From Thermoanaerobaculia bacterium (GTDB lineage Bacteria > Acidobacteriota > Thermoanaerobaculia > Multivoradales > SZUA-115), in the NCBI GenBank assembly GCA_036274895.1, contig DASUEU010000027.1, forward strand, positions 136,883 to 200,882: a DNA stretch of 64,000 nucleotides, written 5' to 3'. The translations under genes and the position numbers were made by a program. Below, in pieces: positions 1 to 64,000 of this stretch; within the stretch, counting starts at the first letter, position 1, and the number at the start of each line of letters is the position of its first letter. The notes under the pieces are model-generated. The model ran no database searches and was not told where the DNA came from. It saw only the letters and a list, made by a program, of their open reading frames with translations.

Positions 1-913
1 AGACCAGCGAGATCAGCACCACCACCGGCGCCAAGCCGAGGCGGCGGCCCATCAGGTTGGGCTCGATGATGTTGCCGATCACCACGTTGACCAGCAGGAA
101 GCCGGCGATGGTGGCGAGCGCCCGGGCCGGGCCGAGCTGGAGGAAGGCGAGCAGGGTCGGCGGCACCGCGGCGGCGACCTGGCCGACGTTGGGGATGTAG
201 TTCAAGAGGAAGGTGAGCAGGCCCCAGAGGATCGGCAGGTCCACGCCCACGATCCACAGCCAGATCCCCACCGCCGCCCCGGTCGCCAGGCTGATGGCGG
301 TCTTGACCAGCAGGTACTGCTGGACGTCCCGGGTGATGCGCCCGAAGCGCTCCACCACGCCGTTGCTCTCGCCCAGGGCGTGGGCCAGCTTGTCGCGGAA
401 GACCAGGCTCTCGACGAAGGTGAAGACCGTGATCAGCAGCACCAGCAGGAGGAACCACACCAGCGCGGTCAACCGCGACAGGGCCCCGGAAGCCAGCGAG
501 AACAGCCGCTCGACGTCGAGGTAGCCGGCGATGTTGGTGTCCGCCGCGTCGAGGCCGAAGCGGGTGAGCCAGGGCTCGAGCTGGTGGTTCCAGGTATCGA
601 TGCGCGCCTGGTACTGGGGCGCCAGCTCCGAGACCTGGGAGACCGACACCACCACCACGAAGCCGAGCCCGAAGACCACCGCCGCGAGCAGGCCCAGGGT
701 GAGCAGCATGGCGAGCCAGGTGGGCAGGCCTCGGCGGCGCAGCCAGGCCAAGAGAGGCAGGGCCAGGATCACCAGGAAGAGGGCGAAGGTGAGCGGCACG
801 AACACCGGTGCCGCGGCCTTCAAGCCGGCGAGCACAATGGCGATGGACGCCGCGGCCTTCAAGCCGGCGAAGCTGTCACGGGGTGCTGCCTGGGGAGCCT
901 CAGGGGCGGTCAC
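1..913 (-). CDS. AI-2E family transporter (PerM/YhhT-like), C-terminus runs off the left edge. The start is uncertain, possibly GTG at 913 or an internal start.
   Basis: The reverse-complement translation gives multiple TM helices and the family motif ...VVIGNIIEPNLMGRRLGLAPVVVLISL.... GC3 is high. It is the last gene of the minus-strand LytTR operon. Confidence 0.65.
   Translation of the reverse strand, partial: MTAPEAPQAAPRDSFAGLKAAASIAIVLAGLKAAAPVFVPLTFALFLVILALPLLAWLRRRGLPTWLAMLLTLGLLAAVVFGLGFVVVVSVSQVSELAPQYQARIDTWNHQLEPWLTRFGLDAADTNIAGYLDVERLFSLASGALSRLTALVWFLLLVLLITVFTFVESLVFRDKLAHALGESNGVVERFGRITRDVQQYLLVKTAISLATGAAVGIWLWIVGVDLPILWGLLTFLLNYIPNVGQVAAAVPPTLLAFLQLGPARALATIAGFLLVNVVIGNIIEPNLMGRRLGLAPVVVLISLV
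810..887. repeat. 39-bp in-frame tandem duplication (gccgcggccttcaagccggcga...) in the 5' region of the AI-2E transporter gene
   Basis: A 22-bp exact match recurs at 810 and 849, duplicating FAGLKAAA in the protein. Confidence 0.6.
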
Positions 914-1652
914 TGGCGGGGATCATAGCCGAGGCCAGCTCCCGCAGGCGCGCGTAACCCGCCCGGGAGACCGGCAGCTTGGTGCCGTCCTTGAGCAGGG
1001 CCACCCGGCTGTCCTTGGCGTAGAGCTCGAGGCGCACCAGCCGGCCGACGTTGAGCAGGTAAGAGCGATGGATGCGCAGGAAGCGCCGTGGGTCCAGCAG
1101 CTCTTCGAGCTCGGACAGGCTCTGTTGCTTGGCGTGCGTGGCGGTGCCCACCCGGAAGGCGGCGTAGTCCCCGCGCGCCTCGACGTAGTCCACCGCCGCC
1201 GCCGGCACCACCAGGACCCGGGCGCCGTCACGGAAGAGCAGGCGCTCGAGGGGACGGCGGAGCCGGCGAGCGGCGGCGGCGAGCGGAGCGCCGGCCGGTC
1301 GCGCCCGGTCAAGCGCGCGGTCGATGGCCCGCGCCAGCCGCGCCTCGTCGAAGGGCTTGAGGAGATAGTCCACCGCACCGACCTCGAACGCCTTGAGCGC
1401 GTGCTCGTCGTAGGCCGTGGCGAAGACGATGGCCGGCTCCCGCTCGAGCATCTCCACCACCTCGAAGCCGTCGAGGCCCGGCATCTGGACGTCGAGCAGC
1501 ACCAAGTCGGGGTCGAGCCGGGTGATCGCCTCGAGCGCCGCGAAGCCGTCCGCTGCCTCGCCCACCACTTCGCAGCCGGCCATGCCGGCCAGGTACTCGC
1601 GCACCAGGGCACGGGCCGGGGCCTCGTCGTCAACCAGCAGGATCCGCATCGG
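900..1652 (-). CDS. LytTR-family response regulator (REC + LytTR DNA-binding domain)
   Basis: MRILLVDDE...LLDVQMPGLDGFEVV receiver domain, then a C-terminal LytTR-like domain (FLRIHRSYLLNVGRLVRLE). The HK upstream overlaps it by ~23 bp. Confidence 0.85.
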   Translation of the reverse strand, partial: PMRILLVDDEAPARALVREYLAGMAGCEVVGEAADGFAALEAITRLDPDLVLLDVQMPGLDGFEVVEMLEREPAIVFATAYDEHALKAFEVGAVDYLLKPFDEARLARAIDRALDRARPAGAPLAAAARRLRRPLERLLFRDGARVLVVPAAAVDYVEARGDYAAFRVGTATHAKQQSLSELEELLDPRRFLRIHRSYLLNVGRLVRLELYAKDSRVALLKDGTKLPVSRAGYARLRELASAMIPASDRP

Positions 1653-2718
1653 CGCCCTCGATCGGCAGGATGATCTCGACCGCGAAGATACCGCCATCCC
1701 CCCGCTTCACGCAGCGGGCGGATCGGCCATAAGCCAGGCGCAGGCGCTCCTCGGCGCCGGCCAGGCCGAAGCCGGTGCGCTTGCCGGTGGCGGGGCGACC
1801 CGGGTCGTAGGGGTTGGTCACCGTCACCTGGAGCTGCGCGCCCTTGCGCTCGGCCTTGAGCTCAATGGTGCCCCCCTCGGTGAGGCTGGCCACGCCGTGG
1901 CGCACGGCGTTCTCCACCAGCGGCTGGAGCAGGAGGGCGGGCACGCTCACCCCCTGGGCTTCGAGGGCCATCACCACCTCGAAGCCCAGCCTCTCGCCGA
2001 AGCGGAACCGTTCCAGAGCGACGTAGGAATGAGCCAGCTCGATCTCCCGCTCGAGCGGGACTCGCTTCTCCCGGCCGATCTCGAGGCTCGCGCGCAGGAA
2101 GTCGGCGAGGGCGATCGACATCGCCCGGGCTGCCTTGGGATCGCTGCCGCAGAGAGAGGCCAGGGAGTTCAGGGTGTTGAACAGGAAGTGGGGATTGACC
2201 TGGGCGCGCAAGGCGGCGAGCTCCGCCTCGCGCGCCGCCACTGTGAGCTTCAGCTCGCGGCGCCGGGCCAGCTCCCGCTCCTCGAGAGCGAGGAGCACGT
2301 AGTGCAGAGCCGCCGCCAACAGGTAGAAGAGAACACCCAGGGCGAGCAACGCCGGTCGTCGTGCCGTGAAAAGTCGGGCGAGCTCGTCCGGCCCGAGAGC
2401 CGTCTGTGCCCGGACGGCGAGCTGCCCCACCAGGACCCAGAGGGAGGAGGAGAAGAGTGCCGCCAGGGCATGGGTGAGCACCAGCCGCAGGGCCCCCGCC
2501 CCCACCAATGGCGTGGCTCGGCAGGGGTAGTAGGCGGCCAGCCCGATGAAGGCGAAGAGCAGGGCGAGCAGGGCGGCGAGCCCGGCGGCCTGGAGCTGCC
2601 GCCCTTCGCCCGGTGCCAGCAAGAGGTAGACGATGCCGCCGCCCAGGACGAGCCAGGCTCCGAAGTAGCCCAGAGCCCGATCGAGACCCCGGGGGCGGCG
2701 CAGGAGACGGGGCAGCAT
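1630..2718 (-). CDS. Sensor histidine kinase, LytS/YehU-type (His_kinase pfam06580 + HATPase_c), 4 TM
   Basis: N-terminal TM helices; NPHFLFNTLNSLASL H-box; C-terminal ATPase G-box (GFGLAG). Confidence 0.85.
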   Translation of the reverse strand: MLPRLLRRPRGLDRALGYFGAWLVLGGGIVYLLLAPGEGRQLQAAGLAALLALLFAFIGLAAYYPCRATPLVGAGALRLVLTHALAALFSSSLWVLVGQLAVRAQTALGPDELARLFTARRPALLALGVLFYLLAAALHYVLLALEERELARRRELKLTVAAREAELAALRAQVNPHFLFNTLNSLASLCGSDPKAARAMSIALADFLRASLEIGREKRVPLEREIELAHSYVALERFRFGERLGFEVVMALEAQGVSVPALLLQPLVENAVRHGVASLTEGGTIELKAERKGAQLQVTVTNPYDPGRPATGKRTGFGLAGAEERLRLAYGRSARCVKRGDGGIFAVEIILPIEGADADPAG

Positions 2719-2727
2719 GGCAGGCCG

Positions 2728-3441
2728 CTAGTCCTCGTCGTCCTTCTCGATCTCGTGAGAGATCCCCACCCCGCCCATGATCACCGTGCCGCGGACCAGC
2801 AGCTCCTCGCCGGTGTCCACGGCCGGTGGCTCGGTCTTGTCCTCGACACCGCCCAAGAGGGGCAGCACCTCGCTCCTCACCCTCCAACCCCGCGGCACAG
2901 CGATGTGGACGCCCCCCATCACGGCGAAGACGTCCACCACCGCCTGGCCACTGCCGATCGCGGCGCCCCGCAGGTCGAGCTCGCAGCCGCCCATCACCGC
3001 GGTGAGCGAGGCCTGCCGGAAAGCCTGACTGCGGTTGGTCAAGGTACTGCCGCCCATCACGGCCGTGCCGTTCGTGACTTGCGAGTCCTCGAGCCGCTCT
3101 TCCCCGGCGAACCCGCCCCGCAAGGCGCGGAAGATCAGGAGGCCGCCCACGGCCACCAGGGCCAGGGGCCAGAGCTGGCCGGCGGAGACCGGCAGGTAGT
3201 TGAAGTTCGCGGCCAGAAAAACGAAGCCGAGGAGGACGAGCACCACGGGGCCCCCATACCGGCTCCGGCGCTCGGTCAGCATGGCCAGGCCCACGATCAC
3301 CAGGATCAACGGCCAGAAGCGACCGAGGTTGTCGATCTCGACGACGTCGAGGTTGTCGAGCAGGAACAACAAGCCAATGGTCATCACGATCAGCCCGGCC
3401 GCCATCCGGCCGAACGAGACCTGGAGCTTGGACTCTCTCAT
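2728..3441 (-). CDS. LiaF-like membrane protein (DUF2154 / toast-rack C-terminal domain)
   Basis: Two N-terminal TM helices plus a C-terminal region with repeated VMGG...I motifs typical of the LiaF/YvqF C-terminal domain. Confidence 0.7.
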   Translation of the reverse strand: MRESKLQVSFGRMAAGLIVMTIGLLFLLDNLDVVEIDNLGRFWPLILVIVGLAMLTERRSRYGGPVVLVLLGFVFLAANFNYLPVSAGQLWPLALVAVGGLLIFRALRGGFAGEERLEDSQVTNGTAVMGGSTLTNRSQAFRQASLTAVMGGCELDLRGAAIGSGQAVVDVFAVMGGVHIAVPRGWRVRSEVLPLLGGVEDKTEPPAVDTGEELLVRGTVIMGGVGISHEIEKDDED

Positions 3442-4001
3442 CGCGACACCTCTCTTTCGGTCTCGGCCTTGGTGCGGCGGGTCGGCAGGACGCCAGTTCC
3501 CCGCAGCAGCAGGAGCAGGCCGATCAGGATCAACAGCACGGGCCAGGAATTACCCCAGTGGAGACCGCCCCAGCCCCAGACGCTGACCAGCAGCCAGGTG
3601 CCGATGGCGAGGGGCCAGAGGCCGTCCGCCCAGGTCTCCTTGGGCTTGGGCAAGGCGATGCCGATGACGCCCGCGAGGATGATCAGCAAGGGCCAGGAGT
3701 TGCCGAAGTGCAGCCCGCCGGTGTGGAAGACGCTGGCCAGGGCCCAGGCCCCGACGCCGATCAGCCAGACTGCCGAGCGCACTTGCCCGCGCCGCTCGGC
3801 CCGGAACAGGCCGAAGGCGCCGACGCCGATCAGGATCAAGGGCCAGAGCTTCACCAGCTCGCCGAAATGCACCCACTCGAGCTGCTCAGCCAGAAACGCG
3901 AAGCCGATGGCAACCAGCACCAACCCGAAAGCCAGGGTCTCGTAGCGGATGCCCCGCTTGGGAACCGGAGGGGGTAGCGGTTGGGGACCTTCCAGGTTCA
4001 T
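3438..4001 (-). CDS. Membrane protein with three tandem DUF5668 (LiaF/LiaI-type TM) repeats
   Basis: Three repeats of the (H)FG(N)LWPLILIGVG...R motif. I chose the start at MNLEG because an AGGAGG sits 8 nt upstream; the six-frame ORF begins 25 codons earlier. Confidence 0.65.
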   Translation of the reverse strand: MNLEGPQPLPPPVPKRGIRYETLAFGLVLVAIGFAFLAEQLEWVHFGELVKLWPLILIGVGAFGLFRAERRGQVRSAVWLIGVGAWALASVFHTGGLHFGNSWPLLIILAGVIGIALPKPKETWADGLWPLAIGTWLLVSVWGWGGLHWGNSWPVLLILIGLLLLLRGTGVLPTRRTKAETEREVSR

Positions 4002-4214
4002 CTTCAACCTCCTTTGCCCGCAAAGGGCGGGCGCTTCGAGGTCAGGGTACGCGGGCCTCAAGCGGGCGTTTCCCAACCACCGCCCAATGGCGGTAAAGCG
4101 TCGCCGAACGGCGCTCGGTGCCAGCTGTCACGGTGCCGCGGGGCGACTTCCGTATAATGGCCGAAAGCTGATGCTTCCCATCGATCACGGGTTCTGAGCA
4201 GAGCCGCTCTGGAA

Positions 4215-6728
4215 TTGCGCCGGATGCAGCGGGCACCGATCCAGGAGCTGTCGCCCCCGAAAGAGGCCGAGCCTCTCTCGAAGGCCGTTTCTCACCGTGA
4301 CGGCGAGCCCCTGTTCCGTGCCCTCGCCGAGTCGACCACGGTGGCGATCCTGGTTTTCCGGCAGCGCATCCTCTATGTCAACCCGGCGGCCGAGCAGCTC
4401 ACCGGCTACCGCGCCGACGAGCTGGCGGGAATGAGCTCGCTCGAGCTGATCCACCCGGACTTCCGCGAGGAGCTCGGCGCCCGGCTCGAGGCCCGGCTGG
4501 CCGGTGGCCCGGTGCCCTCCCGCTACGAGGCGATGATCCTCACCAAGAGCGGCGAGGAGCGCTGGGTCGACTACGCCGGCACGCGCATCCTGCTCGATGG
4601 GGAGCCGGCGGTACTCGCCTCGGCGGTCGACATCACCGACCGCAAGGAAGCCGAGCTCGCCCTCTACGAGAGCCGGGAGCGGCTGCGCATGGCACACCGG
4701 GGGGCCAAGCTCCTGACCTGGGACTGGAACCTGCTGGCCGACGAGATCGTGGTCTCCGAGGACGCCGGCCTGGTGTTGGGCTTTCCCCTGCCCGCGGGCT
4801 CGCTCAAGAGCCGCTATCTCTTCGAGCGTATGGTCCACCCCGAGGATCGAGATCGGCTGCTCGCGGCGGTGCGCGCGGCGATCCTCGGCGACGGCGACTA
4901 CTCGGTCGAGCACCGCATCGTCACGACGGGAGGCGAGGTGCGCTGGATCGCCGAACGCGGCCAGGCGATCCGCGACGAGACCGGCTGGGTGGTGCGCATG
5001 TTGGGCGTCTCGCAGGACATCACCGACCGCGTGCGTACCGAGCAAGCCCTGCGCCGCGAGCAGGAATGGGCCGAGACCACCCTCGCCTCGATCGATGACG
5101 GAGTGATCCGCACCGGGCCCCTGGGCTCGATCGAGTACATGAACCGGGTGGCGGAGCGGCTGACGGGGTTCTCGGCCACCGACGCCATCGGCCTCTCCCT
5201 GGACCACATCTACCGCGTCGTGGAGGAGAGCTCGCGGGTGCCCTTGCCCCACCCGGTGGGCCGCTGCCTGAAAGAGAAGCGGCCGGTGATGCTGCCGGGA
5301 CAGCGCATGCTGGTGGCCCGGGACGGCTCCGAGCACGCGGTGCGCGACTCGGCGTCGCCGATTCTGGGCGGAGGCGGTGAGCTGCTGGGCGCCGTGCTCG
5401 CCTTCAAGGACGTGACCGCCGTGCGTGACATCGAGCGCGAGCGCCTCGAGCTGGCCACCCACGACCTGCTGACCGGTCTGCCCAACCGCTCCTTCTTCGA
5501 GCGGCGGCTGGCGCGGGCCCTCGAACGCATGGCGGCCTCCGCCGGCTGCCTGGTGGTGCTCCAGCTCGACCTCGCCCAGCTCAAGGTGGTCAACGACACC
5601 TGCGGCCACCTGGCGGGTGATGAGCTGATCCGCCAGGCGAGCCGCCACCTCGTCGACTGGGACGCGGACCGCTACTCCCTGGCCCGGCTGGGCGCCGAGG
5701 AGTTCGGCTTGATTGCCGAAGCCACCTCCGCGAGCGACGCCCGCGGCGTGGCGGAGAGCCTTCGGAGTGCCCTCAAGGGCTTCCGTTTCGAGTGGCAGGA
5801 CCGGGTTTACGAGGCCCACGCCAACATCGGCTTCGTCACCGCCCGCCCGGGGGACACCCCGACCAGCCTGATGATCGCCGCCGACATCGCCTGCATGGTG
5901 GCCAAGGAGAGCGGGCGTGACCGCATCCACGAGTACCTCGCCGACGATGACGCCCTGGCCCAGCGCTACCGCCAGATGGACTGGATCCACCGCATCCACA
6001 AGGCCCTCGACAACGGCGGCTTCTGCCTCTACTGCCAGCCCATCCAGCCCCTCGACCCGGCGGCCGCCGAGGGTGGCCTGCTGGGCGAGGTGCTGATCCG
6101 AATGGTCAACGAGGAAGGGGAGCTGGTGCTGCCCCGCACCTTCGTGCCCGCGGCCGAGCGCTACCGGGTGATCTCGAAGATCGACCGCTGGGTAGTGAGC
6201 CGCAGCTTCGATTTGCTGGCGCGCGGGGCCTCGATCGGCGGCCGGCGGCTGGATCGGCTGGCGATGAACCTCTCCGGCGAGACCCTGGCTGACGAGACCT
6301 TCCTCGACTTCGTGATCGAGCACCTGGAGGCGACCGGCGTCGACCCTCACCGCCTGCTCTTCGAGATCACCGAGACGGCGGCGGTGGCCAACCTGGACGG
6401 CGCCCTGCGCTTCATCTCTGAGCTCAAGGCTCGCGGCGTCGCCTTCGTCCTCGACGACTTCGGCAGCGGCCTGTCCTCCTTCGCCTACCTCAAGAACCTG
6501 CCGGTGGACTACCTGAAGATCTCCGGCGACTTCCTCTCCGGCATCGAGACCGAGCCGATCAACCGCACCCTGGTGCGCTCGATCAACCAGGTCGGCCACG
6601 AGCTGGGCCTGCAGGTCATCGGCGAGGGGGTAGAGAGCGAGGAGATCCTCTCCGCCGTCCTCGACATCCGCCTCGACTACGTCCAGGGCTACTGGATCGC
6701 CCCACCCCAGCCCTTCGACGAGATCTAG
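4215..6728 (+). CDS. PAS/PAC sensor-containing GGDEF-EAL protein (c-di-GMP phosphodiesterase; GGDEF degenerate)
   Basis: Several PAS/PAC S-box segments; the GGDEF site reads GAEEF, which is degenerate; EAL domain with EVLIR, DDFGSG and EITE motifs. Confidence 0.85.
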   Translation: MRRMQRAPIQELSPPKEAEPLSKAVSHRDGEPLFRALAESTTVAILVFRQRILYVNPAAEQLTGYRADELAGMSSLELIHPDFREELGARLEARLAGGPVPSRYEAMILTKSGEERWVDYAGTRILLDGEPAVLASAVDITDRKEAELALYESRERLRMAHRGAKLLTWDWNLLADEIVVSEDAGLVLGFPLPAGSLKSRYLFERMVHPEDRDRLLAAVRAAILGDGDYSVEHRIVTTGGEVRWIAERGQAIRDETGWVVRMLGVSQDITDRVRTEQALRREQEWAETTLASIDDGVIRTGPLGSIEYMNRVAERLTGFSATDAIGLSLDHIYRVVEESSRVPLPHPVGRCLKEKRPVMLPGQRMLVARDGSEHAVRDSASPILGGGGELLGAVLAFKDVTAVRDIERERLELATHDLLTGLPNRSFFERRLARALERMAASAGCLVVLQLDLAQLKVVNDTCGHLAGDELIRQASRHLVDWDADRYSLARLGAEEFGLIAEATSASDARGVAESLRSALKGFRFEWQDRVYEAHANIGFVTARPGDTPTSLMIAADIACMVAKESGRDRIHEYLADDDALAQRYRQMDWIHRIHKALDNGGFCLYCQPIQPLDPAAAEGGLLGEVLIRMVNEEGELVLPRTFVPAAERYRVISKIDRWVVSRSFDLLARGASIGGRRLDRLAMNLSGETLADETFLDFVIEHLEATGVDPHRLLFEITETAAVANLDGALRFISELKARGVAFVLDDFGSGLSSFAYLKNLPVDYLKISGDFLSGIETEPINRTLVRSINQVGHELGLQVIGEGVESEEILSAVLDIRLDYVQGYWIAPPQPFDEI

Positions 6729-9007
6729 CCCAGGCTCCGCACCTCGGCCCGGGCCAGGCGGGTGACCAGGAGCACGCCGTGGCGCTCGGCCTCGGCGGCG
6801 AGGGCCGCCAGCTCCGAGCGCGTCGCTTCGCGCCCGTCGCCGGCTCCGCGCGCCCGGGCCAGGGCGAGGCGAGCCTCGAGCTCCAGGGGCAGGCCTGCCC
6901 CTCGGCTCCGGGCCAGCGCCTGCCGCAGCACCTCCGCGGCTTCCTCGCCGGCGGCCAGCTCGGCCGCGACCAGGGCGCCGTAAAGAACCACCGTCGGGTC
7001 TTGACTCGCCTCGAGGTGGGGGCGCCAGCGGGCCAGCATCCCCCGGGCCTCGTCCCGCCGGCCGGTTCGGAAGGCGGCCAACGCTTCCACCGCCCGCGCT
7101 TCGGCGGCGAAGTCCCGTGCCGCCGCCGCCTCGAAGGCTTCAGCGGCACGCTGCGCCCACTCTCGTGCCTCCTCGGGCCGGCCGCGGTCGAGCAGCAGCT
7201 TCGCCGAGGCCAGCTCACTGCGCGCCACACCTCCCCAGTCTTCCAGCTCTCGGCGCAGGGCCAGGGCCCGCAGGTGCTCGCGCCAGGCCAGCTCGCCCCG
7301 GCCTTGGTAGCGGTGCACCTCCCCTTGACGGTGCAGCTCCTCGGCTTCCTTGTCCCTGGCGCCAAGCTCCCGGTAGAGGGCGAGCGCCCGTTCGTGCTGC
7401 TCGCCGGCCTCCGCCAGCTCGCCCTGCGCCGCCAGGACGATGCCGAGGTTGCTCATCACCCCGGCGGCGGCGGAGCGGTCCCCGCTCTCGGCGAAGCCCG
7501 TGGCGGCGGCCCGCAGGTACTGCTCGGCCCCGGCCAAGTCGCCCCCCACCTTCCTCAGGAACGCCAGGCTGGAGAGGGTACGCAGCTCGTCGTCGCGGCG
7601 GCCGGTCCGGCGGGCCAGCAGGAGCGCCGCCTCGAAGTGCGCCTGGGCGGCGGGGAAATCCCCTTGCCGGCGGAGTACGCTGCCCAGCCGCCGCTCGGCG
7701 GTGACCAGGACCGGCAGGGCCTCGATCTCGCGCGCCAGCAACAGGGTCCCCTCGAGCAACTCGCGCGCGGCGGGCAGCTCACCCCGCTCGGCCAGGGACT
7801 GGGCCAGGTCGCTCTGCGCGCTGGCCTCGCCGTGGCGGTCCCCCAGGGCGCGGTAGGTCGCCAGGGCCTCGGCCAGCAGGGCCTCCGCGCGGGGCCGTTC
7901 GCCCGTCTCGGCGAGCCGGGCGGCCCGGGTCTGGAGCGCCCGGGTGGGGCCGAGCAGGTCCCCGGCAGGGCTCGCCGAGCGGGGAGCCGCGATCCAGCTC
8001 GCGCTGCTCAGGGTGAAGAGGGCGACAGCGGCGCTCCAGAAGGGCCAGCGACGCCACGCTCGGCGGCGCCCGCGCGGGGCCGCCGGCTTCGCGTCCGGGC
8101 TCGGCGCCCCGCCGAGCGCCGCCGCGACCTCGGCGGCGGAGCCGAACCGACCCTCTGGCTCGCGCTCGAGGCAGCGCAGGATCACGGCCTGCCAGCGCGG
8201 GTCGAGATCGGGCCGCAGCAGGCGCGGGCTCGGTGGCGGCCCCTCGAGACGCCGGAAGGCGGCGGCCACGGCCGTCGCTCCGGTGAACGGCAAGGCGCCG
8301 GTGACCATCTCGAAAAGCACCACCCCGAGGGCGTAGAGATCCGCGGCCGGACCGAGGGGTCTGCCCTCGATCTGCTCCGGTGCCATGTAGGCCGGAGAAC
8401 CGAGCAGGTCGCCGCTCGCGGTCAGCTGCGGGTCTTCTTCGGCGGTCAGGGAGCGGGCTAGGCCGAAGTCCGTCACCACGGCGCGCAGGCCGTCCGGCCC
8501 CTCGACCAGCACAACGTTGCTGCTCTTGAGGTCGCGGTGGACCACGCCGGCCCGATGCCCGGCGGCCAGGGCCGCCGCCACTTGCCGCGCGATTTCGAGG
8601 GCCTGCTCGATCGGCAGGGGCCCCCTGCGTTCGAGCCGCTCGGCCAGGGTCTCGCCGGCGAGCAGCTCCATGCTGACCACGGCGAGGGGCGCATCGCCAG
8701 CGCGCCGCCGGTTGGGAGGCTGGTGGAAGAAGAGGTCGTAGAGCCGGCAGACGTTCGGGTGGGTGATCTGGTGGGCCAGCCCCACCTCGCGCTTGAAGCG
8801 CTCCCGCACGGCCGGCGCCCCCGCCATCTCGGGGCGCAAGGCCTTCAAGGCCACGCGCCGGCCGAGCTCGGCGTCGTCGGCCTCCCAGACCTCCCCGACC
8901 GCTCCCTCGCCCAGCAGGCGCAGCACCCGAAACCGGTTGGCCACCCACTCGCCCGAGGAGAGGCTGGTGAGGTGCCCCCCACCGCCACCGGACAGATCGT
9001 GAAGCAT
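6725..9007 (-). CDS. Ser/Thr protein kinase with a TM segment and C-terminal TPR repeats
   Basis: GEGAVGEVW...ALK, HRDLKSSNVVL, DFGLAR and APE motifs, followed by a long Ala/Leu-rich TPR region. Confidence 0.85.
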   Translation of the reverse strand: MLHDLSGGGGGHLTSLSSGEWVANRFRVLRLLGEGAVGEVWEADDAELGRRVALKALRPEMAGAPAVRERFKREVGLAHQITHPNVCRLYDLFFHQPPNRRRAGDAPLAVVSMELLAGETLAERLERRGPLPIEQALEIARQVAAALAAGHRAGVVHRDLKSSNVVLVEGPDGLRAVVTDFGLARSLTAEEDPQLTASGDLLGSPAYMAPEQIEGRPLGPAADLYALGVVLFEMVTGALPFTGATAVAAAFRRLEGPPPSPRLLRPDLDPRWQAVILRCLEREPEGRFGSAAEVAAALGGAPSPDAKPAAPRGRRRAWRRWPFWSAAVALFTLSSASWIAAPRSASPAGDLLGPTRALQTRAARLAETGERPRAEALLAEALATYRALGDRHGEASAQSDLAQSLAERGELPAARELLEGTLLLAREIEALPVLVTAERRLGSVLRRQGDFPAAQAHFEAALLLARRTGRRDDELRTLSSLAFLRKVGGDLAGAEQYLRAAATGFAESGDRSAAAGVMSNLGIVLAAQGELAEAGEQHERALALYRELGARDKEAEELHRQGEVHRYQGRGELAWREHLRALALRRELEDWGGVARSELASAKLLLDRGRPEEAREWAQRAAEAFEAAAARDFAAEARAVEALAAFRTGRRDEARGMLARWRPHLEASQDPTVVLYGALVAAELAAGEEAAEVLRQALARSRGAGLPLELEARLALARARGAGDGREATRSELAALAAEAERHGVLLVTRLARAEVRSLG

Positions 9008-9186
9008 GATCGTCGACCCCCTGGAGAAGGAAGACGAGCCTGCAGGCCACCGGCCCTCACCCTGGAGCCCGCGAGGGATCGAAATCCCACGCTACGGAGC
9101 CACCTCCCTGGCGGGCCTGAGCGAACGGAACTCGACGAGGCCATGCTGCGTAAGATGGTCGAGCTACCTCGAAAGGAGCCGATGCC

Positions 9187-9912
9187 ATGGCTGAAGCGAA
9201 GAAGACCAATCCCTGGGTGTGGGTGGCTGCCGGCTGCGGGGGTGTCATCGTGCTGGGCGGCCTGGCGATCATGGGCCTCGGCTGGTGGGGGTTCAACAAG
9301 GCCAAGAGCTTCGAGCGCCAGCTCAAGGATCCGGTCGCCCGCGAAGCGAGCGTGCGCGAGATCCTGGGTGCGGACTCGCTACCGGATGGCTACCACGCCC
9401 ACATGGGCATGTCCCTGCTCGGCTTCATGAAGATGGCCATGCTCTCCGACCGCGAGCTTCCCGCGGGGGAGGATCCGGGCGGCAAGGTCCCTTTCGACGA
9501 GCGGGGCTTCTTCTACTTCGACATGATGGCCGGCAGCAAGAACGCCAAGAAAGTCGAAGACTTCATCGCCGGCCGGATCGGCGTCGAGGAGATGCTCGAG
9601 GACACCAATGTCAACCTCGACCTCGACGAGGGCGAGAAGATCGCCGAAGGTCCGGTGGCCATCGCCGGCGGCCAGGCGCGCTATGTGGCGCAGCGGGGTG
9701 GTGTGGGCATGGGCGTCAAGCGCCAGGACGACAGCCTCAACACCATGGTGCTGGTGGACTGCCCGGGCGATCGCCGCTTCCGCTTCGCCATCTGGTTCGG
9801 CCCCGACCCCAACCCCGACGCGCCCGCCGACCAGTTGGACCTGACCGGCACTCCCGCCGACCCGGCGGCGCTCGAGGCGTTCCTGGGGCATTTCCATCTC
9901 TGTGGGAGATAG
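9187..9912 (+). CDS. Hypothetical membrane-anchored protein
   Basis: N-terminal TM helix (WVWVAAGCGGVIVLGGLAIMGLGWW). No recognisable domain. Coding-like GC3. Confidence 0.5.
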   Translation: MAEAKKTNPWVWVAAGCGGVIVLGGLAIMGLGWWGFNKAKSFERQLKDPVAREASVREILGADSLPDGYHAHMGMSLLGFMKMAMLSDRELPAGEDPGGKVPFDERGFFYFDMMAGSKNAKKVEDFIAGRIGVEEMLEDTNVNLDLDEGEKIAEGPVAIAGGQARYVAQRGGVGMGVKRQDDSLNTMVLVDCPGDRRFRFAIWFGPDPNPDAPADQLDLTGTPADPAALEAFLGHFHLCGR

Positions 9913-10098
9913 GGGCAGCCGCCTACCCTCCCAGGTCCCGGGGGCCGCAGAGCGGCCGGAGAGGAGGAGTCGCGTCCTCCTTCCCCGACCCGCCAGGGAC
10001 GTTCATGGGTCGTTGAGGGACTTTGGTCCCTCGCGCGGACCGGGCATTCCCAGCCGCCCCGGCTTCAGTTACCCTAGCCACCTCTCGCGAGGACCCCG

Positions 10099-10884
10099 AT
10101 GACCGTCCGCACTTACAACAACTACCTGAAGATCGACGAGCTTCTCTCCCTCCAGCAGCCGGTCTCGGAGGGGCCGGAGCATGACGAGATGCTGTTCATC
10201 GTCATCCACCAGGTCTACGAGCTCTGGTTCAAGCAGATCCTCTGGGAGTTCGACTGGCTGCGCGGCGCCCTCGAGGCCAATGAGCGGCCGCGGACGATGG
10301 CGACCCTCAAGCGCATCCTGACCATCCTGAAGACCCTGGTCGGGCAGATCGACGTCCTCGAGACCATGACGCCGGTGGACTTCAGCTCGTTCCGCTCACG
10401 CCTGGACTCGGCGAGCGGCTTCCAGTCGGTGCAGTTCCGTGAGGTGGAGTTGGTGCTGGGGCATCGCCGCGAAGGTCAGCTCGATCACGTGCCGGCGGGG
10501 GGGCCCGAGCGCGCCCGCCTCGAAACACGACTCCGCGAACGCACTGTCTACGACTCCTTCCTGCGCTTCCTAGCTGCCAATGGTCACCCGGTACCGGCCG
10601 AGGTGCTGGACCGGGACGTCACGCAGGCACCCGCCGAGGACCAGCGGGTGCGCGCGATTCTGGTGGGCATCTACCGCCGGGACCCCGCCCTGCGCGAGAC
10701 CTGCGAGCGCCTGGTGGACCTCGACGAGGGGATCCAGGAGTGGCGCTACCGCCACGTCAAAATGGTGCAGCGCACCATCGGCACCAAGCGGGGCACCGGC
10801 GGATCGGCGGGGGCCGAGTACCTGCGCAACACTCTCTTCCAGCCTCTCTTCCCCGACCTCTGGGCCATCCGCACCGAGCTTTGA
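10099..10884 (+). CDS. kynA: Tryptophan 2,3-dioxygenase
   Basis: YNNYLKIDELLSLQ N-terminal signature and overall TDO-like sequence, ~260 aa. Confidence 0.85.
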   Translation: MTVRTYNNYLKIDELLSLQQPVSEGPEHDEMLFIVIHQVYELWFKQILWEFDWLRGALEANERPRTMATLKRILTILKTLVGQIDVLETMTPVDFSSFRSRLDSASGFQSVQFREVELVLGHRREGQLDHVPAGGPERARLETRLRERTVYDSFLRFLAANGHPVPAEVLDRDVTQAPAEDQRVRAILVGIYRRDPALRETCERLVDLDEGIQEWRYRHVKMVQRTIGTKRGTGGSAGAEYLRNTLFQPLFPDLWAIRTEL

Positions 10885-10904
10885 AGCCACCGCGAGGGAA
10901 CCGC

Positions 10905-12101
10905 ATGGACCTGTCCCAGCTCCGCCAGTCCCCCAACGCCCTCGCCCCACACTACTCACGTTTCCGCGTCGCCGAGCGGCTGCTGCTCACCGGCCACTCC
11001 CATCAGGCCTGGCCGGACTGCGCTCGAGAGGGGCAGCTTCAAGCCTTCGACGAGGCCGCCGCCTACGTGGACGGCAAGTGGCCGCACGCCTTTGCCAAGG
11101 CCGAGCGGGTGGCCCGGGGTCTCGCCGAGCGGATTGTGGACCCGAGCGGCAGCTATGCCCTGGCGGACTCGACCCACAGCCTGCTCGTCAAGTGGCTTTC
11201 GGCCCTGCCGTGGCGGGAGCGGCGCCGCATCGTCACCACGGACGGGGAGTTCCATGCCTTGCGGCGGCAGCTGGCCCGGCTGGAGGAGGAGGGCATCGAG
11301 GTGGTGCGGGTGCCGTCGCGACCGAGCGATGGGATCGCCGAGGGCCTCGCCGCCGCCGTGGACGACCGCACGGCCGCAGTGATGGTCTCGGCCGTGCTGT
11401 TTCGCAGTGCCGAGATCGTGCCCGGTTTGGAGCGGGTGCTGGCCGCGGCGCAGCGGGTGGGCGCCGAGCTGATGATCGACGCCTACCACGTGCTCAACGT
11501 GGTGCCTTTCCCTCTCGCCGAGCTGGGGTTGGAGGACGCCTTCGTGGTCGGGGGTGGCTACAAGTACCTGCAGATCGGCGAGGGCAACGCCTTCCTGCGC
11601 GTGCCGCGGGGACGGGACCTGCGGCCGGTGTTCACCGGCTGGTTCGCGGAATTCGCGGCCCTGTCCAGCCATCACGATCCGCTGCGGGTGGCCTACGGCC
11701 CCGGCGCCTCCGCCTTCGGCGCCGCCACCTACGACCCGACCAGCCAGTACCGCGCCGCGGCGGTGTTCGACTTCTTCGACGAGCAGGGCTTGACCGTGCC
11801 CTTCCTGCGCCAGGTCAGCCAGCACCAGGTGGGGCTGCTCGCCCGCCTCTTCGACGATCTCGACCTGCCGCCGGGGCTGATCTCTCGCGAGCGGGACGTG
11901 CCGCTGGAGCGCATCGGCGGCTTCCTGGCCCTGACCTCGCCCCGGGCCGGGGAGATCTCCGCCGCCCTCGCCCGCCGCGGTGTGGCCACCGACTACCGCG
12001 ACACCACCCTCCGCCTCGGCCCCGCCCCCTACCTCTCCGACCGCCAGATCGAAGAGGCCATGGGGCTGCTGGGGGAGGCGGTGCGGGAGGTGGCGGGGTA
12101 A
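10905..12101 (+). CDS. kynU: Kynureninase (PLP-dependent)
   Basis: LTGHSHQ and GGGYKYLQ.GEGNAFL motifs characteristic of kynureninase; RBS before the ATG at 10905. The longer six-frame ORF starting at 10740 is an out-of-frame extension. Confidence 0.8.
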   Translation: MDLSQLRQSPNALAPHYSRFRVAERLLLTGHSHQAWPDCAREGQLQAFDEAAAYVDGKWPHAFAKAERVARGLAERIVDPSGSYALADSTHSLLVKWLSALPWRERRRIVTTDGEFHALRRQLARLEEEGIEVVRVPSRPSDGIAEGLAAAVDDRTAAVMVSAVLFRSAEIVPGLERVLAAAQRVGAELMIDAYHVLNVVPFPLAELGLEDAFVVGGGYKYLQIGEGNAFLRVPRGRDLRPVFTGWFAEFAALSSHHDPLRVAYGPGASAFGAATYDPTSQYRAAAVFDFFDEQGLTVPFLRQVSQHQVGLLARLFDDLDLPPGLISRERDVPLERIGGFLALTSPRAGEISAALARRGVATDYRDTTLRLGPAPYLSDRQIEEAMGLLGEAVREVAG

Positions 12102-12237
12102 GATTCTCGGGCCGGAGAGGCCGGCTCTCGCCATGCACTCCTTGATCGAACGCTCGTGGCCACCGTTGAGCTAGTCATGGCCGAGGCTGGCGCAGATCGG
12201 TGAGGCCGCCTGGGCTAGAATCGCCCGGCCACTGACC

Positions 12238-13809
12238 ATGAGCATCGATTCCCCCTTCGAGGTTCCGGAGCGGTTCAACCTCGCCCAGCACCTGCTCGAC
12301 CGCCGCGTCGAGGAGGGGTTGGGCGAGAAGGTCGCGTTGCGCGTGGACGGCGCGGACGGCTCGACCCGCGAGTGGACCTACCGCGAGGTCTCGGAGCTGG
12401 CGCACCGCGTCGGGGACGTGCTGCGCCGGATGGGTGTCGAGCCCGAGCAGCGGGTGATCCTCGCCGTGGCCGACTCGGCCGAGTACGCGGGCTCCCTCTT
12501 CGCCATCCTGGGCATCGGGGCCGTGGCCGTGATGGTCAACCCCCGGCTCGCCCAGGACGATCTGGCGGCGATCTTCGAGTACACCCGCGCGAGCGCGGCG
12601 ATCGTCGAGAGTGAGGTGATGGCGACCTTCCTCGCCGCCCGGGGCGCGGGCCGCTATCCGCGCCGCCTGCTCACCGTGCGCGGAGCGGTGGACGGCTTCC
12701 CGGCCCTCGAGGAGGAGCTGGCGGCGAGCTCCGGGGACTCACCGCTCGAGCCCACCCACCGGGACGACCCGGCGATCTGGCTCTTCTCGGGCGGCACCAC
12801 CGGGCGGCCGAAGGCGGTGGTGCAGAGCCACGGCTCCTTCGCCAACACCACCGAGCTCTACGCTCGCCGGGCCCTGGGCTACCGGGCGAGCGACGTCACC
12901 CTTTCGGTCCCCAAGCTCTTTTTCGGCTACGCCACTGGCTCGAACCTCTTCTTCCCCTTCTCGGTAGGCGCCACGGCCGTGCTCTTCCCCGAGCACCCGA
13001 CCGCCGAGATCCTGTTCGAGAAGATCCGGCGCCACCGGCCGACCATCCTGATCAACGTGCCGACCATGGTGTCGCACATGAGCCAGCACCCCGAGGCCGG
13101 GTTGCAGGACCTCACCTGCCTGCGCTTCGCCACCTCGGCGGGGGAGGCCCTGCCGGTGGCTCTCTACCACCGCTTCAAGGAGACTTTCGGCGTCGAGCTG
13201 CTGGACGGGCTGGGCACAGCCGAGATGTGGCACATCTTCGTGACCAACCTGCCCGGGGCGGTCAAGCCGGGCACCCTGGGGCGCGTGGTGCCCGGCTTCG
13301 AGCTCAGGATCGTCGACGAGGAGGGCCGCGAGGTCGGCCCCGGCGAGGTCGGGCGGATGTGGGTGCGGGGCCATTCCCGCGCCCTCTGCTACTGGCAGGC
13401 GATGGGCAAGACGATGGAGGCCTTCCAGGGCGAGTGGTACGTGGGCGGGGACCTCGCCAGCCGCGACGAGGAAGGCTACGTCTCGTACCACGGCCGGGGG
13501 GACGAGGCCCTGAAGGTGGGCGGCAAGTGGCTGGTGCCGGCCGAGGTGGAGGGCTGTTTGCTGCGCCACCCGGCGGTCAAAGAATGCGCCGTGGTGGGCG
13601 TCGCCGACGCCAGCGGCCTGACCAAGCCCCACGCCTGGGTGGTCGCCAACACCACCGCCGACGCCGCCCTCGCCGAAGAGCTCAAAGCCTGGGCTCTCTC
13701 CCGCCTCGACGCCTACAAACACCCCCGCGAGATCCACTTCTCAGACGCCCTCCCCCGCACCCACCTGGGCAAGGTGGACCGTGGGAAGCTGCGGCGCGAA
13801 GGCGCCTGA
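12238..13809 (+). CDS. Benzoate-CoA ligase family AMP-forming aryl-CoA ligase (inferred anthranilate/2-aminobenzoate-CoA ligase)
   Basis: 523 aa with the SGGTTGRPK AMP-binding motif and a BadA/BclA-like N-terminus (FNLAQHLLDRRV...). The substrate assignment is inferred from the adjacent kynA-kynU. Confidence 0.75.
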   Translation: MSIDSPFEVPERFNLAQHLLDRRVEEGLGEKVALRVDGADGSTREWTYREVSELAHRVGDVLRRMGVEPEQRVILAVADSAEYAGSLFAILGIGAVAVMVNPRLAQDDLAAIFEYTRASAAIVESEVMATFLAARGAGRYPRRLLTVRGAVDGFPALEEELAASSGDSPLEPTHRDDPAIWLFSGGTTGRPKAVVQSHGSFANTTELYARRALGYRASDVTLSVPKLFFGYATGSNLFFPFSVGATAVLFPEHPTAEILFEKIRRHRPTILINVPTMVSHMSQHPEAGLQDLTCLRFATSAGEALPVALYHRFKETFGVELLDGLGTAEMWHIFVTNLPGAVKPGTLGRVVPGFELRIVDEEGREVGPGEVGRMWVRGHSRALCYWQAMGKTMEAFQGEWYVGGDLASRDEEGYVSYHGRGDEALKVGGKWLVPAEVEGCLLRHPAVKECAVVGVADASGLTKPHAWVVANTTADAALAEELKAWALSRLDAYKHPREIHFSDALPRTHLGKVDRGKLRREGA

Positions 13810-13815
13810 GGCTCC

Positions 13816-15337
13816 CTACTTTCCGATCCTCGCCCACCACTCCTTGGGCATCAGGTCGATGGGCAGGATGTAGCCGAGGTGGGAGTAGCCTTCGGTGTCC
13901 TCGACGGACGCGGTGGGGACGCCGATCAGGCGGAAGCTGCCGTCCAAGGCCGCGCCGCCGGAGTTGCCGGAGGCGATCTCGGCGTCGGTCTTGAGCACCA
14001 CACCGTGGCCGGTGGTGTCGAAGCCGCTGATCACCCCCCGGGTCAGGGTCACACTGGCCCGGCTGCCCAGGCCGCCGACGCTCGGGAAGCCCACGATGGT
14101 GATCGGCTCGCCCATGCGCAGGTTGCCGGGGTGGCCGAGCTCCAGGGCCGGGAAGCGGTAGCCGGCGGGCAGGGGCTGGCCATAGAAGCCGCTCTCGATC
14201 TTGACCAGGGCGAGGTCGAGGTCCTTGTCGTGGAGCTTGACGCTGCCCCGGAACATCTCCAGGGTGGGCCGGCGGGGGTCCAGGCAGAGGCCGATCACCA
14301 GCTCGCCGGGGGCGAGCAGGTTGCCGGCGTCGTCCTCGACCACGTGGTAGTTGGTGAGCACCCAGCCGTCGGGGGAGACCAGCGTGCCGCTGCCGGTCGC
14401 AGTCTCGGTCAAGATCTCGACGGTGCCGAGCAGGGCGCGGTCGAGCCCGTCGGTGGGGGCGCGCAAGGTCGGGATGGCCAGCAGCTCGGGCGGCGGCGTG
14501 GCCTCGAACCGCGCGTGCACGGTGAAGCCCACCGGATCCAGCTCGAAGGGGTCGAAGACGTTGACGTACCAGGTGCCGGCGGCCAAGGGAGGATCGGTCG
14601 AACGGTCGATCAGCAGCGTCTCGCGCCCCCGCACGCTCTCGGCCACCAGATCGGTGGGCTCGCGCTCGAAGATCGGCCGGCCGCGACGCGCGATCAGGTC
14701 GAGGTCGCCGTAGACGTCGTCGAGGTCGATGCGCAGCACGCGGGCCGTGGAGGGCACCTCGATGCGGAAGGTGCGGAACCAGCCGCTCTCGGGAGTGGTC
14801 TGGCTGGTGATCGGCTGGCCCGGGGCGAGAGGGCCGTCCACCCGGGCCTGGATGATCTCCGCGGTGAGGGTGAACGGCAGCTCGCGCGCCCGCTTCTTGC
14901 CGATGCGCGGCTCGCTCTCGAGGTTGTAGACCACGTCGATGTAGTAGACGCCGGGAGCAAGCGGCGGGTCGTTGGCGCGGGAGATGCGCAGGGTCTCGTT
15001 GTAGAGGTCGGAGATCGCTTCGTGCTCGGCGTCTTCCTCGTAGTCGAGGATCGGCGCGCCGTGGCGGGCGAAGAGGTCGAGGTCCACCGGCGAGCCGTCC
15101 AGGCGCAGGGTCAGCACCATGGCGTTCTCCGGCACGGTCACTCGAAAGCTCGCCCAGCGCTGCTCCCCCCAATCGATCACTCCGGCGGCGGGCCGGCCGA
15201 CCTCCAGGAAGGGACCGAGGTCCACCTCGGGGGTGGTGCCGCCAGCGCCTTCCTCCTCTTGGCCCCGGGCGAGCGCCGGCGCGAGCAGGCAGAGGGCGAC
15301 CAAGGCCCGGACGGCGCAGCGGCGTGCGGCGTTCACG
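13816..15337 (-). CDS. Secreted trypsin-like serine protease (S1 family) with two N-terminal PPC (pre-peptidase C-terminal) domains
   Basis: Signal peptide RRCAVRALVALCLLAPALA; two DLDL(F/I)ARxG PPC motifs; C-terminal TGSGTLV...NYHVV, DLALVK and GNSGGA catalytic triad context. GTG start inferred. Confidence 0.75.
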
Positions 15338-16478
15338 GCATCCCCCCGGCGACGATCAGGCCGCGGTCGGCGAGGGCTCTGGCGAAGCTCGGATCCCGGC
15401 GCCAGAGGCTCTCGGAACGCACCTTCTCGCTGCGCGTCATGGCCTTGAGGGCGAAAGCGAGGGGGTCGAGGTCGAGATCCTGGCGGGCGTTCTCGAACCA
15501 CTCGAGGCTGGCCTGGGCCGCCTGCTGGTAGGTCTCGACGCTCGGCCGGCGCTGCTCCTCGTAGGCGGCGAAGGCAGCGGGCAGGCCGGGCTCGCTGGCC
15601 AGGGCGTCGGCCAGGGCCACGGCGTCCTCCATGGCCAGCTTGGTGCCCGAGCCGATCGAGAAGTGAGCCGTGTGGACCGCGTCACCCAGCAGCACCGCCT
15701 TGCCGTGGCTCCACCGGCGGCAGCGCACGGTGGCGAACTGGATCCACCGCGACAGGTTCGAGAGCAGAGAGTAACCGTCGAGATCCTCCTCGAAGACCCC
15801 CTCCAGGAAGGCCCGGCTCTCCTCCTCGGCGGCCCGGTCGAGGCCGGCGGCGCGCCAGCTCTGCTCGTCGCACTCGACGATGAAGGTCGAGAGGTCCGGG
15901 CTGAACTTGTAGGAGTGGGCGATGTAGAGGCCCTGCGCCCGCTCGCGGAAGGTCAGGGTGAGGGCGTGGAAGAGGCGGTGGGTGCCGTACCAGACGTAGC
16001 GGTTCCGGCGGAAGTCGAGCTCCGGTCCGAAAGCGTCCCTCCAGGTCTCCCGCACCAGGCTTTTCACGCCGTCGGCGCCGACCAGCAGGTCGTGGGGGGG
16101 CAGCTCGTCGAGGCTGGTGATCTCGACCCCGAAGTGCAGGTCCACACCCAGCTCGCGGCATCGCTCCTGGAGCACCTGGAGGAGGGAGATGCGGGCGATG
16201 CCGGCGAAGCGGTTGCCGCCGATCGTCACCTTCTCGCCGCGATGGACGATCTCCAGGTTCTCCCAAGTGACCAGCCGCTCCTCGATCCGCTCCGAGACCA
16301 CGGGGTCGGGGGTCTCGAGCCCGGCCAGGGTCTTGCCCGAGAAGACCACGCCCCAGCCGAAGGTGCTGGAGGCGGGGTTGCGTTCGAGCACGGTCACCGA
16401 GCTGGCCGGCTCTCGCCCCTTGATCAGGGCCGCCAGGTAGAGCCCCGCCGGGCCTCCACCGAGGATCACGACCTTCAT
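15333..16478 (-). CDS. Class A FAD-dependent monooxygenase (salicylate-hydroxylase-like; candidate aryl-CoA monooxygenase component)
   Basis: MKVVILGGGPAGLY Rossmann fingerprint, DGVKSLVR and GDAVHTAH.GSG motifs. Its start overlaps the upstream OYE gene stop as ATGA. Confidence 0.8.
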   Translation of the reverse strand: MKVVILGGGPAGLYLAALIKGREPASSVTVLERNPASSTFGWGVVFSGKTLAGLETPDPVVSERIEERLVTWENLEIVHRGEKVTIGGNRFAGIARISLLQVLQERCRELGVDLHFGVEITSLDELPPHDLLVGADGVKSLVRETWRDAFGPELDFRRNRYVWYGTHRLFHALTLTFRERAQGLYIAHSYKFSPDLSTFIVECDEQSWRAAGLDRAAEEESRAFLEGVFEEDLDGYSLLSNLSRWIQFATVRCRRWSHGKAVLLGDAVHTAHFSIGSGTKLAMEDAVALADALASEPGLPAAFAAYEEQRRPSVETYQQAAQASLEWFENARQDLDLDPLAFALKAMTRSEKVRSESLWRRDPSFARALADRGLIVAGGMP

Positions 16479-17941
16479 GCGGGACCTCCTGCCGAAGGCT
16501 GCCAGGGGGGAGCGAGCAGGCGGCGCCGGCCGTCGGCGGCACGGGCGACCCCCGGCGCGTCGAGATCGAGCCGGTCCCACAGCTGGCAGGTCACCTGCTT
16601 GTGCACCTGGTCGAGACCCTCGCAGTAGTTGCAGTAAACACAGCGGCGGATCTCCTCCCCCGCCCCCAGCCTCATCTTGCGCCACCAGTCGGGGTCGGCC
16701 AGGCTCTGGCGGGCGGCCCCGACGACATCGGCGTCCCCCCGGGTGAGCAGGTCCTCGGCCTGGCGGAAGCTGGTGATGCCGCCGGTGGCGACGATGGGCG
16801 TCGAGAGGCCGGTCTCGCGCAGGGCGGCGCGGATCTGCCGGGCCGCGCCGAGGTTGCGGCCGAACGGCCCGCGGGCGTCGGAGAGCGCCGTGGGCATGCA
16901 CTCGTAGCCGGAGGGGCCGGTGTAGGGGTAGGCCGCCCAGCCCACTCGCGGCTGCTTGGCGTCCTCGAACTTGCCGCCGCGCGACAGCGACAGGAAGTCC
17001 ATCCCCGAGCGCGCCAGCTCGACCCCGAAAAAGCAGGCGTCCGCGAGCGTCGAGCCGTCATCGATCGCCTCGTCGGCGAGGTAGCGGCAGCCGACCGGAT
17101 AGCCCTCGCCGACTCGCTCGCGCACCCGGCGGAACACCTCGACGGGTAGGCGGATGCGGCCCTCGCGGGAGCCACCGTAGCCGTCGCTCCGGGAGTTGCG
17201 GGCGGAGAGGAAGGAGGCCATGGTGTAGGCGTGGGCGTAGTGCAGCTCCACGCCGTCGAAGCCCGCCTGCTGTGCCCGCACGGCTGCGGCCGCGAAGAGG
17301 TCGGGGAGCACCCGCGGCAGCTCGGCGATCTGGGGCAGGTGGAGGTCCGTGACCCGTTCGCGGTAGCCGAAGCGCAGGGCCTCGAGCTCGCGCTCGTCGA
17401 GCACGGCGGGCAGCTCGGCATCGGCCAAGGCGAGCAGGGCCTCGCGGACCGCCTCGTCGCCGAGACCGTGGCCGAAGAAGGCCCGGTGCCGGTCGGTCAG
17501 GGTGAGGAAGCGGCGAAAGAACTTCTCGGGCTCGGGGCGGCGGCGGATGGCGAGGAAGTCGATGATCTGGATCAGCAGCCGGGTGCGCCCGCCGCTCGCC
17601 CTCTTGACCGTCGCCACCAGCTCGGCGAGGCCGGGCAGGAAGCGGTCATGGCCGATGCGCAGCAGGGGGCCGCTCGGCACGTCGCGGATGCCGGTGGCCT
17701 CGACCACGAGGGCGCCGGGCTGGCCCTGGGCGAAGCGCTCGTACCAGGCCAGCACGTCGTCCGTCACGAAGCCATCCTCGGTGGAGCGCCAGGGCACCAT
17801 GGCCGGCACCCAGGTGCGCTCGGCGAGGGCCAACGGTCCCAACGAGATCGGCGAGAAGAGCCGCGAGCGCTCGGCCTCCTCCGCGCTCGGCCAGTCTCCC
17901 GGCGGACTCTCGTGCCTGATGCGCTCCGGCGGTTTCCACAT
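16475..17941 (-). CDS. Old-yellow-enzyme family FMN oxidoreductase with a 4Fe-4S motif (2,4-dienoyl-CoA-reductase-like N-domain)
   Basis: TIM-barrel OYE motifs (HYAHAY, GGSREGRIRL); C-terminal CVYC.YC...(11)...C cluster-binding signature (C-x2-C-x2-C-x11-C) as in FadH. Confidence 0.75.
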   Translation of the reverse strand: MWKPPERIRHESPPGDWPSAEEAERSRLFSPISLGPLALAERTWVPAMVPWRSTEDGFVTDDVLAWYERFAQGQPGALVVEATGIRDVPSGPLLRIGHDRFLPGLAELVATVKRASGGRTRLLIQIIDFLAIRRRPEPEKFFRRFLTLTDRHRAFFGHGLGDEAVREALLALADAELPAVLDERELEALRFGYRERVTDLHLPQIAELPRVLPDLFAAAAVRAQQAGFDGVELHYAHAYTMASFLSARNSRSDGYGGSREGRIRLPVEVFRRVRERVGEGYPVGCRYLADEAIDDGSTLADACFFGVELARSGMDFLSLSRGGKFEDAKQPRVGWAAYPYTGPSGYECMPTALSDARGPFGRNLGAARQIRAALRETGLSTPIVATGGITSFRQAEDLLTRGDADVVGAARQSLADPDWWRKMRLGAGEEIRRCVYCNYCEGLDQVHKQVTCQLWDRLDLDAPGVARAADGRRRLLAPPWQPSAGGPA

Positions 17942-17971
17942 TTTGCGTTCGGGCAGTATATCCGCCCCGGC

Positions 17972-19168
17972 TCAGGCCCCTTGGGAGCGCTTGAGCAGCT
18001 CACGGGCAATCACCAGGTGCTGGATCTCGGTGGTGCCCTCGTAGATGCGCAGGGCGCGGATCGAGCGATAGAGGCGGTCGACGGGGTGGTCGACCAGCAC
18101 CCCGCGGCCGCCCAGGATCTGCACCGCGCCGTCGACCACCCGCTGGGCCGCCTCCGCGGCGTAGGACTTGGCCATCGCCGCCTCGTAGGTGGCGCGGGGG
18201 GCACCGGAGGCGATCTCCCACGCCGCCCGGTAGGTCAAGAGGCGAGCCGCGGCCAGCTCGGTGGCCATCTCGGCGAGGCGGGCCTGCACCAGCTGGTGCT
18301 CGGCCAGGGGCCGGCCGAACTGCCGCCGCCCCCGGGCGTGGGCGAGGGCCTCCTCGAGGGCTCGGGCCGCCATGCCGCAGGCGGCCGCCGCCACCGTGGG
18401 GCGCAGCCGATCGAGGGTCGCGAGGCCGAGCTTGAAGCCCTCCCCCGGTCCTCCCAGCACGGCCTCGGCGCCGACCCGGCAGCCCCGAAAAGCGAGCTCC
18501 CCGAGCGGGTGCGGGGAGGAGAGCACCTGGGCGCGGACGAAGGTGAGGCCCGGGTCCCCGGCCTCGACCAGGAAGGCGCCGATGCCCTTGGCGCCGGCTC
18601 CCGGCGCGGTCTGGGCGAAGACCACGTAATAGTCGGCCACGCCGGCGTTGGTGATCAGGTGCTTGCCACCCTCGAGCACGTAGCCGTCGCCGTCGGCATG
18701 GGCGAGGGTGGTCATCGACGCCACGTCCGAGCCGGCCTCGGGCTCGGTCATGGCGAAGGCGGCCATGGCCTCCCCGGCCGCCACCCGCCCCAGCCAGCGG
18801 GCGCGGGCGGCGTCGTTGCCGGACAGGGTGAGGGGCATCGAGCCCAAGCCCTGGAGGGCGAAGACGGAGTCCGCCAGGGGCGAGGCAGCAGCCAGGGCCT
18901 CACGGATCAGGCACAGGGCCAGGGCGTCCGGAGCTCCGGCAACGCCGCCCCAGGCCTCGGGGATCGCCCACCGGCAGAGCCCGGCTCTCCCCAGCTCGCC
19001 GAGCAACTCCCGGGCCTCGACCCGCGCCGCCTCGTCCGTCAGCGCCTCCGGCCGCCCGGCCAGCCGCTCCCTGGCGAACGTCTCGGCCTCCCGGGCCAGG
19101 TCCAGGTGGCGCTCCGCGAGGAAGGGCTTGAGCAGAGCCAGGTCGTGCCAGCCCATCCCGGCGCTCAT
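17972..19168 (-). CDS. Acyl-CoA dehydrogenase
   Basis: 398 aa with ACAD-family architecture (…GGRGVLVDHPVDRLYR…). Confidence 0.8.
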   Translation of the reverse strand: MSAGMGWHDLALLKPFLAERHLDLAREAETFARERLAGRPEALTDEAARVEARELLGELGRAGLCRWAIPEAWGGVAGAPDALALCLIREALAAASPLADSVFALQGLGSMPLTLSGNDAARARWLGRVAAGEAMAAFAMTEPEAGSDVASMTTLAHADGDGYVLEGGKHLITNAGVADYYVVFAQTAPGAGAKGIGAFLVEAGDPGLTFVRAQVLSSPHPLGELAFRGCRVGAEAVLGGPGEGFKLGLATLDRLRPTVAAAACGMAARALEEALAHARGRRQFGRPLAEHQLVQARLAEMATELAAARLLTYRAAWEIASGAPRATYEAAMAKSYAAEAAQRVVDGAVQILGGRGVLVDHPVDRLYRSIRALRIYEGTTEIQHLVIARELLKRSQGA

Positions 19169-19965
19169 CGGAAGACCGCCTTGCGCTTGTCGACGAAGGC
19201 GCGGTGGGCCTCCTTGAAGTTGGGGTCGAGCATGCAGGCGGCCTGGATCTCGGTCTCGGCGGCCAATGCGCTCTCGAAGTCCATCGTCTGCTCCCTCAGC
19301 ACCATCATCTTGGTCACCGAGAGGCCGAACGACGGCCCGCGGGCGAGCCTCTCCGCCCAGGCGCGGGCTTCGGTCAGGGCTTCGCCGTCCGCCACCACCC
19401 GGTTGTAGAGGCCCATGGCGCAGGCGTCGCGGGCCGAGACGAAGTCCCCGAACATCAGCAGCTCCATGGCCCGGCCCTGGCCGACCAGCCTGGGCAGTAG
19501 CCAGGAGGCGCCCATGTCCGCACCCGAGAGCCCGACCTTGGTGAACAGGAAGGCGATCTTGGCGCTCTCGGCGGCCACGCGCAGGTCGCAGGCCGAGGCG
19601 ATCACCGCGCCGGCCCCGGCGACGGTGCCGTTCAAGGCGCCGAGGATCGGCCGGCGGCAGCGCAGCATGGCGAGGATCAGGGCGCCGGTCGCGCGGGTGA
19701 ACTCCAGCAGGCCCTGGAAATCACGCTCGAGCAGGGGCCCGATGATGTCCTCGACGTCGCCTCCCGAGCAGAAGGCCCGGCCCTCGCCGGTGAGCACGAT
19801 GGCGCGCACCCCCTCCTCTCCGTCGAGGGCGCGGAAGGTCTCCGCGAGCTCGCGGTAGACCTCGAAAGTCAGGGCGTTCAAGCGCTCGGGGCGCGAGAGG
19901 GTGATGGTGGCCACGCCGGTGTCGGCGTCATGGTGGTAGCGGAAGCTCTCGGGCGCGATGGGCAT
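19165..19965 (-). CDS. Enoyl-CoA hydratase/isomerase (crotonase family)
   Basis: ITLSRPERLNAL...AFCSGGDV oxyanion-hole motifs; overlaps the downstream ACAD by 4 bp. Confidence 0.85.
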   Translation of the reverse strand: MPIAPESFRYHHDADTGVATITLSRPERLNALTFEVYRELAETFRALDGEEGVRAIVLTGEGRAFCSGGDVEDIIGPLLERDFQGLLEFTRATGALILAMLRCRRPILGALNGTVAGAGAVIASACDLRVAAESAKIAFLFTKVGLSGADMGASWLLPRLVGQGRAMELLMFGDFVSARDACAMGLYNRVVADGEALTEARAWAERLARGPSFGLSVTKMMVLREQTMDFESALAAETEIQAACMLDPNFKEAHRAFVDKRKAVFR

Positions 19966-20019
19966 GGTGGTCTCCTCGGCCGGGAGGGCGCACGGCTGTG
20001 CGCCCCCACGGCTGACGTT

Positions 20020-20436
20020 TCAGCGACTCTGTGGCTCAGGCACCACGGCCGTGGCTTCGATCTCGACCTTGGCCTCGGGCACTACCAGGGCCGCCACCTG
20101 GAGCAAGGCCATGGCCGGGTAACAGCGGCCCATCACCCGGCGGTAGGCCTCGCCCACGGCCGAAAGATCCGCCAGATACTCGGCGCACGAGGTGACGTAG
20201 AAGTTGATGCGGCCGATGTGCTCCGGCCCACCCCCGGCCGCTCGCACCACCGCGAGCACGTTGCCGAGGGCTGCTTCGAACTGTTCGATGAAGGTGGTGC
20301 CGCGCAGCTGGCCCCCGGCGTCCCAGGCGATCTGCCCGGCGACGAAGAGCAGGCGCCCTCCGGGCGGCGCCAGCATGCCGTTCGAGTAGCCCCGTGGCGC
20401 GCCCAGGGACTCGGGGTTGATCGGGGTCATGGCCGC
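20020..20436 (-). CDS. RidA/YjgF/TdcF family enamine/imine deaminase
   Basis: ~140-aa C-terminal portion of the long ORF 20020..21036. The start could be at 20436 or 20448. The upstream 600 nt of that ORF is an artefact overlapping the SDR gene. Confidence 0.7.
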   Translation of the reverse strand, partial: AAMTPINPESLGAPRGYSNGMLAPPGGRLLFVAGQIAWDAGGQLRGTTFIEQFEAALGNVLAVVRAAGGGPEHIGRINFYVTSCAEYLADLSAVGEAYRRVMGRCYPAMALLQVAALVVPEAKVEIEATAVVPEPQSR

Positions 20437-20438
20437 GC

Positions 20439-21218
20439 TCATGGGATGTAACCTCCGCCGTCGAGCACCCAGGCCTGACCGTTGACCCCCTTGGCCCGCG
20501 GATCGCACAGGCAGCGCACCAGATAGGCCACCTCCTCGGGCTCGAAGATCCGGCCCTGGGGGCTCATCTTGGCCAGGCGGGTGCGGGCGTCCTGGTCCGA
20601 AAGCCCCGTCTTCTCGCGGATCTTGGCCACCGACTGCTCGGTCATCGGGGTGGCGACGTAGCCGGGGCAGACGGCGTTGACCGTCACCCCCTTGGCGGCG
20701 AGCTCCAGGGCGAGCGAGCGGGTCAGACCGATGACGGCATGCTTGGTGGCGGTGTAGGCCGAGATGTAGGGAGCCCCGGCCAGGCCGGCCACCGAGGCGA
20801 CGTTGACCACCCGCCCCCAGCCGCGGCTCGCCATCTCCGGGGCGAACTCCTTGGCGCAGAGGAAGACCCCGTGGACGTTGACCTGCATCAGCCTCTCGAG
20901 CTCGGACAGCTCGAGCAGCTTGAGTGGTGCCGAGGAGGCGATGCCGGCGTTGTTGACCAGGATGTCGACCTGGCCGAAGGCCTCGCGGGCGGCGCGGCCG
21001 AGGGCTTCCACCTCGTCGGGCAGGGTGACGTCGCACCGCGCGGCGGCGGCCCGGTAGCCCTGGCTCACCAGGCTCGCGGCCACCGCCTCGACGTCGGAGC
21101 GGGAACGGGCGGCGACCATCACGGCCGCCCCCTCGCGGGCCAGCTCGGCCGCCACCGCGGCGCCGATGCCTCGGCCGCCGCCGGTGACGACGGCCGTCTT
21201 GCCGGAAAGCGCGCTCAT
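20439..21218 (-). CDS. SDR family oxidoreductase (3-hydroxyacyl-CoA dehydrogenase/FabG-like)
   Basis: TGGGRGIG cofactor motif, NNAG, and the S...Y..K catalytic motif (YTATK). Confidence 0.85.
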   Translation of the reverse strand: MSALSGKTAVVTGGGRGIGAAVAAELAREGAAVMVAARSRSDVEAVAASLVSQGYRAAAARCDVTLPDEVEALGRAAREAFGQVDILVNNAGIASSAPLKLLELSELERLMQVNVHGVFLCAKEFAPEMASRGWGRVVNVASVAGLAGAPYISAYTATKHAVIGLTRSLALELAAKGVTVNAVCPGYVATPMTEQSVAKIREKTGLSDQDARTRLAKMSPQGRIFEPEEVAYLVRCLCDPRAKGVNGQAWVLDGGGYIP

Positions 21219-21997
21219 CCTTCTCCTCCCAGGGCTGCGATCACCGCATCCGCGACGATGCCGCCCAGCTCATGGATCGTGGCGCGACCCTCTTCGGCGG
21301 TGGCCGCCGCCGGGTCGCCGAAATAGGCCATGGGTCCTCCGGCCTCGGCGAAGGTGCGCTGGCCGGCGCGGATCGCCTCCGAGAGGGAGCGGGGGTTGGC
21401 GGCGAGCTGCCGCGCCCGGCCCTGGCGCACCCGCTCGGGCTGGGCGGCGAGGACGATCGAGGTCTCGTATTGGCCGGCGTGGCAGGCCCCGGAGCGCAGC
21501 TCCTCGGTCAGCCGCAGGGCCCAGGGCTTCCTGGCGACGTTGGGGAAGACCACCGGCACGCTGCCTCGGGACCGGGCGGCGACCACCGCAGCTTCGAGCG
21601 CCGCCAGGTGGGCCGGGTCGAGGTGAGCGTTGGCCAGGGCCAGGGCGCGGGCTCCCTGTCGGGTCCAGGCCAGGGCGAGGTCGGCCACCAGGGCCGTGAC
21701 CGTCTCGGCCGTCACCGACAGAGTGCCGGGAAAGGCATCTGCGAAGGGGGCCGCGACGTAGTCGAGGCCCGGGAGCACCACGGCCGTCCAGCCCGCCCGG
21801 GCCAGGATCTCGGCCCCGGCGCTGGCCATGGCCCCGGCGATGATGCCGTCGGTGAGCAGGGAGAGGTGGGGACCGTGGGCCTCGACGGCGCCCACCGGCA
21901 GGATGCCCACCAGCCGCTCCCTGGGGAGGGCTGCGAATTCCGTCCAGGTCAGGGCGGCCAGCTCGAGCGCCGCGCCGCCGGTCTCGGGTTGGCTCAT
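21215..21997 (-). CDS. Creatininase-family amidohydrolase
   Basis: ILPVGAVEAHGPHL and CHAGQYETS motifs of the creatinine amidohydrolase family. Confidence 0.7.
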   Translation of the reverse strand: MSQPETGGAALELAALTWTEFAALPRERLVGILPVGAVEAHGPHLSLLTDGIIAGAMASAGAEILARAGWTAVVLPGLDYVAAPFADAFPGTLSVTAETVTALVADLALAWTRQGARALALANAHLDPAHLAALEAAVVAARSRGSVPVVFPNVARKPWALRLTEELRSGACHAGQYETSIVLAAQPERVRQGRARQLAANPRSLSEAIRAGQRTFAEAGGPMAYFGDPAAATAEEGRATIHELGGIVADAVIAALGGEG

Positions 21998-22731
21998 CGC
22001 GCTCGGGGCTCACTGGCGACGAAGACGGCGGCGATCGAGCCCACTCCCTCGAGCCGCGCCAGGGAGACCGGCTCGAAGCGGTAGGAGGCGGCGCTCACCC
22101 CGGCGGGACCGGGAGCGGCGAAGTCCGGGCCGACGCCCGGCGGCGGCAGCTGCCCGAAGAGCTCGAGACGGCCGAAGCGGGAGCGCAGCAGATCCTCCCA
22201 CTCCCAGAGGTAGAGATTGTTGGGTTGGAAGCTCGAAGCGCGGTGCCGCTCGAGGGTGGTCTCGTCGATCACGGGTGGCACCGAGGCGATCAGGCGACCT
22301 TCTGGGGTGAGGTGCGAGGCCGCCCAGGACACCGCCCGGTCCAAGTCGAGGAGCTGAGCGAGCACGTTGCCGGCGACGATCAGCTCGAAGGAGCCGTTCG
22401 GGCCCCCGGCGCTGTCGAAGGAGCGACAGGAGAAGGTGATCCGGGGGTCGCTGTAACGCCGCCGGGCGAAGGCGACGGACTTGGGGTCGGGATCGAGGGC
22501 CGCCACCGACCGCGCCCCGGCGCGCAGCAGCTCGGCGGCGCCGTAGCCGGTGCCGCAGCCGAGGTCACAGACTGTTCGTCCCTCGGCGAAGCGGCCGGCG
22601 AAGAGATAGAAGCCGAGGTGGGCCTCGAAGAGATCATTGGCCACCACCGGCGCCACCGCCCGGCTTCCCGGCGGCAGGCCGTAGCGCAAGCGGGCCAGAC
22701 GGTTCCTGACACGGCGAAGAAGCGAGGCCAT
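21994..22731 (-). CDS. Class I SAM-dependent methyltransferase
   Basis: DLGCGTGY motif I; AGGAGGG RBS before the ATG at 22731; overlaps the creatininase start by 4 bp. Confidence 0.7.
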   Translation of the reverse strand: MASLLRRVRNRLARLRYGLPPGSRAVAPVVANDLFEAHLGFYLFAGRFAEGRTVCDLGCGTGYGAAELLRAGARSVAALDPDPKSVAFARRRYSDPRITFSCRSFDSAGGPNGSFELIVAGNVLAQLLDLDRAVSWAASHLTPEGRLIASVPPVIDETTLERHRASSFQPNNLYLWEWEDLLRSRFGRLELFGQLPPPGVGPDFAAPGPAGVSAASYRFEPVSLARLEGVGSIAAVFVASEPRAR

Positions 22732-22821
22732 TTCCCTCCTCGGAGCAGCGGGCAGTGAGTCGCGCTCGCGGCGAAACGCGGCGATTCTATCGCCCGGAAG
22801 CCGCGTGTTAATCTTCGCGCC

Positions 22822-23376
22822 ATGCTCCGAGAAGAGCCCGAGATGCTGGTGCCGCGGGCACCGGAAGGCGAGAGGCTCAACCTGCTCTTGCCGTCCCCGA
22901 TCGGCGAGCTCGGGCTGACCCTGCGCGGCACCGTGGTGACGGCCCTCACCATCGCGCCCACCGACGCCCTGCGCGAACGCTACACGCCGTTCACCGAACT
23001 CGATGGCGACGAGTTCCTGGAAGAGGTGGTGGGGCGTTTTTCCGAGTACTTCGCGGGCGCCCGCACCTCCTTGGAGCTCGAGCACGACCTGTCGGATTTC
23101 GAGCTCTCGAGCTTCGCGCGGCGGGTGTTCCGGGAGACGGTGAAGATCCCCTACGGCCGCACCCGCACCTACAACAAGGTGGCCGCCCTGGCCGGGCGCC
23201 CGGAGGCCTACCGGCAAGTGCTCGCCATCCTGGTCGCCAACCCGATCCCGATCCTCATCCCGTGCCACCGGGTGGTGACCCACAAGTCGGGGATCGGCAG
23301 CTTCGTCGGCGGCCAGGACCGCAAGCGCTGGTTGATGGCGATGGAAAAAGAGGCGCTCAAGGAGCAGGACCGGTAG
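22822..23376 (+). CDS. ogt: Methylated-DNA-protein-cysteine methyltransferase
   Basis: IPCHRVV active-site motif and DNA-binding HTH (TYNKVAALAG). Confidence 0.85.
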   Translation: MLREEPEMLVPRAPEGERLNLLLPSPIGELGLTLRGTVVTALTIAPTDALRERYTPFTELDGDEFLEEVVGRFSEYFAGARTSLELEHDLSDFELSSFARRVFRETVKIPYGRTRTYNKVAALAGRPEAYRQVLAILVANPIPILIPCHRVVTHKSGIGSFVGGQDRKRWLMAMEKEALKEQDR

Positions 23377-23509
23377 GGGCGCGGTCTCCGCGCCCCGCGG
23401 CGATCTGCGGCATCCGGTGCAGGGGCCGACCAATGTGTCGGCCCTCCCCGCCCCGGAGGGCGGACACGCTGGTCCGCCCCTACGACCGGAGGCGCACGGC
23501 CGTGCGCCC

Positions 23510-24668
23510 CTACTCCCTCTCGAGGACGATCTCGACCTCGGTCTCGTCCCGAGCCTCGACGGTGAACGTCTTCTCCACCGTTTCGAAGCCCGGTCGCACC
23601 ACCTGCAGGCGGTGCTCGCCCGGATCGATGATCAGGCCCTTCCTCAGGCGACCGAGATCTTCTGCGGTGCCCAGGAAGCGCCCGTCGAGATAGACCGAGG
23701 CGTCCCCCGGCTCGATCACGAGGCGAACGCGGCCCGGCTCACCCCTCACGTCGTAGGCCTCGGCGTCCTCGGCCGGCGGCGCCTTGGCCTCGGCGCCATC
23801 TTCCTGCCAGTACCAGCGCCCTCCCGACCCCTGGCGGGGAGCCTGCTCGCGCTTCGGTGCCGCCCGCTCGAAGATCTCCTCCGGCGGGACGGAGTCTCCC
23901 GGTTGCAGGGTGTCCTCCAGGTCGATCACCACGCCCGAGCGGATCTCGTAATCACGGACGAGGGTCTCATAGCCGTCCAGGTAGACCACCACCTGGTAGC
24001 TGCCCTCGGGCAGCCACAGGAAGCTCGGAAAGCCGTCGAAGTCGTCGGCAGTGCCCATCTGCTGGCCGTCGACCCAGATCTCGGCATGCTCGGGGTTGAC
24101 GTCGAAGTCCAGGGCACCGGAGCGCTCCTGGGTCTCGTACCAGTAGTAGGGGCGGTCGTAGTAGGAGCGGTAGCGGGGATGGTAGTAGTAGGGGTAGTAG
24201 GGATCGTTCCAGCCCCACCACGGCCAGTAGTAGCCGCCGTACCAGCCCCAGTAGTAGTTGTAGTTGTTGGAATGGCGCCCGTAGTAGGTGCCGGGGCGAT
24301 GGTGGTGGCCGTCCCCCGAGCCCCGGGGCCGCTCGACTCGCGTGCGGCCCGGCGACGGCGAACCTTCCCAGCTCGGACGGGTGCGGCCGGCCCGGGCCGA
24401 GGAGGAGGAAGAGCGGTCGCCGCTCTCCCGGGACGAGGCCGAAGGGGACGAGCCCGACGACGAGCGGGAGGAGGAGCTCGAGGCCGACGAGCCGGAAGAC
24501 GAGGACGACCCTGAGGTCGTGCGCTCCACGCGCACCGGGGGACCGCTGCTATCGCTCGGCCTCGAGCGCTCCCCGGCGATCACGCTCTGCGCGCTCGCGA
24601 GGAAGGCGGCGGTTCCGAGCACGAGCGCGACTCGAGGCCACGCGGGGACCTGGCTGGGGACCTTCATG
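23510..24668 (-). CDS. Secreted protein with a Ser-rich and a Tyr/Trp-rich low-complexity region and two C-terminal PEGA domains
   Basis: Signal peptide MKVPSQVPAWPRVALVLGTAAFLASA; ~55-aa segment YYGRHSNNYNYYWGWYGGYYWPWWGWNDPYYPYYYHPRY...; two PEGA-like units (LPEGSYQVVVYLDGYE; IDPGEHRLQVVRPGFE). ATGA overlap with the upstream GT2. Confidence 0.7.
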
Positions 24669-25599
24669 ACGGAATCTCCTTTCCGAGCCCCGCGCCTTCT
24701 TGCCAACCTCGATGGAGGCCTCGGATGTAGTGGAATCGAAGCACTTCCTCCCACACGCGCGGTAGCTTCAGGGGCCACTTCTGCAAGCCCCGGGCCAGTG
24801 CCTCGAGAAGGCGCTGCCGGCGCGGGGAGGGCAACGGCGGTGGCCCCTCGGGTGCCAACCCCAGGAAGGGCCCCAGCTCCGGGTGGAGGCGGTAGAAGAC
24901 CACCCCGCAGTAGCCGGCCTTCTCCTGGCGCACGGCGAAGCGCTCGAGGGTGGTCGGGTGATCGTGGTCGACCACCGCGCGAGGTTCGTAGACCAGCCTC
25001 AGGCCGCGCCGGAACAGGCGATAGCTGGCCTCGATGTCCTCCCAGGCCGGATAGGGGAAGCGCAGGTCGAAGGGCTCGGAGCGCAGCAGCTCCGTGGCGA
25101 GGGAGAGGTTCGAGGTGTAGAAGAAGTTGAAGGGAACCGCCTCGCCATCAGTGATCAGGGCGTAGCCGAATTGAAGACCGTGCTCGTTGATGTAGCGCAG
25201 AAAGGGGTCGAGCCGCATCCGCGGGTGCCAGCGGGTGTAGCCGATCACCGCGAGCTCGGGAGGGCAGCCGCGGGAGACGAAGGCCCCGTGGTGCGAGGAA
25301 AGCCAGCGCGGCGTCGGGACGGTGTCGTCCCCCAGGAAGGCCACCCGGGGGGCCCGGGCCAGCTCCACCCCTCGGTTGCGGGCCGCCGCCGGGCCGCGGT
25401 TCTCCTGGCGCAGAAAGCGAAACGGTCGCGACGAGCGATGGCCGGCGAGCAGCGCCGCCGTGCCATCGGTCGAGCCGTCGTCGACCACGATCACCTCGAA
25501 GTCCGGCGCCTCCACCTGAGCCTCGAGGGCGGTGAGCACCTCCGGCAGGACGTCCATGCGGTTGTAGGTGGGGATGACGATCGAGTAGGCGGGGACCAC
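24664..25599 (-). CDS. Glycosyltransferase family 2
   Basis: SIVIPTYNR...VIVVDDGSTDGT GT-A fold motifs. Confidence 0.85.
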   Translation of the reverse strand: MVPAYSIVIPTYNRMDVLPEVLTALEAQVEAPDFEVIVVDDGSTDGTAALLAGHRSSRPFRFLRQENRGPAAARNRGVELARAPRVAFLGDDTVPTPRWLSSHHGAFVSRGCPPELAVIGYTRWHPRMRLDPFLRYINEHGLQFGYALITDGEAVPFNFFYTSNLSLATELLRSEPFDLRFPYPAWEDIEASYRLFRRGLRLVYEPRAVVDHDHPTTLERFAVRQEKAGYCGVVFYRLHPELGPFLGLAPEGPPPLPSPRRQRLLEALARGLQKWPLKLPRVWEEVLRFHYIRGLHRGWQEGAGLGKEIPS

Positions 25600-25691
25600 G
25601 AGGCGAAACTACTCCAAAGCCCCCGAGGGCGCCAGGCCGCAGGGTAGCTCCCGCCGGAATACCCGCCTCTGAATCTCCGTATGGCATAGTC

Positions 25692-26324
25692 GTGGTCACC
25701 GAGATGGCAATCCCCCAACCCTCGATCCTCACGGCGCCGGCCTCCGCCGAGAGCGAGCTGGTGAGCCTGGCTCGCAGTGGCGACGCTGCGGCCTGTGACG
25801 AGCTGGCCCGCCGGTTCCGGCAGCCGGCCTATCTGCTCGCCCTCCAGCTGCTGGGCGACCAGGAAGATGCCCTCGACGTCGCCCAGGACTCGCTCCTGCG
25901 CTTCTTCACCAAGCTCCACCGTTTCCGCTCCGGGCTGCCCGTCAAACCCTGGCTGCTGTCGATCGTCCGCAACCGAGCCCTCGACCTGGTGCGGCGCAAG
26001 AAGGTGCGCCGTGCCGAGCCCCTGGAGAACGAAGAAGGGGATTACCGGCCGGAGCTGATCGACCATGGTGTCGACCCGGAGACCGACTACGCTCGGCGCG
26101 AGCTCAAGGAGCGCCTGTGGCGGGCCCTCGGGCTGTTGCCCGCCAACCAGCGCGAGATCCTCGTCCTGCGCGACTACCAGGACCTCTCCTACGCCGAGAT
26201 CGCCAGGGTGCTCGACGTTCCGGTGGGCACGGTGATGTCCCGCCTGCACCGCGCCCGCGCCGGCCTGCGCGTCCTGCTCGAGCGGGAGGGCTCGGCCGGC
26301 TTCCCGAGGAGCACTGCCCTGTGA
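25692..26324 (+). CDS. ECF-subfamily RNA polymerase sigma-70 factor
   Basis: Sigma70_r2 (LLALQLLGDQEDALDVAQDSLLRFF) and r4 (LSYAEIARVLDVPVGTVMSRLHRAR) regions. Confidence 0.85.
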   Translation: MVTEMAIPQPSILTAPASAESELVSLARSGDAAACDELARRFRQPAYLLALQLLGDQEDALDVAQDSLLRFFTKLHRFRSGLPVKPWLLSIVRNRALDLVRRKKVRRAEPLENEEGDYRPELIDHGVDPETDYARRELKERLWRALGLLPANQREILVLRDYQDLSYAEIARVLDVPVGTVMSRLHRARAGLRVLLEREGSAGFPRSTAL

Positions 26325-26761
26325 GCAAGAATCCGCCTCTCTTCGACGAGTCCCTCCTCTCCGGCTACCTCGACGGCGAGCTCACCCAGGCCGAGTCGCA
26401 GCGAGTCCGCCTCCACCTCGAGACCGACCCGGAAGCCCGCCGCATCTTCGACGACCTCTCGCGCATGCGCCAGGCCGCCCGCGGCACCCGCTTCCGGCTG
26501 CCCGACGACCGCCAGTGGGACGAGCGACCCAAGCACTCCGGCAGCCGGCTGGCTCGCGATGCCGGCTGGCTGCTGCTGGCCATCTGGCTGGTCGCGACCA
26601 CCGGCTTCGGCCTCTATCACCTGGCGGTGTCCCCGGAAGGGCTGTGGCTGAAGCTGACCATCTTCGCACCGCTGTCAGGCATCGCCTTGCTGTTCGGCTC
26701 GACGGTGCTCGATCGACTGAAGACCCTTCCGACCGACCGCTATCGGAGAGTGGAGAAATGA
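26321..26761 (+). CDS. Anti-sigma factor (zf-HC2-like, single TM)
   Basis: The GTG start overlaps the sigma stop (GTGA). LLSGYLDGELT...H motif, then a TM segment. Confidence 0.65.
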   Translation: MSKNPPLFDESLLSGYLDGELTQAESQRVRLHLETDPEARRIFDDLSRMRQAARGTRFRLPDDRQWDERPKHSGSRLARDAGWLLLAIWLVATTGFGLYHLAVSPEGLWLKLTIFAPLSGIALLFGSTVLDRLKTLPTDRYRRVEK

Positions 26762-27084
26762 TCGTTGCCACCACGGAGACCATCGTCGGCAAGAAGGTGG
26801 TCCGCACCCTCGGGCTGGTACGCGGCAACGCCGTGCGAGCCCGCCACATCGGGCGCGACCTGATGGCCGCCCTGCGCAATCTGGTGGGTGGCGAGATCCC
26901 CGAGTACACCAAGCTGATCGCCGAGGCCCGAGAGCAGGCCCTCGACCGCATGGTGGAGGAGGCTCACGAGCTGGGAGCGGGGGCCGTGCTGGGCGTGCGC
27001 TTCTCGACCTCGGAGCTGACCCGCGGCGCGGCCGAGCTGCTGGCCTACGGCACCGCCGTCGAGCTCGCCGACGACCAAGACTGA
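26758..27084 (+). CDS. YbjQ/UPF0145 family protein
   Basis: ATGA-coupled to the anti-sigma gene; MIVATTETIVGK...GNAV.A YbjQ-like sequence. Confidence 0.7.
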   Translation: MIVATTETIVGKKVVRTLGLVRGNAVRARHIGRDLMAALRNLVGGEIPEYTKLIAEAREQALDRMVEEAHELGAGAVLGVRFSTSELTRGAAELLAYGTAVELADDQD

Positions 27085-27312
27085 GCCGAGAGAGGATCAC
27101 CGCCTCGAGGTGCCGGTGGGTCCCCGCCGCCGCACCGTCCCTGGCTAGGCGGCCCGGCACCTCCCCAGCGCCGGGTCCGGACGGAGCGGCGGAGGCTGCC
27201 ACCGGCGAGGCCGGCCCGGCAACCCCCTCTCGCTCCAGATACGGAAGGGCCCGGCGAAGGTGACTCCGCCGGGCTCGGATCGCGCCGCGGGGCCCTATAC
27301 TCTTCCGCCGAA

Positions 27313-29409
27313 ATGGCCCTTTCACGGTTTCCGGAGCTGCGCGCCGGCCTCGCCGGGCTGGCCATCCTGGTGTCTCTGCTCGCCACCGCAAGCGAGGCCC
27401 AAGGCCGGCCCAATCTGGTGCTCCTCACCCTCGACACCACCCGAGCCGACCACCTCGGTGCCTGGGGTTGGCCGCACGCCCAAACCCCCCACCTCGACGC
27501 CCTGGCGGCTCGCGGCGTCCGCTTCGTGCGCTGTGACACGGCTGCGCCGATCACCCTGCCCAGCCACGCCACCCTGCTCACCGGCTTCTTCCCCCCACGC
27601 CACGGCGTGCGGGACAACGGCACCTTCGTGCTCGAAGAGAAAGTCGAGACCGTGGCCGAGAGGCTGGCGGCGAGCGGTTACGACACCGCGGCCGTGGTGT
27701 CGGCCATGGTGCTCGCCCGGCGGCACGGCCTGGGCCAGGGCTTTCGCTCCTACGACGATGACCTCGGTCCGGCCGACGCGGCCGGCTTGGTGGTGGCCGA
27801 GCGCACGGCCGAGGCCACGACCACGGCCGCCCTTGGCGCCCTGACCCGGCTCCGGGAGCCCTTCCTCCTCTGGGTGCACTACTTCGATCCGCACGAGGAG
27901 TACAGCCCACCCGCGGCTTTCGCCGCTCGGGCGACCGGCCCGCACCGCCTCTACGACGGCGAGATCTCCTTCATGGACAGCGAGATCGGCCGGTTCCTCG
28001 CGCGCTTGCCTGCCGACACCGTGGTGGTGGTGGTGGGCGACCACGGCGAGATGCTGGGCGATCACGGCGAGCTGACCCACGGTCTGACCCTGGGGCCGGG
28101 CGCCCGCCGGGTGCCCCTGCTGCTGGCCGGCCCCGGGCTGCCGGCCGGGACGCGCCGCGACTGCCTGGTGCGCACGGCGGACGTGGCTCCCACCCTCCTC
28201 GCCCTGGCGGGAGCGACCATCCCCGCTGGCCTGGAGGGGCGCAGCCTGCTCTCCCTCGCCCGGGACGGCGGGCCCTGTGAGCGCACCAGCTACGCCGAGA
28301 GCTTCCTGCCTTTCTTCGCCTACAAGTGGTACCCGCTGCGCGCCATCTCGGACGGATCCAGCCTCTACCTGGCGGCTCCGCGCTCGAGCCTCTTCGACCT
28401 CGACCGGGATCCGGCCGAGCTCGCGGACCTGGCGTCTTCCTCGCCGAAGCGGATGGAAGCCTGGGGCCGCCGCTTCGACGAGCTGCTGGCCGCCATGGGG
28501 GAGCGGCGCGAAGTCACGATCGAGGCGGACAACCAGCTCTCCGAGGAGCAACGCCGGCAGCTCCAGGCTCTGGGTTACGTCGGCGCGAGCGGGGGTGGCA
28601 CCGTGGAGGCGACCTTGCCCGATCCGCGCGGCATGACGACCATCGCGCGGCAGCTGCACGATGCCGCCGGAGCCGTCCAGCTCGGTCGCTGCAAAGAGGT
28701 CTTGCCGACCCTCCAGTCGATCGTCAAGCAAGACCCCCACAACTTTCCCGCTCTGACCCTGGCCGGCCAGTGTCTGGAGGAGGCGGGCAAGCTCGAGGCT
28801 GCGCTCGGCCTCTTCGCGCAGGCCAGCCGCGAGAACGGCCTGTCCGCCGTGCCGATCGCCAACGCGGCCGGCGTCCTCCTGGCCCTGGGGCGTGAGGCCG
28901 AGGCCGAACGCGAGTACCGGCGCGCCCTCACCCTCGACCCGACGCAGGCCGAGTCCGCCTCGAACCTGGCCCGGCTGCTGCGACAGCGTGGCGCGATGGC
29001 GGAGGCGCTGGCCGTGCTCGAATCGGCCCTGCGTGCCGGCGGCCATGGCCCGGCGGTCTACCTCGAGCGCGGTCTGGCCCGCGCTGAGCTCGGCCGGCTG
29101 GCGGAGGCCCTCGCCGACTTCCGCGAGGCCGCCCGGCGCAGCCCCAGCGACCCGGTGCCGCTCGAGAACGCCGCCCGGGCGGCCTACCAGCTGGGGAGGA
29201 AACGGGAGAGCGCCCAGCTCTACGAGGAGCTGCTGCGCCTCGCCGAGGAGAGGGTGGACCTGTGGAAGACCCTGGGCGCCCTCTATCTCTACGAGCTGGG
29301 CGAGCCCGAGCGGGCTGCCAGCGCCTTCCGGCGTGCCTTCGCCAAAGAGTCCGACCCGGCCGAGCGGGCCAAGCTGCAGGCGTTGCTGGCAGAGCTCGAG
29401 CAGCGGTAG
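27313..29409 (+). CDS. Sulfatase/alkaline-phosphatase-superfamily hydrolase with a C-terminal TPR domain
   Basis: LDTTRADHLG and HYFDPHEEY motifs. I did not see a canonical CxPxR FGly motif. The C-terminal ~280 aa form TPR repeats. Confidence 0.7.
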   Translation: MALSRFPELRAGLAGLAILVSLLATASEAQGRPNLVLLTLDTTRADHLGAWGWPHAQTPHLDALAARGVRFVRCDTAAPITLPSHATLLTGFFPPRHGVRDNGTFVLEEKVETVAERLAASGYDTAAVVSAMVLARRHGLGQGFRSYDDDLGPADAAGLVVAERTAEATTTAALGALTRLREPFLLWVHYFDPHEEYSPPAAFAARATGPHRLYDGEISFMDSEIGRFLARLPADTVVVVVGDHGEMLGDHGELTHGLTLGPGARRVPLLLAGPGLPAGTRRDCLVRTADVAPTLLALAGATIPAGLEGRSLLSLARDGGPCERTSYAESFLPFFAYKWYPLRAISDGSSLYLAAPRSSLFDLDRDPAELADLASSSPKRMEAWGRRFDELLAAMGERREVTIEADNQLSEEQRRQLQALGYVGASGGGTVEATLPDPRGMTTIARQLHDAAGAVQLGRCKEVLPTLQSIVKQDPHNFPALTLAGQCLEEAGKLEAALGLFAQASRENGLSAVPIANAAGVLLALGREAEAEREYRRALTLDPTQAESASNLARLLRQRGAMAEALAVLESALRAGGHGPAVYLERGLARAELGRLAEALADFREAARRSPSDPVPLENAARAAYQLGRKRESAQLYEELLRLAEERVDLWKTLGALYLYELGEPERAASAFRRAFAKESDPAERAKLQALLAELEQR

Positions 29410-29418
29410 CGGGGACCC

Positions 29419-30444
29419 TCAGCGCCTCCGCCCTTTGCCCGGCGCCAGTCGCCAGACCGAGCGGCCCTCGGGCTGCTCGAGCACCCACCAGGAGCCGTCG
29501 GGGGCGGTGGCGGAGGCCGCCGCCGGCAGCCGCCCCGGCAGGGCCACCCCCCGCGTGAGGTCGATCCAGCCGTCCCCGACCGCCACCAGATCCGTGTCGG
29601 GCAGCGGCAGGGCGCGCCGGCCGTCCGCAAACCGGCCGGCCGCCGAGGGCGTGAGGTCCCGGCGCGACAGCAGCTGCCATTCCCCGAGCGCGGACAGGGC
29701 CAGCAGCCACGAGCCGTGCGCTACCAGGGCCTCGATCCGGCTGCCGTCGAAGAGGGGGAGGCGGGCCTTCACGGCTCCCTCCGGTCCCAGCAGCTCGACG
29801 GTCGGTGGCGGCGCCACCGCCGGCTCGATGGCGAGCGAATAGGCCGGCCCACGGCCGCGCGCCACCAGCTTGCCGTTCGCCTCGTAGGCGAGCGCGGTGA
29901 GCGGCCCGGCCTCCCAGGCTCCGGCCTGGCTCTGGCAGTCCGGCAGTACCAAGACCACTCTGCCGCTCGGGCCGCTGCCGCCGAGCGTGGCCTCGGCGAG
30001 TCCGGCGATGCCTTGCGCCGGGCCGGGCACCAGCCGCGAGACCCCGCTCTGCCGTGCGCGGCAGACTTCGCGCCCCTCCTCGATCCTCACCAAGTCGCCC
30101 CCGAGGGCCAGCCACAACGTGCCGTCCCGACCGAAGGCGAGGTCGGAGAGCCAGCCGTCCGCGGTGTAGAGAAAGCCGTTCCCTCCTTCGGGCAGCTCCA
30201 CGCGCACCCGGATGCCGTCGCTCCAAGCCAGGAGGCGGCGCTGTGGGTGGAAGGCGGCCGGGCCCTCACCCGGCAGGTCGCGGACCTTCTCGAGGGAGAG
30301 GCGGCCTTGCTTGGCACCGAAAGCCAGACCGGGCGCCCAGCCCTCGGCAATCCCGGCCGGGGTGCCGGCGGCGTGTACGACCGAGCCTGAAAGGATGAGC
30401 CCGAGCGAAAGCCCGAGAAGGAACGAGGGCCGGGTGGATCTCAT
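29419..30444 (-). CDS. Secreted hypothetical protein
   Basis: Signal peptide; no recognisable domain. Confidence 0.5.
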   Translation of the reverse strand: MRSTRPSFLLGLSLGLILSGSVVHAAGTPAGIAEGWAPGLAFGAKQGRLSLEKVRDLPGEGPAAFHPQRRLLAWSDGIRVRVELPEGGNGFLYTADGWLSDLAFGRDGTLWLALGGDLVRIEEGREVCRARQSGVSRLVPGPAQGIAGLAEATLGGSGPSGRVVLVLPDCQSQAGAWEAGPLTALAYEANGKLVARGRGPAYSLAIEPAVAPPPTVELLGPEGAVKARLPLFDGSRIEALVAHGSWLLALSALGEWQLLSRRDLTPSAAGRFADGRRALPLPDTDLVAVGDGWIDLTRGVALPGRLPAAASATAPDGSWWVLEQPEGRSVWRLAPGKGRRR

Positions 30445-30525
30445 CGTTCGATGGTACCAGGGGACCCTTGACAGGACAGAACGACGTTTGTAGAGTTAAC
30501 AGCGTTAAGTTCAGGAGGTGCGTTC

Positions 30526-31158
30526 TTGGGCAGCAAGGAGCGACGTGAGCGAGAGCGGGAGGAGCTTCGGGGCAAGATCCTCGAAGCCGCCCGCGAACTC
30601 TTCGCCACCGAGGGCTACGAGGCCGTAACGATGCGCAAGATCGCCCAGCGCATCGAGTACTCGCCGACGGCGATCTACCTCCACTTCAAGGACAAGCTGG
30701 CCGTGATGCGGGCCCTCTGCGACACGGATTTCCTGGCCCTGGCGCGCCAGTTCCACAAGATCGCGGCCATCGCCGACCCGATCGAGCGGATCCGTGCCGC
30801 CGGCAGGGCCTACGCCGCCTTCGCCTTCGCCCACCCCAATCACTACCGCCTGATGTTCATGACCAGCCATCCGCACGAGACCGTCGAGGAGTCTGCGATC
30901 GAGCAAGGCAACCCCGACCAGGATGCCTACGCCTTCCTGCGTCTGGCCGTCGAGCAGGCGATCGCCTCCGGCCGCTTCCGTCCATCGGTGACGGACCCCG
31001 ACCTGATCGCCCAGCTGTTCTGGAGCGGTCTGCATGGGCTCATCGCCCTCCAGTGCACGCACTGCGACGACCCATGGGTCACCTGGAAGCCGCGCGAGGA
31101 ACTGGTGGAACGGATGATGGACGCACTGCTCACCGGCCTCGCCGCCGTGAAAGGCTGA
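30526..31158 (+). CDS. TetR/AcrR family transcriptional regulator
   Basis: HTH with TMRKIAQRIEYSPTAIYLHFKDK; TTG start as listed in the ORF track. Confidence 0.85.
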   Translation: MGSKERREREREELRGKILEAARELFATEGYEAVTMRKIAQRIEYSPTAIYLHFKDKLAVMRALCDTDFLALARQFHKIAAIADPIERIRAAGRAYAAFAFAHPNHYRLMFMTSHPHETVEESAIEQGNPDQDAYAFLRLAVEQAIASGRFRPSVTDPDLIAQLFWSGLHGLIALQCTHCDDPWVTWKPREELVERMMDALLTGLAAVKG

Positions 31159-31161
31159 TTC

Positions 31162-32289
31162 GTGGTCAACCTCGCGCTCAAGAACCTCCTCCACGACAAG
31201 TTGCGTGCCCTGATCACGATCTCGGGCGTCGCCTTCGCCGTCACCCTGGTCTTCGTCCAGGTCGGGCTGTTCCTCGGTCTGCTTTTCAATGCCTCGGTAA
31301 CCATCGATCGCATTCCCGCGGACCTCTGGGTGACCTCGAAGAACACCGCCAACATCGACTTCGCACAGACCTTCCCCGAGATCGCCATCCAGCGCGTGCG
31401 CTCGGTGCCCGGCGTGGCCCGCGCGGACAACCTGATCGTCTGGTTCATGAACGTTCGGTTGCCGTCGGGTGCGCAGGAAGGCGCCCTGGTCTACGCCCTG
31501 CACGACTTCTCCGCCTGGGGTATCCCCTGGCGGGTCGAGGAGGGCGACCTCACCGACCTCAAGCGGGGCCGCTACTTCTTCCTCGATCAGTCGGCCACGC
31601 GGCGCTGGGGTGAGTTTGAGGTCGGGCAGTATCGCGAGGTCCTGGGCAGCCGGCTCAAGCTGATCGGTCGCACCCAGGAAGCCGAGTCGTTCACCACCAC
31701 GCCGATCGTGTTCATGGACTACGACCTGGCCCAGGAGATCTCTCCCTTCGATCTCGCGGGCAAGACCACCTACGTGCTGGTGCGCCTGGCACCAGGTGCG
31801 GACGTGGCGGCGGTGCGTGCCGAGATCCAGAAGCGCCTGCCCTACAACGACGTCTTCACCCGTGAAGAGTGGCGGGAACGCTCGCGCTCCTACTGGGTGG
31901 ACTCCACCGGTCTTGGTCTCAACATGATCATGACCGTCTTCCTGGGTTGCCTGGTGGGCGTGGTGGTGGTGGCACAGACCCTCTACACCTCGACCATGGA
32001 GCACTTGAAGGAGTTCGGCACGGTCAAGGCGATCGGCGGCGGCAACCGCCAGATCTACTCGATCCTCGGCCAGCAGGCGACGGTGGCCTCGGTGCTCGGC
32101 TTCCTCTCCGGCGCCGCGATGGCTTTCGCCCTCAAGCCGGCGATGGCGAAGATCAGTCTGAAACTGCTGATCTCGAACCAGCTCGTCCTCCAAGTCTTCG
32201 CCGGCACTCTCCTGCTCTGCCTGGCCGCGGCCCTGATCTCGTTCCGCAAGGTGGCGAGGATCGATCCCGCCCTCGTGTTCCGTACCTGA
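31162..32289 (+). CDS. ABC transporter permease (FtsX/MacB-like)
   Basis: N-terminal TM, large periplasmic loop, and a C-terminal FtsX-type 3-TM bundle. Confidence 0.8.
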   Translation: MVNLALKNLLHDKLRALITISGVAFAVTLVFVQVGLFLGLLFNASVTIDRIPADLWVTSKNTANIDFAQTFPEIAIQRVRSVPGVARADNLIVWFMNVRLPSGAQEGALVYALHDFSAWGIPWRVEEGDLTDLKRGRYFFLDQSATRRWGEFEVGQYREVLGSRLKLIGRTQEAESFTTTPIVFMDYDLAQEISPFDLAGKTTYVLVRLAPGADVAAVRAEIQKRLPYNDVFTREEWRERSRSYWVDSTGLGLNMIMTVFLGCLVGVVVVAQTLYTSTMEHLKEFGTVKAIGGGNRQIYSILGQQATVASVLGFLSGAAMAFALKPAMAKISLKLLISNQLVLQVFAGTLLLCLAAALISFRKVARIDPALVFRT

Positions 32290-32301
32290 CCGGAGACAGC
32301 C

Positions 32302-32973
32302 ATGCCTGTGCTCGAAGCGACCAACGTCAAGAAGACCTTTACCGAAGGGCGCGAGACCGTGGAGGTTCTGCGCGGCGTCTCCCTCACCCTCGAGCCGGGC
32401 GAGGTGGTTGCCCTTTCCGGACCCTCGGGCTCGGGCAAGACCACCCTTCTCTCCATCCTCGGCTGCATCCTGACCCCCAGCGACGGCCGCGTGGTGATCG
32501 AAGGGACCGAGGTGGATGCCGCCCGGCCGGGGGATCTACCGGAGATCCGCCGGCGCTCGATCGGCTTCGTCTTTCAACAGTTCAATCTGTTTCCCGCCCT
32601 GACCGCTCGGGAGAACGTCGAGTACGCCTTGAACATCAAGGGCGTCGCCGGGCGCGCTGCCCGCCGGCAAGCCGAGCGGGTGCTCGACGAAGTGGGCCTC
32701 GCCGATCGCCGCCACTTCCTGCCCCGGGATCTCTCCGGCGGGCAGAAGCAGCGGGTGGCGATCGCCCGTGCCCTGGCCGGCGACCCGGCCATCCTGCTCG
32801 CCGACGAGCCCACCGCCAACCTCGACTCCGAGGTGGGCGGCAAGATCCTGACCCTGTTTCGGGATCTCGCCAAGCGCGAGAACCGAGCCCTCCTGATCGT
32901 CACCCACGACCCCAAGGTGCTGGGCGTCGCCGACCGCGCGGTTGCCATCCGCGACGGCCTGATCGCTGCCTGA
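32302..32973 (+). CDS. ABC transporter ATP-binding protein (MacB/LolD-type)
   Basis: GPSGSGKTT Walker A, LSGGQKQRVAIARAL signature, LLADEPT Walker B. Confidence 0.9.
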   Translation: MPVLEATNVKKTFTEGRETVEVLRGVSLTLEPGEVVALSGPSGSGKTTLLSILGCILTPSDGRVVIEGTEVDAARPGDLPEIRRRSIGFVFQQFNLFPALTARENVEYALNIKGVAGRAARRQAERVLDEVGLADRRHFLPRDLSGGQKQRVAIARALAGDPAILLADEPTANLDSEVGGKILTLFRDLAKRENRALLIVTHDPKVLGVADRAVAIRDGLIAA

Positions 32974-32993
32974 GCCTCGAGAGGAAGATCCCC

Positions 32994-33899
32994 GTGAGAA
33001 CGCCATCCTCCCCGTCCCTCGCCAAGAAGCTCCTCCTCCCCCTTCTGGGCGCCGCCCTGGTCGCCATGCTGGTGGCCCAACTGCGGGGCTTCGAGACAGC
33101 CCGGGCCAGCGTTCCAGCCGCTCCGGCCCAGCCGGGCGGCGAAGCCGGCGACTCCCGCATCACCGCCGAGGGTCGGCTGGTGGCCTACCCGGGCGCCGAG
33201 GTGACCATCGGCAGCGACCTCGCCGGCACCGTGGTGCGACTGCTGGTCGAGGAGAAGATGGAAGTGAAGCAGGGCCAGTTGCTCGCCGAACTGCGCTCGG
33301 ACGACGTGGCGGCCGAGCTGGCCGAGGCCCGCGCTCGTGTCGCCGAGACCGAAGCGGACCTGCGCCTTTACGAGACCGAGGTTGCTCGCGCCGAGCGCCT
33401 GGCCGCCGACGGGGTGATCGCCCAGCAGCGGGCGGACGTCGCCCGCCGGGACCGCGACGCCGCCCTCGCACGGCGCGAGACCGCCGTCGCCGCCGTGGCC
33501 CGGCTCACGGCTGTCCTGGCCAAGAGCCGCATCCTGGCGCCGATCTCCGGGTTGGTGACCAGCCGCCTGGTCGATGCTGGCGAGACCGTCGAGGCCGGCG
33601 AGGAGCTGCTGACCATCGCCGACCTCCGCCGCACCCGCGTGGAGGCCGAGGTGGACGAGTACGACGCCGGCCGGATGGCCCTCGGGCTCTCCGTCGAGGT
33701 CTCGGCCGAGGGCTTTCCCGGTCAGACCTGGCGCGGCGTGATCGAGGAAATCCCGGATGGCGTCACCAGCCGGCGCATCAAGCCCCAGGACCCCGGCCGC
33801 CCGCAGGACACCCGGGTGCTGCTGGTCAAGGTCGCGCTGGCCGAGCCCACCCCCTTGAGGCTCGGCCAGCGGGTGGAGGTGGAGATCGGCGGGGAGTGA
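32994..33899 (+). CDS. Efflux transporter periplasmic adaptor subunit (HlyD/MFP family)
   Basis: GTG start with a GAGGAAG RBS; N-terminal TM, coiled-coil region, ILAPISGLV lipoyl-like motif. Confidence 0.75.
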   Translation: MRTPSSPSLAKKLLLPLLGAALVAMLVAQLRGFETARASVPAAPAQPGGEAGDSRITAEGRLVAYPGAEVTIGSDLAGTVVRLLVEEKMEVKQGQLLAELRSDDVAAELAEARARVAETEADLRLYETEVARAERLAADGVIAQQRADVARRDRDAALARRETAVAAVARLTAVLAKSRILAPISGLVTSRLVDAGETVEAGEELLTIADLRRTRVEAEVDEYDAGRMALGLSVEVSAEGFPGQTWRGVIEEIPDGVTSRRIKPQDPGRPQDTRVLLVKVALAEPTPLRLGQRVEVEIGGE

Positions 33900-33906
33900 A
33901 GCACGG

Positions 33907-35187
33907 TCACGGGTAGTAGAGATAGCAGACGCTGGCCCAGTCGCTGCAGCAGTTGCCGTCGAACTCGCAGCCCCAGTTGCAGCTGCAAGCCGCTTCCGGG
34001 GGATCTTGGCCGCAGCGGCCGTAGCAGCTGGCGTCCCAATCGTCGGGGTAGGTCTGGCAGTCGGTGACCACCCGCAGCGTGGCCCCGAAGGTGCCGCAGT
34101 AGGGAGGGACACCGCTCTGCGAGCCGCCGTTGCAGTTCTGGGCCGAGGCCGAGACCAGGGACTCGAGGTGTCCGTCCGCCACCGGGGCAGAGAACCACAG
34201 GGTGCCCATGGGATCGTCGCAGCACCAGGGGTCGTTCTCCTCGATGTACTCGCTGACCGCGATCCCCTGTCCATCACAGGCGCCGTCCTGGATCATTTCG
34301 TAGAAGGAACCCTGCCAGACCTCGACCGGATCGGTCAGATCGCCGCCGTACCAGGAGCCGTAAGGGTTCGACCACTGGGAGTCCCAGGTGTCGCAGTTGC
34401 AGACGTTGCCCCACTCGCCGCCATTTGGCTTGGAGGGCTTGGGCCCCTTGAAGCAGGTGCGATGGTCGTCCGGGCAATCCCGACCGCGGGGGCTCGAGCC
34501 GAAGTAGACCCCGATGTCGCCCGTCATGGCCCCCTGGCCTGGGGAGTGGAAGGAGTCCAGGTTGGTACTGCACACGCCGTGGCCCGCGTGGCCATTGCAT
34601 TCGAGGGCCCAGTAGCGGTTCATGAAGCGGTCGCGGCTGTAGACCAGGGCGCTGCACCGGCAGTAGTCGGGGTACCAGGAGCGCAGGCCGAGCTGCGGGG
34701 CTGGGACCGGAGGGGCCTCGGTCCGCCGTCGGCCGGACTTGAACTCGCTCGCCGTCCAGCCGGTTTCGCCCCGGAACTCCTCCTCCAGCTTCGCCAGGGA
34801 GAGCTCGAGCTGCCCGCAAAGCTCATCCAGCCCCAGCGCGAGTAGGCAACGGTCCCTTTCGACCTCGAGCACCGCCCGCTGGTAGAGCAGGTCGACCAGC
34901 CGGCCGAGGGAGGCCGAGACGCCGAGCTCCCGGGCCCGCTCGCGAACCTGCGCCTCGACCCGGTGGCGTGAGGCCGTCGCCAGCTGATGCTCGCGGCGCT
35001 CGAGGGAGGAGGCGAGGGCCAGCTTCGCCTGCGGATCGGCATCCAGCTGTGCCTTGGTCTCGCCGAGGGAGACGAGCCCACCGAGAGTTTCCCCTGCAAG
35101 GCAGGGAAGGGTGGTCGCCACCACGAGCAGGGCGGCGAGAGTCAAGAGCAGTGACGAGATTGCGCCGAGGTTTTTCGTTCTCACCAT
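33907..35187 (-). CDS. Secreted Cys-rich protein with a C-terminal somatomedin-B-like cysteine signature
   Basis: AGGAGG RBS and signal peptide (MVRTKNLGAISSLLLTLAALLVVATTLPCLAGE); >25 Cys. The C-terminus CSCNWGCEFDGNCCSDWASVC fits C-x-C-x3-C-x5-CC-x-D-[aromatic]-x3-C. Confidence 0.65.
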   Translation of the reverse strand: MVRTKNLGAISSLLLTLAALLVVATTLPCLAGETLGGLVSLGETKAQLDADPQAKLALASSLERREHQLATASRHRVEAQVRERARELGVSASLGRLVDLLYQRAVLEVERDRCLLALGLDELCGQLELSLAKLEEEFRGETGWTASEFKSGRRRTEAPPVPAPQLGLRSWYPDYCRCSALVYSRDRFMNRYWALECNGHAGHGVCSTNLDSFHSPGQGAMTGDIGVYFGSSPRGRDCPDDHRTCFKGPKPSKPNGGEWGNVCNCDTWDSQWSNPYGSWYGGDLTDPVEVWQGSFYEMIQDGACDGQGIAVSEYIEENDPWCCDDPMGTLWFSAPVADGHLESLVSASAQNCNGGSQSGVPPYCGTFGATLRVVTDCQTYPDDWDASCYGRCGQDPPEAACSCNWGCEFDGNCCSDWASVCYLYYP

Positions 35188-35287
35188 GGCACCTCCTGTG
35201 CGGTTATGGCAATGAGCGGTATATTGCCCCAAGAAGCGACCCCGCCCCGCCGCGGCGGGGCAGAGTCGATGAGAGATCCCTCCTCCG

Positions 35288-35461
35288 TCAGAACGAGCTG
35301 TTACAGCTACCGCAGTGGTGCGAGCCGTCGTGCCCGGCGGACCGATCGCAGGAGCCCTTCCAGCTGTTGGGGCAATCACCGTGGGTGGCGCCGCACTCGC
35401 CCTGATCCTCCGGGTCCTGGCTGTCCGGGGGCTGCTTCTTGGAAGTGATCTTGGGGCTCAT
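35288..35461 (-). CDS. Unannotated small ORF (57 aa) encoding a Cys/His-rich peptide (MSPKITSKKQPPDSQDPEDQGECGATHGDCPNSWKGSCDRSAGHDGSHHCGSCNSSF)
   Basis: AGGAGG sits ~8 nt upstream of the ATG; GC3 ~85%, typical of local genes. It is below the 60-aa cutoff of the ORF track. Confidence 0.45.
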   Translation of the reverse strand: MSPKITSKKQPPDSQDPEDQGECGATHGDCPNSWKGSCDRSAGHDGSHHCGSCNSSF

Positions 35462-35644
35462 GGGGGTCCTCCTGCTCCTTGGTGTGGAGTCATCCTAGAC
35501 CTTGGTGGCCCGTGGATCCCACTACCTTGGGGCGGCGAGGTGCTGGCCGCTGGGGCGGGCGAAGGGGCCGATCCTGACCCCGCCGACCTTGCGATGCCTA
35601 CGAGCGTACGTTAGTCTGCTCGGCGAACGTACGACGGAGGCCTC

Positions 35645-35866
35645 ATGCGAATCACCGCTTCCAAGCTCCGAGAGAATATCTACAGTCTCCTGGATCAAGT
35701 CCTGACCACCGGCGTGCCCATCGAGATCGAGCGGCGGGGCCGGATCATCCGGCTCGTGCCGACGGAGCCCGCCAGCAAGCTCGATCGGCTGCCGCAGCGC
35801 GACTATCTCGAGGGCGACCCGGAAGATCTCGTTCACCTCGACTGGAGCTCCGAGTGGCGACCCTGA
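35645..35866 (+). CDS. Type II antitoxin, Phd/YefM family
   Basis: MRITASKLRENIYSLLDQV Phd-like N-terminus; overlaps the downstream PIN gene. Confidence 0.75.
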   Translation: MRITASKLRENIYSLLDQVLTTGVPIEIERRGRIIRLVPTEPASKLDRLPQRDYLEGDPEDLVHLDWSSEWRP

Positions 35867-36243
35867 CCTACCTCGACACCCACGTCGTGGCCTGGCTATT
35901 CGCAGGCGAGCTGGCGCTGCTCCCCAAGGCGGTCCGGCTCCGCTTGGAAGAGGGGGACCTGGTGATCTCTCCCATGGTCACCCTGGAGCTGCAGTTCCTC
36001 TTCGAGATCCGGCGTGTCACCAGGCCCGGCCTGGAGGTGGTGGCTGCCCTCGCTGCCGAGTTGGGGCTGCGCACCTGCGACCTGCCCTTTCCCCAGGTCG
36101 TTGCCCGCGCCGCCCACCAGAGCTGGACCCGAGATCCCTTCGACCGCCTGATCACTGCCCAGGCGGCTCTCCGCGAGGCTCCCTTGCTCACCAAGGACGG
36201 AGACATCCACACGCACTATCCGCACGCGGTCTGGAGCGGGTGA
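35854..36243 (+). CDS. PIN-domain toxin (VapC-like)
   Basis: LDTHVVAW...LPFPQ...DRLITAQA PIN acidic residues; 13-bp overlap with the antitoxin. Confidence 0.7.
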   Translation: MATLTYLDTHVVAWLFAGELALLPKAVRLRLEEGDLVISPMVTLELQFLFEIRRVTRPGLEVVAALAAELGLRTCDLPFPQVVARAAHQSWTRDPFDRLITAQAALREAPLLTKDGDIHTHYPHAVWSG

Positions 36244-36495
36244 GGTGTCCGACATCTCTTCGACACCCTCCGACAGCCCTCTTGCCCTCTCCCTGGCCCC
36301 TGCTCGATCGCCCGGTCTCTTCGTAAACAGCAGAAAATAAGTGGCTTAGCTCCGGCAGCCTCAGCCCGACCCCAGCTGGCACCGCCATTGCCTCGTCTCA
36401 CGGGCGCAAGCCACCGTGGCCACGGAGCTCGAACAGCAGAAAGCAACCCCTGCGCGGGAGCGCACAACTTCGAATCCGATCGTAGGAGACCCACC

Positions 36496-36888
36496 ATGTT
36501 GAAGAAGACCCTCGTCGCCGTCCTCGCCCTCGCCGCCATCGCCAGCGCCGCCCATGCCGGCAGCACCTTCCAGCAGAGCTGTTCGCAGATCGAGTTCGTC
36601 TACTCGAGCAACCAGCCGGTGCTGCAGGCCGTCTGCCTCAAGGCCGACGGCACCACCAACTCCACCTCCCTGGTGCTCCAGGGCATCAGCAACCAGAACG
36701 GCACGCTGGTGCAGGGCACGGGAGCCAGCAGCTTCCAGAAGAGCTGCGGCAACATCCAGATCCAGGTCACCAGCCCCACCTCCGTCAACCTGACCGCCTA
36801 CTGCCGCACCTCGAGTGGTTCCTCCAACGCCACCAGCCTGCCGCTCAACAACATCGGCAACAACAACGGCGTGCTCACGGGCGGCTAG
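36496..36888 (+). CDS. Cyanovirin-N homology (CVNH) domain lectin, secreted
   Basis: Signal peptide, then two ~50-aa tandem half-domains, each with 2 Cys: FQQSCSQIEF...LQAVCLKADGTTNSTSLVLQGISNQNGTLV and FQKSCGNIQI...LTAYCRTSSGSSNATSLPLNNIGNNNGVLT. These match the CVNH pattern F..SC...L.a.C....G....s.L.L...I.N.nG.L. Confidence 0.7.
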   Translation: MLKKTLVAVLALAAIASAAHAGSTFQQSCSQIEFVYSSNQPVLQAVCLKADGTTNSTSLVLQGISNQNGTLVQGTGASSFQKSCGNIQIQVTSPTSVNLTAYCRTSSGSSNATSLPLNNIGNNNGVLTGG

Positions 36889-36903
36889 GCCGCAACCTCT
36901 CCG

Positions 36904-36931
36904 ATCCCGGGGGGCGGACGCTCCCCGGGAT
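36904..36931. terminator. GC-rich hairpin (9-bp perfect stem ATCCCGGGG/CCCCGGGAT, 10-nt loop) between convergent genes
   Basis: Perfect inverted repeat 15 nt after the CVNH stop and ~10 nt before the convergent kinase-like gene stop. There is no U-tract, as is common in high-GC genomes. Confidence 0.5.
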
Positions 36932-36941
36932 GCCGCCCTGT

Positions 36942-37568
36942 TCAGGGTGCCCAGAGGCCGCCGGTCGCTTCGAGCCAGTCAGCGATGCGATCCGCCGCCA
37001 GGGCGGGATCCCCAGCCGAAACGTCCAGCTCGAGCCGGGGCAGCAGAGAGCCCGCGGCGAGCCCCCGCAGCACTTCTTGCTCCTCGACGAAGATCGACAG
37101 GTCGCCGTACTGGCCGGGATTGCCGGACACCAGCAGCCTCTTCTCGCGGGCGGCGGCGAAGGAGTCCGGGTTGCGGGTCACCAGCACCAACCGGAAGCCC
37201 AGGGGGAGGAGCCGCTCCTCGAGCCAGTGGAAGTCGTAGCGCCGGCCGTGCTGGCGCTCTTGATAGGCCATCGTTGAGAGGTGGAAGCGGTCGACGATCC
37301 ACGAGTAGTAGCGCTGGAGCTCGAAGAGCCGTACCCAGGTGCGATAGGTCTCGAGGGCCAGCTCCTCCTCCTCGGGAAGGAAGTTGATCAGGCCGCGGCC
37401 CCAGGGGGTGTTGGTGAAGCCGCACCACTCGGCCGAGATCAGGGGTGAGTGGTAGCGGTATTTGCGCGGTCCCACCACCCGAGGATGCTCGTTGAGGGCG
37501 AAGGCGATCTCCGTCTTGCCGGTCAGGCGGGTGCCTTCGAGGATGACCTTGGGACAGAGCTTGGGCAT
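36942..37568 (-). CDS. P-loop NTPase, deoxynucleoside-kinase/thymidylate-kinase-like
   Basis: 208 aa; VILEGTRLTGKTE Walker A in a dNK-like context; DRFHLST region resembling the dNK ERS motif; RBS before the ATG at 37568. The rest of the 597-aa six-frame ORF is antisense artefact. Confidence 0.55.
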   Translation of the reverse strand: MPKLCPKVILEGTRLTGKTEIAFALNEHPRVVGPRKYRYHSPLISAEWCGFTNTPWGRGLINFLPEEEELALETYRTWVRLFELQRYYSWIVDRFHLSTMAYQERQHGRRYDFHWLEERLLPLGFRLVLVTRNPDSFAAAREKRLLVSGNPGQYGDLSIFVEEQEVLRGLAAGSLLPRLELDVSAGDPALAADRIADWLEATGGLWAP

Positions 37569-37588
37569 GGGCGTCTCCAGGGCTTGGC

Positions 37589-38627
37589 TCAGGGCACACG
37601 CGCGACCACAAGGACGTTGCCGGGGGAGAGGGCCGGGCGGATGACCTTGGTGCGCCGGCAGCCGGCGGCCTCGAGCCAGGCGGCGTAGTCCTCGCCATGG
37701 TGGGCGCGGGCGGTGGAGGTGAGGCGGAAGAACAGGGCGACGCCGTCGCCGAACGCCGGCCGAGTGCCGGGCCGCGGGGCCTCGATCTCCCAGACGGCGA
37801 CCGTGCCGCCGGGCCGGACGGCTCGGCGCGCCCGCTCGAGGATCGCCCGGCATGGCTCCTCCTCGAAGTGGTGCAGGAGGTTGGCGACCAGGGCCACGTC
37901 GTAGCCCTCGCCCAGCTCGGCGGTCAAGGCCTCGCCCTCGCGATGCTCCACAAGATCGGCGATCCCGGCCTCCTTCGCCAGCACGCGGGCATGCTCGAGG
38001 GCCTGGGGCAGGTCCACCACCACCGAGCGCATGGGTGGATGGCGGCGGCAGATCTCCGCCCCCAGCAAGCCGTGGGAGCCGGCGAGATCGAGCAGGCGCG
38101 TCGCCCCTTTCGGCACCGGCACCCGCCCGGCCATCGCCGGAGCGTCGAAGCGAGCCACCTCGAGCATGGCTCGCTGGTACCACGCCCACTCCCCGGTGTC
38201 GGTCATGGTGTGATGGAAGTCCACGCCGCGGCCCGTCCGCACCAGGGGCTCCATCTGCTCGAGGAAGCTCCACTGGGTGAAGGTCCACTCGACGAAGCCG
38301 CGCAGGTCCTGGGGCGAGCCGGCCACCAGGCTGCGCCTGGCCAGGCGGGAGAGGCGGAAGCGCCCCCGCCGCAGTTCGAGGTAATCGAGGAAGACCAGGC
38401 TGCGCAGCAGCAGCTCGGTCGCCTCGGCATCGAGGCCCTTCTCGGCGGCCAGCTCCGCCGCGGTCTTCGAGCGCTCGGTCAGGGCCTCGAAGAGCCCCAA
38501 CCGCACCGCCGTCATCAGGCAGCGGGCCTTGACGATGGAATAGAGAGCGTCGAGGGCCGGCACCGGCACCCGGCCCACGGCCAGGGCCAGCCGCTCGAGC
38601 AGGTTGGTGGGGCGCACGCCGTACTTC
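37589..38627 (-). CDS. Class I SAM-dependent O-methyltransferase (plant/bacterial OMT type with dimerisation domain)
   Basis: LLDLAGSHG SAM motif, LVANLLHHF, and an N-terminal dimerisation-like region (MTAVRLGLFEAL). Start uncertain: GTG at ~38627 or ATG at 38764. Confidence 0.7.
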
Positions 38628-38983
38628 ACGGCGGGGGAGCCTAGCAGGCGGTGGTCTGGGGTTCGAGCGAGGAGGCTGGAAAAATGGCGACGGTTTTGCC
38701 ATTCCCCCCTTCTGTCTCGGCAACAGCGCCGCCATCGTGTCGGTCGTCTCGCCGGGATCCCCATCCGGGCGCTGTCACTCGGGGTGGGCGACCGTCCTCT
38801 CCGGAGCCCACTTCAACTGCGATTGTTGCGTCTTTGCGTCTTTTTCACCTGGCTCAAGATTTGCAGTGTTCCAGTTTCCACTTCCGAGCTGCACTATAGG
38901 GATGCACAGCCATTCCCCGGCCAACCGCGGCGTTCGGGGAGACCTCAGTTCCCGACACCGTCGCTTTCGAAGGAGGAAGAACG

Positions 38984-41394
38984 TGAAGGACAGAACCCTA
39001 CCCATCCCACTCGACGCCCGGCGGCGGGCGACGAGGCGCGCGGCCCTCGCCACCGCGCTCGCGCTGGTCCTCCTGACCGGCGGCTCCGCTCTGGCCGGCC
39101 ACGACGACGTTGGTGAGAAGTGGCAGGCCCAGGGTCCGGCCCCCAACACCGAGGGGCAGACCGAGAACGTGACCCCCGACAACCAGGTCGTGGGTGCCGT
39201 CCACGTCGTGGTCGCTCATCCCACCTCGCCGAGCACCCTCTACGTCGGATCGGTGAACGGCGGCGTGTGGAAGACCACCAACGCCACCTCCAACAACATC
39301 AAGTGGAAGCCCCTGACGGATGACCTGGGCTCGCCCTCGATCGGTGCCCTCGACATGGATCCCAGCGTGCCCAGCCACAAGACCCTGGTGGCCGGCATCG
39401 GCGGCTTCTCGAGCCTGGGCCGCTTGCGGGGCGCGGCGATCGGCCTGCTGCGCACGACCAACGGCGGCGAGAGCTGGACCGTGATCAACGGTGGCGGCAC
39501 CCTTCTCGGCAAGAACATCTCCGGCGTGGCGGCCCGGGGCAACACGCTGGTGGTTTCAGTCAACACCGCCGACGCCTTCACCTTCCCCAACATCGGCATC
39601 TTCCGCTCGGCGGACGGTGGCGCCACCTTCACCCAGATCTCAGTCGGCAACGGCGCCGGCACCGGTCTGCCCGGCGGCGTCGCCAACGATCTGGTGGGGG
39701 ATCCCCTGAACCCGAGCCGCCTGTTCACCAGCATCCTCTTCGCCAACTCGCTCGGCGGACTGAACGGCGTGTACCGCAGCGACGACACCGGGGCCACCTG
39801 GACCAAGGTCAGCAGCCCGGCCATGGATGCTCTGCTGATCTCGGGCGTCACCAGCAACGTGGAGTTCGCCGTCGGTCGCCACAACAACGTCTATGCGGCG
39901 ATTGCCAACAGCGGTCGGCTGGCCGGCGTGTTCCGCTCGGGCGACGGCGGCGCCACCTGGACGGCGATGGACCTGCCGCTGACCAACGAGGGCTCCCTGA
40001 TCGGCATCCACCCCGGCGGCCAGGCCTCGATCCACCTGTCGATCGTGGCTGACCCGACCGACGCCCACATCGTCTACATCGGCGGCGACCGCCAGCCCCT
40101 GTTCAACGAGGTGGCCAACCCGCCGCTTTCGGACTTCCCGAACTCGATCGGCGCCGTCGACTTCTCCGGCCGCCTCTTCCGCGGTAACGCCTCCTCGCCC
40201 GCGGGCAGCCAGTGGGTGCACCTCACCCACTCTTCGAGCCTCGGCGCTCCCGGCGGCGGCACGGCCTCCTCGAGCTCGCCCCACGCCGACTCCCGCGAGA
40301 TGACCTTCGACGCCCACGGCCGGCTGATCGAGACCGACGACGGCGGCATCTTCCGGCGCTCGAACCCCCGCGACAACACCGGTGACTGGACCTCGCTCAA
40401 CGGCAACCTGCAGGTCGGCGAGTTCCACGCCACCACTTCGGACGAGCTGTCGAACATCGTCTTCGGCGGTACCCAGGACATCGGCACGGACGTCCAGGAC
40501 CTGCCCTTCGACCTCGAGTGGTCGACCCTCTTGGGCGGCGATGGCAGCGACACCGCCGTCGACGACGTCTCGAACCCGGCCTTCTCCACCCGCTTCTCCT
40601 CCGCCCAGTTCCTCCAAGCCTTCAACCGCACCTTCTGGGACGCTGCCAACAACTTCCTGGGCTTCGACTTCCCGACCCGCACGCCGATTGGCGGCAGCCC
40701 GGCGATGGTGGCCCAGTTCTACACCCCGGTGCGGATCAACAACGTCGACAAGAACCGCCTGATCTTCGGCGCCAACAACGGCGTTTACGAGAGCCAGGAC
40801 CAGGGCTTCACCGTGCTGCGCATCGGCGCGGGCATCGTGGTCACCGGCAACCCCAGTGACCCCATCGGCTACGGCGCCACCGGCAACCCCGACATCCTCT
40901 ACCTCGGCACCACCGACGACGTCTGGGTGCGCACCGCCGCCCATCCGGCGCCGCTGGTGCTCTCCGCCACCTTCCCGGGCAACGGCACCGGCCGCGCCGT
41001 GCGCGACATCGCCATCGATCCGGACAACGGCAACCAGGCCTTCGCGATGAACCTGGGCGGTGTCTACCGCACCCAGGATGCCGGCGCCACCTGGACGGAC
41101 GTCACCGGCAACCTCCTCACCTTCCCCATCACCACTCCCCGCAGCCTCGCCCTGGCCCGCACTTCCGAGGGCGACGCCATCGTGGTCGGCACCGTGGGCG
41201 GCGTCTACATCGCCACGGCGGACGACGGCTTCGCGGTCTGGCAGAAGCTGGGCGAGGATCTGCCCAACACCCACGTCTTCGAGCTGGAGTACGACGCCAG
41301 CACGGACACCCTCGTCGCCGGCACCATCGGTCGCGCCACCTGGAAGCAGAAGAAGCTCTCGGAGACGATCGAGGAGATCAACAACGATGACTAG
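38984..41394 (+). CDS. Secreted BNR/Asp-box repeat beta-propeller protein (sialidase/GH74-like fold)
   Basis: GTG start after a GAAGGAGGA RBS; signal peptide; >=6 Asp-box motifs (SADGGATF, SDDTGATW, SGDGGATW, TNGGESW, TQDAGATW, SQDQGFT). Confidence 0.7.
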
Positions 41395-41450
41395 CCCCTG
41401 GAGCCTCGATCCATCCCAACGGACAACCCTTTCTTCGAGGGAGAAGACCA

Positions 41451-42484
41451 TGAGCCTCGATGTGATCTCGCGTTCGCGGCGCACCGCCGCGGCGCTTGCG
41501 CTGGTCGCGAGCCTCCTGCTCGCCGCCGGCTTCGCCCCCGCGGCCCTGGCCGCCGGGGAGCGCGCCGCCTCTCCGGCCCTCGCCGACGGCGTGGTGGTTG
41601 ACGCCGCGCGCGGCGTGGCCTACGTGATGAACGCCCAGGGCGGCATCGACGCCGTCGAGCTCGCCCGCGGCACCACCTCCTGGGCCACCGACGCGGCCGC
41701 CAAGCCGCTGCTGGTCGACGGGGAGACCCTGCTCGCCCAGGCCAAGACCGGCGCCGCGGGCCAGCTGCCCCTGGCGCTGATCAGCCTGGGCGCCGACAAG
41801 GGCGCCCGGCCCCTCGCCGTGGAGCTGCCCGCCGGCGTCCAGGCTCGCCTGGTCGACGGTCGCGACGGCTTCTTCCGCCTCGAGGCCGAGGTCGGCGCGG
41901 CGGGTGAGGTGGTCCTCACCTGGCTTTCCGCCAGCATCCCGGTGCAGGGCGCGCTGCTGGTCGACGAGGGAGCGCCCCTGGTCACTGCCTCGGCGACCCT
42001 CACCGAGCGCCGCCTCGCCCACCCGGCCACGCACCAGGAAGGTGCGGCGGCCGTCCAGCTCGCCACGGGGGTTGCCCGGGCGATGCCCGTCGAAGAGGCC
42101 CGCGGCCGGCTGGCCACCCGCGCCGGCGCTGAGCGCTTCGCCGTCAAGGCCGACGGAGCCCGGCAGTACCTGTCGGCCGATGGCCGGCACTTCCTGGTCA
42201 GTCAGACCACCCAGGCCGCCGACCCTGCTTCTCGCTATCGCTGGACGCTGGTCGAGCGGGCCAGCGGAGCGGTGCTCGGCAGCCTCGCGACGAGCGCGCC
42301 GACGGCGCCGTTCGTGATCTCCGGCTCACGGCTGATCTTGGTGGCCCAGCCGCGGATCCAGCGCGTCGAGGGCAAGTGGCTGGAGGAGGCCCGCACCTTG
42401 AAGGCCATCGACCTCGCCACCGGCGCCCAGCTGTGGACCCGCGCCGTGGTCGACCCGACTTTCCGCGGCCCGGCCGCCCCGTAG
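41451..42484 (+). CDS. Secreted hypothetical protein
   Basis: Signal peptide RRTAAALALVASLLLAAGFAPAALA; Ala-rich with no known motif. Confidence 0.5.
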
Positions 42485-42583
42485 CCCTTCCGCGCCTCAC
42501 CGCCACCCCCTCGCCTCGGACCGAGCGTCCAGCTCGGCCCGGGGCGAGGGTTCCATCCCCCCGGGTGATAGCGTGGCTCGACC

Positions 42584-43471
42584 ATGGCCTTCGCTGTTGG
42601 CCGCAGGAGGCGGACCGTGCTCACCTGGCTCGCGCTGCTCCTGATTGTCCAGGTCGGGATGCCCCTGGCGATGGCTCTGGGTCGCAACCGGCTGATTTTC
42701 CTGCCGACGGCGGCGCCGGGACCGGAAGGGGGGGTGGAGGCGTTTCCGCCCGACGTGGAGGGCCGTCTCGTGCGCATCCGGCGACCGGACGGCCGCCTGC
42801 TCCCGGCCTATGACGCCCGGCCCCGGGGCCTTGCCGACGATCACGGGCCGGTGGTGCTCTTCGCCCACGGCAACGCGGGGAACCTCTTCCATCGAGCCGG
42901 GCTGCTCGCCTTCTTCGCCCGCCACACCGGGGTGCGAACCCTGCTGTTCGAGTACTCGGGCTACGGCGGGGCCGCGGGGATGCCGAGTGAGCAGGAGGTC
43001 TACCGCGACGGCCTCGCCGCCTACGACCATCTGGTGGCCGACGGCGTGGCGCCGGGGCGCATCGTGCTGTACGGCGAGAGCCTCGGCGGCGCCGTGGCGC
43101 TCAAGATCGCCTCCGAGCGGCCGGTGGCGGGGGTGGTGCTGCAGGCGCCCTTCACCTCTCTCTCCTCCCTCGCCTGGCGGCTCTACCCATGGCTGCCCCT
43201 GGGACCGCTGCTGGTGCGCGGTGCCTTCCCCAATGCTCAACGCGTGCGCGCTCTCGCGGTGCCCCTGGCGGTGGTGCATGGCGAGGAGGACGAGATCATC
43301 CCCTTCGCCGAGGGCCGGCGCCTCCACGCTGCCGCCCCGGCCGGAGCCGAGCTGCTGCCCATCGCCGGCGCCGGCCACAACGACCTCTTCGAGATCGGCG
43401 GCGCCACGTACCTGCGGGGGCTGGGGGAGCGCTTCCGGAGGTGGGTGGCGGGGGCCAACGCGAGGGATTGA
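42584..43471 (+). CDS. Alpha/beta hydrolase (esterase/peptidase-like)
   Basis: GESLGG nucleophile elbow, HGNAGN, and a C-terminal D...H (AGHNDL). Confidence 0.75.
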   Translation: MAFAVGRRRRTVLTWLALLLIVQVGMPLAMALGRNRLIFLPTAAPGPEGGVEAFPPDVEGRLVRIRRPDGRLLPAYDARPRGLADDHGPVVLFAHGNAGNLFHRAGLLAFFARHTGVRTLLFEYSGYGGAAGMPSEQEVYRDGLAAYDHLVADGVAPGRIVLYGESLGGAVALKIASERPVAGVVLQAPFTSLSSLAWRLYPWLPLGPLLVRGAFPNAQRVRALAVPLAVVHGEEDEIIPFAEGRRLHAAAPAGAELLPIAGAGHNDLFEIGGATYLRGLGERFRRWVAGANARD

Positions 43472-43504
43472 GATCCCAGGCGTTGGCCAGGTGCTGCCCG
43501 GTGC

Positions 43505-46018
43505 TCACTTCTCGGCGGCCGCCTCCAGCTGCCGGACCCGCGAGGCCAGCTCTTCGAGCAGCCCCTGCTGCTCCTTGACGGCCTCGACGAGCACGGCAGT
43601 GAGCTTGGCGTAGTCCACGGATTTGTTGCCCTGGGCGTCGGTGTGGACGACCTCCGGCACGACTCGCTCGACCTCCTGGGCCAGGAAGCCGACCTCGGTG
43701 CCTGCCGGGAACTGCCGTTCCGGGAAGCGCGCGCGATCCCACTCGTAGCGGATGCCCTCGAGCCCGCGCACCAGGGCGAGGCCGTCGGTGATCCGCCCGC
43801 GACTGATCTTCCACCGGGCGTCCGAAGGCAGGCTCGAGACGTTGGCGCAGTAGATGGCGTAGCCGAACTCGGGCGCTACGGCCAGAACCTGGCCGCTGCT
43901 GCAGCCACCCGGGGGGAGATAGAACAGGCGGCCGTTGAGAAACGTTTCTCCATTGACGTGGAGCTTGTAGCTCGAGCCCGGCACGGTGCCGACACCCAGG
44001 CGGCCGGCAATGTCCACGTTGCTGTTGGCGTTGGGGAAGCTGACCGTTTGGAGGTTCGCGGTCATGACGAACGCCGTCGCGTTGTTGCGGGTCACCATGA
44101 AGCGGCCGAGGCTGTCGGCGCCGAACAGCTCCCAGCGGTTGTTGGGGTCGGCAAGCTGATCGGTGGGGTCGCTGAAGGCGATGCCGGTGTTGGAGCCGTG
44201 GATGTGGAGAGAGCTGCGAGGCACGCCGGTACCGATCATGACGTTGCCCGAGCCGTTGTCGCGGATCGAGCCGGAGACCAGCTGCGAGCCGTTCCACAGG
44301 GGCACGTACTGGGGGTTCTGGAAGCCGACCTCGGGATCCACCTCGGCGGTGAGGCCGGTGTGATCGATGCCGTCGGCGAAGCCGGCAGGGACGCCCGAGA
44401 TCTCACTCCAAGAACCGGCCGCGTTGTCCACGCCGTCGGCGAAGCCGGCCGGGATGCCGGTGATCTGGCTCCAGGCACCGGCCGTGTCGTCGGTTCCGTC
44501 GGCGAAGCCGGCCGGCACGCTGGCTAGCTCGCCCCAGGAGATCCCGTCCTTCACGTGCGCCGGCACGGTGGGATCTGACTCGGTGGCGATGCCGGTGTGA
44601 TCGATGCCGTCGGCAAAGCCGGCAGGGACGCCCGAGATCTCGCTCCAAGAACCGGCTGCGTTGTCCACGCCATCGGCGAAGCCGGCCGGGATGCCGATGA
44701 TCTGGCTCCAGGCCCCCGCCGCGTCGTCGGTTCCGTCGGCAAAGCCCGCCGGCACGCCGGCTAGCTCGCCCCAGGAGATCCCGTCCTTCACGTGTGCCGC
44801 CACGGTGGGATCGGACTCGGTCGCAATGCCGGTGTTGTCCACGCCGTCCGAGAAGCCGCCTGGGATGCCGGCCAGCTCGTTCCAGGAAACCCCGTCCTTC
44901 AGGCTCGCCGGCACTGTGGGATCCGTCTCGGCGGTCAGGCCGACAGCGTCGTCACCATCGGCGAAGCCGCCGGGGATACCCGCCACCTCGTTCCAGGAAA
45001 CCCCGTCTTTCACGCTCGCGGCCACCGTCGGGTCGGTCTCGGTAGCGAGGCCGACGGCGTCGTCACCATCGGCGAAGCCGGCGGGAATGCCGGCCAGCTC
45101 GTTCCAGGCCACGCCGTCTTTGACGCTCACGGCCACGGTGGGATCCGACTCCGTGGTCACCCCCACGGCGTCGTCACCATCGGCGAAGCCGGCGGGAATG
45201 CCGGCCAGCTCGTTCCAGGCCACGCCGTCCTTGACACTCGCAGCCACGGTGGGGTCTTCCTCCGTGGCCACGCCGACGGCGTCATCACCGTCGGCGAAGC
45301 CCGCGGGGATACCCGCCAGCTCACTCCAGGCCACGCCGTCCTTGACACTCGTGGCCACGGTGGGATCCGCTTCCGTCACCACGCCCACCGCATCGTCGCC
45401 GTCGGCGAAGCCGGGCGGGATGCCCGTGATCGCCTGCCAGTCGAGGGTGGTGGCGGCCGCCGTCATCTGGGTGGTGCCGTCCGGGAACTCGAAGCCGCCG
45501 TCGCTCGAGCGCACCGGCCCCTCCACCTCCAGCCCGCCCCGCAGGGTGCCGCCGGTGATGCGCAGAAAGTCCGCCGCCCCGTAGCCGGAGAGGGTGTCTG
45601 CCACGCGCGCCGCCCGCGCCTTGTCCGAGAAGATGGCGTAGGGCGCAGCCGTCAGCAGCTGCAGGGGGCGCAGGGCCTCGAGCTCGCCGGAGCCGGCCTG
45701 CCCGGTCTGGATCTCGAGCCAGCGCGGCTCGCCCGAGAACACGGTGTCGCCGAGGTCGAGCTGGAGTACGAAAAGGCCCTTCCTCACCGGTACGTCGAGC
45801 ACGGTCGTGGTGGCCAGCAGGTTGGTGGCGTCGGCATCGTCGTAGAGACTCACCACGAAGTCGTAGAGCCCGTCCGCCACGTCGCTACCCTGGCGCAGCA
45901 GGCCCTGGTAGGTGAAGGTTGAGGAGTGAGGGCCCTGCGCCCACCCGGGCGCGGCCGGCAGAAGCAGCGAGAGGACGAGGATCGAGCCGAGGAAACGTGA
46001 TCGGTGTTGGCGCAACAT
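43505..46018 (-). CDS. Secreted repeat protein with a C-terminal tail-fiber intramolecular-chaperone (peptidase S74) domain
   Basis: Signal peptide; ~9 tandem 37-aa repeats (DPTVAxSVKDGVxWxELAGIPAGFADGDDAVG...) plus ~10 shorter W.E..G.PAGFADG.D..G units. The C-terminus SDARWKI...GIRYEW...VGFLAQEVERVVPEVV...VDYAKLTAVLVEAVKEQQ matches the S74 chaperone domain. Confidence 0.75.
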   Translation of the reverse strand: MLRQHRSRFLGSILVLSLLLPAAPGWAQGPHSSTFTYQGLLRQGSDVADGLYDFVVSLYDDADATNLLATTTVLDVPVRKGLFVLQLDLGDTVFSGEPRWLEIQTGQAGSGELEALRPLQLLTAAPYAIFSDKARAARVADTLSGYGAADFLRITGGTLRGGLEVEGPVRSSDGGFEFPDGTTQMTAAATTLDWQAITGIPPGFADGDDAVGVVTEADPTVATSVKDGVAWSELAGIPAGFADGDDAVGVATEEDPTVAASVKDGVAWNELAGIPAGFADGDDAVGVTTESDPTVAVSVKDGVAWNELAGIPAGFADGDDAVGLATETDPTVAASVKDGVSWNEVAGIPGGFADGDDAVGLTAETDPTVPASLKDGVSWNELAGIPGGFSDGVDNTGIATESDPTVAAHVKDGISWGELAGVPAGFADGTDDAAGAWSQIIGIPAGFADGVDNAAGSWSEISGVPAGFADGIDHTGIATESDPTVPAHVKDGISWGELASVPAGFADGTDDTAGAWSQITGIPAGFADGVDNAAGSWSEISGVPAGFADGIDHTGLTAEVDPEVGFQNPQYVPLWNGSQLVSGSIRDNGSGNVMIGTGVPRSSLHIHGSNTGIAFSDPTDQLADPNNRWELFGADSLGRFMVTRNNATAFVMTANLQTVSFPNANSNVDIAGRLGVGTVPGSSYKLHVNGETFLNGRLFYLPPGGCSSGQVLAVAPEFGYAIYCANVSSLPSDARWKISRGRITDGLALVRGLEGIRYEWDRARFPERQFPAGTEVGFLAQEVERVVPEVVHTDAQGNKSVDYAKLTAVLVEAVKEQQGLLEELASRVRQLEAAAEK
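44370..45430. repeat. ~111-bp tandem coding repeats (about 9 copies) inside the tail-fiber-like gene
   Basis: Periodic recurrence of GIPAGFADGDDAVG-encoding units. The repeated peptide patterns in all six-frame ORFs across this interval confirm DNA-level periodicity. Confidence 0.7.
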
Positions 46019-46021
46019 GGC

Positions 46022-46300
46022 TCACTCCCCTTCCGCGGACTCATCCTGGATCACCACGGAGCTGAGCTGAAACAAGCCGAGGAAGCCGCCGGCGACCGTC
46101 GAGATCGGGGAGTCCATGGTGCCGGCATCGGCCTGGCCGACGACGGCGAGGCACTCGAACCGGCCTGAGCGGGAGGCGCCGCCCCCGCCGTCCACCGAGT
46201 ACCAGGGAACGTCGAACGTCGCCGGCGAGTCCGCCATGGCTCTCATCGGGACGATCGTGAGAATCGAAAACACGAGGACAAAGCGAGCCCATCTCGACAT
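46022..46300 (-). CDS. Small secreted protein (92 aa) immediately upstream of, and 3 bp from, the tail-fiber-like gene
   Basis: GGAGG RBS; signal peptide MSRWARFVLVFSILTIVPMRAMA; single Cys. Confidence 0.55.
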   Translation of the reverse strand: MSRWARFVLVFSILTIVPMRAMADSPATFDVPWYSVDGGGGASRSGRFECLAVVGQADAGTMDSPISTVAGGFLGLFQLSSVVIQDESAEGE

Positions 46301-46682
46301 GATCGAGCCTCCGTAGCCACGCGGGTGGATCCGTTCCTCCCGCAAACCCCGTTGAAGGGACGATCGGTTGGATGAGGTGGGGCGGGAAATGTTTAGAAGG
46401 GGGAGGAGCGCCTCGCTTCAGACGTTACCGAGCCTCGCACGGGCGGCGCCCCTCGAGAGAGTTGTGACCTGGAAACGAGCTGGCTAGACTGCCCGGTGTG
46501 GCCATCCTCGGGTTTCGCCACAGAGGGCTGCCGCCTGACGCACCGAGCACCGGGCCCGAGGAGGCACGGCAACGGGCGGCTTCATCCAGCGAAACCTTCG
46601 CCTTCCTCGTCGCCCCTGCCGAGTACATCTACACCGAAGCGCCTGACACGACCTTCAGGTCCCACTCTCTCGGGAGACTCCC

Positions 46683-46982
46683 ATGATCGCGCGAATCTGG
46701 CATGGCACGACCCCGGCTCGGCGTTCCGAGGAATACTTGAAGTTCCTCCAGGAGAGGGCGATCCCCGACTATCGGTCGGTCCCCGGCAATCTGGCGGTGT
46801 TCATCCTGAGGCGGGTCGAGGGCGACGTAGCGCATTTCATCACCCTGACGCACTGGGACTCCGTCGAGGCGATCAGGGCCTTCGCCGGGCCGGACATCTC
46901 CGTGGCGAAGTACTATCCGGAGGATACGGACCTTCTCCTCGAGCTCGAGCCCACGGTGCAGCACTTCGAAGTCTTTTCGTAG
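46683..46982 (+). CDS. Small ABM/Dabb-like (antibiotic biosynthesis monooxygenase fold) protein
   Basis: 99 aa. The ABM-like assignment is tentative, based on a ferredoxin-like fold pattern (HFITLTHWDSVEAIRAF). Confidence 0.45.
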   Translation: MIARIWHGTTPARRSEEYLKFLQERAIPDYRSVPGNLAVFILRRVEGDVAHFITLTHWDSVEAIRAFAGPDISVAKYYPEDTDLLLELEPTVQHFEVFS

Positions 46983-47494
46983 AGGTGCCAGGAAGGCTCG
47001 TCTAGCGCGACCGGGACGTTCTCGCTGATCGCCGCACGATCCGCGCCGTGGACCTCCCTAGACACGCCGCCCGGAGCTCCGGCGCCCTGGGGGTCCGGAA
47101 ACGAAAGCCGCATGTGCGCCCAGCCTGCCCACGGCGACACCTCCGTGCCCCTTCGCCCCGAAAGAGCGGCTCGAACCCGGAGTGGCTGTGTAAACCTCAA
47201 CGCGCCAGTCACTTGCCGCGGACCTTGTCCTCGCGTTCCGGTAGCCTGATGTCCCGTGGCCCGTCCCTCTCGAAGGCTTGCAGCCAGCACCTTGGTCGGC
47301 AACACGTTGTCGCTATGACTCCTTGAGGAGTCGGCGTAGAATTCCCCAAAACCTCGAACGGTGCGGGAGATTGCCAGGCCCCATCATGGTCAGGAATAGA
47401 TCGCCATTCCGACGACGGCTGGTTGCTGTTCTTGGCGCGGTGCGATGTCGGCGAATCGAGATGTACTAGTTGAGCGATCTGCGGAACGACTTCC

Positions 47495-47992
47495 ATGTCC
47501 GAACGGCAGCAGAAGACCCGATTCTTCCACGAGACGCTAAACAGCATCGTGGCCACAGCGGGCCTCCTGCTCGCCAGCATGTCACTCGGTATCCAACTCA
47601 CCGACAGAGTACAAGAAGATAGAGAGTCGGTCGAAGTAGAGCCTTCTGTCGGGACCGACCATGTCACCGTAGGGATCGCCAATACCAGCCGCAAGGACAT
47701 CTGGCTGAGATGGATCCGAATCGAGTTCGTTGATGATCTGGGCGACATCCTGCGTGACGCTGCCATTCAAGTGAAGCCACCGCCAGAAGGCGCCATGCAA
47801 CTTGCTCCAAAGCAGGTTGAAGTCTTCTCGGTCACCTTCAACGATCGCCAGGTTCCTGACGAGGCCCTGTGCGCTCAGATTGTTGTGGGCACTACGCTGG
47901 GTTTCTTGACGGACTACTACGTCACGGCCGACCTTTTCCGTTCGCCAAGTCGCTGGAGACGGATCCCCTGCCCGCGAGAGGCGAGAGAGTGA
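47495..47992 (+). CDS. Hypothetical membrane-anchored protein in a lower-GC islet
   Basis: N-terminal TM helix; ~55% GC against ~70% elsewhere; no known domain. Confidence 0.45.
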   Translation: MSERQQKTRFFHETLNSIVATAGLLLASMSLGIQLTDRVQEDRESVEVEPSVGTDHVTVGIANTSRKDIWLRWIRIEFVDDLGDILRDAAIQVKPPPEGAMQLAPKQVEVFSVTFNDRQVPDEALCAQIVVGTTLGFLTDYYVTADLFRSPSRWRRIPCPREARE

Positions 47993-48265
47993 AACTTCGC
48001 CGATAGTCGACCAGCGGCCTGGCCAGAGCTGGTACCAAGAGTGCCCGTCAAGCACCTCGTTTCGCGTATCGAAGACCCGCGCATGGGACAGAGAATCCAA
48101 TCGTGAAGGCGAGGCGGACCGGCAACCGGCCGGTCCCTGACCACCAAGACGACGGTGCGCCGTCGGCTCCGGGACGCTGAGGGCGTAACGCCCGGAGGTT
48201 CGAGACTGCCTGACCTCTCTGAGTCGGACCTGGATCGAGCAGGGCAAGCCCCTCAGGAGGACCGC

Positions 48266-50146
48266 ATGCTGCACCCCGCGTTGAGGTTGACCATCGGTGC
48301 CGTCCTTCTCGCAGCCTTGGGCGGGATCGTCGCCATCTCGTACTTCGGCAGGTTCTTCGGGCCTGCCCGTACCCTGGTCGAGACGTTGCCGTCGACGTCC
48401 CTCGGGCTCACCGCACGGTCGCTCAACGGGCGGATCCAGCCCAGGGGCCGGCCGACGACGTACTGGTTCGAGCTCGGCGAGACGACGGCTTACGGACGTA
48501 CGACCAAGCCGGTCAGCCTGCCGCCGCGAATCGGCGCGTACTACCGGGAGTCCTGGGACGAGCACGGCCGAGCGGGGTGGTTCGGTGGCCTCGGCTCGGG
48601 GGACGAGCTCGTGCACGAAGGGAGCGGCGGTGTCACCGGAGGGCACGTCTCGTGGAACCTCGGCACCGAGACCGCACCTGCCAATCAAGATGACAACCAC
48701 AATGACGGGATCGGCACGGTCAAGCTCGCGCAGTACGTGTTCACGGGACCCGTCCCGCTCGGCCCGCCCGATCTCTCGCTCGGCGGTGGGGATCCGGACT
48801 TCCGCGGTGCGAGGGTCTCGGTATCGGTACGGGGCGACCGGGGCTTGACCCTCGGCCCGGCGGAGCTCGTCTTCTGGCTGCAGAGCACGCCCAACGTTGC
48901 GGATCTCGGCACCGACCGCGAGCGGTTCTCGAACTGGGCCTACACCCGCTCCCGCCTGACCGGCGGGCTGCTGTCGTCGCGCTGGGAGAGGGTCTCCTAC
49001 GTGCTCGACAACGACACCAACGCCTGGACGTACGCGGGGAACAACGTCAACGAAGACCGCGAGGACTACATCTACGTCCCTCTCGACCAGGTTCTCGGGC
49101 ACTTGAACGGCGACCTCTTCCACATGGTGGTGATGTTCGAGGCCGGGACGCCGCCCTACGGCCCATCGCCCGGCGGGGGCCGGCTGCGGTTCGACGAGAT
49201 CGAGATCGCCTATCGCAACGAGTCGGCCCTGATGGCCTCGAACGGCGGCAGGCTGAGGTCGGGGCCGGCGGGAGGAGGGCCGCTCGAGCGGCTCACCGAC
49301 GGGTGGCGCACAGGCGTGAACCGTACCTGGCGCAGCGCGCCCTGGCCGACCGCCCCCCTCGACTTCACCTACGAGCTCGCGGACCCCGTCGAGATCGACA
49401 CCATCCAGATCCATCAGGGCGATCCCGATTGCCCGAGCGAACGGGTGGAGGTGCACACGGGGTACAAGGGCTCGGCGCTGGCGCCGCTCGTCTCCGGGGT
49501 GATTCCGGAGAAGAGCGCGGCAGGTCCGAGCTTCACCTACTTCCTGAACCGGCTACCCGCCCCGGTCATGGCGGACGTGGTCCGGGTGCGCGTCTCGTCG
49601 GGCTACCGGAAGGAGGCCTGGTGCCTCGGCGAGATCGAAGTGTTCGGCCAGGACGCGGTGGTCGAGACGGACAATGACTGGTACGGCGTGACCGCCGACT
49701 TCGACGGCCTCGAAGCCGGCAAGGAGTATCACTGGCGGCTCTGGGCCGAGAGCGGCGGCGTCAAGGTGAAGACCGACGACGCTACGTTCACCGTCCCCGA
49801 GACGACGGCGCCCGAGCTGAGAACATTGGGCGTCACGCGCCTCGGCAACGGCTCGGCGACGTTCGAAGGTCGCCTCAACCCCCTGGGCGTCCCCACCAAC
49901 TACTGCTTCGAGTACGGGGTCGACCCGCCCAGGTGGGAAGACCCGACCTATGCCCAGAAGACCCTCCTGCGCTATGGCGGACGGCAGCTCACCCCCCGGA
50001 CGGTCACCGACGTCGTGACCGGTCTGGTCCCCGGGACGACCTACCACGTCCGGATGGTGGGCGAGCTACAGACCGGGGTCGAGATCGCTTGTGGAGACTC
50101 CAATCCGGTCAAAGAGCGGACGAGCGTGTCCTTTGTGGCTCGATAG
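48266..50146 (+). CDS. Membrane-anchored protein with FN3-like and discoidin (F5/8 type C)-like domains
   Basis: CAGGAGGA RBS; N-terminal TM; FN3-like motifs (TYWFELGETTAYG, NYCFEYGVDP...TTYHVRMV); discoidin-like end (...AWCLGEIEVFG). Confidence 0.55.
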   Translation: MLHPALRLTIGAVLLAALGGIVAISYFGRFFGPARTLVETLPSTSLGLTARSLNGRIQPRGRPTTYWFELGETTAYGRTTKPVSLPPRIGAYYRESWDEHGRAGWFGGLGSGDELVHEGSGGVTGGHVSWNLGTETAPANQDDNHNDGIGTVKLAQYVFTGPVPLGPPDLSLGGGDPDFRGARVSVSVRGDRGLTLGPAELVFWLQSTPNVADLGTDRERFSNWAYTRSRLTGGLLSSRWERVSYVLDNDTNAWTYAGNNVNEDREDYIYVPLDQVLGHLNGDLFHMVVMFEAGTPPYGPSPGGGRLRFDEIEIAYRNESALMASNGGRLRSGPAGGGPLERLTDGWRTGVNRTWRSAPWPTAPLDFTYELADPVEIDTIQIHQGDPDCPSERVEVHTGYKGSALAPLVSGVIPEKSAAGPSFTYFLNRLPAPVMADVVRVRVSSGYRKEAWCLGEIEVFGQDAVVETDNDWYGVTADFDGLEAGKEYHWRLWAESGGVKVKTDDATFTVPETTAPELRTLGVTRLGNGSATFEGRLNPLGVPTNYCFEYGVDPPRWEDPTYAQKTLLRYGGRQLTPRTVTDVVTGLVPGTTYHVRMVGELQTGVEIACGDSNPVKERTSVSFVAR

Positions 50147-50169
50147 CCTCGAAGGTCTCAGGCCCCCCC

Positions 50170-51510
50170 TCACGGCGTCGTGCGCGGGCTGCCCTCCTCG
50201 GTACCGTCGGCGTACTGGCCGATCAGGCGGACGACCTTGCCGCCTTCCCGCTCGAAGCGAATGGTGAAGTCGTCGAGGTCGCCGACCAGGAAGCGGTCGC
50301 CGCCCACGGGTTGGAGGCGCAGCTTTCGGACGCCGCCGCGCTGGTACCAGAGGACACCGTCGACCAAGGTGACCGCCCGCGGGCCGTAGGTGCCGGTGAA
50401 GGCGGCGAGCTCGGCGGCCGGCAGGCTCACGGGCTTGCGGCGCATCTCGAGGATTCCCCGCGTGAAGGCGAGCTCGGCTTTGAGCTCGGGGTCGGTGGCC
50501 TTCTCGGCCAGGGCGGCGAGGGCGCGGTCGTGGGCCACGGCCAGGGCTTCGGCCGCCGGCACGGCGACGTCCGGCGCCACGCCGGTGCCTTCCCAGTTGG
50601 TGCCGGTGATCGGGTTGATCGCCCGCCCGAAGGGAACGGTGACGAAGACCGGATAGCCCTCGACGCGGTGGCCCTCGATCGGATGCGCGCCGCCGCCGGT
50701 GGTCTCCCCGACGATGGTGGCTCGCTTCAGGTTCTTGAGGTTGTAGGTGAACTCCTCGGCGGCCGAGAAGGTCCGCCCGCTGGTGAGCACGAAGACCGGC
50801 ACCTCGGGCAGGCGGGTTCCGGGCACCCAGGCGTGGGTCCAGAACTGCTTGGTCTGGTCCCCCTTGCGGATGTAGAAGCTGTTGAGGTGAGTGGTGTCGT
50901 CGTCCGGGACCAGGTAGCTCGTGAGCAGCTGGATCATGCTCGGGCTGCCGCCGCCGTTGTTGCGCAGATCGAAGATGAGGGCCTCGGCCCCGGCGAGAAA
51001 GCCCATGGCCGCGACCGCCGTGCTGCCGCCCAGTTCGGCGGGGGCGAAGCAGTCCAGCTGCACGTAGCCGACGTTGCCGGCCATCCGCTCCACCTTGCGG
51101 AAACAGGCGTTGTCGCGCCGGACCTGGGCGGCGAAGCGGGCCCGTTCCTCGGCCGGGGAGGGATCCTGTCCACCCGCGTGGGCCGGTGGTGCGGGCGCCC
51201 AGCGCACCCGCAGGTGGAGGTCGTGGCTTACGGACAGCAGATCCTCGGTGAGCTTCTGGGCGAAGGTCTCGAGGTCGGCGAGGCCGTCGTAGGCGCCGCT
51301 CGCGAGCTGTTGGGCGAGCAGATCGCCCATCTTCTTGGCCGTCTCGGGGAAGACGTAGGTCTCGTTCAGGGCGGCGGTGATGTCCGCGATGATCGCCTGG
51401 CGGTCGGTGGTGCTGACCGCGGGAGGCCGTTCTTGGGCGAGAAGAGGGGTGGTGAGCCCGGCCAGGAGGCCGAGGGAGAGCAAAGCACGCGAGAGAGACT
51501 GGACCTTCAT
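50170..51510 (-). CDS. Secreted S41 family peptidase (tail-specific/IRBP-like)
   Basis: Signal peptide; LIFDLRNNGGGS and TSGRTFSAAEEF S41 catalytic-region motifs. Confidence 0.75.
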   Translation of the reverse strand: MKVQSLSRALLSLGLLAGLTTPLLAQERPPAVSTTDRQAIIADITAALNETYVFPETAKKMGDLLAQQLASGAYDGLADLETFAQKLTEDLLSVSHDLHLRVRWAPAPPAHAGGQDPSPAEERARFAAQVRRDNACFRKVERMAGNVGYVQLDCFAPAELGGSTAVAAMGFLAGAEALIFDLRNNGGGSPSMIQLLTSYLVPDDDTTHLNSFYIRKGDQTKQFWTHAWVPGTRLPEVPVFVLTSGRTFSAAEEFTYNLKNLKRATIVGETTGGGAHPIEGHRVEGYPVFVTVPFGRAINPITGTNWEGTGVAPDVAVPAAEALAVAHDRALAALAEKATDPELKAELAFTRGILEMRRKPVSLPAAELAAFTGTYGPRAVTLVDGVLWYQRGGVRKLRLQPVGGDRFLVGDLDDFTIRFEREGGKVVRLIGQYADGTEEGSPRTTP

Positions 51511-52472
51511 CGGGGGTCCTCCTTTTGGATTTCGAGCACGAGTACGATGGAGTCACGTTCGAAGCCGGCGCGGGCGACGGGTGGCCTCTCGGCTTCGTGG
51601 AAGCCGAGAGAGCGATAGAGCGTCTGGGCCGCCCTCAGACGGTCGCTGGTGAAGAGGAAGACGGTCGAGCAGCCGTGGCGGCGAGCGCGATCGAGGGCGG
51701 CGACGGCGAGCCGGCGGCCGAGGCCACGACCCTGCCAGGCGGGCGCGATGGCCATCTTCGAGAGCTCGGCCACCTGGTCTTCGAAGAGCAGGGCGCAGGT
51801 GCCCACCACCTCCCCGGCCTGGTGCGCGAACAGCACCTCGCCGCCGCGGCCGACGATCTCCCCGGCCGGATCGGCCAGCCTGCGCAGGTCTTCCTCCTCG
51901 GGCGTGAACAACGCCTCGATCCAGGCGAGGTTCAAGGCGCGGAAGCAAGCCGCCAGCTCGGGTGCCCGCTCCGGGTCCCAGACCTCGATCTCGAGGCGCC
52001 CCAACCGGGCCTCGAGCCGGGCGGCGAGGGGGCGCTGCTCGAGGCGAGCCTCGAGAGCAGTGAGCGCTTCGAGCAGCTCGTGGCCAGACTCGGCCACCAG
52101 CTCCGCGGTCGCTGCTCGAATCTCAGCCCACAGGGGGGTCAGGCGCGCCACCGCCCGGCTGCCCCGCTCGGTGAGGGCGAGCAGCCGGCGCCGCCCGTCG
52201 AGGGGGTCGTCCGTCGAGGCGACCAGACCGTCGGTCTCCATCTCGCGGCTGATCTGAGCGATCGCCGTATGCGTGAGCCCGAGAGAAGCGGCGAGCTCTG
52301 ACACCGCCAGCGGCGAGCTGCTCGACAGGGCCGCGAGCACGGGGAACCAGCGCGCCCGGAAGCCCAGCCCCTGGTCGGCGTAGACCTCCGAGACCTCCTG
52401 CTGCAGACGGTCTCCGAGCCGCTTCAGACGGGACGCCAGGGCAAGGTGGCCGAGCTCCTTGATCAGATCCAC
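51507..52472 (-). CDS. MarR-family transcriptional regulator fused to a GNAT N-acetyltransferase
   Basis: N-terminal winged HTH (AVSELAASLGLTHTAIAQISREME...DGRRRLLALT) and C-terminal GNAT motif A (QGRGLGRRL). Confidence 0.75.
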   Translation of the reverse strand: MDLIKELGHLALASRLKRLGDRLQQEVSEVYADQGLGFRARWFPVLAALSSSSPLAVSELAASLGLTHTAIAQISREMETDGLVASTDDPLDGRRRLLALTERGSRAVARLTPLWAEIRAATAELVAESGHELLEALTALEARLEQRPLAARLEARLGRLEIEVWDPERAPELAACFRALNLAWIEALFTPEEEDLRRLADPAGEIVGRGGEVLFAHQAGEVVGTCALLFEDQVAELSKMAIAPAWQGRGLGRRLAVAALDRARRHGCSTVFLFTSDRLRAAQTLYRSLGFHEAERPPVARAGFERDSIVLVLEIQKEDPR

Positions 52473-52538
52473 GCTCTTACTACGCGGGAATCGGAAAGTG
52501 GTTTCCTAGTTTTTGGGCCGGTCGGTCGGTAGCGGCCT

Positions 52539-53237
52539 TCAGACCTCTCCGGCCCGGGGCCGCAGGAGGATCTCCTCCACCACCGTGCGGTCCGAGAGGC
52601 GCCAGGCGCCGACCACGGCCTCGGCCACGTCCTCTGCCGGCATCAGGCGCTGGGCGGGGATCGGCACTCCATCCCAGGCCGGAGTGAGGGTCGCGCCGGG
52701 GAGCACGGTCGTCACCCTCACCCCGGTCGCCAAGGTCTCCGCCCGGGCCTGCCGGGCGAGGCCCAGGAGGGCGTGCTTGGCCACGGTGTAGGCAGCTCCG
52801 TTCGGGTAGGCAGCGAGCGAGGCCACCGAGCCGAGGTAGAAGAAGTGCCCGCGGCCCCGCTCCACCATGGCGGGCAAGAAGGCGCGGGTGGTCAGGAAGG
52901 CGCTGGTCAGGTTGACCTCGAGCTGATCGTGGAAGGTGGCGAGATCGGTCTCGACCAGGGCGCCGGGGCGGAAGCGGCCGGCGTTGGCCACCACCACCTC
53001 GGGAGCGCCTTGTGCCGCGAGCAGCCCGGCCGCCACCCGGTTCACCTCGGCCTCGACCGTCACGTCGCAGGGGCACACCGAGGCCCCGGCCCCTGCCGCT
53101 CGGCAGGCCGCGGCGACCCCTTCGAGCTTGCCGGTGCTGCGGGCGAGGAGAGCCAGATGCGCACCCGGCTCCCGGGCGAAGGCCAGGGCGATGGCCTCGC
53201 CGATTCCCTGGCTGGCTCCTGTGACGACGATCAGCAT
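52539..53237 (-). CDS. SDR family oxidoreductase
   Basis: VTGASQGIG, NAG, and Y...K (YTVAK). Confidence 0.85.
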   Translation of the reverse strand: MLIVVTGASQGIGEAIALAFAREPGAHLALLARSTGKLEGVAAACRAAGAGASVCPCDVTVEAEVNRVAAGLLAAQGAPEVVVANAGRFRPGALVETDLATFHDQLEVNLTSAFLTTRAFLPAMVERGRGHFFYLGSVASLAAYPNGAAYTVAKHALLGLARQARAETLATGVRVTTVLPGATLTPAWDGVPIPAQRLMPAEDVAEAVVGAWRLSDRTVVEEILLRPRAGEV

Positions 53238-53370
53238 GGTGTGGTCCCGTGGGCGGCAGGAGCTTAGTCGAAACCGCCGTCGCCGGGGCCGCTCGAGCCC
53301 TCGGGAGCCCCGAGCGAAAGCCCTTCTTCCTTTCCTGCTAACGTTCCACCTCTCCGAGGAGAGCCTTTCG

Positions 53371-54747
53371 ATGAATGACCTGACCCAGGGTTCGGTCCAC
53401 CGTCACCTCTCGCGCCTGGCGGGGGTGATCCTGTTCGGCATGGTCTTCCAGACCCTCTACTACCTGGTGGACCTCTACTTCGTGGCCAAGGTGAGCAGCG
53501 AGGCGGTGGCCGCGGTGTCGCTCTCCGGCAACCTGATGCTGGTGACGGTGGCGCTCACCCAGGCCCTGACCATCGGCACCACCTCGCTGGTGGCCCACGC
53601 CTGGGGCCGCAAGGACTACGGCGAGGCCCGCCGGATCTTCAACCAGTCCCAGGTGCTGGCCACCGGCGTCGGCCTGCTGTTCGTGACCGCGGCCTTCGCC
53701 CTGCGGGAACGCTTCGCCGCGGGCCTCGCCGCGGACGAGGTCACCGCCCGGGCGGTGCGCGACTATCTCGACTGGTTCCTGCCCGCCATGGGGGTGCAGT
53801 TCCTGCTGGTGGCTATGGCCGCCGCCCTGCGCGGTGCGGGCGAGGTGAAGGCGCCGATGATGGTGCAGATGGTCGCCGTACTGATGAACACCATCCTGGC
53901 GCCGGTCTTGATCGTCGGCTGGGGCACCGGGCGACCGTTGGGCGTGGCTGGCGCCGGCCTCGCCACCTTCCTCTCGATCTGCGCCGGCGCCCTGCTGCTG
54001 GTGCTGTGGGTGAGGAAGCGCCACGACGTGCTGCACTTCGAGCCCCACCACTGGTGGCCGGACTGGGCTCTCTGGCGGCGGATGCTCGGCATCGGGCTGC
54101 CCACCGGCGGCGAGTTCCTGCTGATGTCGGTCTACGCCACCATGATCTACGGCCTGATCCGCGGCTTCGGCTCCCACGCCCAGGCCGGCTTCGGGGTGGG
54201 CATGCGGGTGTTGCAGACCGGCTTCATGCCGGCCCTGGCGGTGGGCTTCGCGGTGGCGCCGCTGGCCGGCCAGAACTTCGGCGCCGGGCACTTCGACCGG
54301 GTGCGGCAGAGCTTCAAGGCCGGGCTGCTGTGGGCGAGCGTGATCATGCTGACCTTCATGGCCCTCTGCCACATCTCGCCCATCGCCATGATCCGCCCCT
54401 TCGCCGAGGATCCCGAGGTGATCGCGGTGGGCACCGAGATGCTCGGCATCCTCTCCTTCAATTTCCTGGCGGCGGGCGTGGTGTTCGTCGCGAGCGCCCT
54501 GTTCCAGGCCATGGGCAACACCATCCCCTCGCTGATCGCCTCGGGCTCGCGCCTCCTGCTCTTCGCGGTGCCGGCGATGGTGGTCTCTCAGCGCCCCGGC
54601 TTCGCCCTGCGCCAGCTCTGGTGGCTGTCCGTGGGCTCGGTGCTGGTACAGATGGTCCTCGCCCTGTGGCTGCTCCGGCGCGAGATGCGCATCAAGGAGG
54701 ACGGGCTGGCGGCGGCCCGGAACGAGGCCTTCAGTCGAAGTGCTTGA
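53371..54747 (+). CDS. MATE family efflux transporter
   Basis: 12-TM protein with an N-terminus (LYYLVDLYFVAKVSSEAVAAVSL) typical of MatE. Confidence 0.8.
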   Translation: MNDLTQGSVHRHLSRLAGVILFGMVFQTLYYLVDLYFVAKVSSEAVAAVSLSGNLMLVTVALTQALTIGTTSLVAHAWGRKDYGEARRIFNQSQVLATGVGLLFVTAAFALRERFAAGLAADEVTARAVRDYLDWFLPAMGVQFLLVAMAAALRGAGEVKAPMMVQMVAVLMNTILAPVLIVGWGTGRPLGVAGAGLATFLSICAGALLLVLWVRKRHDVLHFEPHHWWPDWALWRRMLGIGLPTGGEFLLMSVYATMIYGLIRGFGSHAQAGFGVGMRVLQTGFMPALAVGFAVAPLAGQNFGAGHFDRVRQSFKAGLLWASVIMLTFMALCHISPIAMIRPFAEDPEVIAVGTEMLGILSFNFLAAGVVFVASALFQAMGNTIPSLIASGSRLLLFAVPAMVVSQRPGFALRQLWWLSVGSVLVQMVLALWLLRREMRIKEDGLAAARNEAFSRSA

Positions 54748-56242
54748 CGGTGGGCCAGAGCTCGGCCACGGGCTGCTTCAGGCTGCGGCAGATCCAGATC
54801 GGGCGGCCGTTCTCGTAGGGCATGCAGTAGCCGCAATCCGTGGTGCCGGCCCGCTCCACCTGCTCGAAGAGCCCGCGTAGCCGCTCCTCGTTCGAGCCGA
54901 CCACGATCAGCACCCGCCCATCCCAGCCGCGGGGGCCCCACAGCCAGTAGCCGTTGTGACCGCTGATCGCCGGCGGCAGGCCCCGCGCCCTCCCGAGGTG
55001 GTCGATGGCGCCGGCCACGCCGTAGTCCGGGCCGAAGACCCGGGCCGCCGCGCGCTCCTCAGCGGGAAGCTTGTCGTGGGCCGCGGCCACGGCGGAGACG
55101 ATCTCCTCCCAGCCGTGCATGTCGGCGAAGAACTGGCCCAGCTCACCCAGCTCCTTCTTCTCCTCGGTTTCCGGTGCCTGGCCGAGAGCACGGGCCCAGC
55201 GGATGTGCCCCTCGACCGGCAGCACGGGCAGCACCAGAGGCGCTGCCACGGCGCCCCCGGCGAGCAGCACGGCGAAGGCCAGCCCGGCCAGGGCCGGCCG
55301 CCAGCGCAGCATCCCCGGTCGCGCCAGCCAGCGCTCCGCTGCCACCCCCCCGGCGGCGAAGAGCCAGGTGTAGGCCGGCGCCAGGTAGCCCGAGCGGCTG
55401 GAGCCCGAGAAGGCCAGGATGGCGAAGGCGGTGAGGTAGACGGCGGCGAGCAGCCGGTGCTTCTTGCCCTCCGGGTGCCCGAGGAGGTAGCCCAGCCCGG
55501 CCAGCCACAGGGGCAGGGAGAAGGGCAGCATCATGTCCACCTGCCCGGCCACGAAGTCGCCGAGCGACACCTCCACCATCTTCTCGCCTGTGGCGTTGGC
55601 GATGAACTCGAGCGTCGGCCAGCCGTTGGTCACCTGCCAGTAGACGTGCGGGGCGAAGATCGCCGCTGCCAGGGCCCCCGCGAGCCAGGGCCAGCGGGTG
55701 GCCAGCCAGCGCCGCTCGGCGGTCGCCAGCAGGCCCACGGCCAGGCCCGCGCCCAGCCACAGCACGCTGATCTTGTTGAGTAACCCCAGCCCCAGCACCA
55801 CCCCGAGCCACAGCCAGAGCCGCGGTCCGGCGCCGTTGGCGATGCGCGCCAGGAGCCAGGCGCTCGCGGCCCAGAAGAACAGGTCGAAGGCGTTCATCGA
55901 GTAGAAGTGGTCGAAGGCCAGGTACTCCGGAGCCACCAGGGCGGCGGTCATCGCCAGGGCCTGGGCCAGCCGCCCGCCTCGCAGCTCCTTGGCCAGCAGC
56001 CCCACCAACGCCACGGTGCCCGCCCCCAAGAGGGCCGGCACCAGGCGCAAGGCGAAGAGCGAGTCCCCCAAGGTGTGGCGCACCAGCCAGAGCACGAAGA
56101 TCGACAGCGGCGGCTGGTCCACGTAGCCCGCCGCCAGTTGCTCGCTGCAAGCCAGGTAGTACAGCTCGTCCCGGAAGATGCCGTAGCCCGAGCTGGTGGC
56201 GAGGTGCAGCAGCAGCTTGCCGAAAGCGAAAAGCAGAACCAA
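54731..56242 (-). CDS. Glycosyltransferase family 39 / ArnT-like (PMT_2) membrane protein
   Basis: Multiple TM helices; DE.YY N-terminal motif (FRDELYYL). Its 3' end overlaps the MATE gene convergently by 17 bp. Confidence 0.7.
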   Translation of the reverse strand: MVLLFAFGKLLLHLATSSGYGIFRDELYYLACSEQLAAGYVDQPPLSIFVLWLVRHTLGDSLFALRLVPALLGAGTVALVGLLAKELRGGRLAQALAMTAALVAPEYLAFDHFYSMNAFDLFFWAASAWLLARIANGAGPRLWLWLGVVLGLGLLNKISVLWLGAGLAVGLLATAERRWLATRWPWLAGALAAAIFAPHVYWQVTNGWPTLEFIANATGEKMVEVSLGDFVAGQVDMMLPFSLPLWLAGLGYLLGHPEGKKHRLLAAVYLTAFAILAFSGSSRSGYLAPAYTWLFAAGGVAAERWLARPGMLRWRPALAGLAFAVLLAGGAVAAPLVLPVLPVEGHIRWARALGQAPETEEKKELGELGQFFADMHGWEEIVSAVAAAHDKLPAEERAAARVFGPDYGVAGAIDHLGRARGLPPAISGHNGYWLWGPRGWDGRVLIVVGSNEERLRGLFEQVERAGTTDCGYCMPYENGRPIWICRSLKQPVAELWPTVKHFD

Positions 56243-56319
56243 AGCCTTCTTCTCCTCGTCCCGCCAGGGACCTTCATGAGTAGCGAGTGAGTTGAATCAC
56301 TCGTTAGCCCTGAGAGCTC

Positions 56320-57105
56320 CTACCGCCACTTCGGCGGCGCTTTGGTCTCGAGGAAGGTCGCCATGCCGTGGCGACAGTCCTCGGTGGTGCGGGACGCGGC
56401 GTTGGCTTCGGTGGCGAGGTCGAGGCGTTCGGCCAGGGGGCGGCCGTAGATCTCGAGCAGCAGGCGCTTGGTGCGGGCGATCGACTCCGAGCTGGCCTTC
56501 TCGAGGATGCCGGTGGCCAGCCGCTCGCCCTCGGCGTGGAGGGACCCGGGAGCCGCGACGCGGTTGGCGAGGCCGATCTCGAAGGCCCGTGGGCCGCCGA
56601 TGGGCTCCGGGTTGATCAGCAGCTCGCGAAGGTCCGAGCCCCGCAGGCGTAGCGGCAGATAGGTCGCCACCAGGGCGGCCACGAAGCCGATCCGCACTTC
56701 GCTGTAGAGGAACTTGGCATCCTCGGCGGCGACCACGAAGTCATGCGCGGTGGCCAGACCACAGCCGCCGGCCACGCACCAGCCGTGCACCAGGGCCACG
56801 GTCAGCGCCTCCTGCCGCAGCACCGCCTCGAACAGGCCGCGCAGGCGCCGTGAGTCCTCCAGGTTCTCGTCGGGACTGGCGCCCTGCAACGACTTCAGGT
56901 GCTCGATGTCTGCGCCGGCGCAGAAGTGCTTGCCGGCGCCGGCCAGCAGAATGGCCCGCACCCCCTCCGAGCGCCAGGGGTGAAGGTAAAGCTCCGTGAC
57001 CTCGGCAAGGAGCGCCGGGGAGAGGGCGTTGGCGCGGTCGGGGTTGTTGAGGGTGACCCACAGCAGGTCATCCCGGCGGTCGACGAGCAAGTTGGTGAAA
57101 GTCAT
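56320..57105 (-). CDS. Enoyl-CoA hydratase/isomerase family protein
   Basis: LNNPDRANAL...HFCAGADI crotonase motifs; start at MTFTNLL. Confidence 0.8.
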   Translation of the reverse strand: MTFTNLLVDRRDDLLWVTLNNPDRANALSPALLAEVTELYLHPWRSEGVRAILLAGAGKHFCAGADIEHLKSLQGASPDENLEDSRRLRGLFEAVLRQEALTVALVHGWCVAGGCGLATAHDFVVAAEDAKFLYSEVRIGFVAALVATYLPLRLRGSDLRELLINPEPIGGPRAFEIGLANRVAAPGSLHAEGERLATGILEKASSESIARTKRLLLEIYGRPLAERLDLATEANAASRTTEDCRHGMATFLETKAPPKWR

Positions 57106-57112
57106 GGTCCGG

Positions 57113-57457
57113 CTAGCTGCGCAGGTCGCGCAGGGGCGTGCCCTCCGGCACCTCGATCTCAAGGGTGAGCAGCCCCTGGCCGTGGGTCTTGCCCTGGGCG
57201 TCGTTGATCAGGCTCTCGGTGCCGCCCCCGCCCAGGGAGTCGTGGAGCATGAAGTTCAAGGCCAGCAGGTTGGGCACCTCCCAGCGCTCCACCCGGCCGC
57301 GGCACACCAAGCGGAAGTGCTCCTTCACCCGCTCGGGAGTCACCTCGCGGCGCAGGATCTCGAAGTGGGCCGGAGAGTCGGCGATCAGACCGACGTTCGA
57401 GGCGTCCCCTTTGTCTCCGGACCGGGCGTGGGCGATTCTCTCCAGGCGTGCTCTCAT
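57113..57457 (-). CDS. DUF4387 family protein (AtuA-associated small subunit)
   Basis: ~114 aa; ATGA-coupled to the upstream small membrane ORF. This small partner typically accompanies DUF1446/AtuA proteins. Confidence 0.55.
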   Translation of the reverse strand: MRARLERIAHARSGDKGDASNVGLIADSPAHFEILRREVTPERVKEHFRLVCRGRVERWEVPNLLALNFMLHDSLGGGGTESLINDAQGKTHGQGLLTLEIEVPEGTPLRDLRS

Positions 57458-57789
57458 CCTGCGGCCCCCACGGGCATCAGGGCCGTGAAGCCCAGGGTCA
57501 ACTCTTCCCAATGGCGATGGGCGAGCAAGGCGAAGAGGGCCGCCGCACCCAGCCACACGGCGAGCGGCGCGCCGCGGCGAACCATCGGCTTCGCCGCGAG
57601 GAAGGTGCGGTGCAGGACCGTCACGTAGAGGGCCCCGGCCGCCAGGGCCCAGCCGGCGAAGATCAGCCGATCCGCCGCCGCGCTGGCCAGGAAGCCTCCG
57701 AGGAGGATCGGCGCCAGCCCTCCCACCAGGGCCGCATACCAGCGCCACAGGGGATAGCCCGCTGCCGCGCCCGCCGTGCCCGCGCTCAT
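57454..57789 (-). CDS. Small membrane protein (111 aa, ~3 TM) inserted between AtuA-like and DUF4387 genes
   Basis: GGAGGAGG RBS. ATGA overlaps with both neighbours. Hydrophobic segments. Confidence 0.55.
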   Translation of the reverse strand: MSAGTAGAAAGYPLWRWYAALVGGLAPILLGGFLASAAADRLIFAGWALAAGALYVTVLHRTFLAAKPMVRRGAPLAVWLGAAALFALLAHRHWEELTLGFTALMPVGAAG

Positions 57790-59153
57790 ACCTCCTCCAC
57801 GCTGACCCGCACGTGGCGCTCCACCTCTTCGCGCGCCAGCAGAGCCGGCCAGTAGGCCACGATCGGCTGCGGCTTGGGCCGGCCGCCCGCGAAGCCGGTG
57901 ACTCCCGGCGGGCCAGAGGTGACCAGGGGTGCGATCTCCTTGCCGAAGCGCTCCACCCGCTCGGGCGAAGGGTCGCGCACTCCCAGGCGCAGCACCACCT
58001 CGGGCGGGTCCGCCGGGGGGGCGAAGATCCCGGGCAGGCACGCTCCCAGGCCCAGGTACTCCTCCGAACGGTTCTCGGGGGCGAAGACAGTGCCCGACCG
58101 CTCCAGCCGCTTCCACACGATCTCCGCCGCCAGACGGGCCTTCTCGAGCGCGCGCGGGCCGGAGACCGTGAGCTGCCCCGAGGCCTTGTAGCCGGCCAGG
58201 TAGGAGGCCGAGATCTTGAGGAAGGGAGTGTTGGCGCCGCCCCGAATTCCGGACACCCGCACCCGATCGGTGTCCTCTTGGGCGAGGCGGATGCTGGTGA
58301 AGTCCGCCGTCACGTCGGGGGTGACGTAAGAGCGGGGATCCCCCATCTCGTAGAGCAACTGCTCGGCGACGGTGTCGACCGTGACCATGCCGCCGGTGCC
58401 GGCGTGCTTGGTGACCACGAAGCTGCCGTCCTCGCAGACCTCGGCCACCGGGTAGCCGACGTTCCACAGGTCCGGCACCTCCCACCAGCGGGTGAAGTTG
58501 CCGCCCGTGCACTGCGGGCCGCACTCGAGGACGTGGCCGGCGATGGTACCTGCCGCCAGGCGATCCCAGTCCTCGCTTCCCCATCCAAACTCATGGATCA
58601 GAGGGGCGAGGGCCAGGGCAGTGTCGGTGATGCGGCCGGCCAGGACGATCTGGGCGCCCTGGTCGAGGGCCTCGACGGCGGGCCGCGCCCCCAAATAGGC
58701 GTTGGCGCTGGTCACCTTGTCGAGGTGGGCGGCGAGGGGCTCGCCGCTGTCCATGTTGGCCAGGGGGTGGCCCGCCGCCACCAGCTCCGGCAGGCGAGCG
58801 ACCAGGTCGTCTCCCTCGACCACGCCGACCCGAATCCCCGTCACCCCCAGCTCTCGGGCGACGGCGAAGATCCGCTCCCGGCAGGCACGAGGGTTCAATC
58901 CTCCGGCGTTGGTGAGGATTCGTGTTCCTCGTTTCTTCAGCTCGGGCAGGACGCGGCGGATGAAGTCGATGAAATCGGTGGCATAGCCCAGGGAAGGGTC
59001 CTTGAGCTTCTGCCGCATCATGATCGAGAGGGTCACCTCGGCGAGGTAGTCCATGCCGAGATAGTCGAGGGGGCCCCCTCGCAGGAGATCGACCGGGGCA
59101 TCGACGTTGTCCCCCCAGAAGCCCTGGCCGTTCCCCACCCGCACTTTCTTCAT
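57786..59153 (-). CDS. Acyclic terpene utilisation AtuA-family protein (DUF1446)
   Basis: N-terminus MKKVRVGNGQGFWGD typical of AtuA/DUF1446; ~455 aa. Confidence 0.7.
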   Translation of the reverse strand: MKKVRVGNGQGFWGDNVDAPVDLLRGGPLDYLGMDYLAEVTLSIMMRQKLKDPSLGYATDFIDFIRRVLPELKKRGTRILTNAGGLNPRACRERIFAVARELGVTGIRVGVVEGDDLVARLPELVAAGHPLANMDSGEPLAAHLDKVTSANAYLGARPAVEALDQGAQIVLAGRITDTALALAPLIHEFGWGSEDWDRLAAGTIAGHVLECGPQCTGGNFTRWWEVPDLWNVGYPVAEVCEDGSFVVTKHAGTGGMVTVDTVAEQLLYEMGDPRSYVTPDVTADFTSIRLAQEDTDRVRVSGIRGGANTPFLKISASYLAGYKASGQLTVSGPRALEKARLAAEIVWKRLERSGTVFAPENRSEEYLGLGACLPGIFAPPADPPEVVLRLGVRDPSPERVERFGKEIAPLVTSGPPGVTGFAGGRPKPQPIVAYWPALLAREEVERHVRVSVEEV

Positions 59154-59235
59154 AGAGCCCGTAAGGTTAGCACGGCAACATTTGGCCATCCGTCTCCCAC
59201 GAGCCGGGGTCTTGCATGTTTCTTGAAGCAGACGG

Positions 59236-59625
59236 TTGCAGATGGCTGGAGCAGACGAGAAGTGCTATCGCCGGGTGGTGATCGACGGCTTCGAGGTGCT
59301 GGTCGGCAAGAGCGCCGCCGACAACGACCGGCTGACCTTCCGGGTCGCCCGTCCTCGCGACTTCTGGATGCACGTCGCCGGCTACTCCGGGAGCCACGTG
59401 GTGGTGGTGAACCCCGAGGGCCTGGCCGAGCTGCCGCGGGAGGTGCTCCAGAGGGCCGCGGAGCTCGCAGCCTGGAGCTCGAAGGCGAGGGAGGCCGGGG
59501 GCAAGGTCGAGGTCCACGTCTGCCGGGCGAGCGACGTCTCGAAGCCCCGCGGCCTGCCGGCGGGCAAGGTGCAGTTGCGGAGATGGGATTCGATCCGCGT
59601 TTACGCGAGGGAAAGTGACGCTTAG
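59236..59625 (+). CDS. DUF814/NFACT-R domain protein
   Basis: FRVARPRDFWMHVAGYSGSHVVV motif of the NFACT-R (DUF814) RNA-binding domain. Confidence 0.6.
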   Translation: MQMAGADEKCYRRVVIDGFEVLVGKSAADNDRLTFRVARPRDFWMHVAGYSGSHVVVVNPEGLAELPREVLQRAAELAAWSSKAREAGGKVEVHVCRASDVSKPRGLPAGKVQLRRWDSIRVYARESDA

Positions 59626-59654
59626 AGCCGTCTACATGAGACGGAGGACGTTCG

Positions 59655-60002
59655 ATGCTCTACGAGAAGCTCAACGAGGAGATGCAGTACACCGTCGATG
59701 AGTTCGTCGGCCGCATTCGACCCCTGTCCTGGCGCCGACGCATCGACCTTCTGGCTCAGGCCGGCGCACCCTTCGCCGACCAGTTCGACGCCGCCGCGGC
59801 GAGCCTCGCGCTCAAGGGCTTCGTCACGGCGGTCCTCGAGCGGCTGAACCCCCTCGAGGTGGATGACCCCTTCCTCGCCTACCTGCTGTCCCTGTCGCTC
59901 AATCCGGAGCACAAGACGGCGGCGCTCGCCTACCTGGCGCGTCACCCGGATGCCCGTCGGCTGGTGGGGGAGGAGTGGGGAGTCGACGACGCGGTGAACT
60001 GA
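59655..60002 (+). CDS. Hypothetical protein
   Basis: 115 aa with coding-like codon usage; no motif recognised. Confidence 0.45.
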   Translation: MLYEKLNEEMQYTVDEFVGRIRPLSWRRRIDLLAQAGAPFADQFDAAAASLALKGFVTAVLERLNPLEVDDPFLAYLLSLSLNPEHKTAALAYLARHPDARRLVGEEWGVDDAVN

Positions 60003-60004
60003 CC

Positions 60005-61669
60005 TCAGGTCTGGAGCACGCCGGTCTTGAACTCGCCCAGGTGGGGGTTCTGGGCCACCGCCGCCAAAGCCCGACCGAGCACGCTCCGGGTCTCGGCCGG
60101 GTCGATGATCGCGTCCACCCACAGCCGGGCCGCGGCGTAGCGGGGGTCCATCGCCGCCTGGTAGCGAGCCTGGATCTGCGACAGCAGGGCCTGCCTTTCC
60201 TCCTCGCCGACCTCATCGCCCCGCTTGCCGAGCTGGATGGCGAGCAGGGTGCGTGAGGCTTGCTCGCCGCCCATCACCGAGATCGCCGCCGACGGCCAGG
60301 CGAAGACGAAGCGGGCGCCGTAGGCCTTGCCGCACATGGCGTAGTTGCCGGCACCGTAGGAGTTGCCCACGAAGAGGGTGATCTTGGGCACGGTCGAGTT
60401 GGCGACCGCGTTGACCATCTTCGCCCCGTCCTTGATGATGCCGCCCCGCTCCGCCCGTGACCCCACCATGAAGCCGGTGACGTCCTGGAGGAAGAGGAGG
60501 GGGATCTCTTTTTGGTTGCACAGCTCGACGAAGCGGGCTCCCTTGTCGGCCGAGTCGGAGTAGAGCACGCCGCCGATCTGGAGCTCCCGCTCCCGCTCGC
60601 CGGCGCCGGTCTTCTTGTGGACGATCGAGCGCTGGTTGGCCACCACGCCGACCACGCGGCCCTCGATGAAGCCCGTGCCGCAGATCAGGGTCCTGCCATA
60701 GGTGGCCTTGTACTCGTCGAAGTCGCTGCCGTCGAGTAGGCGGGCGAGGACGTCGTACATCTCGTAGGGCCGGGAGCGGTCCACCGGCATCACACCGTAG
60801 AGCTCCTCGGGAGGCCAGGCCGCTGGCGCCGGCTCCCGTCGAGCGAAGGGCGCCTCATCGCTCCGGGCGAGCTGGCCCAGCTGGCTGCGGATCTTCGCCA
60901 GGCACGAGGCATCGTCGGGGTGGCGGTGATCCACCACCCCCGAGACGTCGCACTGCACCAGGGCTCCGCCCAGGTCCTGGTTGTCGATCACCTCGCCGAT
61001 GGCAGCCTTCACCAGGTGAGCGCCGGCCAAGAAGATCGAGCCGGTGCCCTCGACGATGTGGGCCTCGTCGCTCATGATCGGCAGGTAGGCGCCCCCCGCC
61101 ACGCAAGGGCCCATGATCGCCGCCATCTGGAACACCCCCTCGGCGGAGAGGCGGGCGTTGTTGTAGAAGGCGCGGCCGAAGTGCTCCTTGTCGGGGAAGA
61201 TCTCGTCCTGCATGGGCAGGAACACTCCCGCCGAGTCGACCAGGTAGACGATCGGCAGGCGGTTCTCGAGGGCGATCTCCTGCGCCCGCAGGACCTTCTT
61301 GGCGGTCAAGGGAAACCAGGCACCGGCCTTGACGGTGGCGTCATTGGCGACCACGACGAAGTCGCGGCCGTGCACCCGGCCGATGCCGACCACCACCCCG
61401 GCGGCCGGCGCCCCGCCGTACTCGGCGTAGAAGCCGTGAGCCACCCACAGGCCCAGCTCGAGGAAAGGGGAGCCGGGGTCACAGAGGGCCGCCACCCGCT
61501 CGCGGGCGGTCATCTTGCCCAGCGCCCGCTGGCGGGCTTGTGCCGCCTCGCCGCCGCCCTGGCGGATGCGCGCTTCCTCCTCGCGCAGCGCCGCCAGCTC
61601 TCCCCGCCAATGCGCGGCCTGGCGCGCGAAGGCGTCGTCCTTCTTGAGCTTGGAGTCGATCGGCGGCAC
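60005..61669 (-). CDS. Acyl-CoA carboxylase carboxyltransferase subunit (methylcrotonyl/geranyl-CoA carboxylase beta-like)
   Basis: 554 aa with two crotonase-fold CT domains (VANDATVKAGAW, GGAYLP, FAWPSAAISVMG). Confidence 0.8.
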   Translation of the reverse strand: MPPIDSKLKKDDAFARQAAHWRGELAALREEEARIRQGGGEAAQARQRALGKMTARERVAALCDPGSPFLELGLWVAHGFYAEYGGAPAAGVVVGIGRVHGRDFVVVANDATVKAGAWFPLTAKKVLRAQEIALENRLPIVYLVDSAGVFLPMQDEIFPDKEHFGRAFYNNARLSAEGVFQMAAIMGPCVAGGAYLPIMSDEAHIVEGTGSIFLAGAHLVKAAIGEVIDNQDLGGALVQCDVSGVVDHRHPDDASCLAKIRSQLGQLARSDEAPFARREPAPAAWPPEELYGVMPVDRSRPYEMYDVLARLLDGSDFDEYKATYGRTLICGTGFIEGRVVGVVANQRSIVHKKTGAGERERELQIGGVLYSDSADKGARFVELCNQKEIPLLFLQDVTGFMVGSRAERGGIIKDGAKMVNAVANSTVPKITLFVGNSYGAGNYAMCGKAYGARFVFAWPSAAISVMGGEQASRTLLAIQLGKRGDEVGEEERQALLSQIQARYQAAMDPRYAAARLWVDAIIDPAETRSVLGRALAAVAQNPHLGEFKTGVLQT

Positions 61670-61770
61670 GGCCGGTGGATTATAGGAGAGGGTCTCCCGC
61701 CAGGACGCTTCCGCGAATTACGTCTACACCGTAGAGAGGTCGCCCGCGGCCATGCAAAGAGGAGGTAGAC

Positions 61771-62031
61771 ATGTTGTCCACATGCGAGTATGCTCTCGAC
61801 ATGAGCAAGATGATCCAGCTGCGCAACGTGCCGGACGACCTGCACCGCCTGCTCAAGGCGCGGGCGGCGATGGCCGGGATGTCGCTCTCCGACTTCCTCC
61901 TCTCGGAGGTGCGCAAGGTCGCCGAGCGGCCCACCCTCGAGGAGATGCTCGATCGGATCGCGGCGCTGCCGCCCGTCACCGTGAGTGTGCCCGCGGCGGA
62001 GATCATCCGCCAGGAGAGGGAAGGGCGATGA
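61771..62031 (+). CDS. Type II antitoxin (FitA/VapB-like ribbon-helix-helix)
   Basis: AGAGGAGG RBS; MIQLRNVPDDLHRLLKARAAMAGMSLSDFL typical of FitA-like antitoxins. An alternative start is at 61801. Confidence 0.7.
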   Translation: MLSTCEYALDMSKMIQLRNVPDDLHRLLKARAAMAGMSLSDFLLSEVRKVAERPTLEEMLDRIAALPPVTVSVPAAEIIRQEREGR

Positions 62032-62420
62032 TGGTGCTCGACGCCTCGGCCCTGGTGGAGCTCCTGCTGTCGAGCGAGAAGGGGCGGCGGCTGGGCTGGC
62101 GCCTCCGGCGCCGGGAGACCTCGCTGCACGCTCCCCATCTCATCGACCTGGAGGTGACGCAGACCTTGCGCCGCTACCTGCGCGCCGGCGAGCTGGAGCC
62201 CGCCCGCGGGCGGCTGGCGGTCGAGGCACTCGCTCAGCTCGCGGTCTACCGCCACCGCCACGACGTGTTGCTGCCGCGGATTTGGGAGCTGAAGGCCAAC
62301 CTCACCGCCTACGACGCCGCCTACCTCGCCCTCGCCGAGGCCCTCGAAGCCCCGCTGCTCACCTGCGACGAACGCCTGCTCTCCGCCCCCGGGCACCGGG
62401 CGCAGGTGGAGGTGGTGTAA
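62028..62420 (+). CDS. PIN-domain toxin VapC
   Basis: ATGA overlap with the antitoxin; MVLDASALVELL...DAAYLALAEAL PIN motifs. Confidence 0.75.
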   Translation: MMVLDASALVELLLSSEKGRRLGWRLRRRETSLHAPHLIDLEVTQTLRRYLRAGELEPARGRLAVEALAQLAVYRHRHDVLLPRIWELKANLTAYDAAYLALAEALEAPLLTCDERLLSAPGHRAQVEVV

Positions 62421-62436
62421 GTAGGATGGGCGCTCC

Positions 62437-63153
62437 ATGAGAATCCACCTCCTCGCCTTCGCCACCGCGGCCGAAGCTCTGGGCCGGGAGAGCACCGAAA
62501 TCGAGCTGCCGGAGGGGTGCCGGATCGGAGAGTTGCGGGGCCTGCTGGGCAGCCGCTTCCCGGCGCTCGCTCCGCTGTGGGGGCGCCTCGCGATCGCCGT
62601 CGACGGCGAGCTGGTGGGCGATGACCACCGGCTACCGGACGGCGCCGAGGTGGCCTTGCTACCGCCAGTGTCCGGGGGCAGCGGCAGCGAAGCGCTTCCG
62701 GCTCTAACCGAGGCTCCCCTCGACCTGGCGGCCGTGGCGGCTCGGGTGAGCTCGCCCGGCCGTGGCGCCCTGGTGCTCTTCTCGGGCACCGTTCGAAACC
62801 ACCACCGGGGCCGCGCCGTCGAGGCGATCACCTACACGGCCTACCGGCCGATGGCTGCTCGCCGAATCGAGGCCATCGTGGCCGAGCTGGAAGCCGAGGA
62901 GCCCGACCTGGCCGTGGCCCTCGTCCACCGCCTGGGCCGGTTGCGGCCCGGCGAGGCGAGCGTGGTGATCGCTGCCACCTCGCCGCATCGGGCCGCGGCC
63001 TACCGGGCCAGCCGCACGGCCCTCGAACGGCTGAAGGCCGAGGTGCCGATCTGGAAGCACGAGCACTACGCCGACGGCAGCTCCGCCTGGCGCGAGGAGG
63101 AGAGCCTGCTCAGCGCGGAGAGGCCGGAGCCGGTGGGCGCGGCTCGAGGGTGA
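62437..63153 (+). CDS. MoaD-MoaE fusion (molybdopterin synthase sulfur-carrier plus catalytic subunit)
   Basis: N-terminal ~90-aa MoaD-like domain ending ...LLPPVSGG, followed by a MoaE-like domain (VLFSGTVRNHH.G..V). Confidence 0.7.
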   Translation: MRIHLLAFATAAEALGRESTEIELPEGCRIGELRGLLGSRFPALAPLWGRLAIAVDGELVGDDHRLPDGAEVALLPPVSGGSGSEALPALTEAPLDLAAVAARVSSPGRGALVLFSGTVRNHHRGRAVEAITYTAYRPMAARRIEAIVAELEAEEPDLAVALVHRLGRLRPGEASVVIAATSPHRAAAYRASRTALERLKAEVPIWKHEHYADGSSAWREEESLLSAERPEPVGAARG

Positions 63154-64000
63154 GCGGGTCCCGCTCGGGCAGGTGCCGCCAAACCCCGGGCACCAGCAGC
63201 GAGAGCGGCGTTTTCTGACCTGGGTCGAGGCGCTCGATCTCCACCGAACGGCCGGCCACCAGCAGGATCATCTCCTGCGGCGACAGCACCTCGACCGCGG
63301 CTCGGCGGATCTCCTCGGGCGTGATCGTGGCCAACCGGCCGGGCAGGTCGCGCCAGGTGCGATGGGGCCGGCCGAGCAGGTCGTCCTCGGCGAAGGTGCC
63401 GGCCACCTCCTCGGCGGTGTCGAACTGGAACGGCAGGCCGTCGATGACGCCCTTCCTGACGAACGCCAGCTCCGCCTCGGTCGGGCTGGTCTGCCGCAGG
63501 CGCTCGATCTCGGCCAGGGCCATCTCCACCGCGAGCCCGACCTTCTCACCGCCGGTCTCGAACTGGATGCGCAGCTCACCGGGCCAGAGCTCGCCGGTGG
63601 TCAGGCGGGCTCCGGCCCGGTAGGCCAGCCCGGCCTCGCGACGCAGGCGGGTGGGGATGCGGGCACCTCGGCCGCCGAGCAGCTCACCGAGCAGCGAGAG
63701 GGCCTCGGCGCTGCGGTCCTCCCAGCCGGAGCGGCGTGCCGTCCGCTGCCCCAAGAGCACCTTGGCCTGAGCCAGGTCCCGCTCGATCAAGTAGACCCCC
63801 GGTGGCGAGGCGGCTGGAGGCGAGGGCGGCGGCCAGGGCGCCTTCTCCCCCACGGCCCAACCGGCGAAGCCCCTCTCGAGGGCCGCCAGCACCGCCGCGG
63901 GCTCGACGTCCCCCGAGATCGCGACGACCATCTCGGCCGGTTGCCACCACCGGCGGTGGAACTCCACCAGATCCTCGCGTCGGATCGCCGCCAGTCGAGC
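63110..64000 (-). CDS. M16 (pitrilysin/insulinase) family peptidase, C-terminal part; the gene continues past the right edge
   Basis: Inactive-half/C-terminal M16 domain pattern. The ORF has no upstream stop before the window end. Confidence 0.55.
   Translation of the reverse strand, partial: ARLAAIRREDLVEFHRRWWQPAEMVVAISGDVEPAAVLAALERGFAGWAVGEKAPWPPPSPPAASPPGVYLIERDLAQAKVLLGQRTARRSGWEDRSAEALSLLGELLGGRGARIPTRLRREAGLAYRAGARLTTGELWPGELRIQFETGGEKVGLAVEMALAEIERLRQTSPTEAELAFVRKGVIDGLPFQFDTAEEVAGTFAEDDLLGRPHRTWRDLPGRLATITPEEIRRAAVEVLSPQEMILLVAGRSVEIERLDPGQKTPLSLLVPGVWRHLPERDPLTLEPRPPAPASPR

Follow-up and report, generated by a model that had tools for sequence, protein, structure and literature searches.

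The gene under study lies on the minus strand of a 64-kb window (the whole stretch of DNA that was analysed, 64,000 nucleotides) and encodes a 385-aa protein (CDS 23510-24667, stop codon included), which is identical to the deposited sequence P0001, [quoted passage not shown]. The DNA of this region is about 70% GC, and for gene calls in such high-GC DNA the caller additionally required GC1 > GC2. The longest open reading frame in the same frame spans 23510-24778 (minus strand) and opens with a GTG at 24778. As read from the sequence, the true start is the ATG at 24667-24665: a Shine-Dalgarno-like AGGAGA precedes this codon and the homologue alignment starts at that Met; the AGGAGA motif is also present in a relative (L087, 79% identical). 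From the N- to the C-terminus, the protein comprises a putative signal peptide, a Ser-rich tract, a Tyr/Trp-rich segment and two PEGA domains (Table 1). An initial annotation of this DNA had placed poly-Ser before the aromatic segment and two PEGA domains after it, and both the sequence and Pfam agree with that order. On its downstream side the gene converges with an MGMT gene; judging by its hairpins, the region between the two is likely a bidirectional transcription stop lacking a T-run, and a consensus terminator scan found no canonical terminator in it.

Table 1. Features of the PEGA gene and its immediate surroundings (window coordinates).
Feature	Residues	Position	Strand	Basis and remarks
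GT2 glycosyltransferase, 311 aa		24664..25599	-	Pfam, NCBIfam; basic C-terminus
Shine-Dalgarno-like AGGAGA		24675..24680	-	Read from sequence; 7 nt before PEGA ATG, within GT2 gene 3' end
Putative signal peptide, MKVPSQVPAWPRVALVLGTAAFLASA, cleaved before Q	1-27	24587..24667	-	By inspection
Basic Ser/Pro/Arg-rich low-confidence tract	33-119	24311..24571	-	pI 11.7, contains poly-Ser run; pLDDT <50
Gly/Tyr/Trp-rich segment	120-178	24134..24310	-	Composition; pLDDT 37-42
PEGA domain 1	183-250	23918..24121	-	Pfam; pLDDT >90, beta strands
Acidic/charged low-confidence linker	256-307	23747..23902	-	AF2, alignment
PEGA domain 2	312-381	23525..23734	-	Pfam best stretch 319-384; pLDDT >94
Intergenic region, convergent PEGA/MGMT genes		23376..23508	.	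Four perfect GC-rich hairpins, stems 8-9 bp

Domain architecture and the Gly/Tyr/Trp-rich segment

The C-terminal half of the protein matches the Pfam PEGA model (PF08308) in two stretches (E=6.4e-17, 61.7 bits against a cutoff of 20.8), and the assignment also holds in the homologues. The motif GALD...DDFDGFPxxLWL is invariant in the family alignment of PEGA domain 1, and DASVYLDGRFLGT...GEHRLxVVRPG marks the invariant columns of PEGA domain 2. Both domains are all beta in the AlphaFold2 (AF2) model and adopt a transthyretin-like beta-sandwich fold. In a Foldseek search against the PDB, the top single-domain matches were the transthyretin-like domains of carboxypeptidases N, D and M (probability 1.0), with the B. 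anthracis TIE protein also among the structural matches; nothing beyond generic transthyretin-like domains was found. The linker between the two domains is longer and R/E/D-rich in many relatives, and its dN/dS of 0.46 is the highest of all regions. PEGA cell-surface proteins were defined by Adindla et al. (2004; PMC2447325), and the family annotation states no function. The window protein resembles other PEGA proteins of the transthyretin-like/carboxypeptidase-regulatory clan in its two well-scoring beta-sandwich domains, and would be an exported, non-enzymatic member. In the literature we found no description of a PEGA protein with a conserved Gly/Tyr/Trp-rich N-terminal segment, nor of one with a conserved pairing to a GT2 and a Wzm/Wzt operon.

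Sec export of the protein is one we infer by inspection of its N-terminus, where K3, R12 and a cleavage site between ASA and Q are visible by eye, the AF2 model has a hydrophobic helix at residues 11-25, and all aligned homologues are likewise hydrophobic. The window protein contains no Cys, as do 170 of 200 family members, and is therefore not a lipoprotein; PEP-CTERM, LPXTG, autotransporter and serine-rich repeat protein (SRRP) classes were, like the lipoprotein class, each dismissed on sequence check. The N-terminal 150 residues have low AF2 confidence, which may mean poor alignability rather than true disorder. Within them, the Ser tract proper (residues ~51-90, about 40 aa) reaches 60-75% Ser per 20-aa window. 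Its length and Ser content differ among the family, only 72 of 176 homologues reaching 12 or more Ser per 30 aa, and relatives show S/P-rich low-complexity stretches such as PPPSYSPPPSS. An NCBIfam SemD/SinC match in this part (22 bits against a cutoff of 160) was set aside as Ser-rich compositional noise. A charge dipole runs through the whole family, the N-terminal part being basic (pI about 9.5-10) and the PEGA part acidic (pI about 4.5).

The aromatic segment had been described initially as about 55 aa long and more than 60% Tyr/Trp; the string quoted there corresponds to residues 128-177 (24137-24286, minus strand), is 50 aa long and contains 52% Tyr/Trp (26/50; 19 Y and 7 W), while the densest 40-aa window holds 23/40 (57.5%). 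The feature is real and, in keeping with the accompanying claim that it is unusual, highly so: in a scan of all six frames of the 64-kb window, no other place exceeded 10 Y+W per 50 aa, whereas this one reaches 26. A WPWW motif occupies residues 148-151, and a 25-aa core, YGGYYWPWWGWNDPYYPYYYHPRYR, is unchanged in a relative with 79% overall identity. The Wimley-White interface sum over residues 128-177 is -20.5 kcal/mol, and the best 19-aa window has a family median of -13.1 kcal/mol, with none of 622 neighbouring proteins reaching -12, although such values, like CH-pi arguments, mostly repeat the composition. No Pfam or NCBIfam model covers the segment, and a PDB sequence-profile search returned low-complexity noise only. 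A protein database search with a 63-aa query of the aromatic segment alone yielded no match, since none of the candidates had three 5-residue words in common with it. The chance is negligible that the stretch arose from an error of sequencing, assembly or framing, or that it was inserted recently and is not conserved. All of its TAC and TGG codons lie in one unbroken frame that runs from the putative signal peptide through both PEGA domains, which argues against a frameshift or misassembly; the identical protein was deposited independently; counterparts of the segment are found in hundreds of assemblies made independently; and the dN/dS of the segment is 0.245 (purifying selection), against 0.21 for the whole gene.

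The question raised by the initial annotation, whether homologues lack the segment, can thus be answered: it is near-universal in a family of hundreds and under purifying selection. About 700 clusters (50% identity) match at E<=1e-30, and relatives are encoded in 293 species genomes; of the best 80 listed, nearly all are MAGs of Thermoanaerobaculia, Holophagae or other Acidobacteriota. The segment is present in 120/120 of the best 120 homologues, and in nearly all complete members it stands ahead of PEGA domain 1. At least 12 Y+W per 40 aa were found in 125 of 140 independent 50%-identity representatives; nine had fewer than 10, four of these being N-terminal fragments. Over 171 distinct sequences the segment has a median length of 58 aa and consists of 25% Y, 25% G, 10% W, 9% P and 11% R+H, with YG, GY, YY, WG and YP as the dominant dipeptides; across the family its composition is better conserved than its exact sequence. 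The family is probably single-copy and class-wide and, with its fixed architecture and extreme aromatic low-complexity module, deserves a family model of its own. No published description of it was found in the searchable literature; the OCTIN paper touches on PEGA in passing only.

The GT2 partner and the glycan operon of relatives

The gene directly upstream encodes a GT2 glycosyltransferase (PF00535; E=7.3e-28, 98 bits against a cutoff of 23.3) with VVDDGSTDGT and FLGDDT motifs visible for the N-terminal DxD-type nucleotide-sugar binding region. It has no transmembrane segment and no hydrophobic 19-mer. No NCBIfam equivalog cutoff was reached (best EpsD, 159 against 370), and a PDB sequence match was to GalT1 (5hea, E=8e-13), which belongs to the pathway of the Ser-rich adhesin Fap1; we read the PDB and NCBIfam matches as similarity common to GT2 enzymes, since all fall well short of the family cutoffs. 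A homologue search returned more than 120 clusters at 66-75% identity, all same-clade orthologues, so that the GT2 is far more conserved than the PEGA protein (35-53%). The ATGA coupling noted at the outset is present, the PEGA ATG overlapping the GT2 stop TGA at 24666-24664. As a hint of glycosylation, which is how it had been taken, it is not specific, since many neighbouring genes of these operons overlap by 4 nt. The GT2 message itself is suspected of having a leaderless start.

The genomic context of the family was taken from the loci of relatives. Of 78 related loci, 65 have a GT2 orthologue (58-74% identity) immediately upstream of the PEGA gene and in the same orientation, most commonly with a 4-nt overlap; 64 of these 65 pairs overlap or are at most 29 nt apart, and one is separated by 156 nt. 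The other 13 loci have no GT2 orthologue directly upstream, as in the Multivoradales-type arrangement of a GHMP kinase followed by PEGA. Flanks were annotated with Pfam at six loci (+/-8 kb for L001 and L002, +/-10 kb for L083-L086). In L083 and L086, a glycan operon with a Wzm/Wzt ABC transporter ends in the GT2-PEGA pair, with the order Wzm, Wzt (Wzt_C), GT2, GT4, GT2, GT2, PEGA in L086; relatives carry on one strand ABC2_membrane, ABC_tran with Wzt_C, a GHMP kinase or methyltransferase, and several GT2/GT4 genes. Of the glycan genes of this operon, the 64-kb window contains the final GT2 alone, Wzm/Wzt and the rest being absent. The pairing in 65 loci and its place at the end of the Wzm/Wzt operon in relatives strengthen the early suggestion that the protein acts with an exopolysaccharide. 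Moreover, relatives' loci adjoin the housekeeping envelope genes MurA, SLT and PBP1A, and these neighbours, together with the class-wide conservation, indicate a core envelope role.

The genes inserted upstream of the GT2 vary by lineage and include an ECF module, a methyltransferase and a TonB_C protein. In the window, an ECF-type promoter motif (GGAAY-N15-18-CGTA) occurs at 25656-25681 on the plus strand, upstream of the ECF sigma gene itself, and none was found on the GT2 strand upstream of the operon. As the promoter fronts the ECF gene only and the ECF module adjoins in a minority of loci (about 14 of 78), ECF control of the GT2-PEGA operon was not adopted.

Comparison with known surface glycan and aromatic-protein systems

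Among the closest known systems are the slg clusters for S-layer glycoproteins in Geobacillus stearothermophilus and Paenibacillus alvei, for which Tyr O-glycosylation is established (review PMC2943079). As in those clusters, a Ser/Tyr-rich, putatively secreted surface protein stands beside several glycosyltransferases and Wzm/Wzt, here in relatives L083 and L086. Unlike them, the six annotated flanks contain no O-oligosaccharyltransferase gene (WsaB/WsfB, Wzy_C type) among their called genes, although one may be encoded elsewhere in the genome; the PEGA protein has no SLH domain and shows no sign of a lattice, and the host is a diderm acidobacterium whose window itself lacks Wzm/Wzt. The Wzm, Wzt with Wzt_C, kinase or methyltransferase, and several glycosyltransferases of relatives also recall the ABC-transporter O-polysaccharide pathways of the E. 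coli O9a type, which combine a cap-binding Wzt_C domain with a kinase/methyltransferase terminator; to our knowledge, none of these ends in a dedicated gene for a secreted aromatic-rich protein. In contrast to hypervariable O-antigen loci, the glycosyltransferases here are 58-75% identical across the loci and clusters searched.

In gene order, the one feature compared, a gene for a soluble cytoplasmic glycosyltransferase directly upstream of one for a Sec-exported protein with repetitive, hydroxyl-rich sequence is also found in aah-aidA, tibC-tibA and hmw1C-hmw1A. The enzymes of those pairs are heptosyltransferases or GT41 rather than GT2, and their substrates are autotransporter or two-partner-secretion adhesins. 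The SRRP/Fap1 adhesins have long SxSx repeats, an LPXTG anchor and an accessory SecA2/Y2 system with GtfA/B; the window protein differs in its short and variable Ser tract and its C-terminus (...VLERE, no LPXTG), and in the window its gene has neither accessory Sec genes nor GT4 GtfA/B genes beside it.

For the aromatic segment itself, secreted bacterial proteins with WXXGXW/YXWGXW repeats (PF12779) carry short Trp/Gly-rich motifs, but when the segment alone and four family members were scanned with Pfam at E<=10, neither this model nor any other matched within it. With its GY/YG/YY/WG dipeptides, WPWW motif and strong predicted interface partitioning, the segment resembles, in composition and not by homology, plant glycine-rich cell-wall proteins, FUS-like Gly/Ser-Tyr domains and indolicidin, a Trp/Pro-rich interfacial peptide that contains WPWW. 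It differs from these in being a fixed-position module of a two-domain envelope protein.

Candidate roles in the envelope

We tentatively favour a reading in which the PEGA protein is an exported envelope protein whose basic aromatic part sticks to a glycan or membrane interface and which works with the conserved glycan pathway. It would be a Sec-exported, non-lipidated and class-wide core component of the envelope of Thermoanaerobaculia-type Acidobacteriota, made up of a variable Ser/Pro-rich spacer and a conserved Gly/Tyr/Trp-rich "sticker" in its N-terminal ~150 residues, and of two transthyretin-like PEGA beta-sandwiches joined by a charged linker in its C-terminal half. After export, the aromatic, mildly cationic segment would anchor the protein to the envelope by non-covalent, multivalent contacts with a conserved surface glycan (CH-pi stacking on its sugar chains), with the membrane/lipopolysaccharide interface or with both, leaving the folded acidic PEGA domains to stick out from the attachment point. 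The co-transcribed and translationally coupled GT2 would be the last cytoplasmic glycosyltransferase of the partner pathway, most likely extending a lipid-linked glycan by a sugar before the Wzm/Wzt ABC transporter exports it. The analysis establishes the domain architecture, the conservation of the aromatic segment throughout the family with purifying selection on it, and the conserved operon context. The ligand of the segment and any functional dependence on the GT2 are, like export and every step past it, points that we infer, and synteny within one class can persist without a functional link; moreover, few precedents are known to us in which carbohydrate is bound by a disordered aromatic stretch and not by a folded module. 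A bolder form holds that the segment is a new envelope-anchoring module, a disordered aromatic sticker that binds either a class-specific surface glycan or the outer-membrane interface, and more strongly that it is the Tyr/Ser-linked protein core of a proteoglycan-like conjugate assembled by the conserved Wzm/Wzt pathway, the GT2-PEGA genes forming a dedicated enzyme-partner unit indispensable to envelope architecture in Thermoanaerobaculia. This form we consider doubtful.

Soils, sediments and wastewater are common habitats of Thermoanaerobaculia and related Acidobacteriota. Almost all are uncultured, and their cell envelope is consequently essentially unstudied. In this setting the analysis delimits a large, probably single-copy and class-wide family of fixed architecture and extreme aromatic module, tied to a conserved glycan operon. 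If the protein is indeed a glycan/membrane anchor or a glycosylation platform, it would represent a new diderm way of attaching proteins to the surface, offer a way into the lineage's surface glycoconjugate and supply materials work with a compact natural Tyr/Trp/Gly "sticker" peptide; if not, it is still a well-delimited family worth its own model.

A different relation to the same pathway, possible though rather unlikely, is that the PEGA protein is a glycoprotein acceptor, O-glycosylated on its Ser/Pro tract, its Tyr-rich segment or both, either directly in the cytoplasm by the coupled GT2 before Sec export (as in Aah/AIDA-I and HMW1C/HMW1) or by periplasmic en-bloc transfer from the lipid-linked glycan exported by Wzm/Wzt (as in Ser/Thr/Tyr-linked S-layer glycoproteins). 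The position of a soluble GT2 next to its would-be target, the abundance of Ser and Tyr hydroxyls in the low-confidence N-terminus and in tracts of the PPPSYSPPPSS kind, the company of Wzm/Wzt and several glycosyltransferases in relatives, the S-layer precedent, the GalT1 match and a PMT_2 GT-C enzyme in the window, though 30 kb from the PEGA gene, all point this way. Yet that GT2 similarity is generic, an oligosaccharyltransferase is missing from the annotated flanks, the Ser tract is weak in many homologues, and the enzyme is much more conserved than its supposed substrate; nor does an acceptor need about 35% Y+W with 25% Gly, and the conservation of Trp is left unexplained.

Self-association of the segment into a structural matrix, whether a gel or condensate, an amyloid-like assembly or a dityrosine cross-linked network, seems improbable. 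Its dominant dipeptides resemble, from general knowledge, those of self-associating Gly/Tyr sequences, with Tyr-rich spore-coat and plant glycine-rich cell-wall proteins as the closest analogues; its AF2 confidence is low, its composition is kept more than its sequence, and the basic and acidic halves of the protein could favour head-to-tail association. However, the exact 25-aa core kept between close relatives indicates that more than bulk composition is at stake, the conserved glycosyltransferase pairing is left unexplained, and no peroxidase, laccase or tyrosinase gene was found in the conserved neighbourhood; oxidative cross-linking is presumably also unlikely in the anaerobic lineages to which many members belong. 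It is equally improbable that the protein is a generic periplasmic or surface PEGA protein with no specific link to the GT2 or its glycan, its neighbours being inherited synteny and the role of its segment unrelated. This would fit the downstream MGMT gene and the creatininase, SDR and RidA genes, all unrelated and equally syntenic over the same loci, as well as the loci without an adjacent GT2, the absence of the remaining glycan cluster from the window and the frequency of 4-nt overlaps in these genomes. Against it, at least three independent insertions or rearrangements have occurred just upstream of the GT2 and none splits the GT2-PEGA pair, which in the window genome also survives relocation apart from the other cluster genes and is kept among relatives down to 35-40% PEGA identity.

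The PEGA gene and its product

The longest version of the PEGA ORF begins at a GTG codon, but the biologically sensible start is an internal ATG (Table), because it follows an AGGAGA motif, shares bases with the stop codon (TGA) of the GT2 gene upstream as ATGA, a coupling already seen in the initial annotation, and yields a 385-aa product identical to a deposited protein (P0001, 'PEGA domain-containing protein [Thermoanaerobaculia bacterium]', on a 317-kb contig). The protein belongs to the PEGA family by both sequence and fold. No C-terminal sorting signal was found in it, and 170 of 200 family members have no cysteine and are therefore not lipoproteins.

In an AlphaFold2 model built on a 59-sequence alignment, residues 183-250 and 312-381 were each all-beta with pLDDT >90, and pLDDT was <50 over nearly all of residues 27-175 and also over 279-307. 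The only Foldseek matches in the PDB were transthyretin-like domains, from carboxypeptidases and from the B. anthracis TIE protein, and a sequence profile of the protein gave no meaningful match in the PDB. Charge is split along the chain in the query as in its family, a basic N-terminal region (pI about 9.5-10) preceding an acidic PEGA half (pI about 4.5). The product appears exported and non-lipidated, with two folded acidic beta-sandwich domains and a conserved, basic and extremely aromatic N-terminal module of low AlphaFold2 confidence.

Features of the PEGA locus and of other genes in the window
Feature	Window position	Strand	Residues	Remarks
Creatininase, SDR, RidA block and MGMT gene	20020-23376
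Hairpin region	23376-23508			between convergent PEGA and MGMT genes
PEGA ORF	23510-24667	-	385 aa	longest version from GTG at 24778; Pfam PEGA in two stretches, E=6.4e-17
Signal-peptide-like N-terminus		-	1-27	ASA|Q
Basic Ser/Pro/Arg-rich tract		-	33-119	contains run with 60-75% Ser
HHH triplet		-		between Ser/Pro/Arg-rich tract and aromatic stretch
Tyr/Trp/Gly/Pro-rich stretch		-	120-178
String quoted in initial annotation	24137-24286	-	128-177
Two PEGA domains		-		C-terminal to aromatic stretch; acidic linker between them
TGA stop of GT2 (ATGA overlap)	24666-24664	-		PEGA ATG 24667-24665
AGGAGA	24675-24680	-
GT2 gene	24664-25599	-		E=7e-28 (Pfam); GTG start
Sigma-70-like pair TGGCGC-N17-TAGTTT	~25600-25640	-		6 nt before GT2 GTG
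ECF-type motif GGAATA-N16-CGTATG	25656-25681	+
ECF sigma gene	25692-26324	+		GTG start
Anti-sigma gene	26321-26761	+
YbjQ gene	26761-27084	+
Sulfatase-domain + TPR protein	27313-29409	+	698 aa	secreted
Coding-like ORF	29419-30444	-	341 aa
Somatomedin_B-matching protein	33907-35379	-	490 aa	PF01033
Coding-like ORF	48155-50146	+	663 aa
PMT_2-family GT-C enzyme	54731-56242	-	503 aa	E=1.5e-23

Conservation of the aromatic segment

When the window was scanned in all six reading frames, more than 10 Y+W per 50 aa occurred at one place only (maximum 26), a single peak that is notable given a 70% GC genome in which TAY codons are disfavored. The Tyr/Trp-rich stretch, Ser run and two PEGA domains described initially are real and lie in one ORF; the aromatic content, put at >60%, was measured as 52% (19 Y and 7 W in 50 aa), with 23 Y+W in the densest 40-aa stretch. 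The same annotation had named an assembly artefact or a recent non-conserved insertion as a possible undoing. Neither holds: a Y/W/G-rich stretch occupies the equivalent position, directly ahead of PEGA1, in 120/120 best relatives, and an artefactual origin is refuted to the point of being practically negligible.

Protein database searches returned at least 311 relatives, nearly all of 330-420 aa, and 700 out of 1.84 billion cluster representatives matched a profile of the family at E<=1e-30. A scan of one genome per species placed relatives in 293 genomes; with few exceptions, the best 80 are MAGs of Thermoanaerobaculia, Holophagae or other Acidobacteriota. Among 140 new cluster representatives, 125 carry at least 12 Y+W per 40 aa; the nine with fewer than 10 include four N-terminal fragments, one 2255-aa multi-PEGA giant and one protein with an acidic N-terminus. 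The giant, P0333 of the representative library, shows 22 stretches of similarity to the family profile and therefore has many PEGA-like repeats; it lacks an aromatic-rich segment, and with its Cys-rich, zinc-finger-like N-terminus its architecture is unlike that of the family.

Over 171 distinct sequences, segment length has a median of 58 aa and the composition is Y 25%, G 25%, W 10%, P 9%, R 7% and H 4.5%, with YG, GY, YY, GG, WG and YP as the commonest dipeptides. Trp153 of a WPWW motif is kept in 90% or more of the aligned sequences, and the core YGGYYWPWWGWNDPYYPYYYHPRYR is identical in a 79%-identical relative, whereas the Ser tract drifts. Variability within the family sits in this Ser-rich tract, where only 72/176 members have at least 12 Ser per 30 aa. 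For the single pair formed by the gene and this relative, Nei-Gojobori dN/dS was 0.245 in the aromatic segment, 0.10 in PEGA1, 0.19 in PEGA2, 0.46 in the inter-domain linker and 0.21 over the whole gene; the segment value therefore indicates, for this one pair, purifying selection. The best 19-aa Wimley-White interfacial stretch has a family median of -13.1 kcal/mol, and none of 622 neighboring proteins reaches -12.

Our literature search found no description of a Gly/Tyr/Trp-rich PEGA family. The family is real, strongly conserved and functionally uncharacterised, and is set apart from known secreted PEGA-domain envelope proteins by this conserved module and by its GT2/glycan-operon partnership. 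We tested the protein as an SRRP adhesin, a WXXGXW repeat protein and a lipoprotein, and it could be assigned to none of these.

Pairing with the GT2 gene and the glycan operon

A GT2 orthologue lies directly upstream of the PEGA gene on the same strand in 65/78 loci, and no other gene splits the two in any of these 65 pairs. The genes overlap or are within 29 nt of each other in 64/65 pairs, a 4-nt overlap being commonest. GT2 is the better conserved partner (58-74% identity vs 35-53% for the PEGA proteins), with >120 further clusters at 66-75% identity, and no transmembrane segment was detected in it. In many relatives with Pfam-annotated contigs the pair ends a long same-strand operon: Wzm, GT4, GT2, acetyltransferase-like, GT2, PIG-L, GT2, GT2, PEGA in locus L083; ECF sigma, anti-sigma, redoxin, M23 peptidase, GHMP kinase, Wzm, Wzt(Wzt_C), GT2, GT4, GT2, GT2, PEGA in L086; and YfhO (L084 only), Sulfatase, PIG-L/GT2, GT4, GT2, methyltransferase or TonB_C, GT2, PEGA in L084/L085. 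The PEGA gene comes last in a conserved envelope-glycan operon, and the housekeeping envelope genes MurA, SLT and PBP1A adjoin it. Insertions just upstream of the last GT2 differ by lineage (an ECF/anti-sigma/YbjQ module, a methyltransferase or a TonB_C protein); the window shares the ECF module with about 14 relatives. None of the remaining glycan genes occurs anywhere in the 64 kb of the window, though the GT2-PEGA pair stays.

The ECF-type motif ends only about 10 nt ahead of the ECF sigma start, and about 10 related loci keep it in the corresponding place; the window holds only 2 matches, vs 0.78 expected by chance. This arrangement suggests that the ECF sigma, anti-sigma and YbjQ genes form an autoregulated unit whose leader is very short or absent. 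Membership of the GT2-PEGA operon in the ECF regulon was tested and not upheld. The sigma-70-like pair before GT2, found by eye in an alignment, was not called by a consensus promoter scan; equivalent hexamers with identical spacing occur in L001, L003 and L008, a hint that the GT2-PEGA transcript may lack a leader. Downstream of the PEGA gene lie four perfect GC-rich hairpins (stems 8-9 bp, no T-run), two of them near-identical units, GGGCCGAC...GTCGGCCC and GGGCGGAC...GTCCGCCC, within a 42-nt imperfect palindrome; the hairpins may terminate transcription in both directions or represent a small repeat element.

Proposed role and alternatives

We infer the function of the family only from composition and gene order. 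Tentatively, we favor a model in which the aromatic module acts as a multivalent 'sticker' that would keep the protein on the envelope, attached to the pathway's own glycan, to the membrane/lipopolysaccharide interface or to both, and in which GT2 would contribute, on a lipid carrier, one of the sugars that make up this glycan. The model draws on composition, namely the Wimley-White values and the stacking of Tyr and Trp on sugars, for which these residues are known. It is rather unlikely that the protein is instead an O-glycosylation acceptor on Ser or Tyr, either modified directly by the soluble GT2 ahead of export or receiving a glycan en bloc in the manner of S-layer glycoproteins (PMC2943079): this reading leaves the need for Trp and Gly unexplained, and no oligosaccharyltransferase gene was found in the six annotated flanks (±8 kb around L001/L002, ±10 kb around L083-L086). 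With no such gene in these flanks, and with a transporter found only in relatives, membership in the slg-type glycoprotein systems is not established. A PMT_2-family enzyme (protein O-mannosyltransferase/ArnT-like) ranks second in the window for Y+W density; its gene is 30 kb from the PEGA gene and has no positional link to it, but the enzyme could bear on glycosylation in the periplasm.

A self-assembling or cross-linked matrix protein is improbable, and we give equally little weight to inherited synteny with no functional link to the GT2/glycan operon. As caveats to the pairing, 13/78 loci have no GT2 orthologue directly upstream, Multivoradales-type loci of this kind keeping ECF, M23, GHMP kinase and then PEGA; 4-nt overlaps are frequent throughout these glycan operons; and synteny downstream takes in the unrelated MGMT gene as well. 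In relatives at about 42% PEGA identity (loci L001, L002 and L085), synteny with the PEGA locus covers both the MGMT gene and the creatininase-SDR-RidA block, so gene-order conservation in the class reaches functionally unrelated genes. In these relatives the block is followed by enoyl-CoA hydratase and acyl-CoA dehydrogenase genes. As a striking class-wide feature, the aromatic PEGA family is a pointer to unexplored envelope biology of an uncultured lineage.

Elsewhere in the window, the Sulfatase-domain gene comes after the ECF/anti-sigma/YbjQ unit and shares its strand, and a Sulfatase-family gene heads the glycan operon ending in GT2-PEGA in L084 and L085. The two coding-like ORFs have a coding-like GC pattern and no Pfam match at E<=1e-5. 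The 490-aa protein carries a C-terminal match to Somatomedin_B, a mainly eukaryotic domain (E=9e-6, 26.3 bits vs a cutoff of 23.1).

What the first reader, a model, noticed from the sequence alone, without database searches (positions are those of the whole stretch)
33907..35187. Somatomedin-B-like cysteine signature at the C-terminus of a bacterial Cys-rich secreted protein
The last 21 residues (CSCNWGCEFDGNCCSDWASVC) fit the somatomedin B pattern C-x-C-x3-C-x5-CC-x-[DN]-[aromatic]-x3-C almost exactly. SMB domains are overwhelmingly eukaryotic (vitronectin, ENPPs). A bacterial occurrence attached to a ~400-aa protein with >25 cysteines would be notable. It may be a horizontally acquired or convergent disulfide knot.
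Basis: seen in the sequence. Interest (0 to 1): 0.5.

Follow-up and report, generated by a model that had tools for sequence, protein, structure and literature searches.

The report
Genuine somatomedin-B domain on bacterial protein
A secreted, disulfide-rich protein of a soil Acidobacteriota bacterium really does end in a somatomedin-B domain, the small cystine knot known from animal vitronectin and ENPP enzymes. Such domains turn out to be fairly common in bacterial secreted proteins, so the more unusual part is the uncharacterised domain it is attached to.

Summary
The minus-strand gene 33907..35187 encodes a 426-aa secreted protein. Residues 388-421 carry all eight SMB cysteines, and Pfam PF01033 scores above its curated cut-off. 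A profile of the bacterial tails finds only SMB domains in the PDB (EndoU, ENPP1-3, vitronectin). This is homology, not convergence.

The protein has four parts: a signal peptide, a helical domain, a novel Cys/His/Asp-rich beta-sandwich core with weak C2-like fold similarity and no Pfam, NCBIfam or PDB sequence relative, and a swappable C-terminal module. The core family is tiny: 31 clusters among 1.84 billion. About one third of the Thermoanaerobaculia members carry SMB, and they sit basally in the tree. The rest carry another Cys-rich tail. Bdellovibrionia relatives carry WSC or B-lectin modules in the same slot.

The rarity premise is weakened. A metagenome scan found PF01033-positive SMB domains in unrelated, clearly bacterial proteins, including T9SS substrates and tandem SMB arrays.

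The function is unknown. My best inference is an extracellular metal-dependent effector or binding protein in which SMB acts as an accessory binding or stabilising module. Interest is moderate.

The parts
33907..35187 (-). Whole gene: a 426-aa secreted, disulfide-rich modular protein plus its stop codon
   Evidence: Searches give the ORF and translation. There are 110 homologues of 400-430 aa. dN/dS is 0.18 against the orthologue in L001.
35192..35197 (-). Shine-Dalgarno sequence AGGAGG, 5 nt upstream of ATG 35187
   Evidence: Read directly from the sequence.
35092..35187 (-). Sec-type signal peptide, aa 1-32. It has R3/K5, a hydrophobic stretch LGAISSLLLTLAALLVVATTL, and a likely cleavage after CLA.
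   Evidence: Read from the sequence. Homologues have equivalent N-termini ending ...GFG/E. No signal-peptide predictor was available, so this is an inference.
34723..35091 (-). Helical domain, aa about 33-155, six helices. It contains the conserved pair C114/C124 and ends in the conserved EF[KR]SGRR.
   Evidence: The AlphaFold model gives pLDDT about 85-97 for helices 31-151. In P0106, P0148 and P0154 the same domain lies C-terminal to the core. It is absent in the Bdellovibrionia relatives. It has no Pfam hit.
34672..34722 (-). Variable Pro-rich linker, aa about 156-172
   Evidence: The region is length-variable and unconserved in alignment A1. pLDDT is below 50.
34036..34671 (-). Conserved core domain, aa about 173-384: a beta-sandwich with 14 Cys. 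Near-invariant residues are E196, H200, H203, D211, H214, D240, D241, H242, D266, Q292, E317, D319, CCDD322-325 and NCNGGSQSG351-359.
33925..34029 (-). Somatomedin-B domain, aa 387-421: SCYGRCGQDPPEAACSCNWGCEFDGNCCSDWASVC, with eight Cys
   Evidence: PF01033 scores 26.6 and 31.8 bits against a gathering score of 23.1. The eight Cys and D416 are invariant. The reciprocal PDB profile search finds only SMB domains. Model 2 gives pLDDT 70-82, with short helices at aa 407-410 and 417-422.
33925..33987 (-).
   Evidence: It is the unique match in the six-frame translation and appeared in none of the shuffles.
33907..33924 (-). C-terminal YLYYP plus the stop codon. This subclade lacks the extra 2-Cys extension seen in 31 of 35 SMB-bearing relatives.

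Best explanation
The C-terminal 35-40 residues are a true, homologous somatomedin-B (SMB) cystine-knot domain. The host is a Thermoanaerobaculia (Acidobacteriota) protein.

Shown:
- The protein has a Sec-type signal peptide.
- All 24 mature cysteines are likely oxidised into 12 disulfides: 1 in the helical domain, 7 in the core and 4 in SMB.
- The architecture is signal peptide, helical domain, linker, core, then a C-terminal module.
- The core is a previously undescribed, very narrowly distributed beta-sandwich with weak C2-like fold similarity. It has a dense cluster of invariant His, Asp and Glu residues in its loops.
- The C-terminal position is a swappable slot. It holds SMB, an alternative Cys-rich tail, WSC, B-lectin, or Big_7/glucodextranase-B-type Ig modules.

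Inferred:
- The core is the functional unit, a metal-dependent (Ca2+ or transition-metal) catalytic or binding site acting outside the cytoplasm.
- SMB works as an accessory module that binds a target (protein or glycan), or stabilises or helps fold the core. This would parallel its role on the secreted eukaryotic enzymes ENPP, EndoU and DNase1L5.
- SMB was probably present in the ancestor of the helical-plus-core clade and was later replaced or remodelled in the crown group.
For: SMB identity:
- Pfam is above its gathering score.
- The eight Cys, D and G are invariant.
- The bacterial-tail profile hits only SMB domains in the PDB, with E down to 1.1e-16.
- The whole-family profile hits the PDB only through its SMB part.
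- The predicted short helices fall where vitronectin SMB has its helices (the vitronectin comparison is from my own knowledge of 1OC0).

Secreted and oxidised:
- The N-terminus looks like a signal peptide.
- Cys counts in SMB tails are always even, 8 or 10.
- Core Cys are lost only in pairs or quartets: 197 with 263, 206 with 265, 238 with 245, and 322/323/352/364 together.

Modular slot:
- 32 of 106 family members have a strict SMB and about 70 have other tails.
- P0120, P0146 and P0147 carry WSC; P0150 carries B_lectin; P0126 carries Big_7.

Core novelty and fold.

SMB basal in the family tree.

No conserved gene neighbours, so this is a stand-alone gene.

Accessory role of SMB on secreted enzymes: PMC9208542 and PMC11961692.
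Against: - No experiment or structure supports any function.
- Model confidence is only moderate (mean pLDDT 69-75). It is below 50 in exactly the loops that hold the conserved His and Asp residues.
- Disulfide topology could not be examined because no coordinates were accessible.
- The tree is neighbour-joining without bootstrap support.
- Whether the alternative 'CDP-type' tail derives from SMB is unresolved (hhalign probability 12%).
- Acidobacteriota are diderm, so the protein could stay in the periplasm rather than be released.
Confidence: 0.72

Rival explanations
1. The protein is a modular toxin or lectin-like bacteriocin. The C-terminal module (SMB, WSC or B-lectin) would be the receptor-binding domain, and the core, possibly with the helical domain, would be a membrane-targeting or killing module. 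This refines the best explanation rather than excluding it.
For: - C2-like sandwiches are membrane-targeting modules in perforin, and Cry37Aa1 is among the hits.
- Relatives occur in predatory Bdellovibrionia fused to B-lectin or WSC modules.
- The genes are stand-alone, sit in variable neighbourhoods close to toxin-antitoxin pairs, and have no conserved partner.
- Lectin-like bacteriocins of the LlpA type use B-lectin domains and lack immunity genes (my own knowledge).
Against: - No homology to any known toxin domain, and no PADLOC or PHROGs hit.
- No immunity-like neighbour was found.
- The many invariant His, Asp and Glu residues look more like a metal or active site than a pore former.
- The C2 similarity is weak.
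Confidence: 0.2
2. The SMB domain was recently acquired by horizontal transfer from a eukaryote into this particular lineage.
For: - The literature treats SMB as a holozoan fold; SCOP g.64 is listed as a Holozoa synapomorphy in PMC9541633.
- WSC and B-lectin in the same slot are also eukaryote-typical modules.
Against: - SMB-bearing members form the basal grade of the family, including the divergent P0114, and they show three distinct SMB subtypes.
- The SMB codons have dS similar to the rest of the gene.
- SMB domains occur in unrelated bacterial proteins across very different GC contents and architectures.
Confidence: 0.06
3. The match is a convergent or chance cysteine pattern in a Cys-rich protein, not a homologous SMB domain.
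For: - The protein is Cys-rich, with 25 Cys.
- Short Cys patterns can arise by chance, and the Pfam score is only 3.5 bits above the cut-off on the full protein.
- The strict PROSITE pattern fails at one position (W where [FY] is required).
Against: - 0 of 200,000 shuffles reproduce even the half-pattern.
- The full eight-Cys spacing and non-Cys positions (G-R-C-G, G-x-CC-x-D-aromatic) match.
- The reciprocal profile search is specific and strong.
- The pattern is conserved under purifying selection in 35 relatives.
Confidence: 0.02

Closest known systems
SMB domains of EndoU/PP11 (PDB 9ftw), ENPP1-3 and autotaxin, SUSD2 and vitronectin (1OC0)
   Same: They share the eight-Cys spacing C-x3-C-x8-C-x-C-x3-C-x5-CC-x-D-aromatic-x3-C and the SCxGRC start. 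They are extracellular and are attached to a larger secreted protein. The bacterial profile matches them at E from 1e-16 to 1e-5.
   Different: The host here is a bacterium. SMB is single and C-terminal rather than N-terminal or tandem. The partner domains are unrelated: there is no phosphodiesterase, XendoU or hemopexin domain. This protein has Trp at the aromatic position. Most relatives carry a fifth disulfide through a C-terminal extension.
Vertebrate DNase1L5 with a C-terminal SMB (PMC9208542)
   Same: A single SMB sits at the C-terminus of a secreted enzyme. The paper reports it as required for production of active recombinant enzyme. This is the best analogy for an accessory or stabilising role.
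   Different: The catalytic domain differs (a DNase I fold), the host is eukaryotic, and there is no helical domain.
Other bacterial SMB-containing proteins found here in metagenomes (L106, L127, L048, L135, L073, L052, L116)
   Same: They are PF01033-positive SMB modules inside large, Cys-rich, secreted bacterial proteins.
   Different: The architectures are entirely different: dockerin plus a T9SS sorting tail, lamin-tail plus PKD, MopE-like motifs, and tandem SMB arrays. None contains this core.
C2 domains, including the extracellular disulfide-bonded C2 (MNNL) of Jagged and Delta, perforin C2, and the tardigrade C2-like Mn peroxidase AMNP (7dbt)
   Different: There is no sequence similarity and no PF00168 hit. 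The loop insertions are much larger and carry 7 disulfides and conserved His residues. The domain is about 210 aa, against about 130 aa for C2. Membership is not established.

Membership tests
Somatomedin B domain (Pfam PF01033 / PROSITE PS00524) | Profile HMM score at or above the curated gathering threshold | tested here: met
   26.6 bits on the whole protein and 31.8 bits on the isolated 57-aa tail, against a gathering score of 23.1. The divergent relative P0114 scores 25.2 bits.
Somatomedin B domain (Pfam PF01033 / PROSITE PS00524) | Eight cysteines in the canonical spacing, with the CC-x-[DN]-aromatic-x3-C signature | tested here: met
   C388, C392, C401, C403, C407, C413, C414 and C421 align column for column with vitronectin. 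They are invariant in 30 sequences. The strict PROSITE pattern requires [FY]; this protein has W417, and orthologues have F or Y.
Somatomedin B domain (Pfam PF01033 / PROSITE PS00524) | Reciprocal specificity: a profile built from these sequences retrieves known SMB domains and nothing else | tested here: met
   All 43 PDB sequences found at E<=1 are SMB-containing: EndoU, ENPP1-3, snake-venom PDE, SUSD2 and vitronectin.
Somatomedin B domain (Pfam PF01033 / PROSITE PS00524) | SMB fold: a compact knot with one short alpha-helix and one 3-10 turn | tested here: inconclusive
   Model 2 gives pLDDT 70-82 for the domain, with short helices at aa 407-410 and 417-422, where vitronectin has its helices (the comparison is from memory). 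Model 1 gave pLDDT below 50. No superposition was possible, and the fold searches were dominated by the core.
Somatomedin B domain (Pfam PF01033 / PROSITE PS00524) | Disulfide connectivity as in the vitronectin crystal structure (Cys 1-4, 2-8, 3-6, 5-7) | not testable with these tools
Only parity is shown: tails always have 8 or 10 Cys.
Somatomedin B domain (Pfam PF01033 / PROSITE PS00524) | Extracellular or secretory context | tested here: met
   The N-terminus looks like a signal peptide. Paired Cys loss indicates that all Cys are disulfide-bonded. There is no experimental localisation.
C2 domain (Pfam PF00168), considered for the core | Sequence-profile membership | tested here: not met
   No C2 hit or any other Pfam hit for 18 core sequences at E<=10. 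No PDB sequence hit at E<=10.
C2 domain (Pfam PF00168), considered for the core | Eight-stranded antiparallel beta-sandwich fold | tested here: inconclusive
C2 domain (Pfam PF00168), considered for the core | Ca2+-binding aspartate cluster in loops at one tip of the sandwich | not testable with these tools
   Invariant D240, D241, D266, E317, D319 and D325 lie in inter-strand loops. Their geometry is unknown.
ENPP / EndoU / vitronectin-type SMB proteins (whole-protein architecture) | SMB combined with a phosphodiesterase, XendoU or hemopexin domain | tested here: not met
   No such Pfam domain is present in this protein.

The most novel reading that the evidence does not exclude
The SMB domain is not an animal or holozoan invention. 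On this reading it is a widespread bacterial extracellular cystine-knot module that eukaryotes inherited or acquired. The Thermoanaerobaculia/Bdellovibrionia core described here would then be a new class of metal-dependent extracellular effector, a toxin or enzyme, that uses interchangeable 'eukaryote-like' binding modules (SMB, WSC, B-lectin) to recognise its targets.
Probability: 0.2. Interest if true: 0.6.

Novelty: new variant of a known kind. Interest (0 to 1): 0.4.

Why it matters
In the literature SMB is treated as an animal or holozoan domain, and its function is still called uncertain. A bona fide SMB on a bacterial protein matters for three reasons:
- Together with the many other bacterial SMB proteins found here, it shows that the domain's taxonomic range is much wider than described.
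- It provides simple bacterial systems for asking what an SMB knot does for its partner domain, whether folding aid, stabiliser or ligand binder.
- It brings to light an unannotated, highly conserved Cys/His/Asp-rich core domain that deserves a family entry and biochemical study.

It does not by itself answer a long-standing question, and no function has been demonstrated.

Tried and rejected
Searches that led nowhere:
- The search for homologous proteins with the SMB tails alone collected only 11 candidates and 2 hits. The word index is unsuitable for a 47-aa query, so it gave no census.
I replaced it with a degenerate DNA pattern scan.
- The afdb50 fold library was unavailable.
- NCBIfam, PHROGs and PADLOC gave no hits. 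Pfam on 18 core sequences gave no hits. A PDB sequence search with the core profile gave nothing at E<=10.
- Six full-text literature searches found no paper on bacterial SMB domains: 'somatomedin B' with bacterial, prokaryot, eukaryotic-like or metagenom; PF01033; and a Thermoanaerobaculia search.

Tests that were negative or inconclusive:
- Conserved gene neighbourhood: none across the divergent loci. Small flanking ORFs are unrelated to one another. The convergent MacB/HlyD efflux system is syntenic only in the 87%-identical relative, so I do not link it to this gene.
- Homology of the alternative 'CDP-type' tail to SMB: hhalign probability is 12%, although the central C-x-C-x3-C-x5-C aligns. 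There is no PF01033 hit. This remains inconclusive.

Readings I rejected:
- The longer GTG start at 35379. There is no ribosome-binding site, it overlaps an upstream small ORF and a hairpin, and orthologues start at the ATG.
- A lipoprotein. 'TLPC' is not a lipobox, and homologues lack a Cys at that position.

Full report
**Observation**

The minus-strand ORF 33907..35187 encodes a 426-aa protein. An AGGAGG ribosome-binding site lies 5 nt upstream of ATG 35187. The 87%-identical orthologue P0001 starts at the same Met.

The flagged 21-residue string CSCNWGCEFDGNCCSDWASVC is residues 401-421, window 33925..33987 minus strand. Five residues (YLYYP) follow it. It is the only match to the relaxed SMB signature in the six-frame translation of the window. 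It was not reproduced in 200,000 residue shuffles of this protein or in 200 codon-shuffled windows.

The protein has 25 cysteines, 24 after removal of the signal peptide. Two more cysteines upstream (SCYGRCG) complete the canonical eight-Cys SMB: SCYGRCGQDPPEAACSCNWGCEFDGNCCSDWASVC.

**Is it an SMB domain?**

Yes, on four lines of evidence:
- Pfam PF01033 scores 26.6 bits on the full protein and 31.8 bits on the isolated tail, against a gathering score of 23.1.
- Aligned with vitronectin and 28 family members, all eight Cys and the Asp are invariant. A conserved Gly precedes the CC pair.
- A profile built only from the bacterial tails and searched against all PDB sequences retrieved SMB-containing chains and nothing else. 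These were EndoU (E=1.1e-16, two domains at 34-36 bits), ENPP1/2/3 (1e-12 to 1e-9), snake-venom PDE, SUSD2 and vitronectin (1.6e-5).
- The gene is under purifying selection against its closest orthologue, with dN/dS 0.15 in SMB, 0.105 in the core and dS about 0.4-0.5 throughout.

This rules out chance and makes convergence very unlikely.

The structural test is weaker. With an SMB-only alignment, AlphaFold gave pLDDT 70-82 for the domain. It placed short helices at aa 407-410 and 417-422. As I recall from structure 1OC0, vitronectin SMB has its single-turn helices at those positions.

**The rest of the protein**

The 110 homologues are 400-430 aa long and come only from metagenomes and MAGs. 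Those with names are Thermoanaerobaculia. A scan of one genome per species gave 30 loci, all in Thermoanaerobaculia or other Acidobacteriota MAGs. The window itself is about 70% GC and is syntenic with Thermoanaerobaculia MAG040.

Alignment and modelling give this architecture:
- a signal peptide;
- a confidently modelled six-helix domain (aa about 33-155, pLDDT about 90) ending in the conserved EF[KR]SGRR;
- a variable Pro-rich linker;
- a very conserved beta-rich core (aa about 173-384);
- a variable C-terminal tail.

The core has no hit in Pfam, NCBIfam, PHROGs, PADLOC or PDB sequences. An exhaustive HMM search of 1.84 billion cluster representatives found only 31 matches.

Across even the most distant members, these residues are invariant or nearly so: E196, H200, H203, D211, H214, D240, D241, H242, D266, Q292, E317, D319 and D325. 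Most lie in the loops that AlphaFold cannot place. That pattern suggests a metal or active site.

Cysteine presence and absence covaries cleanly across 120 core sequences. C197 is lost with C263 (11 sequences), C206 with C265 (3), C238 with C245 (7), and C322/C323/C352/C364 together (8). SMB tails always have 8 or 10 Cys. The whole mature protein is therefore probably fully disulfide-bonded, as expected for an exported protein.

**The C-terminal slot**

Among 106 family members with the core motif, 32 match a strict eight-Cys SMB pattern, and a few more are variants. About 70 carry other Cys-rich tails, of which the commonest type is CDP..EQ.C[WY]..G..W....C.C...C.....C..W....C.C. Whether that tail is a remodelled SMB is unresolved. 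The central C-x-C-x3-C-x5-C aligns, but the hhalign probability is only 12% and there is no PF01033 hit.

More distant members lack the helical domain, and those with names are Bdellovibrionota or Bdellovibrionia. They carry WSC, B-lectin, Big_7/glucodextranase-B or knottin-like tails in the same position. In P0106, P0148 and P0154 the helical domain follows the core instead of preceding it.

A neighbour-joining tree of the core, rooted on the Bdellovibrionia-type members, places SMB-bearing proteins as a basal paraphyletic grade. The other tails form the crown. The tree has no support values. The pattern suggests that SMB was ancestral to the helical-plus-core clade rather than a recent acquisition.

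**Genomic context**

The gene stands alone. Neighbours differ among divergent loci, and the small flanking ORFs are unrelated. The convergent MacB-type ABC/HlyD system that ends 8 bp from the stop codon is shared only with the closest relative. Toxin-antitoxin pairs are nearby in several loci, which fits a variable genomic region.

**How unusual is a bacterial SMB?**

The literature is silent. Six full-text searches found no paper on bacterial SMB domains. One paper lists the SMB fold as a Holozoa synapomorphy (PMC9541633). An SMB protein is, however, annotated in the green alga Ostreococcus.

The sequence data say otherwise. Sixty-five loci carry clean SMB-like segments, and none has this core.

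Of ten long ORFs tested, seven passed the PF01033 gathering score. For four of these, the domain architecture or contig context is clearly bacterial:
- L106 and L127: SMB plus dockerin plus a Por/T9SS sorting tail (GC 0.29).
- L048: lamin-tail domain, SMB, PKD and dockerin.
- L073: tandem SMBs at 67 bits (GC 0.67), on a contig whose neighbours are BamB-like, SSF and methyltransferase genes.

The other three are L135, with MopE-like motifs and a C-terminal SMB (GC 0.73), L052 and L116. I judge these likely bacterial from their high GC and uninterrupted long ORFs only.

JGI already labels one family member 'Somatomedin B domain'. So the domain is a recurrent, though undescribed, module of bacterial secreted proteins. 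The premise that a bacterial occurrence is exceptional is weakened.

**Mechanism**

Shown: the protein has a signal peptide, is disulfide-rich, and is modular with a swappable C-terminal module.

Inferred: the conserved core is a metal-dependent catalytic or binding unit. SMB acts as an accessory module that binds a target or stabilises the core. Two things support this. Carbohydrate-binding modules (WSC, B-lectin) occupy the same slot in relatives. Eukaryotic SMBs likewise accompany secreted enzymes and are described as being of uncertain function. The C-terminal SMB of DNase1L5 was reported as necessary for producing active enzyme (PMC9208542; PMC11961692).

A toxin or lectin-like bacteriocin reading is a plausible refinement. 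It rests on the weak C2-like fold similarity, the predatory-bacterium relatives, the stand-alone genes and the lack of an immunity gene. I give it about 0.2.

Recent eukaryote-to-bacterium transfer into this lineage (0.06) and chance or convergence (0.02) are disfavoured.

**Verdict**

What is new is the architecture, an SMB on an unannotated, narrowly distributed Cys/His/Asp-rich core with weak C2-like fold similarity, and the evidence that the SMB taxonomic range is broader than described. Function remains untested, so interest is moderate (0.4).

Noticed in passing
window 35288..35461 (- strand): A small 57-aa ORF lies directly upstream of the SMB gene: MSPKITSKKQPPDSQDPEDQGECGATHGDCPNSWKGSCDRSAGHDGSHHCGSCNSSF. 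It is Cys/His-rich, has no signal peptide and has a good ribosome-binding site. A GC-rich hairpin (about 35240-35260) and TCGCTTCTT follow it. It is also called as a gene in the closest relative (L031 7728-7901). It is not present next to divergent family members.
   Followed up: partly
window 36493..36888 (+ strand): A secreted cyanovirin-N homologue (CVNH domain, PF08881, 52.8 bits) lies about 1.3 kb from the SMB gene. It is conserved in the same position in the closest relative. This is another lectin-type module better known from cyanobacteria and eukaryotes.
   Followed up: partly
window 35645..36243 (+ strand); also L035 7310-7776 and L036 4766-5447, 9583-10196: A PhD/YefM-PIN toxin-antitoxin pair lies next to the gene. 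Other TA pairs (HicAB, MNT/HEPN, PhD/PIN) sit next to divergent family members in other genomes. This suggests the family resides in variable, island-like regions.
   Followed up: partly
window 31162..33899 (+ strand): A MacB-type tripartite efflux set (FtsX/MacB permease, ABC ATPase, HlyD-family adaptor) converges on the SMB gene and ends 8 bp from its stop codon. In the relative it is preceded by a TetR regulator. It is syntenic only in the closest relative, so no functional link is inferred.
   Followed up: partly
L073 2-1429 (- strand), metagenome contig Ga0114996_10009739: A high-GC (0.67) bacterial ORF consists largely of tandem SMB-like repeats (PF01033 67 bits, at least 3 stretches, about 9 repeats by eye). 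Several repeats have a variant CC-x-D-x-C-x2-C ending. Its neighbours are BamB-like, SSF and methyltransferase genes.
   Followed up: partly
L106 4509-7361 (+), L127 7083-9899 (+), L048 7653-10496 (-): Three low-GC (0.29-0.33) bacterial proteins of about 940-950 aa carry an SMB domain. In L106 and L127 it comes with a dockerin and a Por/T9SS C-terminal sorting tail. In L048 it comes with a lamin-tail domain, a PKD domain and a dockerin. These are clear cases of SMB in unrelated bacterial lineages.
   Followed up: partly
P0120, P0146, P0147, P0150, P0126 (Bdellovibrionota/Bdellovibrionia MAG proteins; P0126 at L037 5001-6473): Distant relatives of the core domain, named from predatory-bacteria MAGs where names exist, lack the helical domain. 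Instead of SMB they carry WSC, B-lectin or Big_7/glucodextranase-B modules. WSC is itself mostly a eukaryotic domain.
   Followed up: partly
P0106, P0148, P0154 (metagenome proteins): The domain order is permuted: signal peptide, core, Gly-rich linker or Cys module, then the helical domain at the C-terminus. The helical domain is therefore a mobile partner of the core, not simply an N-terminal propeptide.
   Followed up: partly
window gene aa 176-377 (34057..34662, - strand): Cysteine presence and absence covaries across 120 core sequences, which predicts disulfides C197-C263, C206-C265 and C238-C245, plus two bonds among C322/C323/C352/C364. The always-present C176/C178/C304/C377 presumably form the last two bonds.
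   Followed up: yes
P0080 and P0081 (adjacent genes ACJ75H_02540 and ACJ75H_02535); L013 and L019 on one contig; L006, L022 and L030 in one MAG: Several Thermoanaerobaculia genomes carry two or three paralogues of the family. Some are adjacent, which indicates lineage-specific expansion.
   Followed up: no

Follow-up and report, generated by a model that had tools for sequence, protein, structure and literature searches.

The gene and its flanks

The gene considered here is a short open reading frame (sORF) within a 64,000-nucleotide stretch of DNA from a Thermoanaerobaculia bacterium, which was analyzed as a whole and is referred to below as the window. Its coding sequence for a 57-aa protein (35288..35461, minus strand, TGA stop included; MSPKITSKKQPPDSQDPEDQGECGATHGDCPNSWKGSCDRSAGHDGSHHCGSCNSSF) begins with ATG, runs for 57 codons to the TGA and has no further in-frame start upstream, and a Shine-Dalgarno (SD) sequence, AGGAGG (35468..35473, minus strand), lies 6 nt 5' of the ATG. 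The GC content at its three codon positions is 0.52, 0.59 and 0.86, and the GC3 of the flanking genes is 0.81-0.96. A preliminary description of this DNA had proposed a real small coding gene of 57 codons with an AGGAGG ribosome binding site and a genome-typical GC3; the ORF, the SD sequence and the GC3 of 0.86 are all confirmed. The ORF had also been described as unannotated, which it is not: the identical 57-aa protein is publicly deposited as 'MAG TPA: hypothetical protein VF017_05295 [Thermoanaerobaculia bacterium]', encoded on a 317-kb contig.

The product is divided into a hydrophilic N-terminal tail of mixed charge (residues 1-22; 35396..35461, minus strand), variable in sequence and length, and a conserved Cys5His3(+1) core (residues 23-57; 35291..35395, minus strand) that reads CGxxHxxCPNSWKGSCDRxxGHDGSHHCxxCNSxF. 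The five Cys have the spacing first reported for them (C-x6-C-x7-C-x11-C-x2-C), and the His number four (H27, H44, H48 and H49) rather than five.

A GC-rich hairpin with a 14-bp stem (35237..35268, minus strand) begins 20 nt past the stop codon and is followed by GCUUCUU. The fold that includes this 3' hairpin has an energy of -46.7 kcal/mol (z = -2.2), and the hairpin is kept in the syntenic locus L002, the closest relative of the window. It fell short of the T-run criterion of the terminator scan, whose terminator-like matches lay only inside the ORF and on the wrong strand. Lying between the sORF and the gene for a Cys-rich protein downstream of it, the hairpin is probably a terminator or an attenuating stem; across the family, a long GC hairpin is found directly 3' of the stop codon in about half of 23 loci. 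No sigma-70 promoter was found by a promoter scan near the sORF, and no known RNA element or riboswitch by an Rfam search of 34900-35900. Likewise, exact upstream 6-8-mers were shared across the family loci no more than in shuffled sequences, a crude test that a degenerate operator could escape.

The gene downstream of the sORF, on the same strand (33907..35187, minus strand), encodes a secreted protein of 426 aa with a signal peptide, 25 Cys and a C-terminal match to Somatomedin_B (E 7.7e-6), a domain that is unusual in bacteria. The N-terminal third of this protein is coiled-coil-like, and the protein is 86% identical in L002. Upstream and divergent from the sORF are a phd antitoxin gene (35645..35866, plus strand) and a PIN toxin gene (35854..36243, plus strand) that overlap by 13 nt. 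The two flanks are as the preliminary description had them. Just 5' of the phd SD sequence, the heptamers CGTACGT and ACGTACG lie 22 nt apart (35605..35633, plus strand) and are probably the operator of this Phd/VapC module. The region 36493..36888 (plus strand) encodes a secreted CVNH (cyanovirin-N homology) protein that scores 84.7 bits against the NCBIfam 'mannose-binding lectin' model (cut-off 80) and also stands beside the toxin-antitoxin (TA) pair in L002. With respect to base composition, parts of 30000..36999 have a GC content of 0.65-0.69, two of the seven 1-kb bins are at 0.69 and 0.73, and the whole window is at 0.70; there is a mild GC dip around the sORF and no strong sign of foreign origin.

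Coding status and selection

An initial homology search retrieved eight other proteins of 55-60 aa (E 1e-11 to 1e-21). Selection was analyzed over the 35 core codons of nine loci by Nei-Gojobori counts. The ratio dN/dS was defined for 33 pairs and amounts to 0.05-0.5 in 32 of these; dS is saturated in three more pairs, and the lone exception, the pair L001-L017, has only about two synonymous differences. The core differences among the nine loci fall at codon positions 1, 2 and 3 in the numbers 238, 259 and 426, and invariant core residues are encoded with synonymous swaps (TGC/TGT, CAC/CAT and AGC/TCC/TCG). In addition, most homologous loci carry a GGAGG-type SD sequence at an equal distance to the start codon. 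Conservation of the reading frame in relatives had been suggested as a check on the gene, and the outcome is favorable: the frame is conserved, the changes are mostly synonymous and dN/dS is low. Because it has homologs of the same length and a reading frame under purifying selection, the sORF goes far beyond chance; the 57-codon ORF is a genuine conserved gene with its core under purifying selection.

Distribution of the family

The family comprises about 60 sequence clusters, and wherever a member carries a taxonomic label, its source is a Thermoanaerobaculia or Holophagales MAG. When 185,579 species were scanned, each represented by one genome, 12 loci were found, all in Acidobacteriota MAGs (Thermoanaerobaculia, Thermoanaerobaculaceae and Holophagales). 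A filter-free HMMER profile search of 1.84 billion representatives returned only 29 proteins at E <= 1e-3, nearly all of them 46-73 aa long, a second search based on a word index gave 37 clusters, and a scan of metagenome contigs added only six short loci. No relative was found in the PLSDB plasmids, GenBank phages or IMG/VR. Given the species scan, the search of 1.84 billion representatives and the lack of plasmid, phage and viral relatives in these collections, the family is rare, chromosomal and lineage-restricted. Its members carry no Pfam domain and bear the sole name 'hypothetical protein'; the family is undescribed and, as far as labelled sequences show, restricted to Acidobacteriota (Thermoanaerobaculia and Holophagales).

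One MAG (Thermoanaerobaculia SMAG_U1959) contains two diverged paralogs of the sORF (L025 9980-10165 and L026 6544-6702), in neighbourhoods that differ. The top match of the deep search, a 1767-aa repeat protein (P0010), was discarded as spurious, as it matches only via short 'ACPNSW' segments.

Tail, core and predicted fold

For the anatomy of the family, 58 distinct members were pooled from alignments of 9, 40 and 37 sequences. Their lengths range over 46-73 aa, with tails of 11-38 aa and a core whose length hardly ever departs from 35 residues. Mean pairwise identity is 17-18% in the tail and averages 56-78% in the core, a disparity also seen between the window and its closest relative L002, where the sORF core is 89% identical, the tail about 45% and the neighbouring proteins 83-90%. 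The tail is probably disordered. The core follows the pattern C-x3-H-x2-C-x7-C-x5-H-x3-H-x-C-x2-C-x3-[FWY], directly followed by the stop codon, such that the terminal residue is aromatic and the candidate metal ligands are C23, H27, C30, C38, H44, H48, C50 and C53. Among 40 sequences, C23, H27, C38, H48, C50 and C53 are invariant, and G24, C30, G36, H44 and G46 are conserved in at least 90%. Within Thermoanaerobaculia, as represented by the nine-sequence alignment, the non-ligand residues P31, N32, W34, K35, D39, R40, S47, N54 and F57 are also near-invariant. H49, on the other hand, is kept only in close relatives and is replaced by Cys in one genome (L028), and in one subgroup the C30 ligand is shifted four residues along the loop. 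Judging from the aligned sequences, the change of H49 to Cys and the displaced C30 would represent a ligand plasticity typical of metal sites. The core contains exactly five Cys in 56 of the 58 members, and three or four His are present in 54 of the 58. The core is acidic, and the full-length proteins have a median pI of 6.0.

Some metagenomic members depart from this layout. In P0029 (126 aa) two Cys/His domains stand in tandem, P0021 (99 aa) carries a Lys/Ala-rich, histone-H1-like basic N-terminal extension, and several other longer family proteins resemble over-extended start calls.

A hydrophobic N-terminal stretch is absent from 57 of the 58 members, which bears on the reading of the product as a secreted, disulfide-stabilized peptide, i.e., a toxin, signal or inhibitor functionally related to the neighbouring Cys-rich secreted protein. 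The sORF does lie directly upstream of that 25-Cys protein on the same strand in both the window and L002, and one metagenomic member (P0041, 73 aa) is the sole family protein with a hydrophobic, signal-peptide-like N-terminus. However, besides the general lack of such a stretch, the Cys number is constant and odd (five), three His are invariant and the Cys-rich neighbour is limited to the closest relatives, all of which makes secretion extremely unlikely.

AlphaFold, when supplied with the 37-sequence alignment, models the core as short beta-hairpins with no helix, at a pLDDT of 82-87 for the core and 50-57 for the tail; with only the nine-sequence alignment the pLDDT was 49 and the model unusable. 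A PDB fold search with the predicted core gave no counterpart. The family libraries were similarly silent: the peptide had no match at E <= 1 in Pfam or NCBIfam, and a Pfam scan of 40 members gave nothing significant, the best recurring model being DUF7836 (seven members, best E 0.11). Matches in PHROGs were all insignificant (best E 0.024) and included an HNH endonuclease phrog in four members (best E 0.066). It is the ligand pattern, together with the hairpin topology of the model, that suggests the label of a putative zinc knuckle.

Gene neighbourhoods

When the flanking ORFs were compared all-versus-all by BLAST and the immediate neighbours scanned with Pfam, no recurrent partner gene emerged in about 19 distinct neighbourhoods, only synteny between close relatives. 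The Phd/PIN pair and the Cys-rich secreted protein are shared by the window and L002. In L001 the sORF homolog is accompanied by BrnT and, 2 nt downstream, by an RHH-PIN pair. Elsewhere the neighbours are MiaE (L004 and L018), a radical SAM/SPASM enzyme and DUF2188 (L005), an FAD/NAD Fe-S oxidoreductase, a glycosyltransferase or OsmC (L006 and L020), a helix-hairpin-helix (HHH) domain protein (L017 and L029), DUF302 (L021), guaA (L022 and L033), ExbD (L023), a BNR protein, a patatin or an acyltransferase (L025 and L039), a CFA synthase (L026), TonB and TauE (L028), a PNP oxidase (L030 and L043), UDG (L031), YjbR (L036), an acetyl-CoA synthetase (L040) and a radical SAM enzyme without detectable similarity to that of L005 (L042). 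Many loci have their own SD sequence and 3' hairpin and no shared neighbour, and the sORF therefore behaves as an autonomous unit.

The location of the sORF next to a TA pair had led to the suggestion of an accessory-looking stretch. The TA pair is indeed present, and a second instance is found in an 'uncultured Acidobacteriota' MAG (L001 10001-10833), where genes for an RHH antitoxin and a PIN toxin follow the sORF homolog in the same orientation after a 2-nt gap, and a divergent BrnT/BrnA pair precedes it. Nevertheless, the suggestion is weak: TA genes appear in two independent contexts, the GC content is slightly below the window mean and there are no relatives among the plasmids, phages and viral sequences searched. 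A functional link to TA modules was rejected, adjacency being confined to just 2 of about 19 contexts (the group of the window and L002, and L001), and PADLOC gave no matches for 37 members, i.e., no known TA or defence model.

Large Sortilin-Vps10/BNR-repeat proteins are encoded 0.1-4 kb from the sORF in the window (38737..41394, plus strand) and in L004 (13899-17162), L028 (5658-8921), L039 (1-1107) and L025 (7799-9862). Those of L004 and L028 are orthologs with 67% identity, and those of L025 and L039 are 53-60% identical. A functional link to these proteins was also rejected, and their proximity is probably due to partial synteny (L004 with L028, L025 with L039) combined with a very abundant paralog family.

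The same survey decides on the sORF as a regulatory leader, in which translation of a Cys/His-rich upstream ORF, together with the hairpin, would lead to attenuation of the Cys-rich gene downstream, leaving no function for the peptide as such. Such an arrangement would be in keeping with the strong 14-bp hairpin between the sORF and the downstream gene, retained in L002. However, the amino acid sequence is conserved where that downstream gene is missing, in about 19 unrelated contexts, and it is specific residues that are under purifying selection; this reading is effectively refuted and its probability close to negligible.

The neighbourhoods also bear on the earlier proposal of a ribosomally synthesized and post-translationally modified peptide (RiPP) precursor, according to which residues 1-22 would be a leader and the Cys/His-rich C-terminus an enzyme-modified core, perhaps exported. 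The size and two-part layout fit, a MacAB-type ABC exporter operon is found a few kb downstream in the window (and in the syntenic L002), the homolog in L005 has a divergent radical SAM/SPASM gene next to it, and some RiPP-derived cofactors (PqqA and MftA) also have conserved cores. No gene recurs in the roughly 19 neighbourhoods, however, and in particular no maturase family does: the radical SAM/SPASM gene of L005 is confined to that locus, the radical SAM gene of L042 has no detectable similarity to it, and the gene of L031, which carries a MoaA-type Mob_synth_C domain, resembles it solely in the generic radical SAM domain. Several genomes have housekeeping neighbours (guaA, UDG and PNPOx). 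Furthermore, an N-terminal part with 17% identity and no recognition motif, next to a nearly invariant C-terminal part (56-78% identity), is the reverse of what a leader and a core would be; the C-terminal part is predicted to fold autonomously, and no NCBIfam or Pfam precursor model is matched (peptide, E <= 1; 40 members, E <= 10). The proposal is thus not upheld, and a RiPP precursor is very unlikely. A variant in which the sORF encodes the precursor of a conserved-core ribosomal metallophore or redox cofactor (cf. PqqA and MftA), with the modifying enzymes encoded elsewhere, is very unlikely indeed; if it were true, the invariant Cys and His and the C-terminal aromatic residue would be modification sites instead of ligands of a folded protein.

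In L005, an ORF of 60 aa that lacks Cys and is rich in Pro, Asp and Glu precedes the radical SAM/SPASM enzyme (2553-4015, minus strand). The two are divergent from the sORF homolog and may be a peptide-modification pair of their own, with no relation to the sORF family.

A putative two-metal mini-domain

We favor, with moderate confidence, the interpretation that the sORF product is a stand-alone cytoplasmic micro-protein whose core binds two metals, most likely Zn, and serves as a small binding module. In the 35-residue core, two metal ions in tetrahedral coordination, most likely Zn2+, would hold short beta-hairpins together as a mini-domain; their proposed ligands are the five Cys and three His of C-x3-H-x2-C-x7-C-x5-H-x3-H-x-C-x2-C, and the N-terminal ~22 residues would constitute a disordered hydrophilic tail. 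The metals would probably be structural, and the domain would most likely bind a protein or another cellular partner encoded elsewhere, rather than being an enzyme or a modified peptide.

Several lines of evidence point to this interpretation. A metal-folded domain is suggested by the constant odd number of Cys, the three invariant His, the apparent ligand plasticity, the lack of a secretion signal and the compact, hairpin-rich predicted fold, and the eight ligands suit two tetrahedral sites. Zn2+ is the default for cytoplasmic Cys3His or Cys2His2 sites; a set of five Cys and three His would be equally suited to Fe, an Fe-S cluster or Cu. The metals are taken as probably structural because the non-ligands P31, N32, W34, K35, G36, D39, R40, G46, S47, N54 and F57 are nearly as conserved as the ligands, and it is this non-ligand conservation, along with the lack of accompanying metal-homeostasis genes, that favors a binding module over a buffer or a redox protein. 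We infer in this way the binding of metal as such, the identity and number of the metals, the assignment of ligands to sites and the role of the core as a binding module. The metal-binding peptide of the preliminary description fits this picture, insofar as the sequences of about 58 members, with eight invariant or near-invariant Cys and His, a His-to-Cys swap, an odd five Cys and no signal peptide, speak for it.

The conserved ligands of a small, cytoplasmic, Cys/His-rich protein would also be expected of a metal buffer or metallochaperone resembling metallothioneins, whose function would be the binding and release of Zn, Cu or Cd without a macromolecular partner, and the two paralogs in one MAG and the two tandem domains in one metagenomic protein could be read in the same sense. 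However, the protein has only five Cys (9% of residues), as opposed to the nine Cys and two His with which SmtA builds a Zn4 cluster (PMC3323870), and the Pfam metallothionein model gave no match among 40 members at a threshold as loose as E <= 10. Moreover, the very strong conservation of non-ligand residues is unusual for metallothioneins, SmtB/ArsR, Zur, efflux pump and other metal-homeostasis genes are not recurrent in about 19 contexts, and no common operator-like upstream k-mer was found. A role as metal buffer thus appears unlikely.

A quite improbable alternative is a small redox or iron protein, in which the core would hold an Fe-S cluster (3Cys-1His [2Fe-2S] as in CDGSH proteins) or rubredoxin-like Fe and serve as an electron carrier or redox sensor. 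The invariant mixed set of Cys and His is compatible with an Fe-S cluster, the source lineages are largely anaerobic or microaerophilic, and the 'C-D-R...H-D-G-S-H' segments are loosely reminiscent of the CDGSH motif. Yet the CDGSH signature, C-X-C-X2-(S/T)-X3-P-X-C-D-G-(S/A/T)-H, is absent, with only split 'CD' and 'DGSH' fragments being present, and the zf-CDGSH, rubredoxin, HiPIP and ferredoxin models of Pfam are unmatched in all members. Identity as a CDGSH domain was rejected on these grounds, i.e., the missing motif and the lack of a Pfam match. In addition, eight ligands suit two mononuclear sites better than one cluster, and redox partner genes do not recur nearby.

If the two-metal interpretation holds, Cys5His3 is a new ligand signature and the protein an ordinary object, a metal-knuckle micro-protein, in an undescribed form that overturns nothing known. 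If its structure were solved, it would probably represent a new two-metal mini-fold, and a partner, if found, could point to a step in regulation or metal handling that is specific to the lineage. Small proteins as a class are systematically neglected, and few genes have been characterized in the Acidobacteria, which abound in soil and sediment.

Comparison with known systems

The only known zinc ribbon with any sequence resemblance to the Acidobacteriota family is that of eS31/S27a, a small beta-hairpin metal domain of an archaeal and eukaryotic protein that is borne by the ribosome. The resemblance is local, over a C-terminal knuckle, H-[ED]-x-x-H-x-C-G-x-C-N-x-x-F, and a preceding 'CP' knuckle, whereas the spacing of the first knuckle differs and the Acidobacteriota proteins have extra C-x3-H candidate ligands. 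The match between archaeal S27ae and the family is not significant (E = 0.085, or 0.47-0.8 with a broader profile), and, from a comparison of sequences, the resemblance is probably convergent.

Another point of reference is given by PqqA and MftA, short precursors with the conserved part at the C-terminal side, ending near a conserved aromatic residue. The Acidobacteriota proteins are likewise short, with a conserved C-terminal part and a terminal aromatic residue. To our knowledge, precursors of this type are always clustered with a radical SAM maturase and a chaperone, whereas no such maturase or chaperone gene is conserved beside the Acidobacteriota family.

The bacterial metallothioneins BmtA/SmtA (PF02069) are also cytoplasmic proteins of about 55 aa with Cys and His ligands and a zinc-finger-like hairpin around the metal (PMC3323870). 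The Acidobacteriota protein is of similar size, cytoplasmic and equipped with Cys and His as candidate ligands. Unlike SmtA, in which 9 Cys and 2 His hold the Zn4 cluster and a beta-hairpin is packed against an alpha-helix (PMC3323870), the family has 5 Cys and 3 His, no helix in the predicted model and no SmtB-type neighbour. Membership in the BmtA/SmtA metallothioneins was rejected in view of the wrong ligand number, the lack of a helix in the model and the absence of a PF02069 match.

The closest functional analogy is offered by the archaeal zinc-finger micro-proteins, namely the C(P)XCG proteins of Haloferax volcanii (e.g., HVO_0758) and Brz of Halobacterium, which are described as stand-alone proteins of <70 aa composed of hardly more than a metal-knuckle domain and a short tail (PMC11241148, PMC10716476, PMC6562870, PMC2253796). 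They are encoded by single genes without a fixed operon partner and take part in regulation or stress adaptation via binding partners (PMC11241148, PMC10716476, PMC6562870, PMC2253796). The Acidobacteriota family is not a member of the C(P)XCG group, since the defining motif pair is absent: the sORF product has CPNS in place of CPxCG and a single CGSC, and the family has one CxxC only. It also differs in that its ligands are mixed Cys and His, eight in all and thus enough for two sites, in their spacing, in its bacterial origin and in having no detectable sequence relation to the archaeal proteins. The Acidobacteriota gene is likewise stand-alone, of a size within the same limit and without a fixed partner gene. 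By analogy, it is the archaeal C(P)XCG and Brz micro-proteins that the Acidobacteriota family would most resemble in the way it works.
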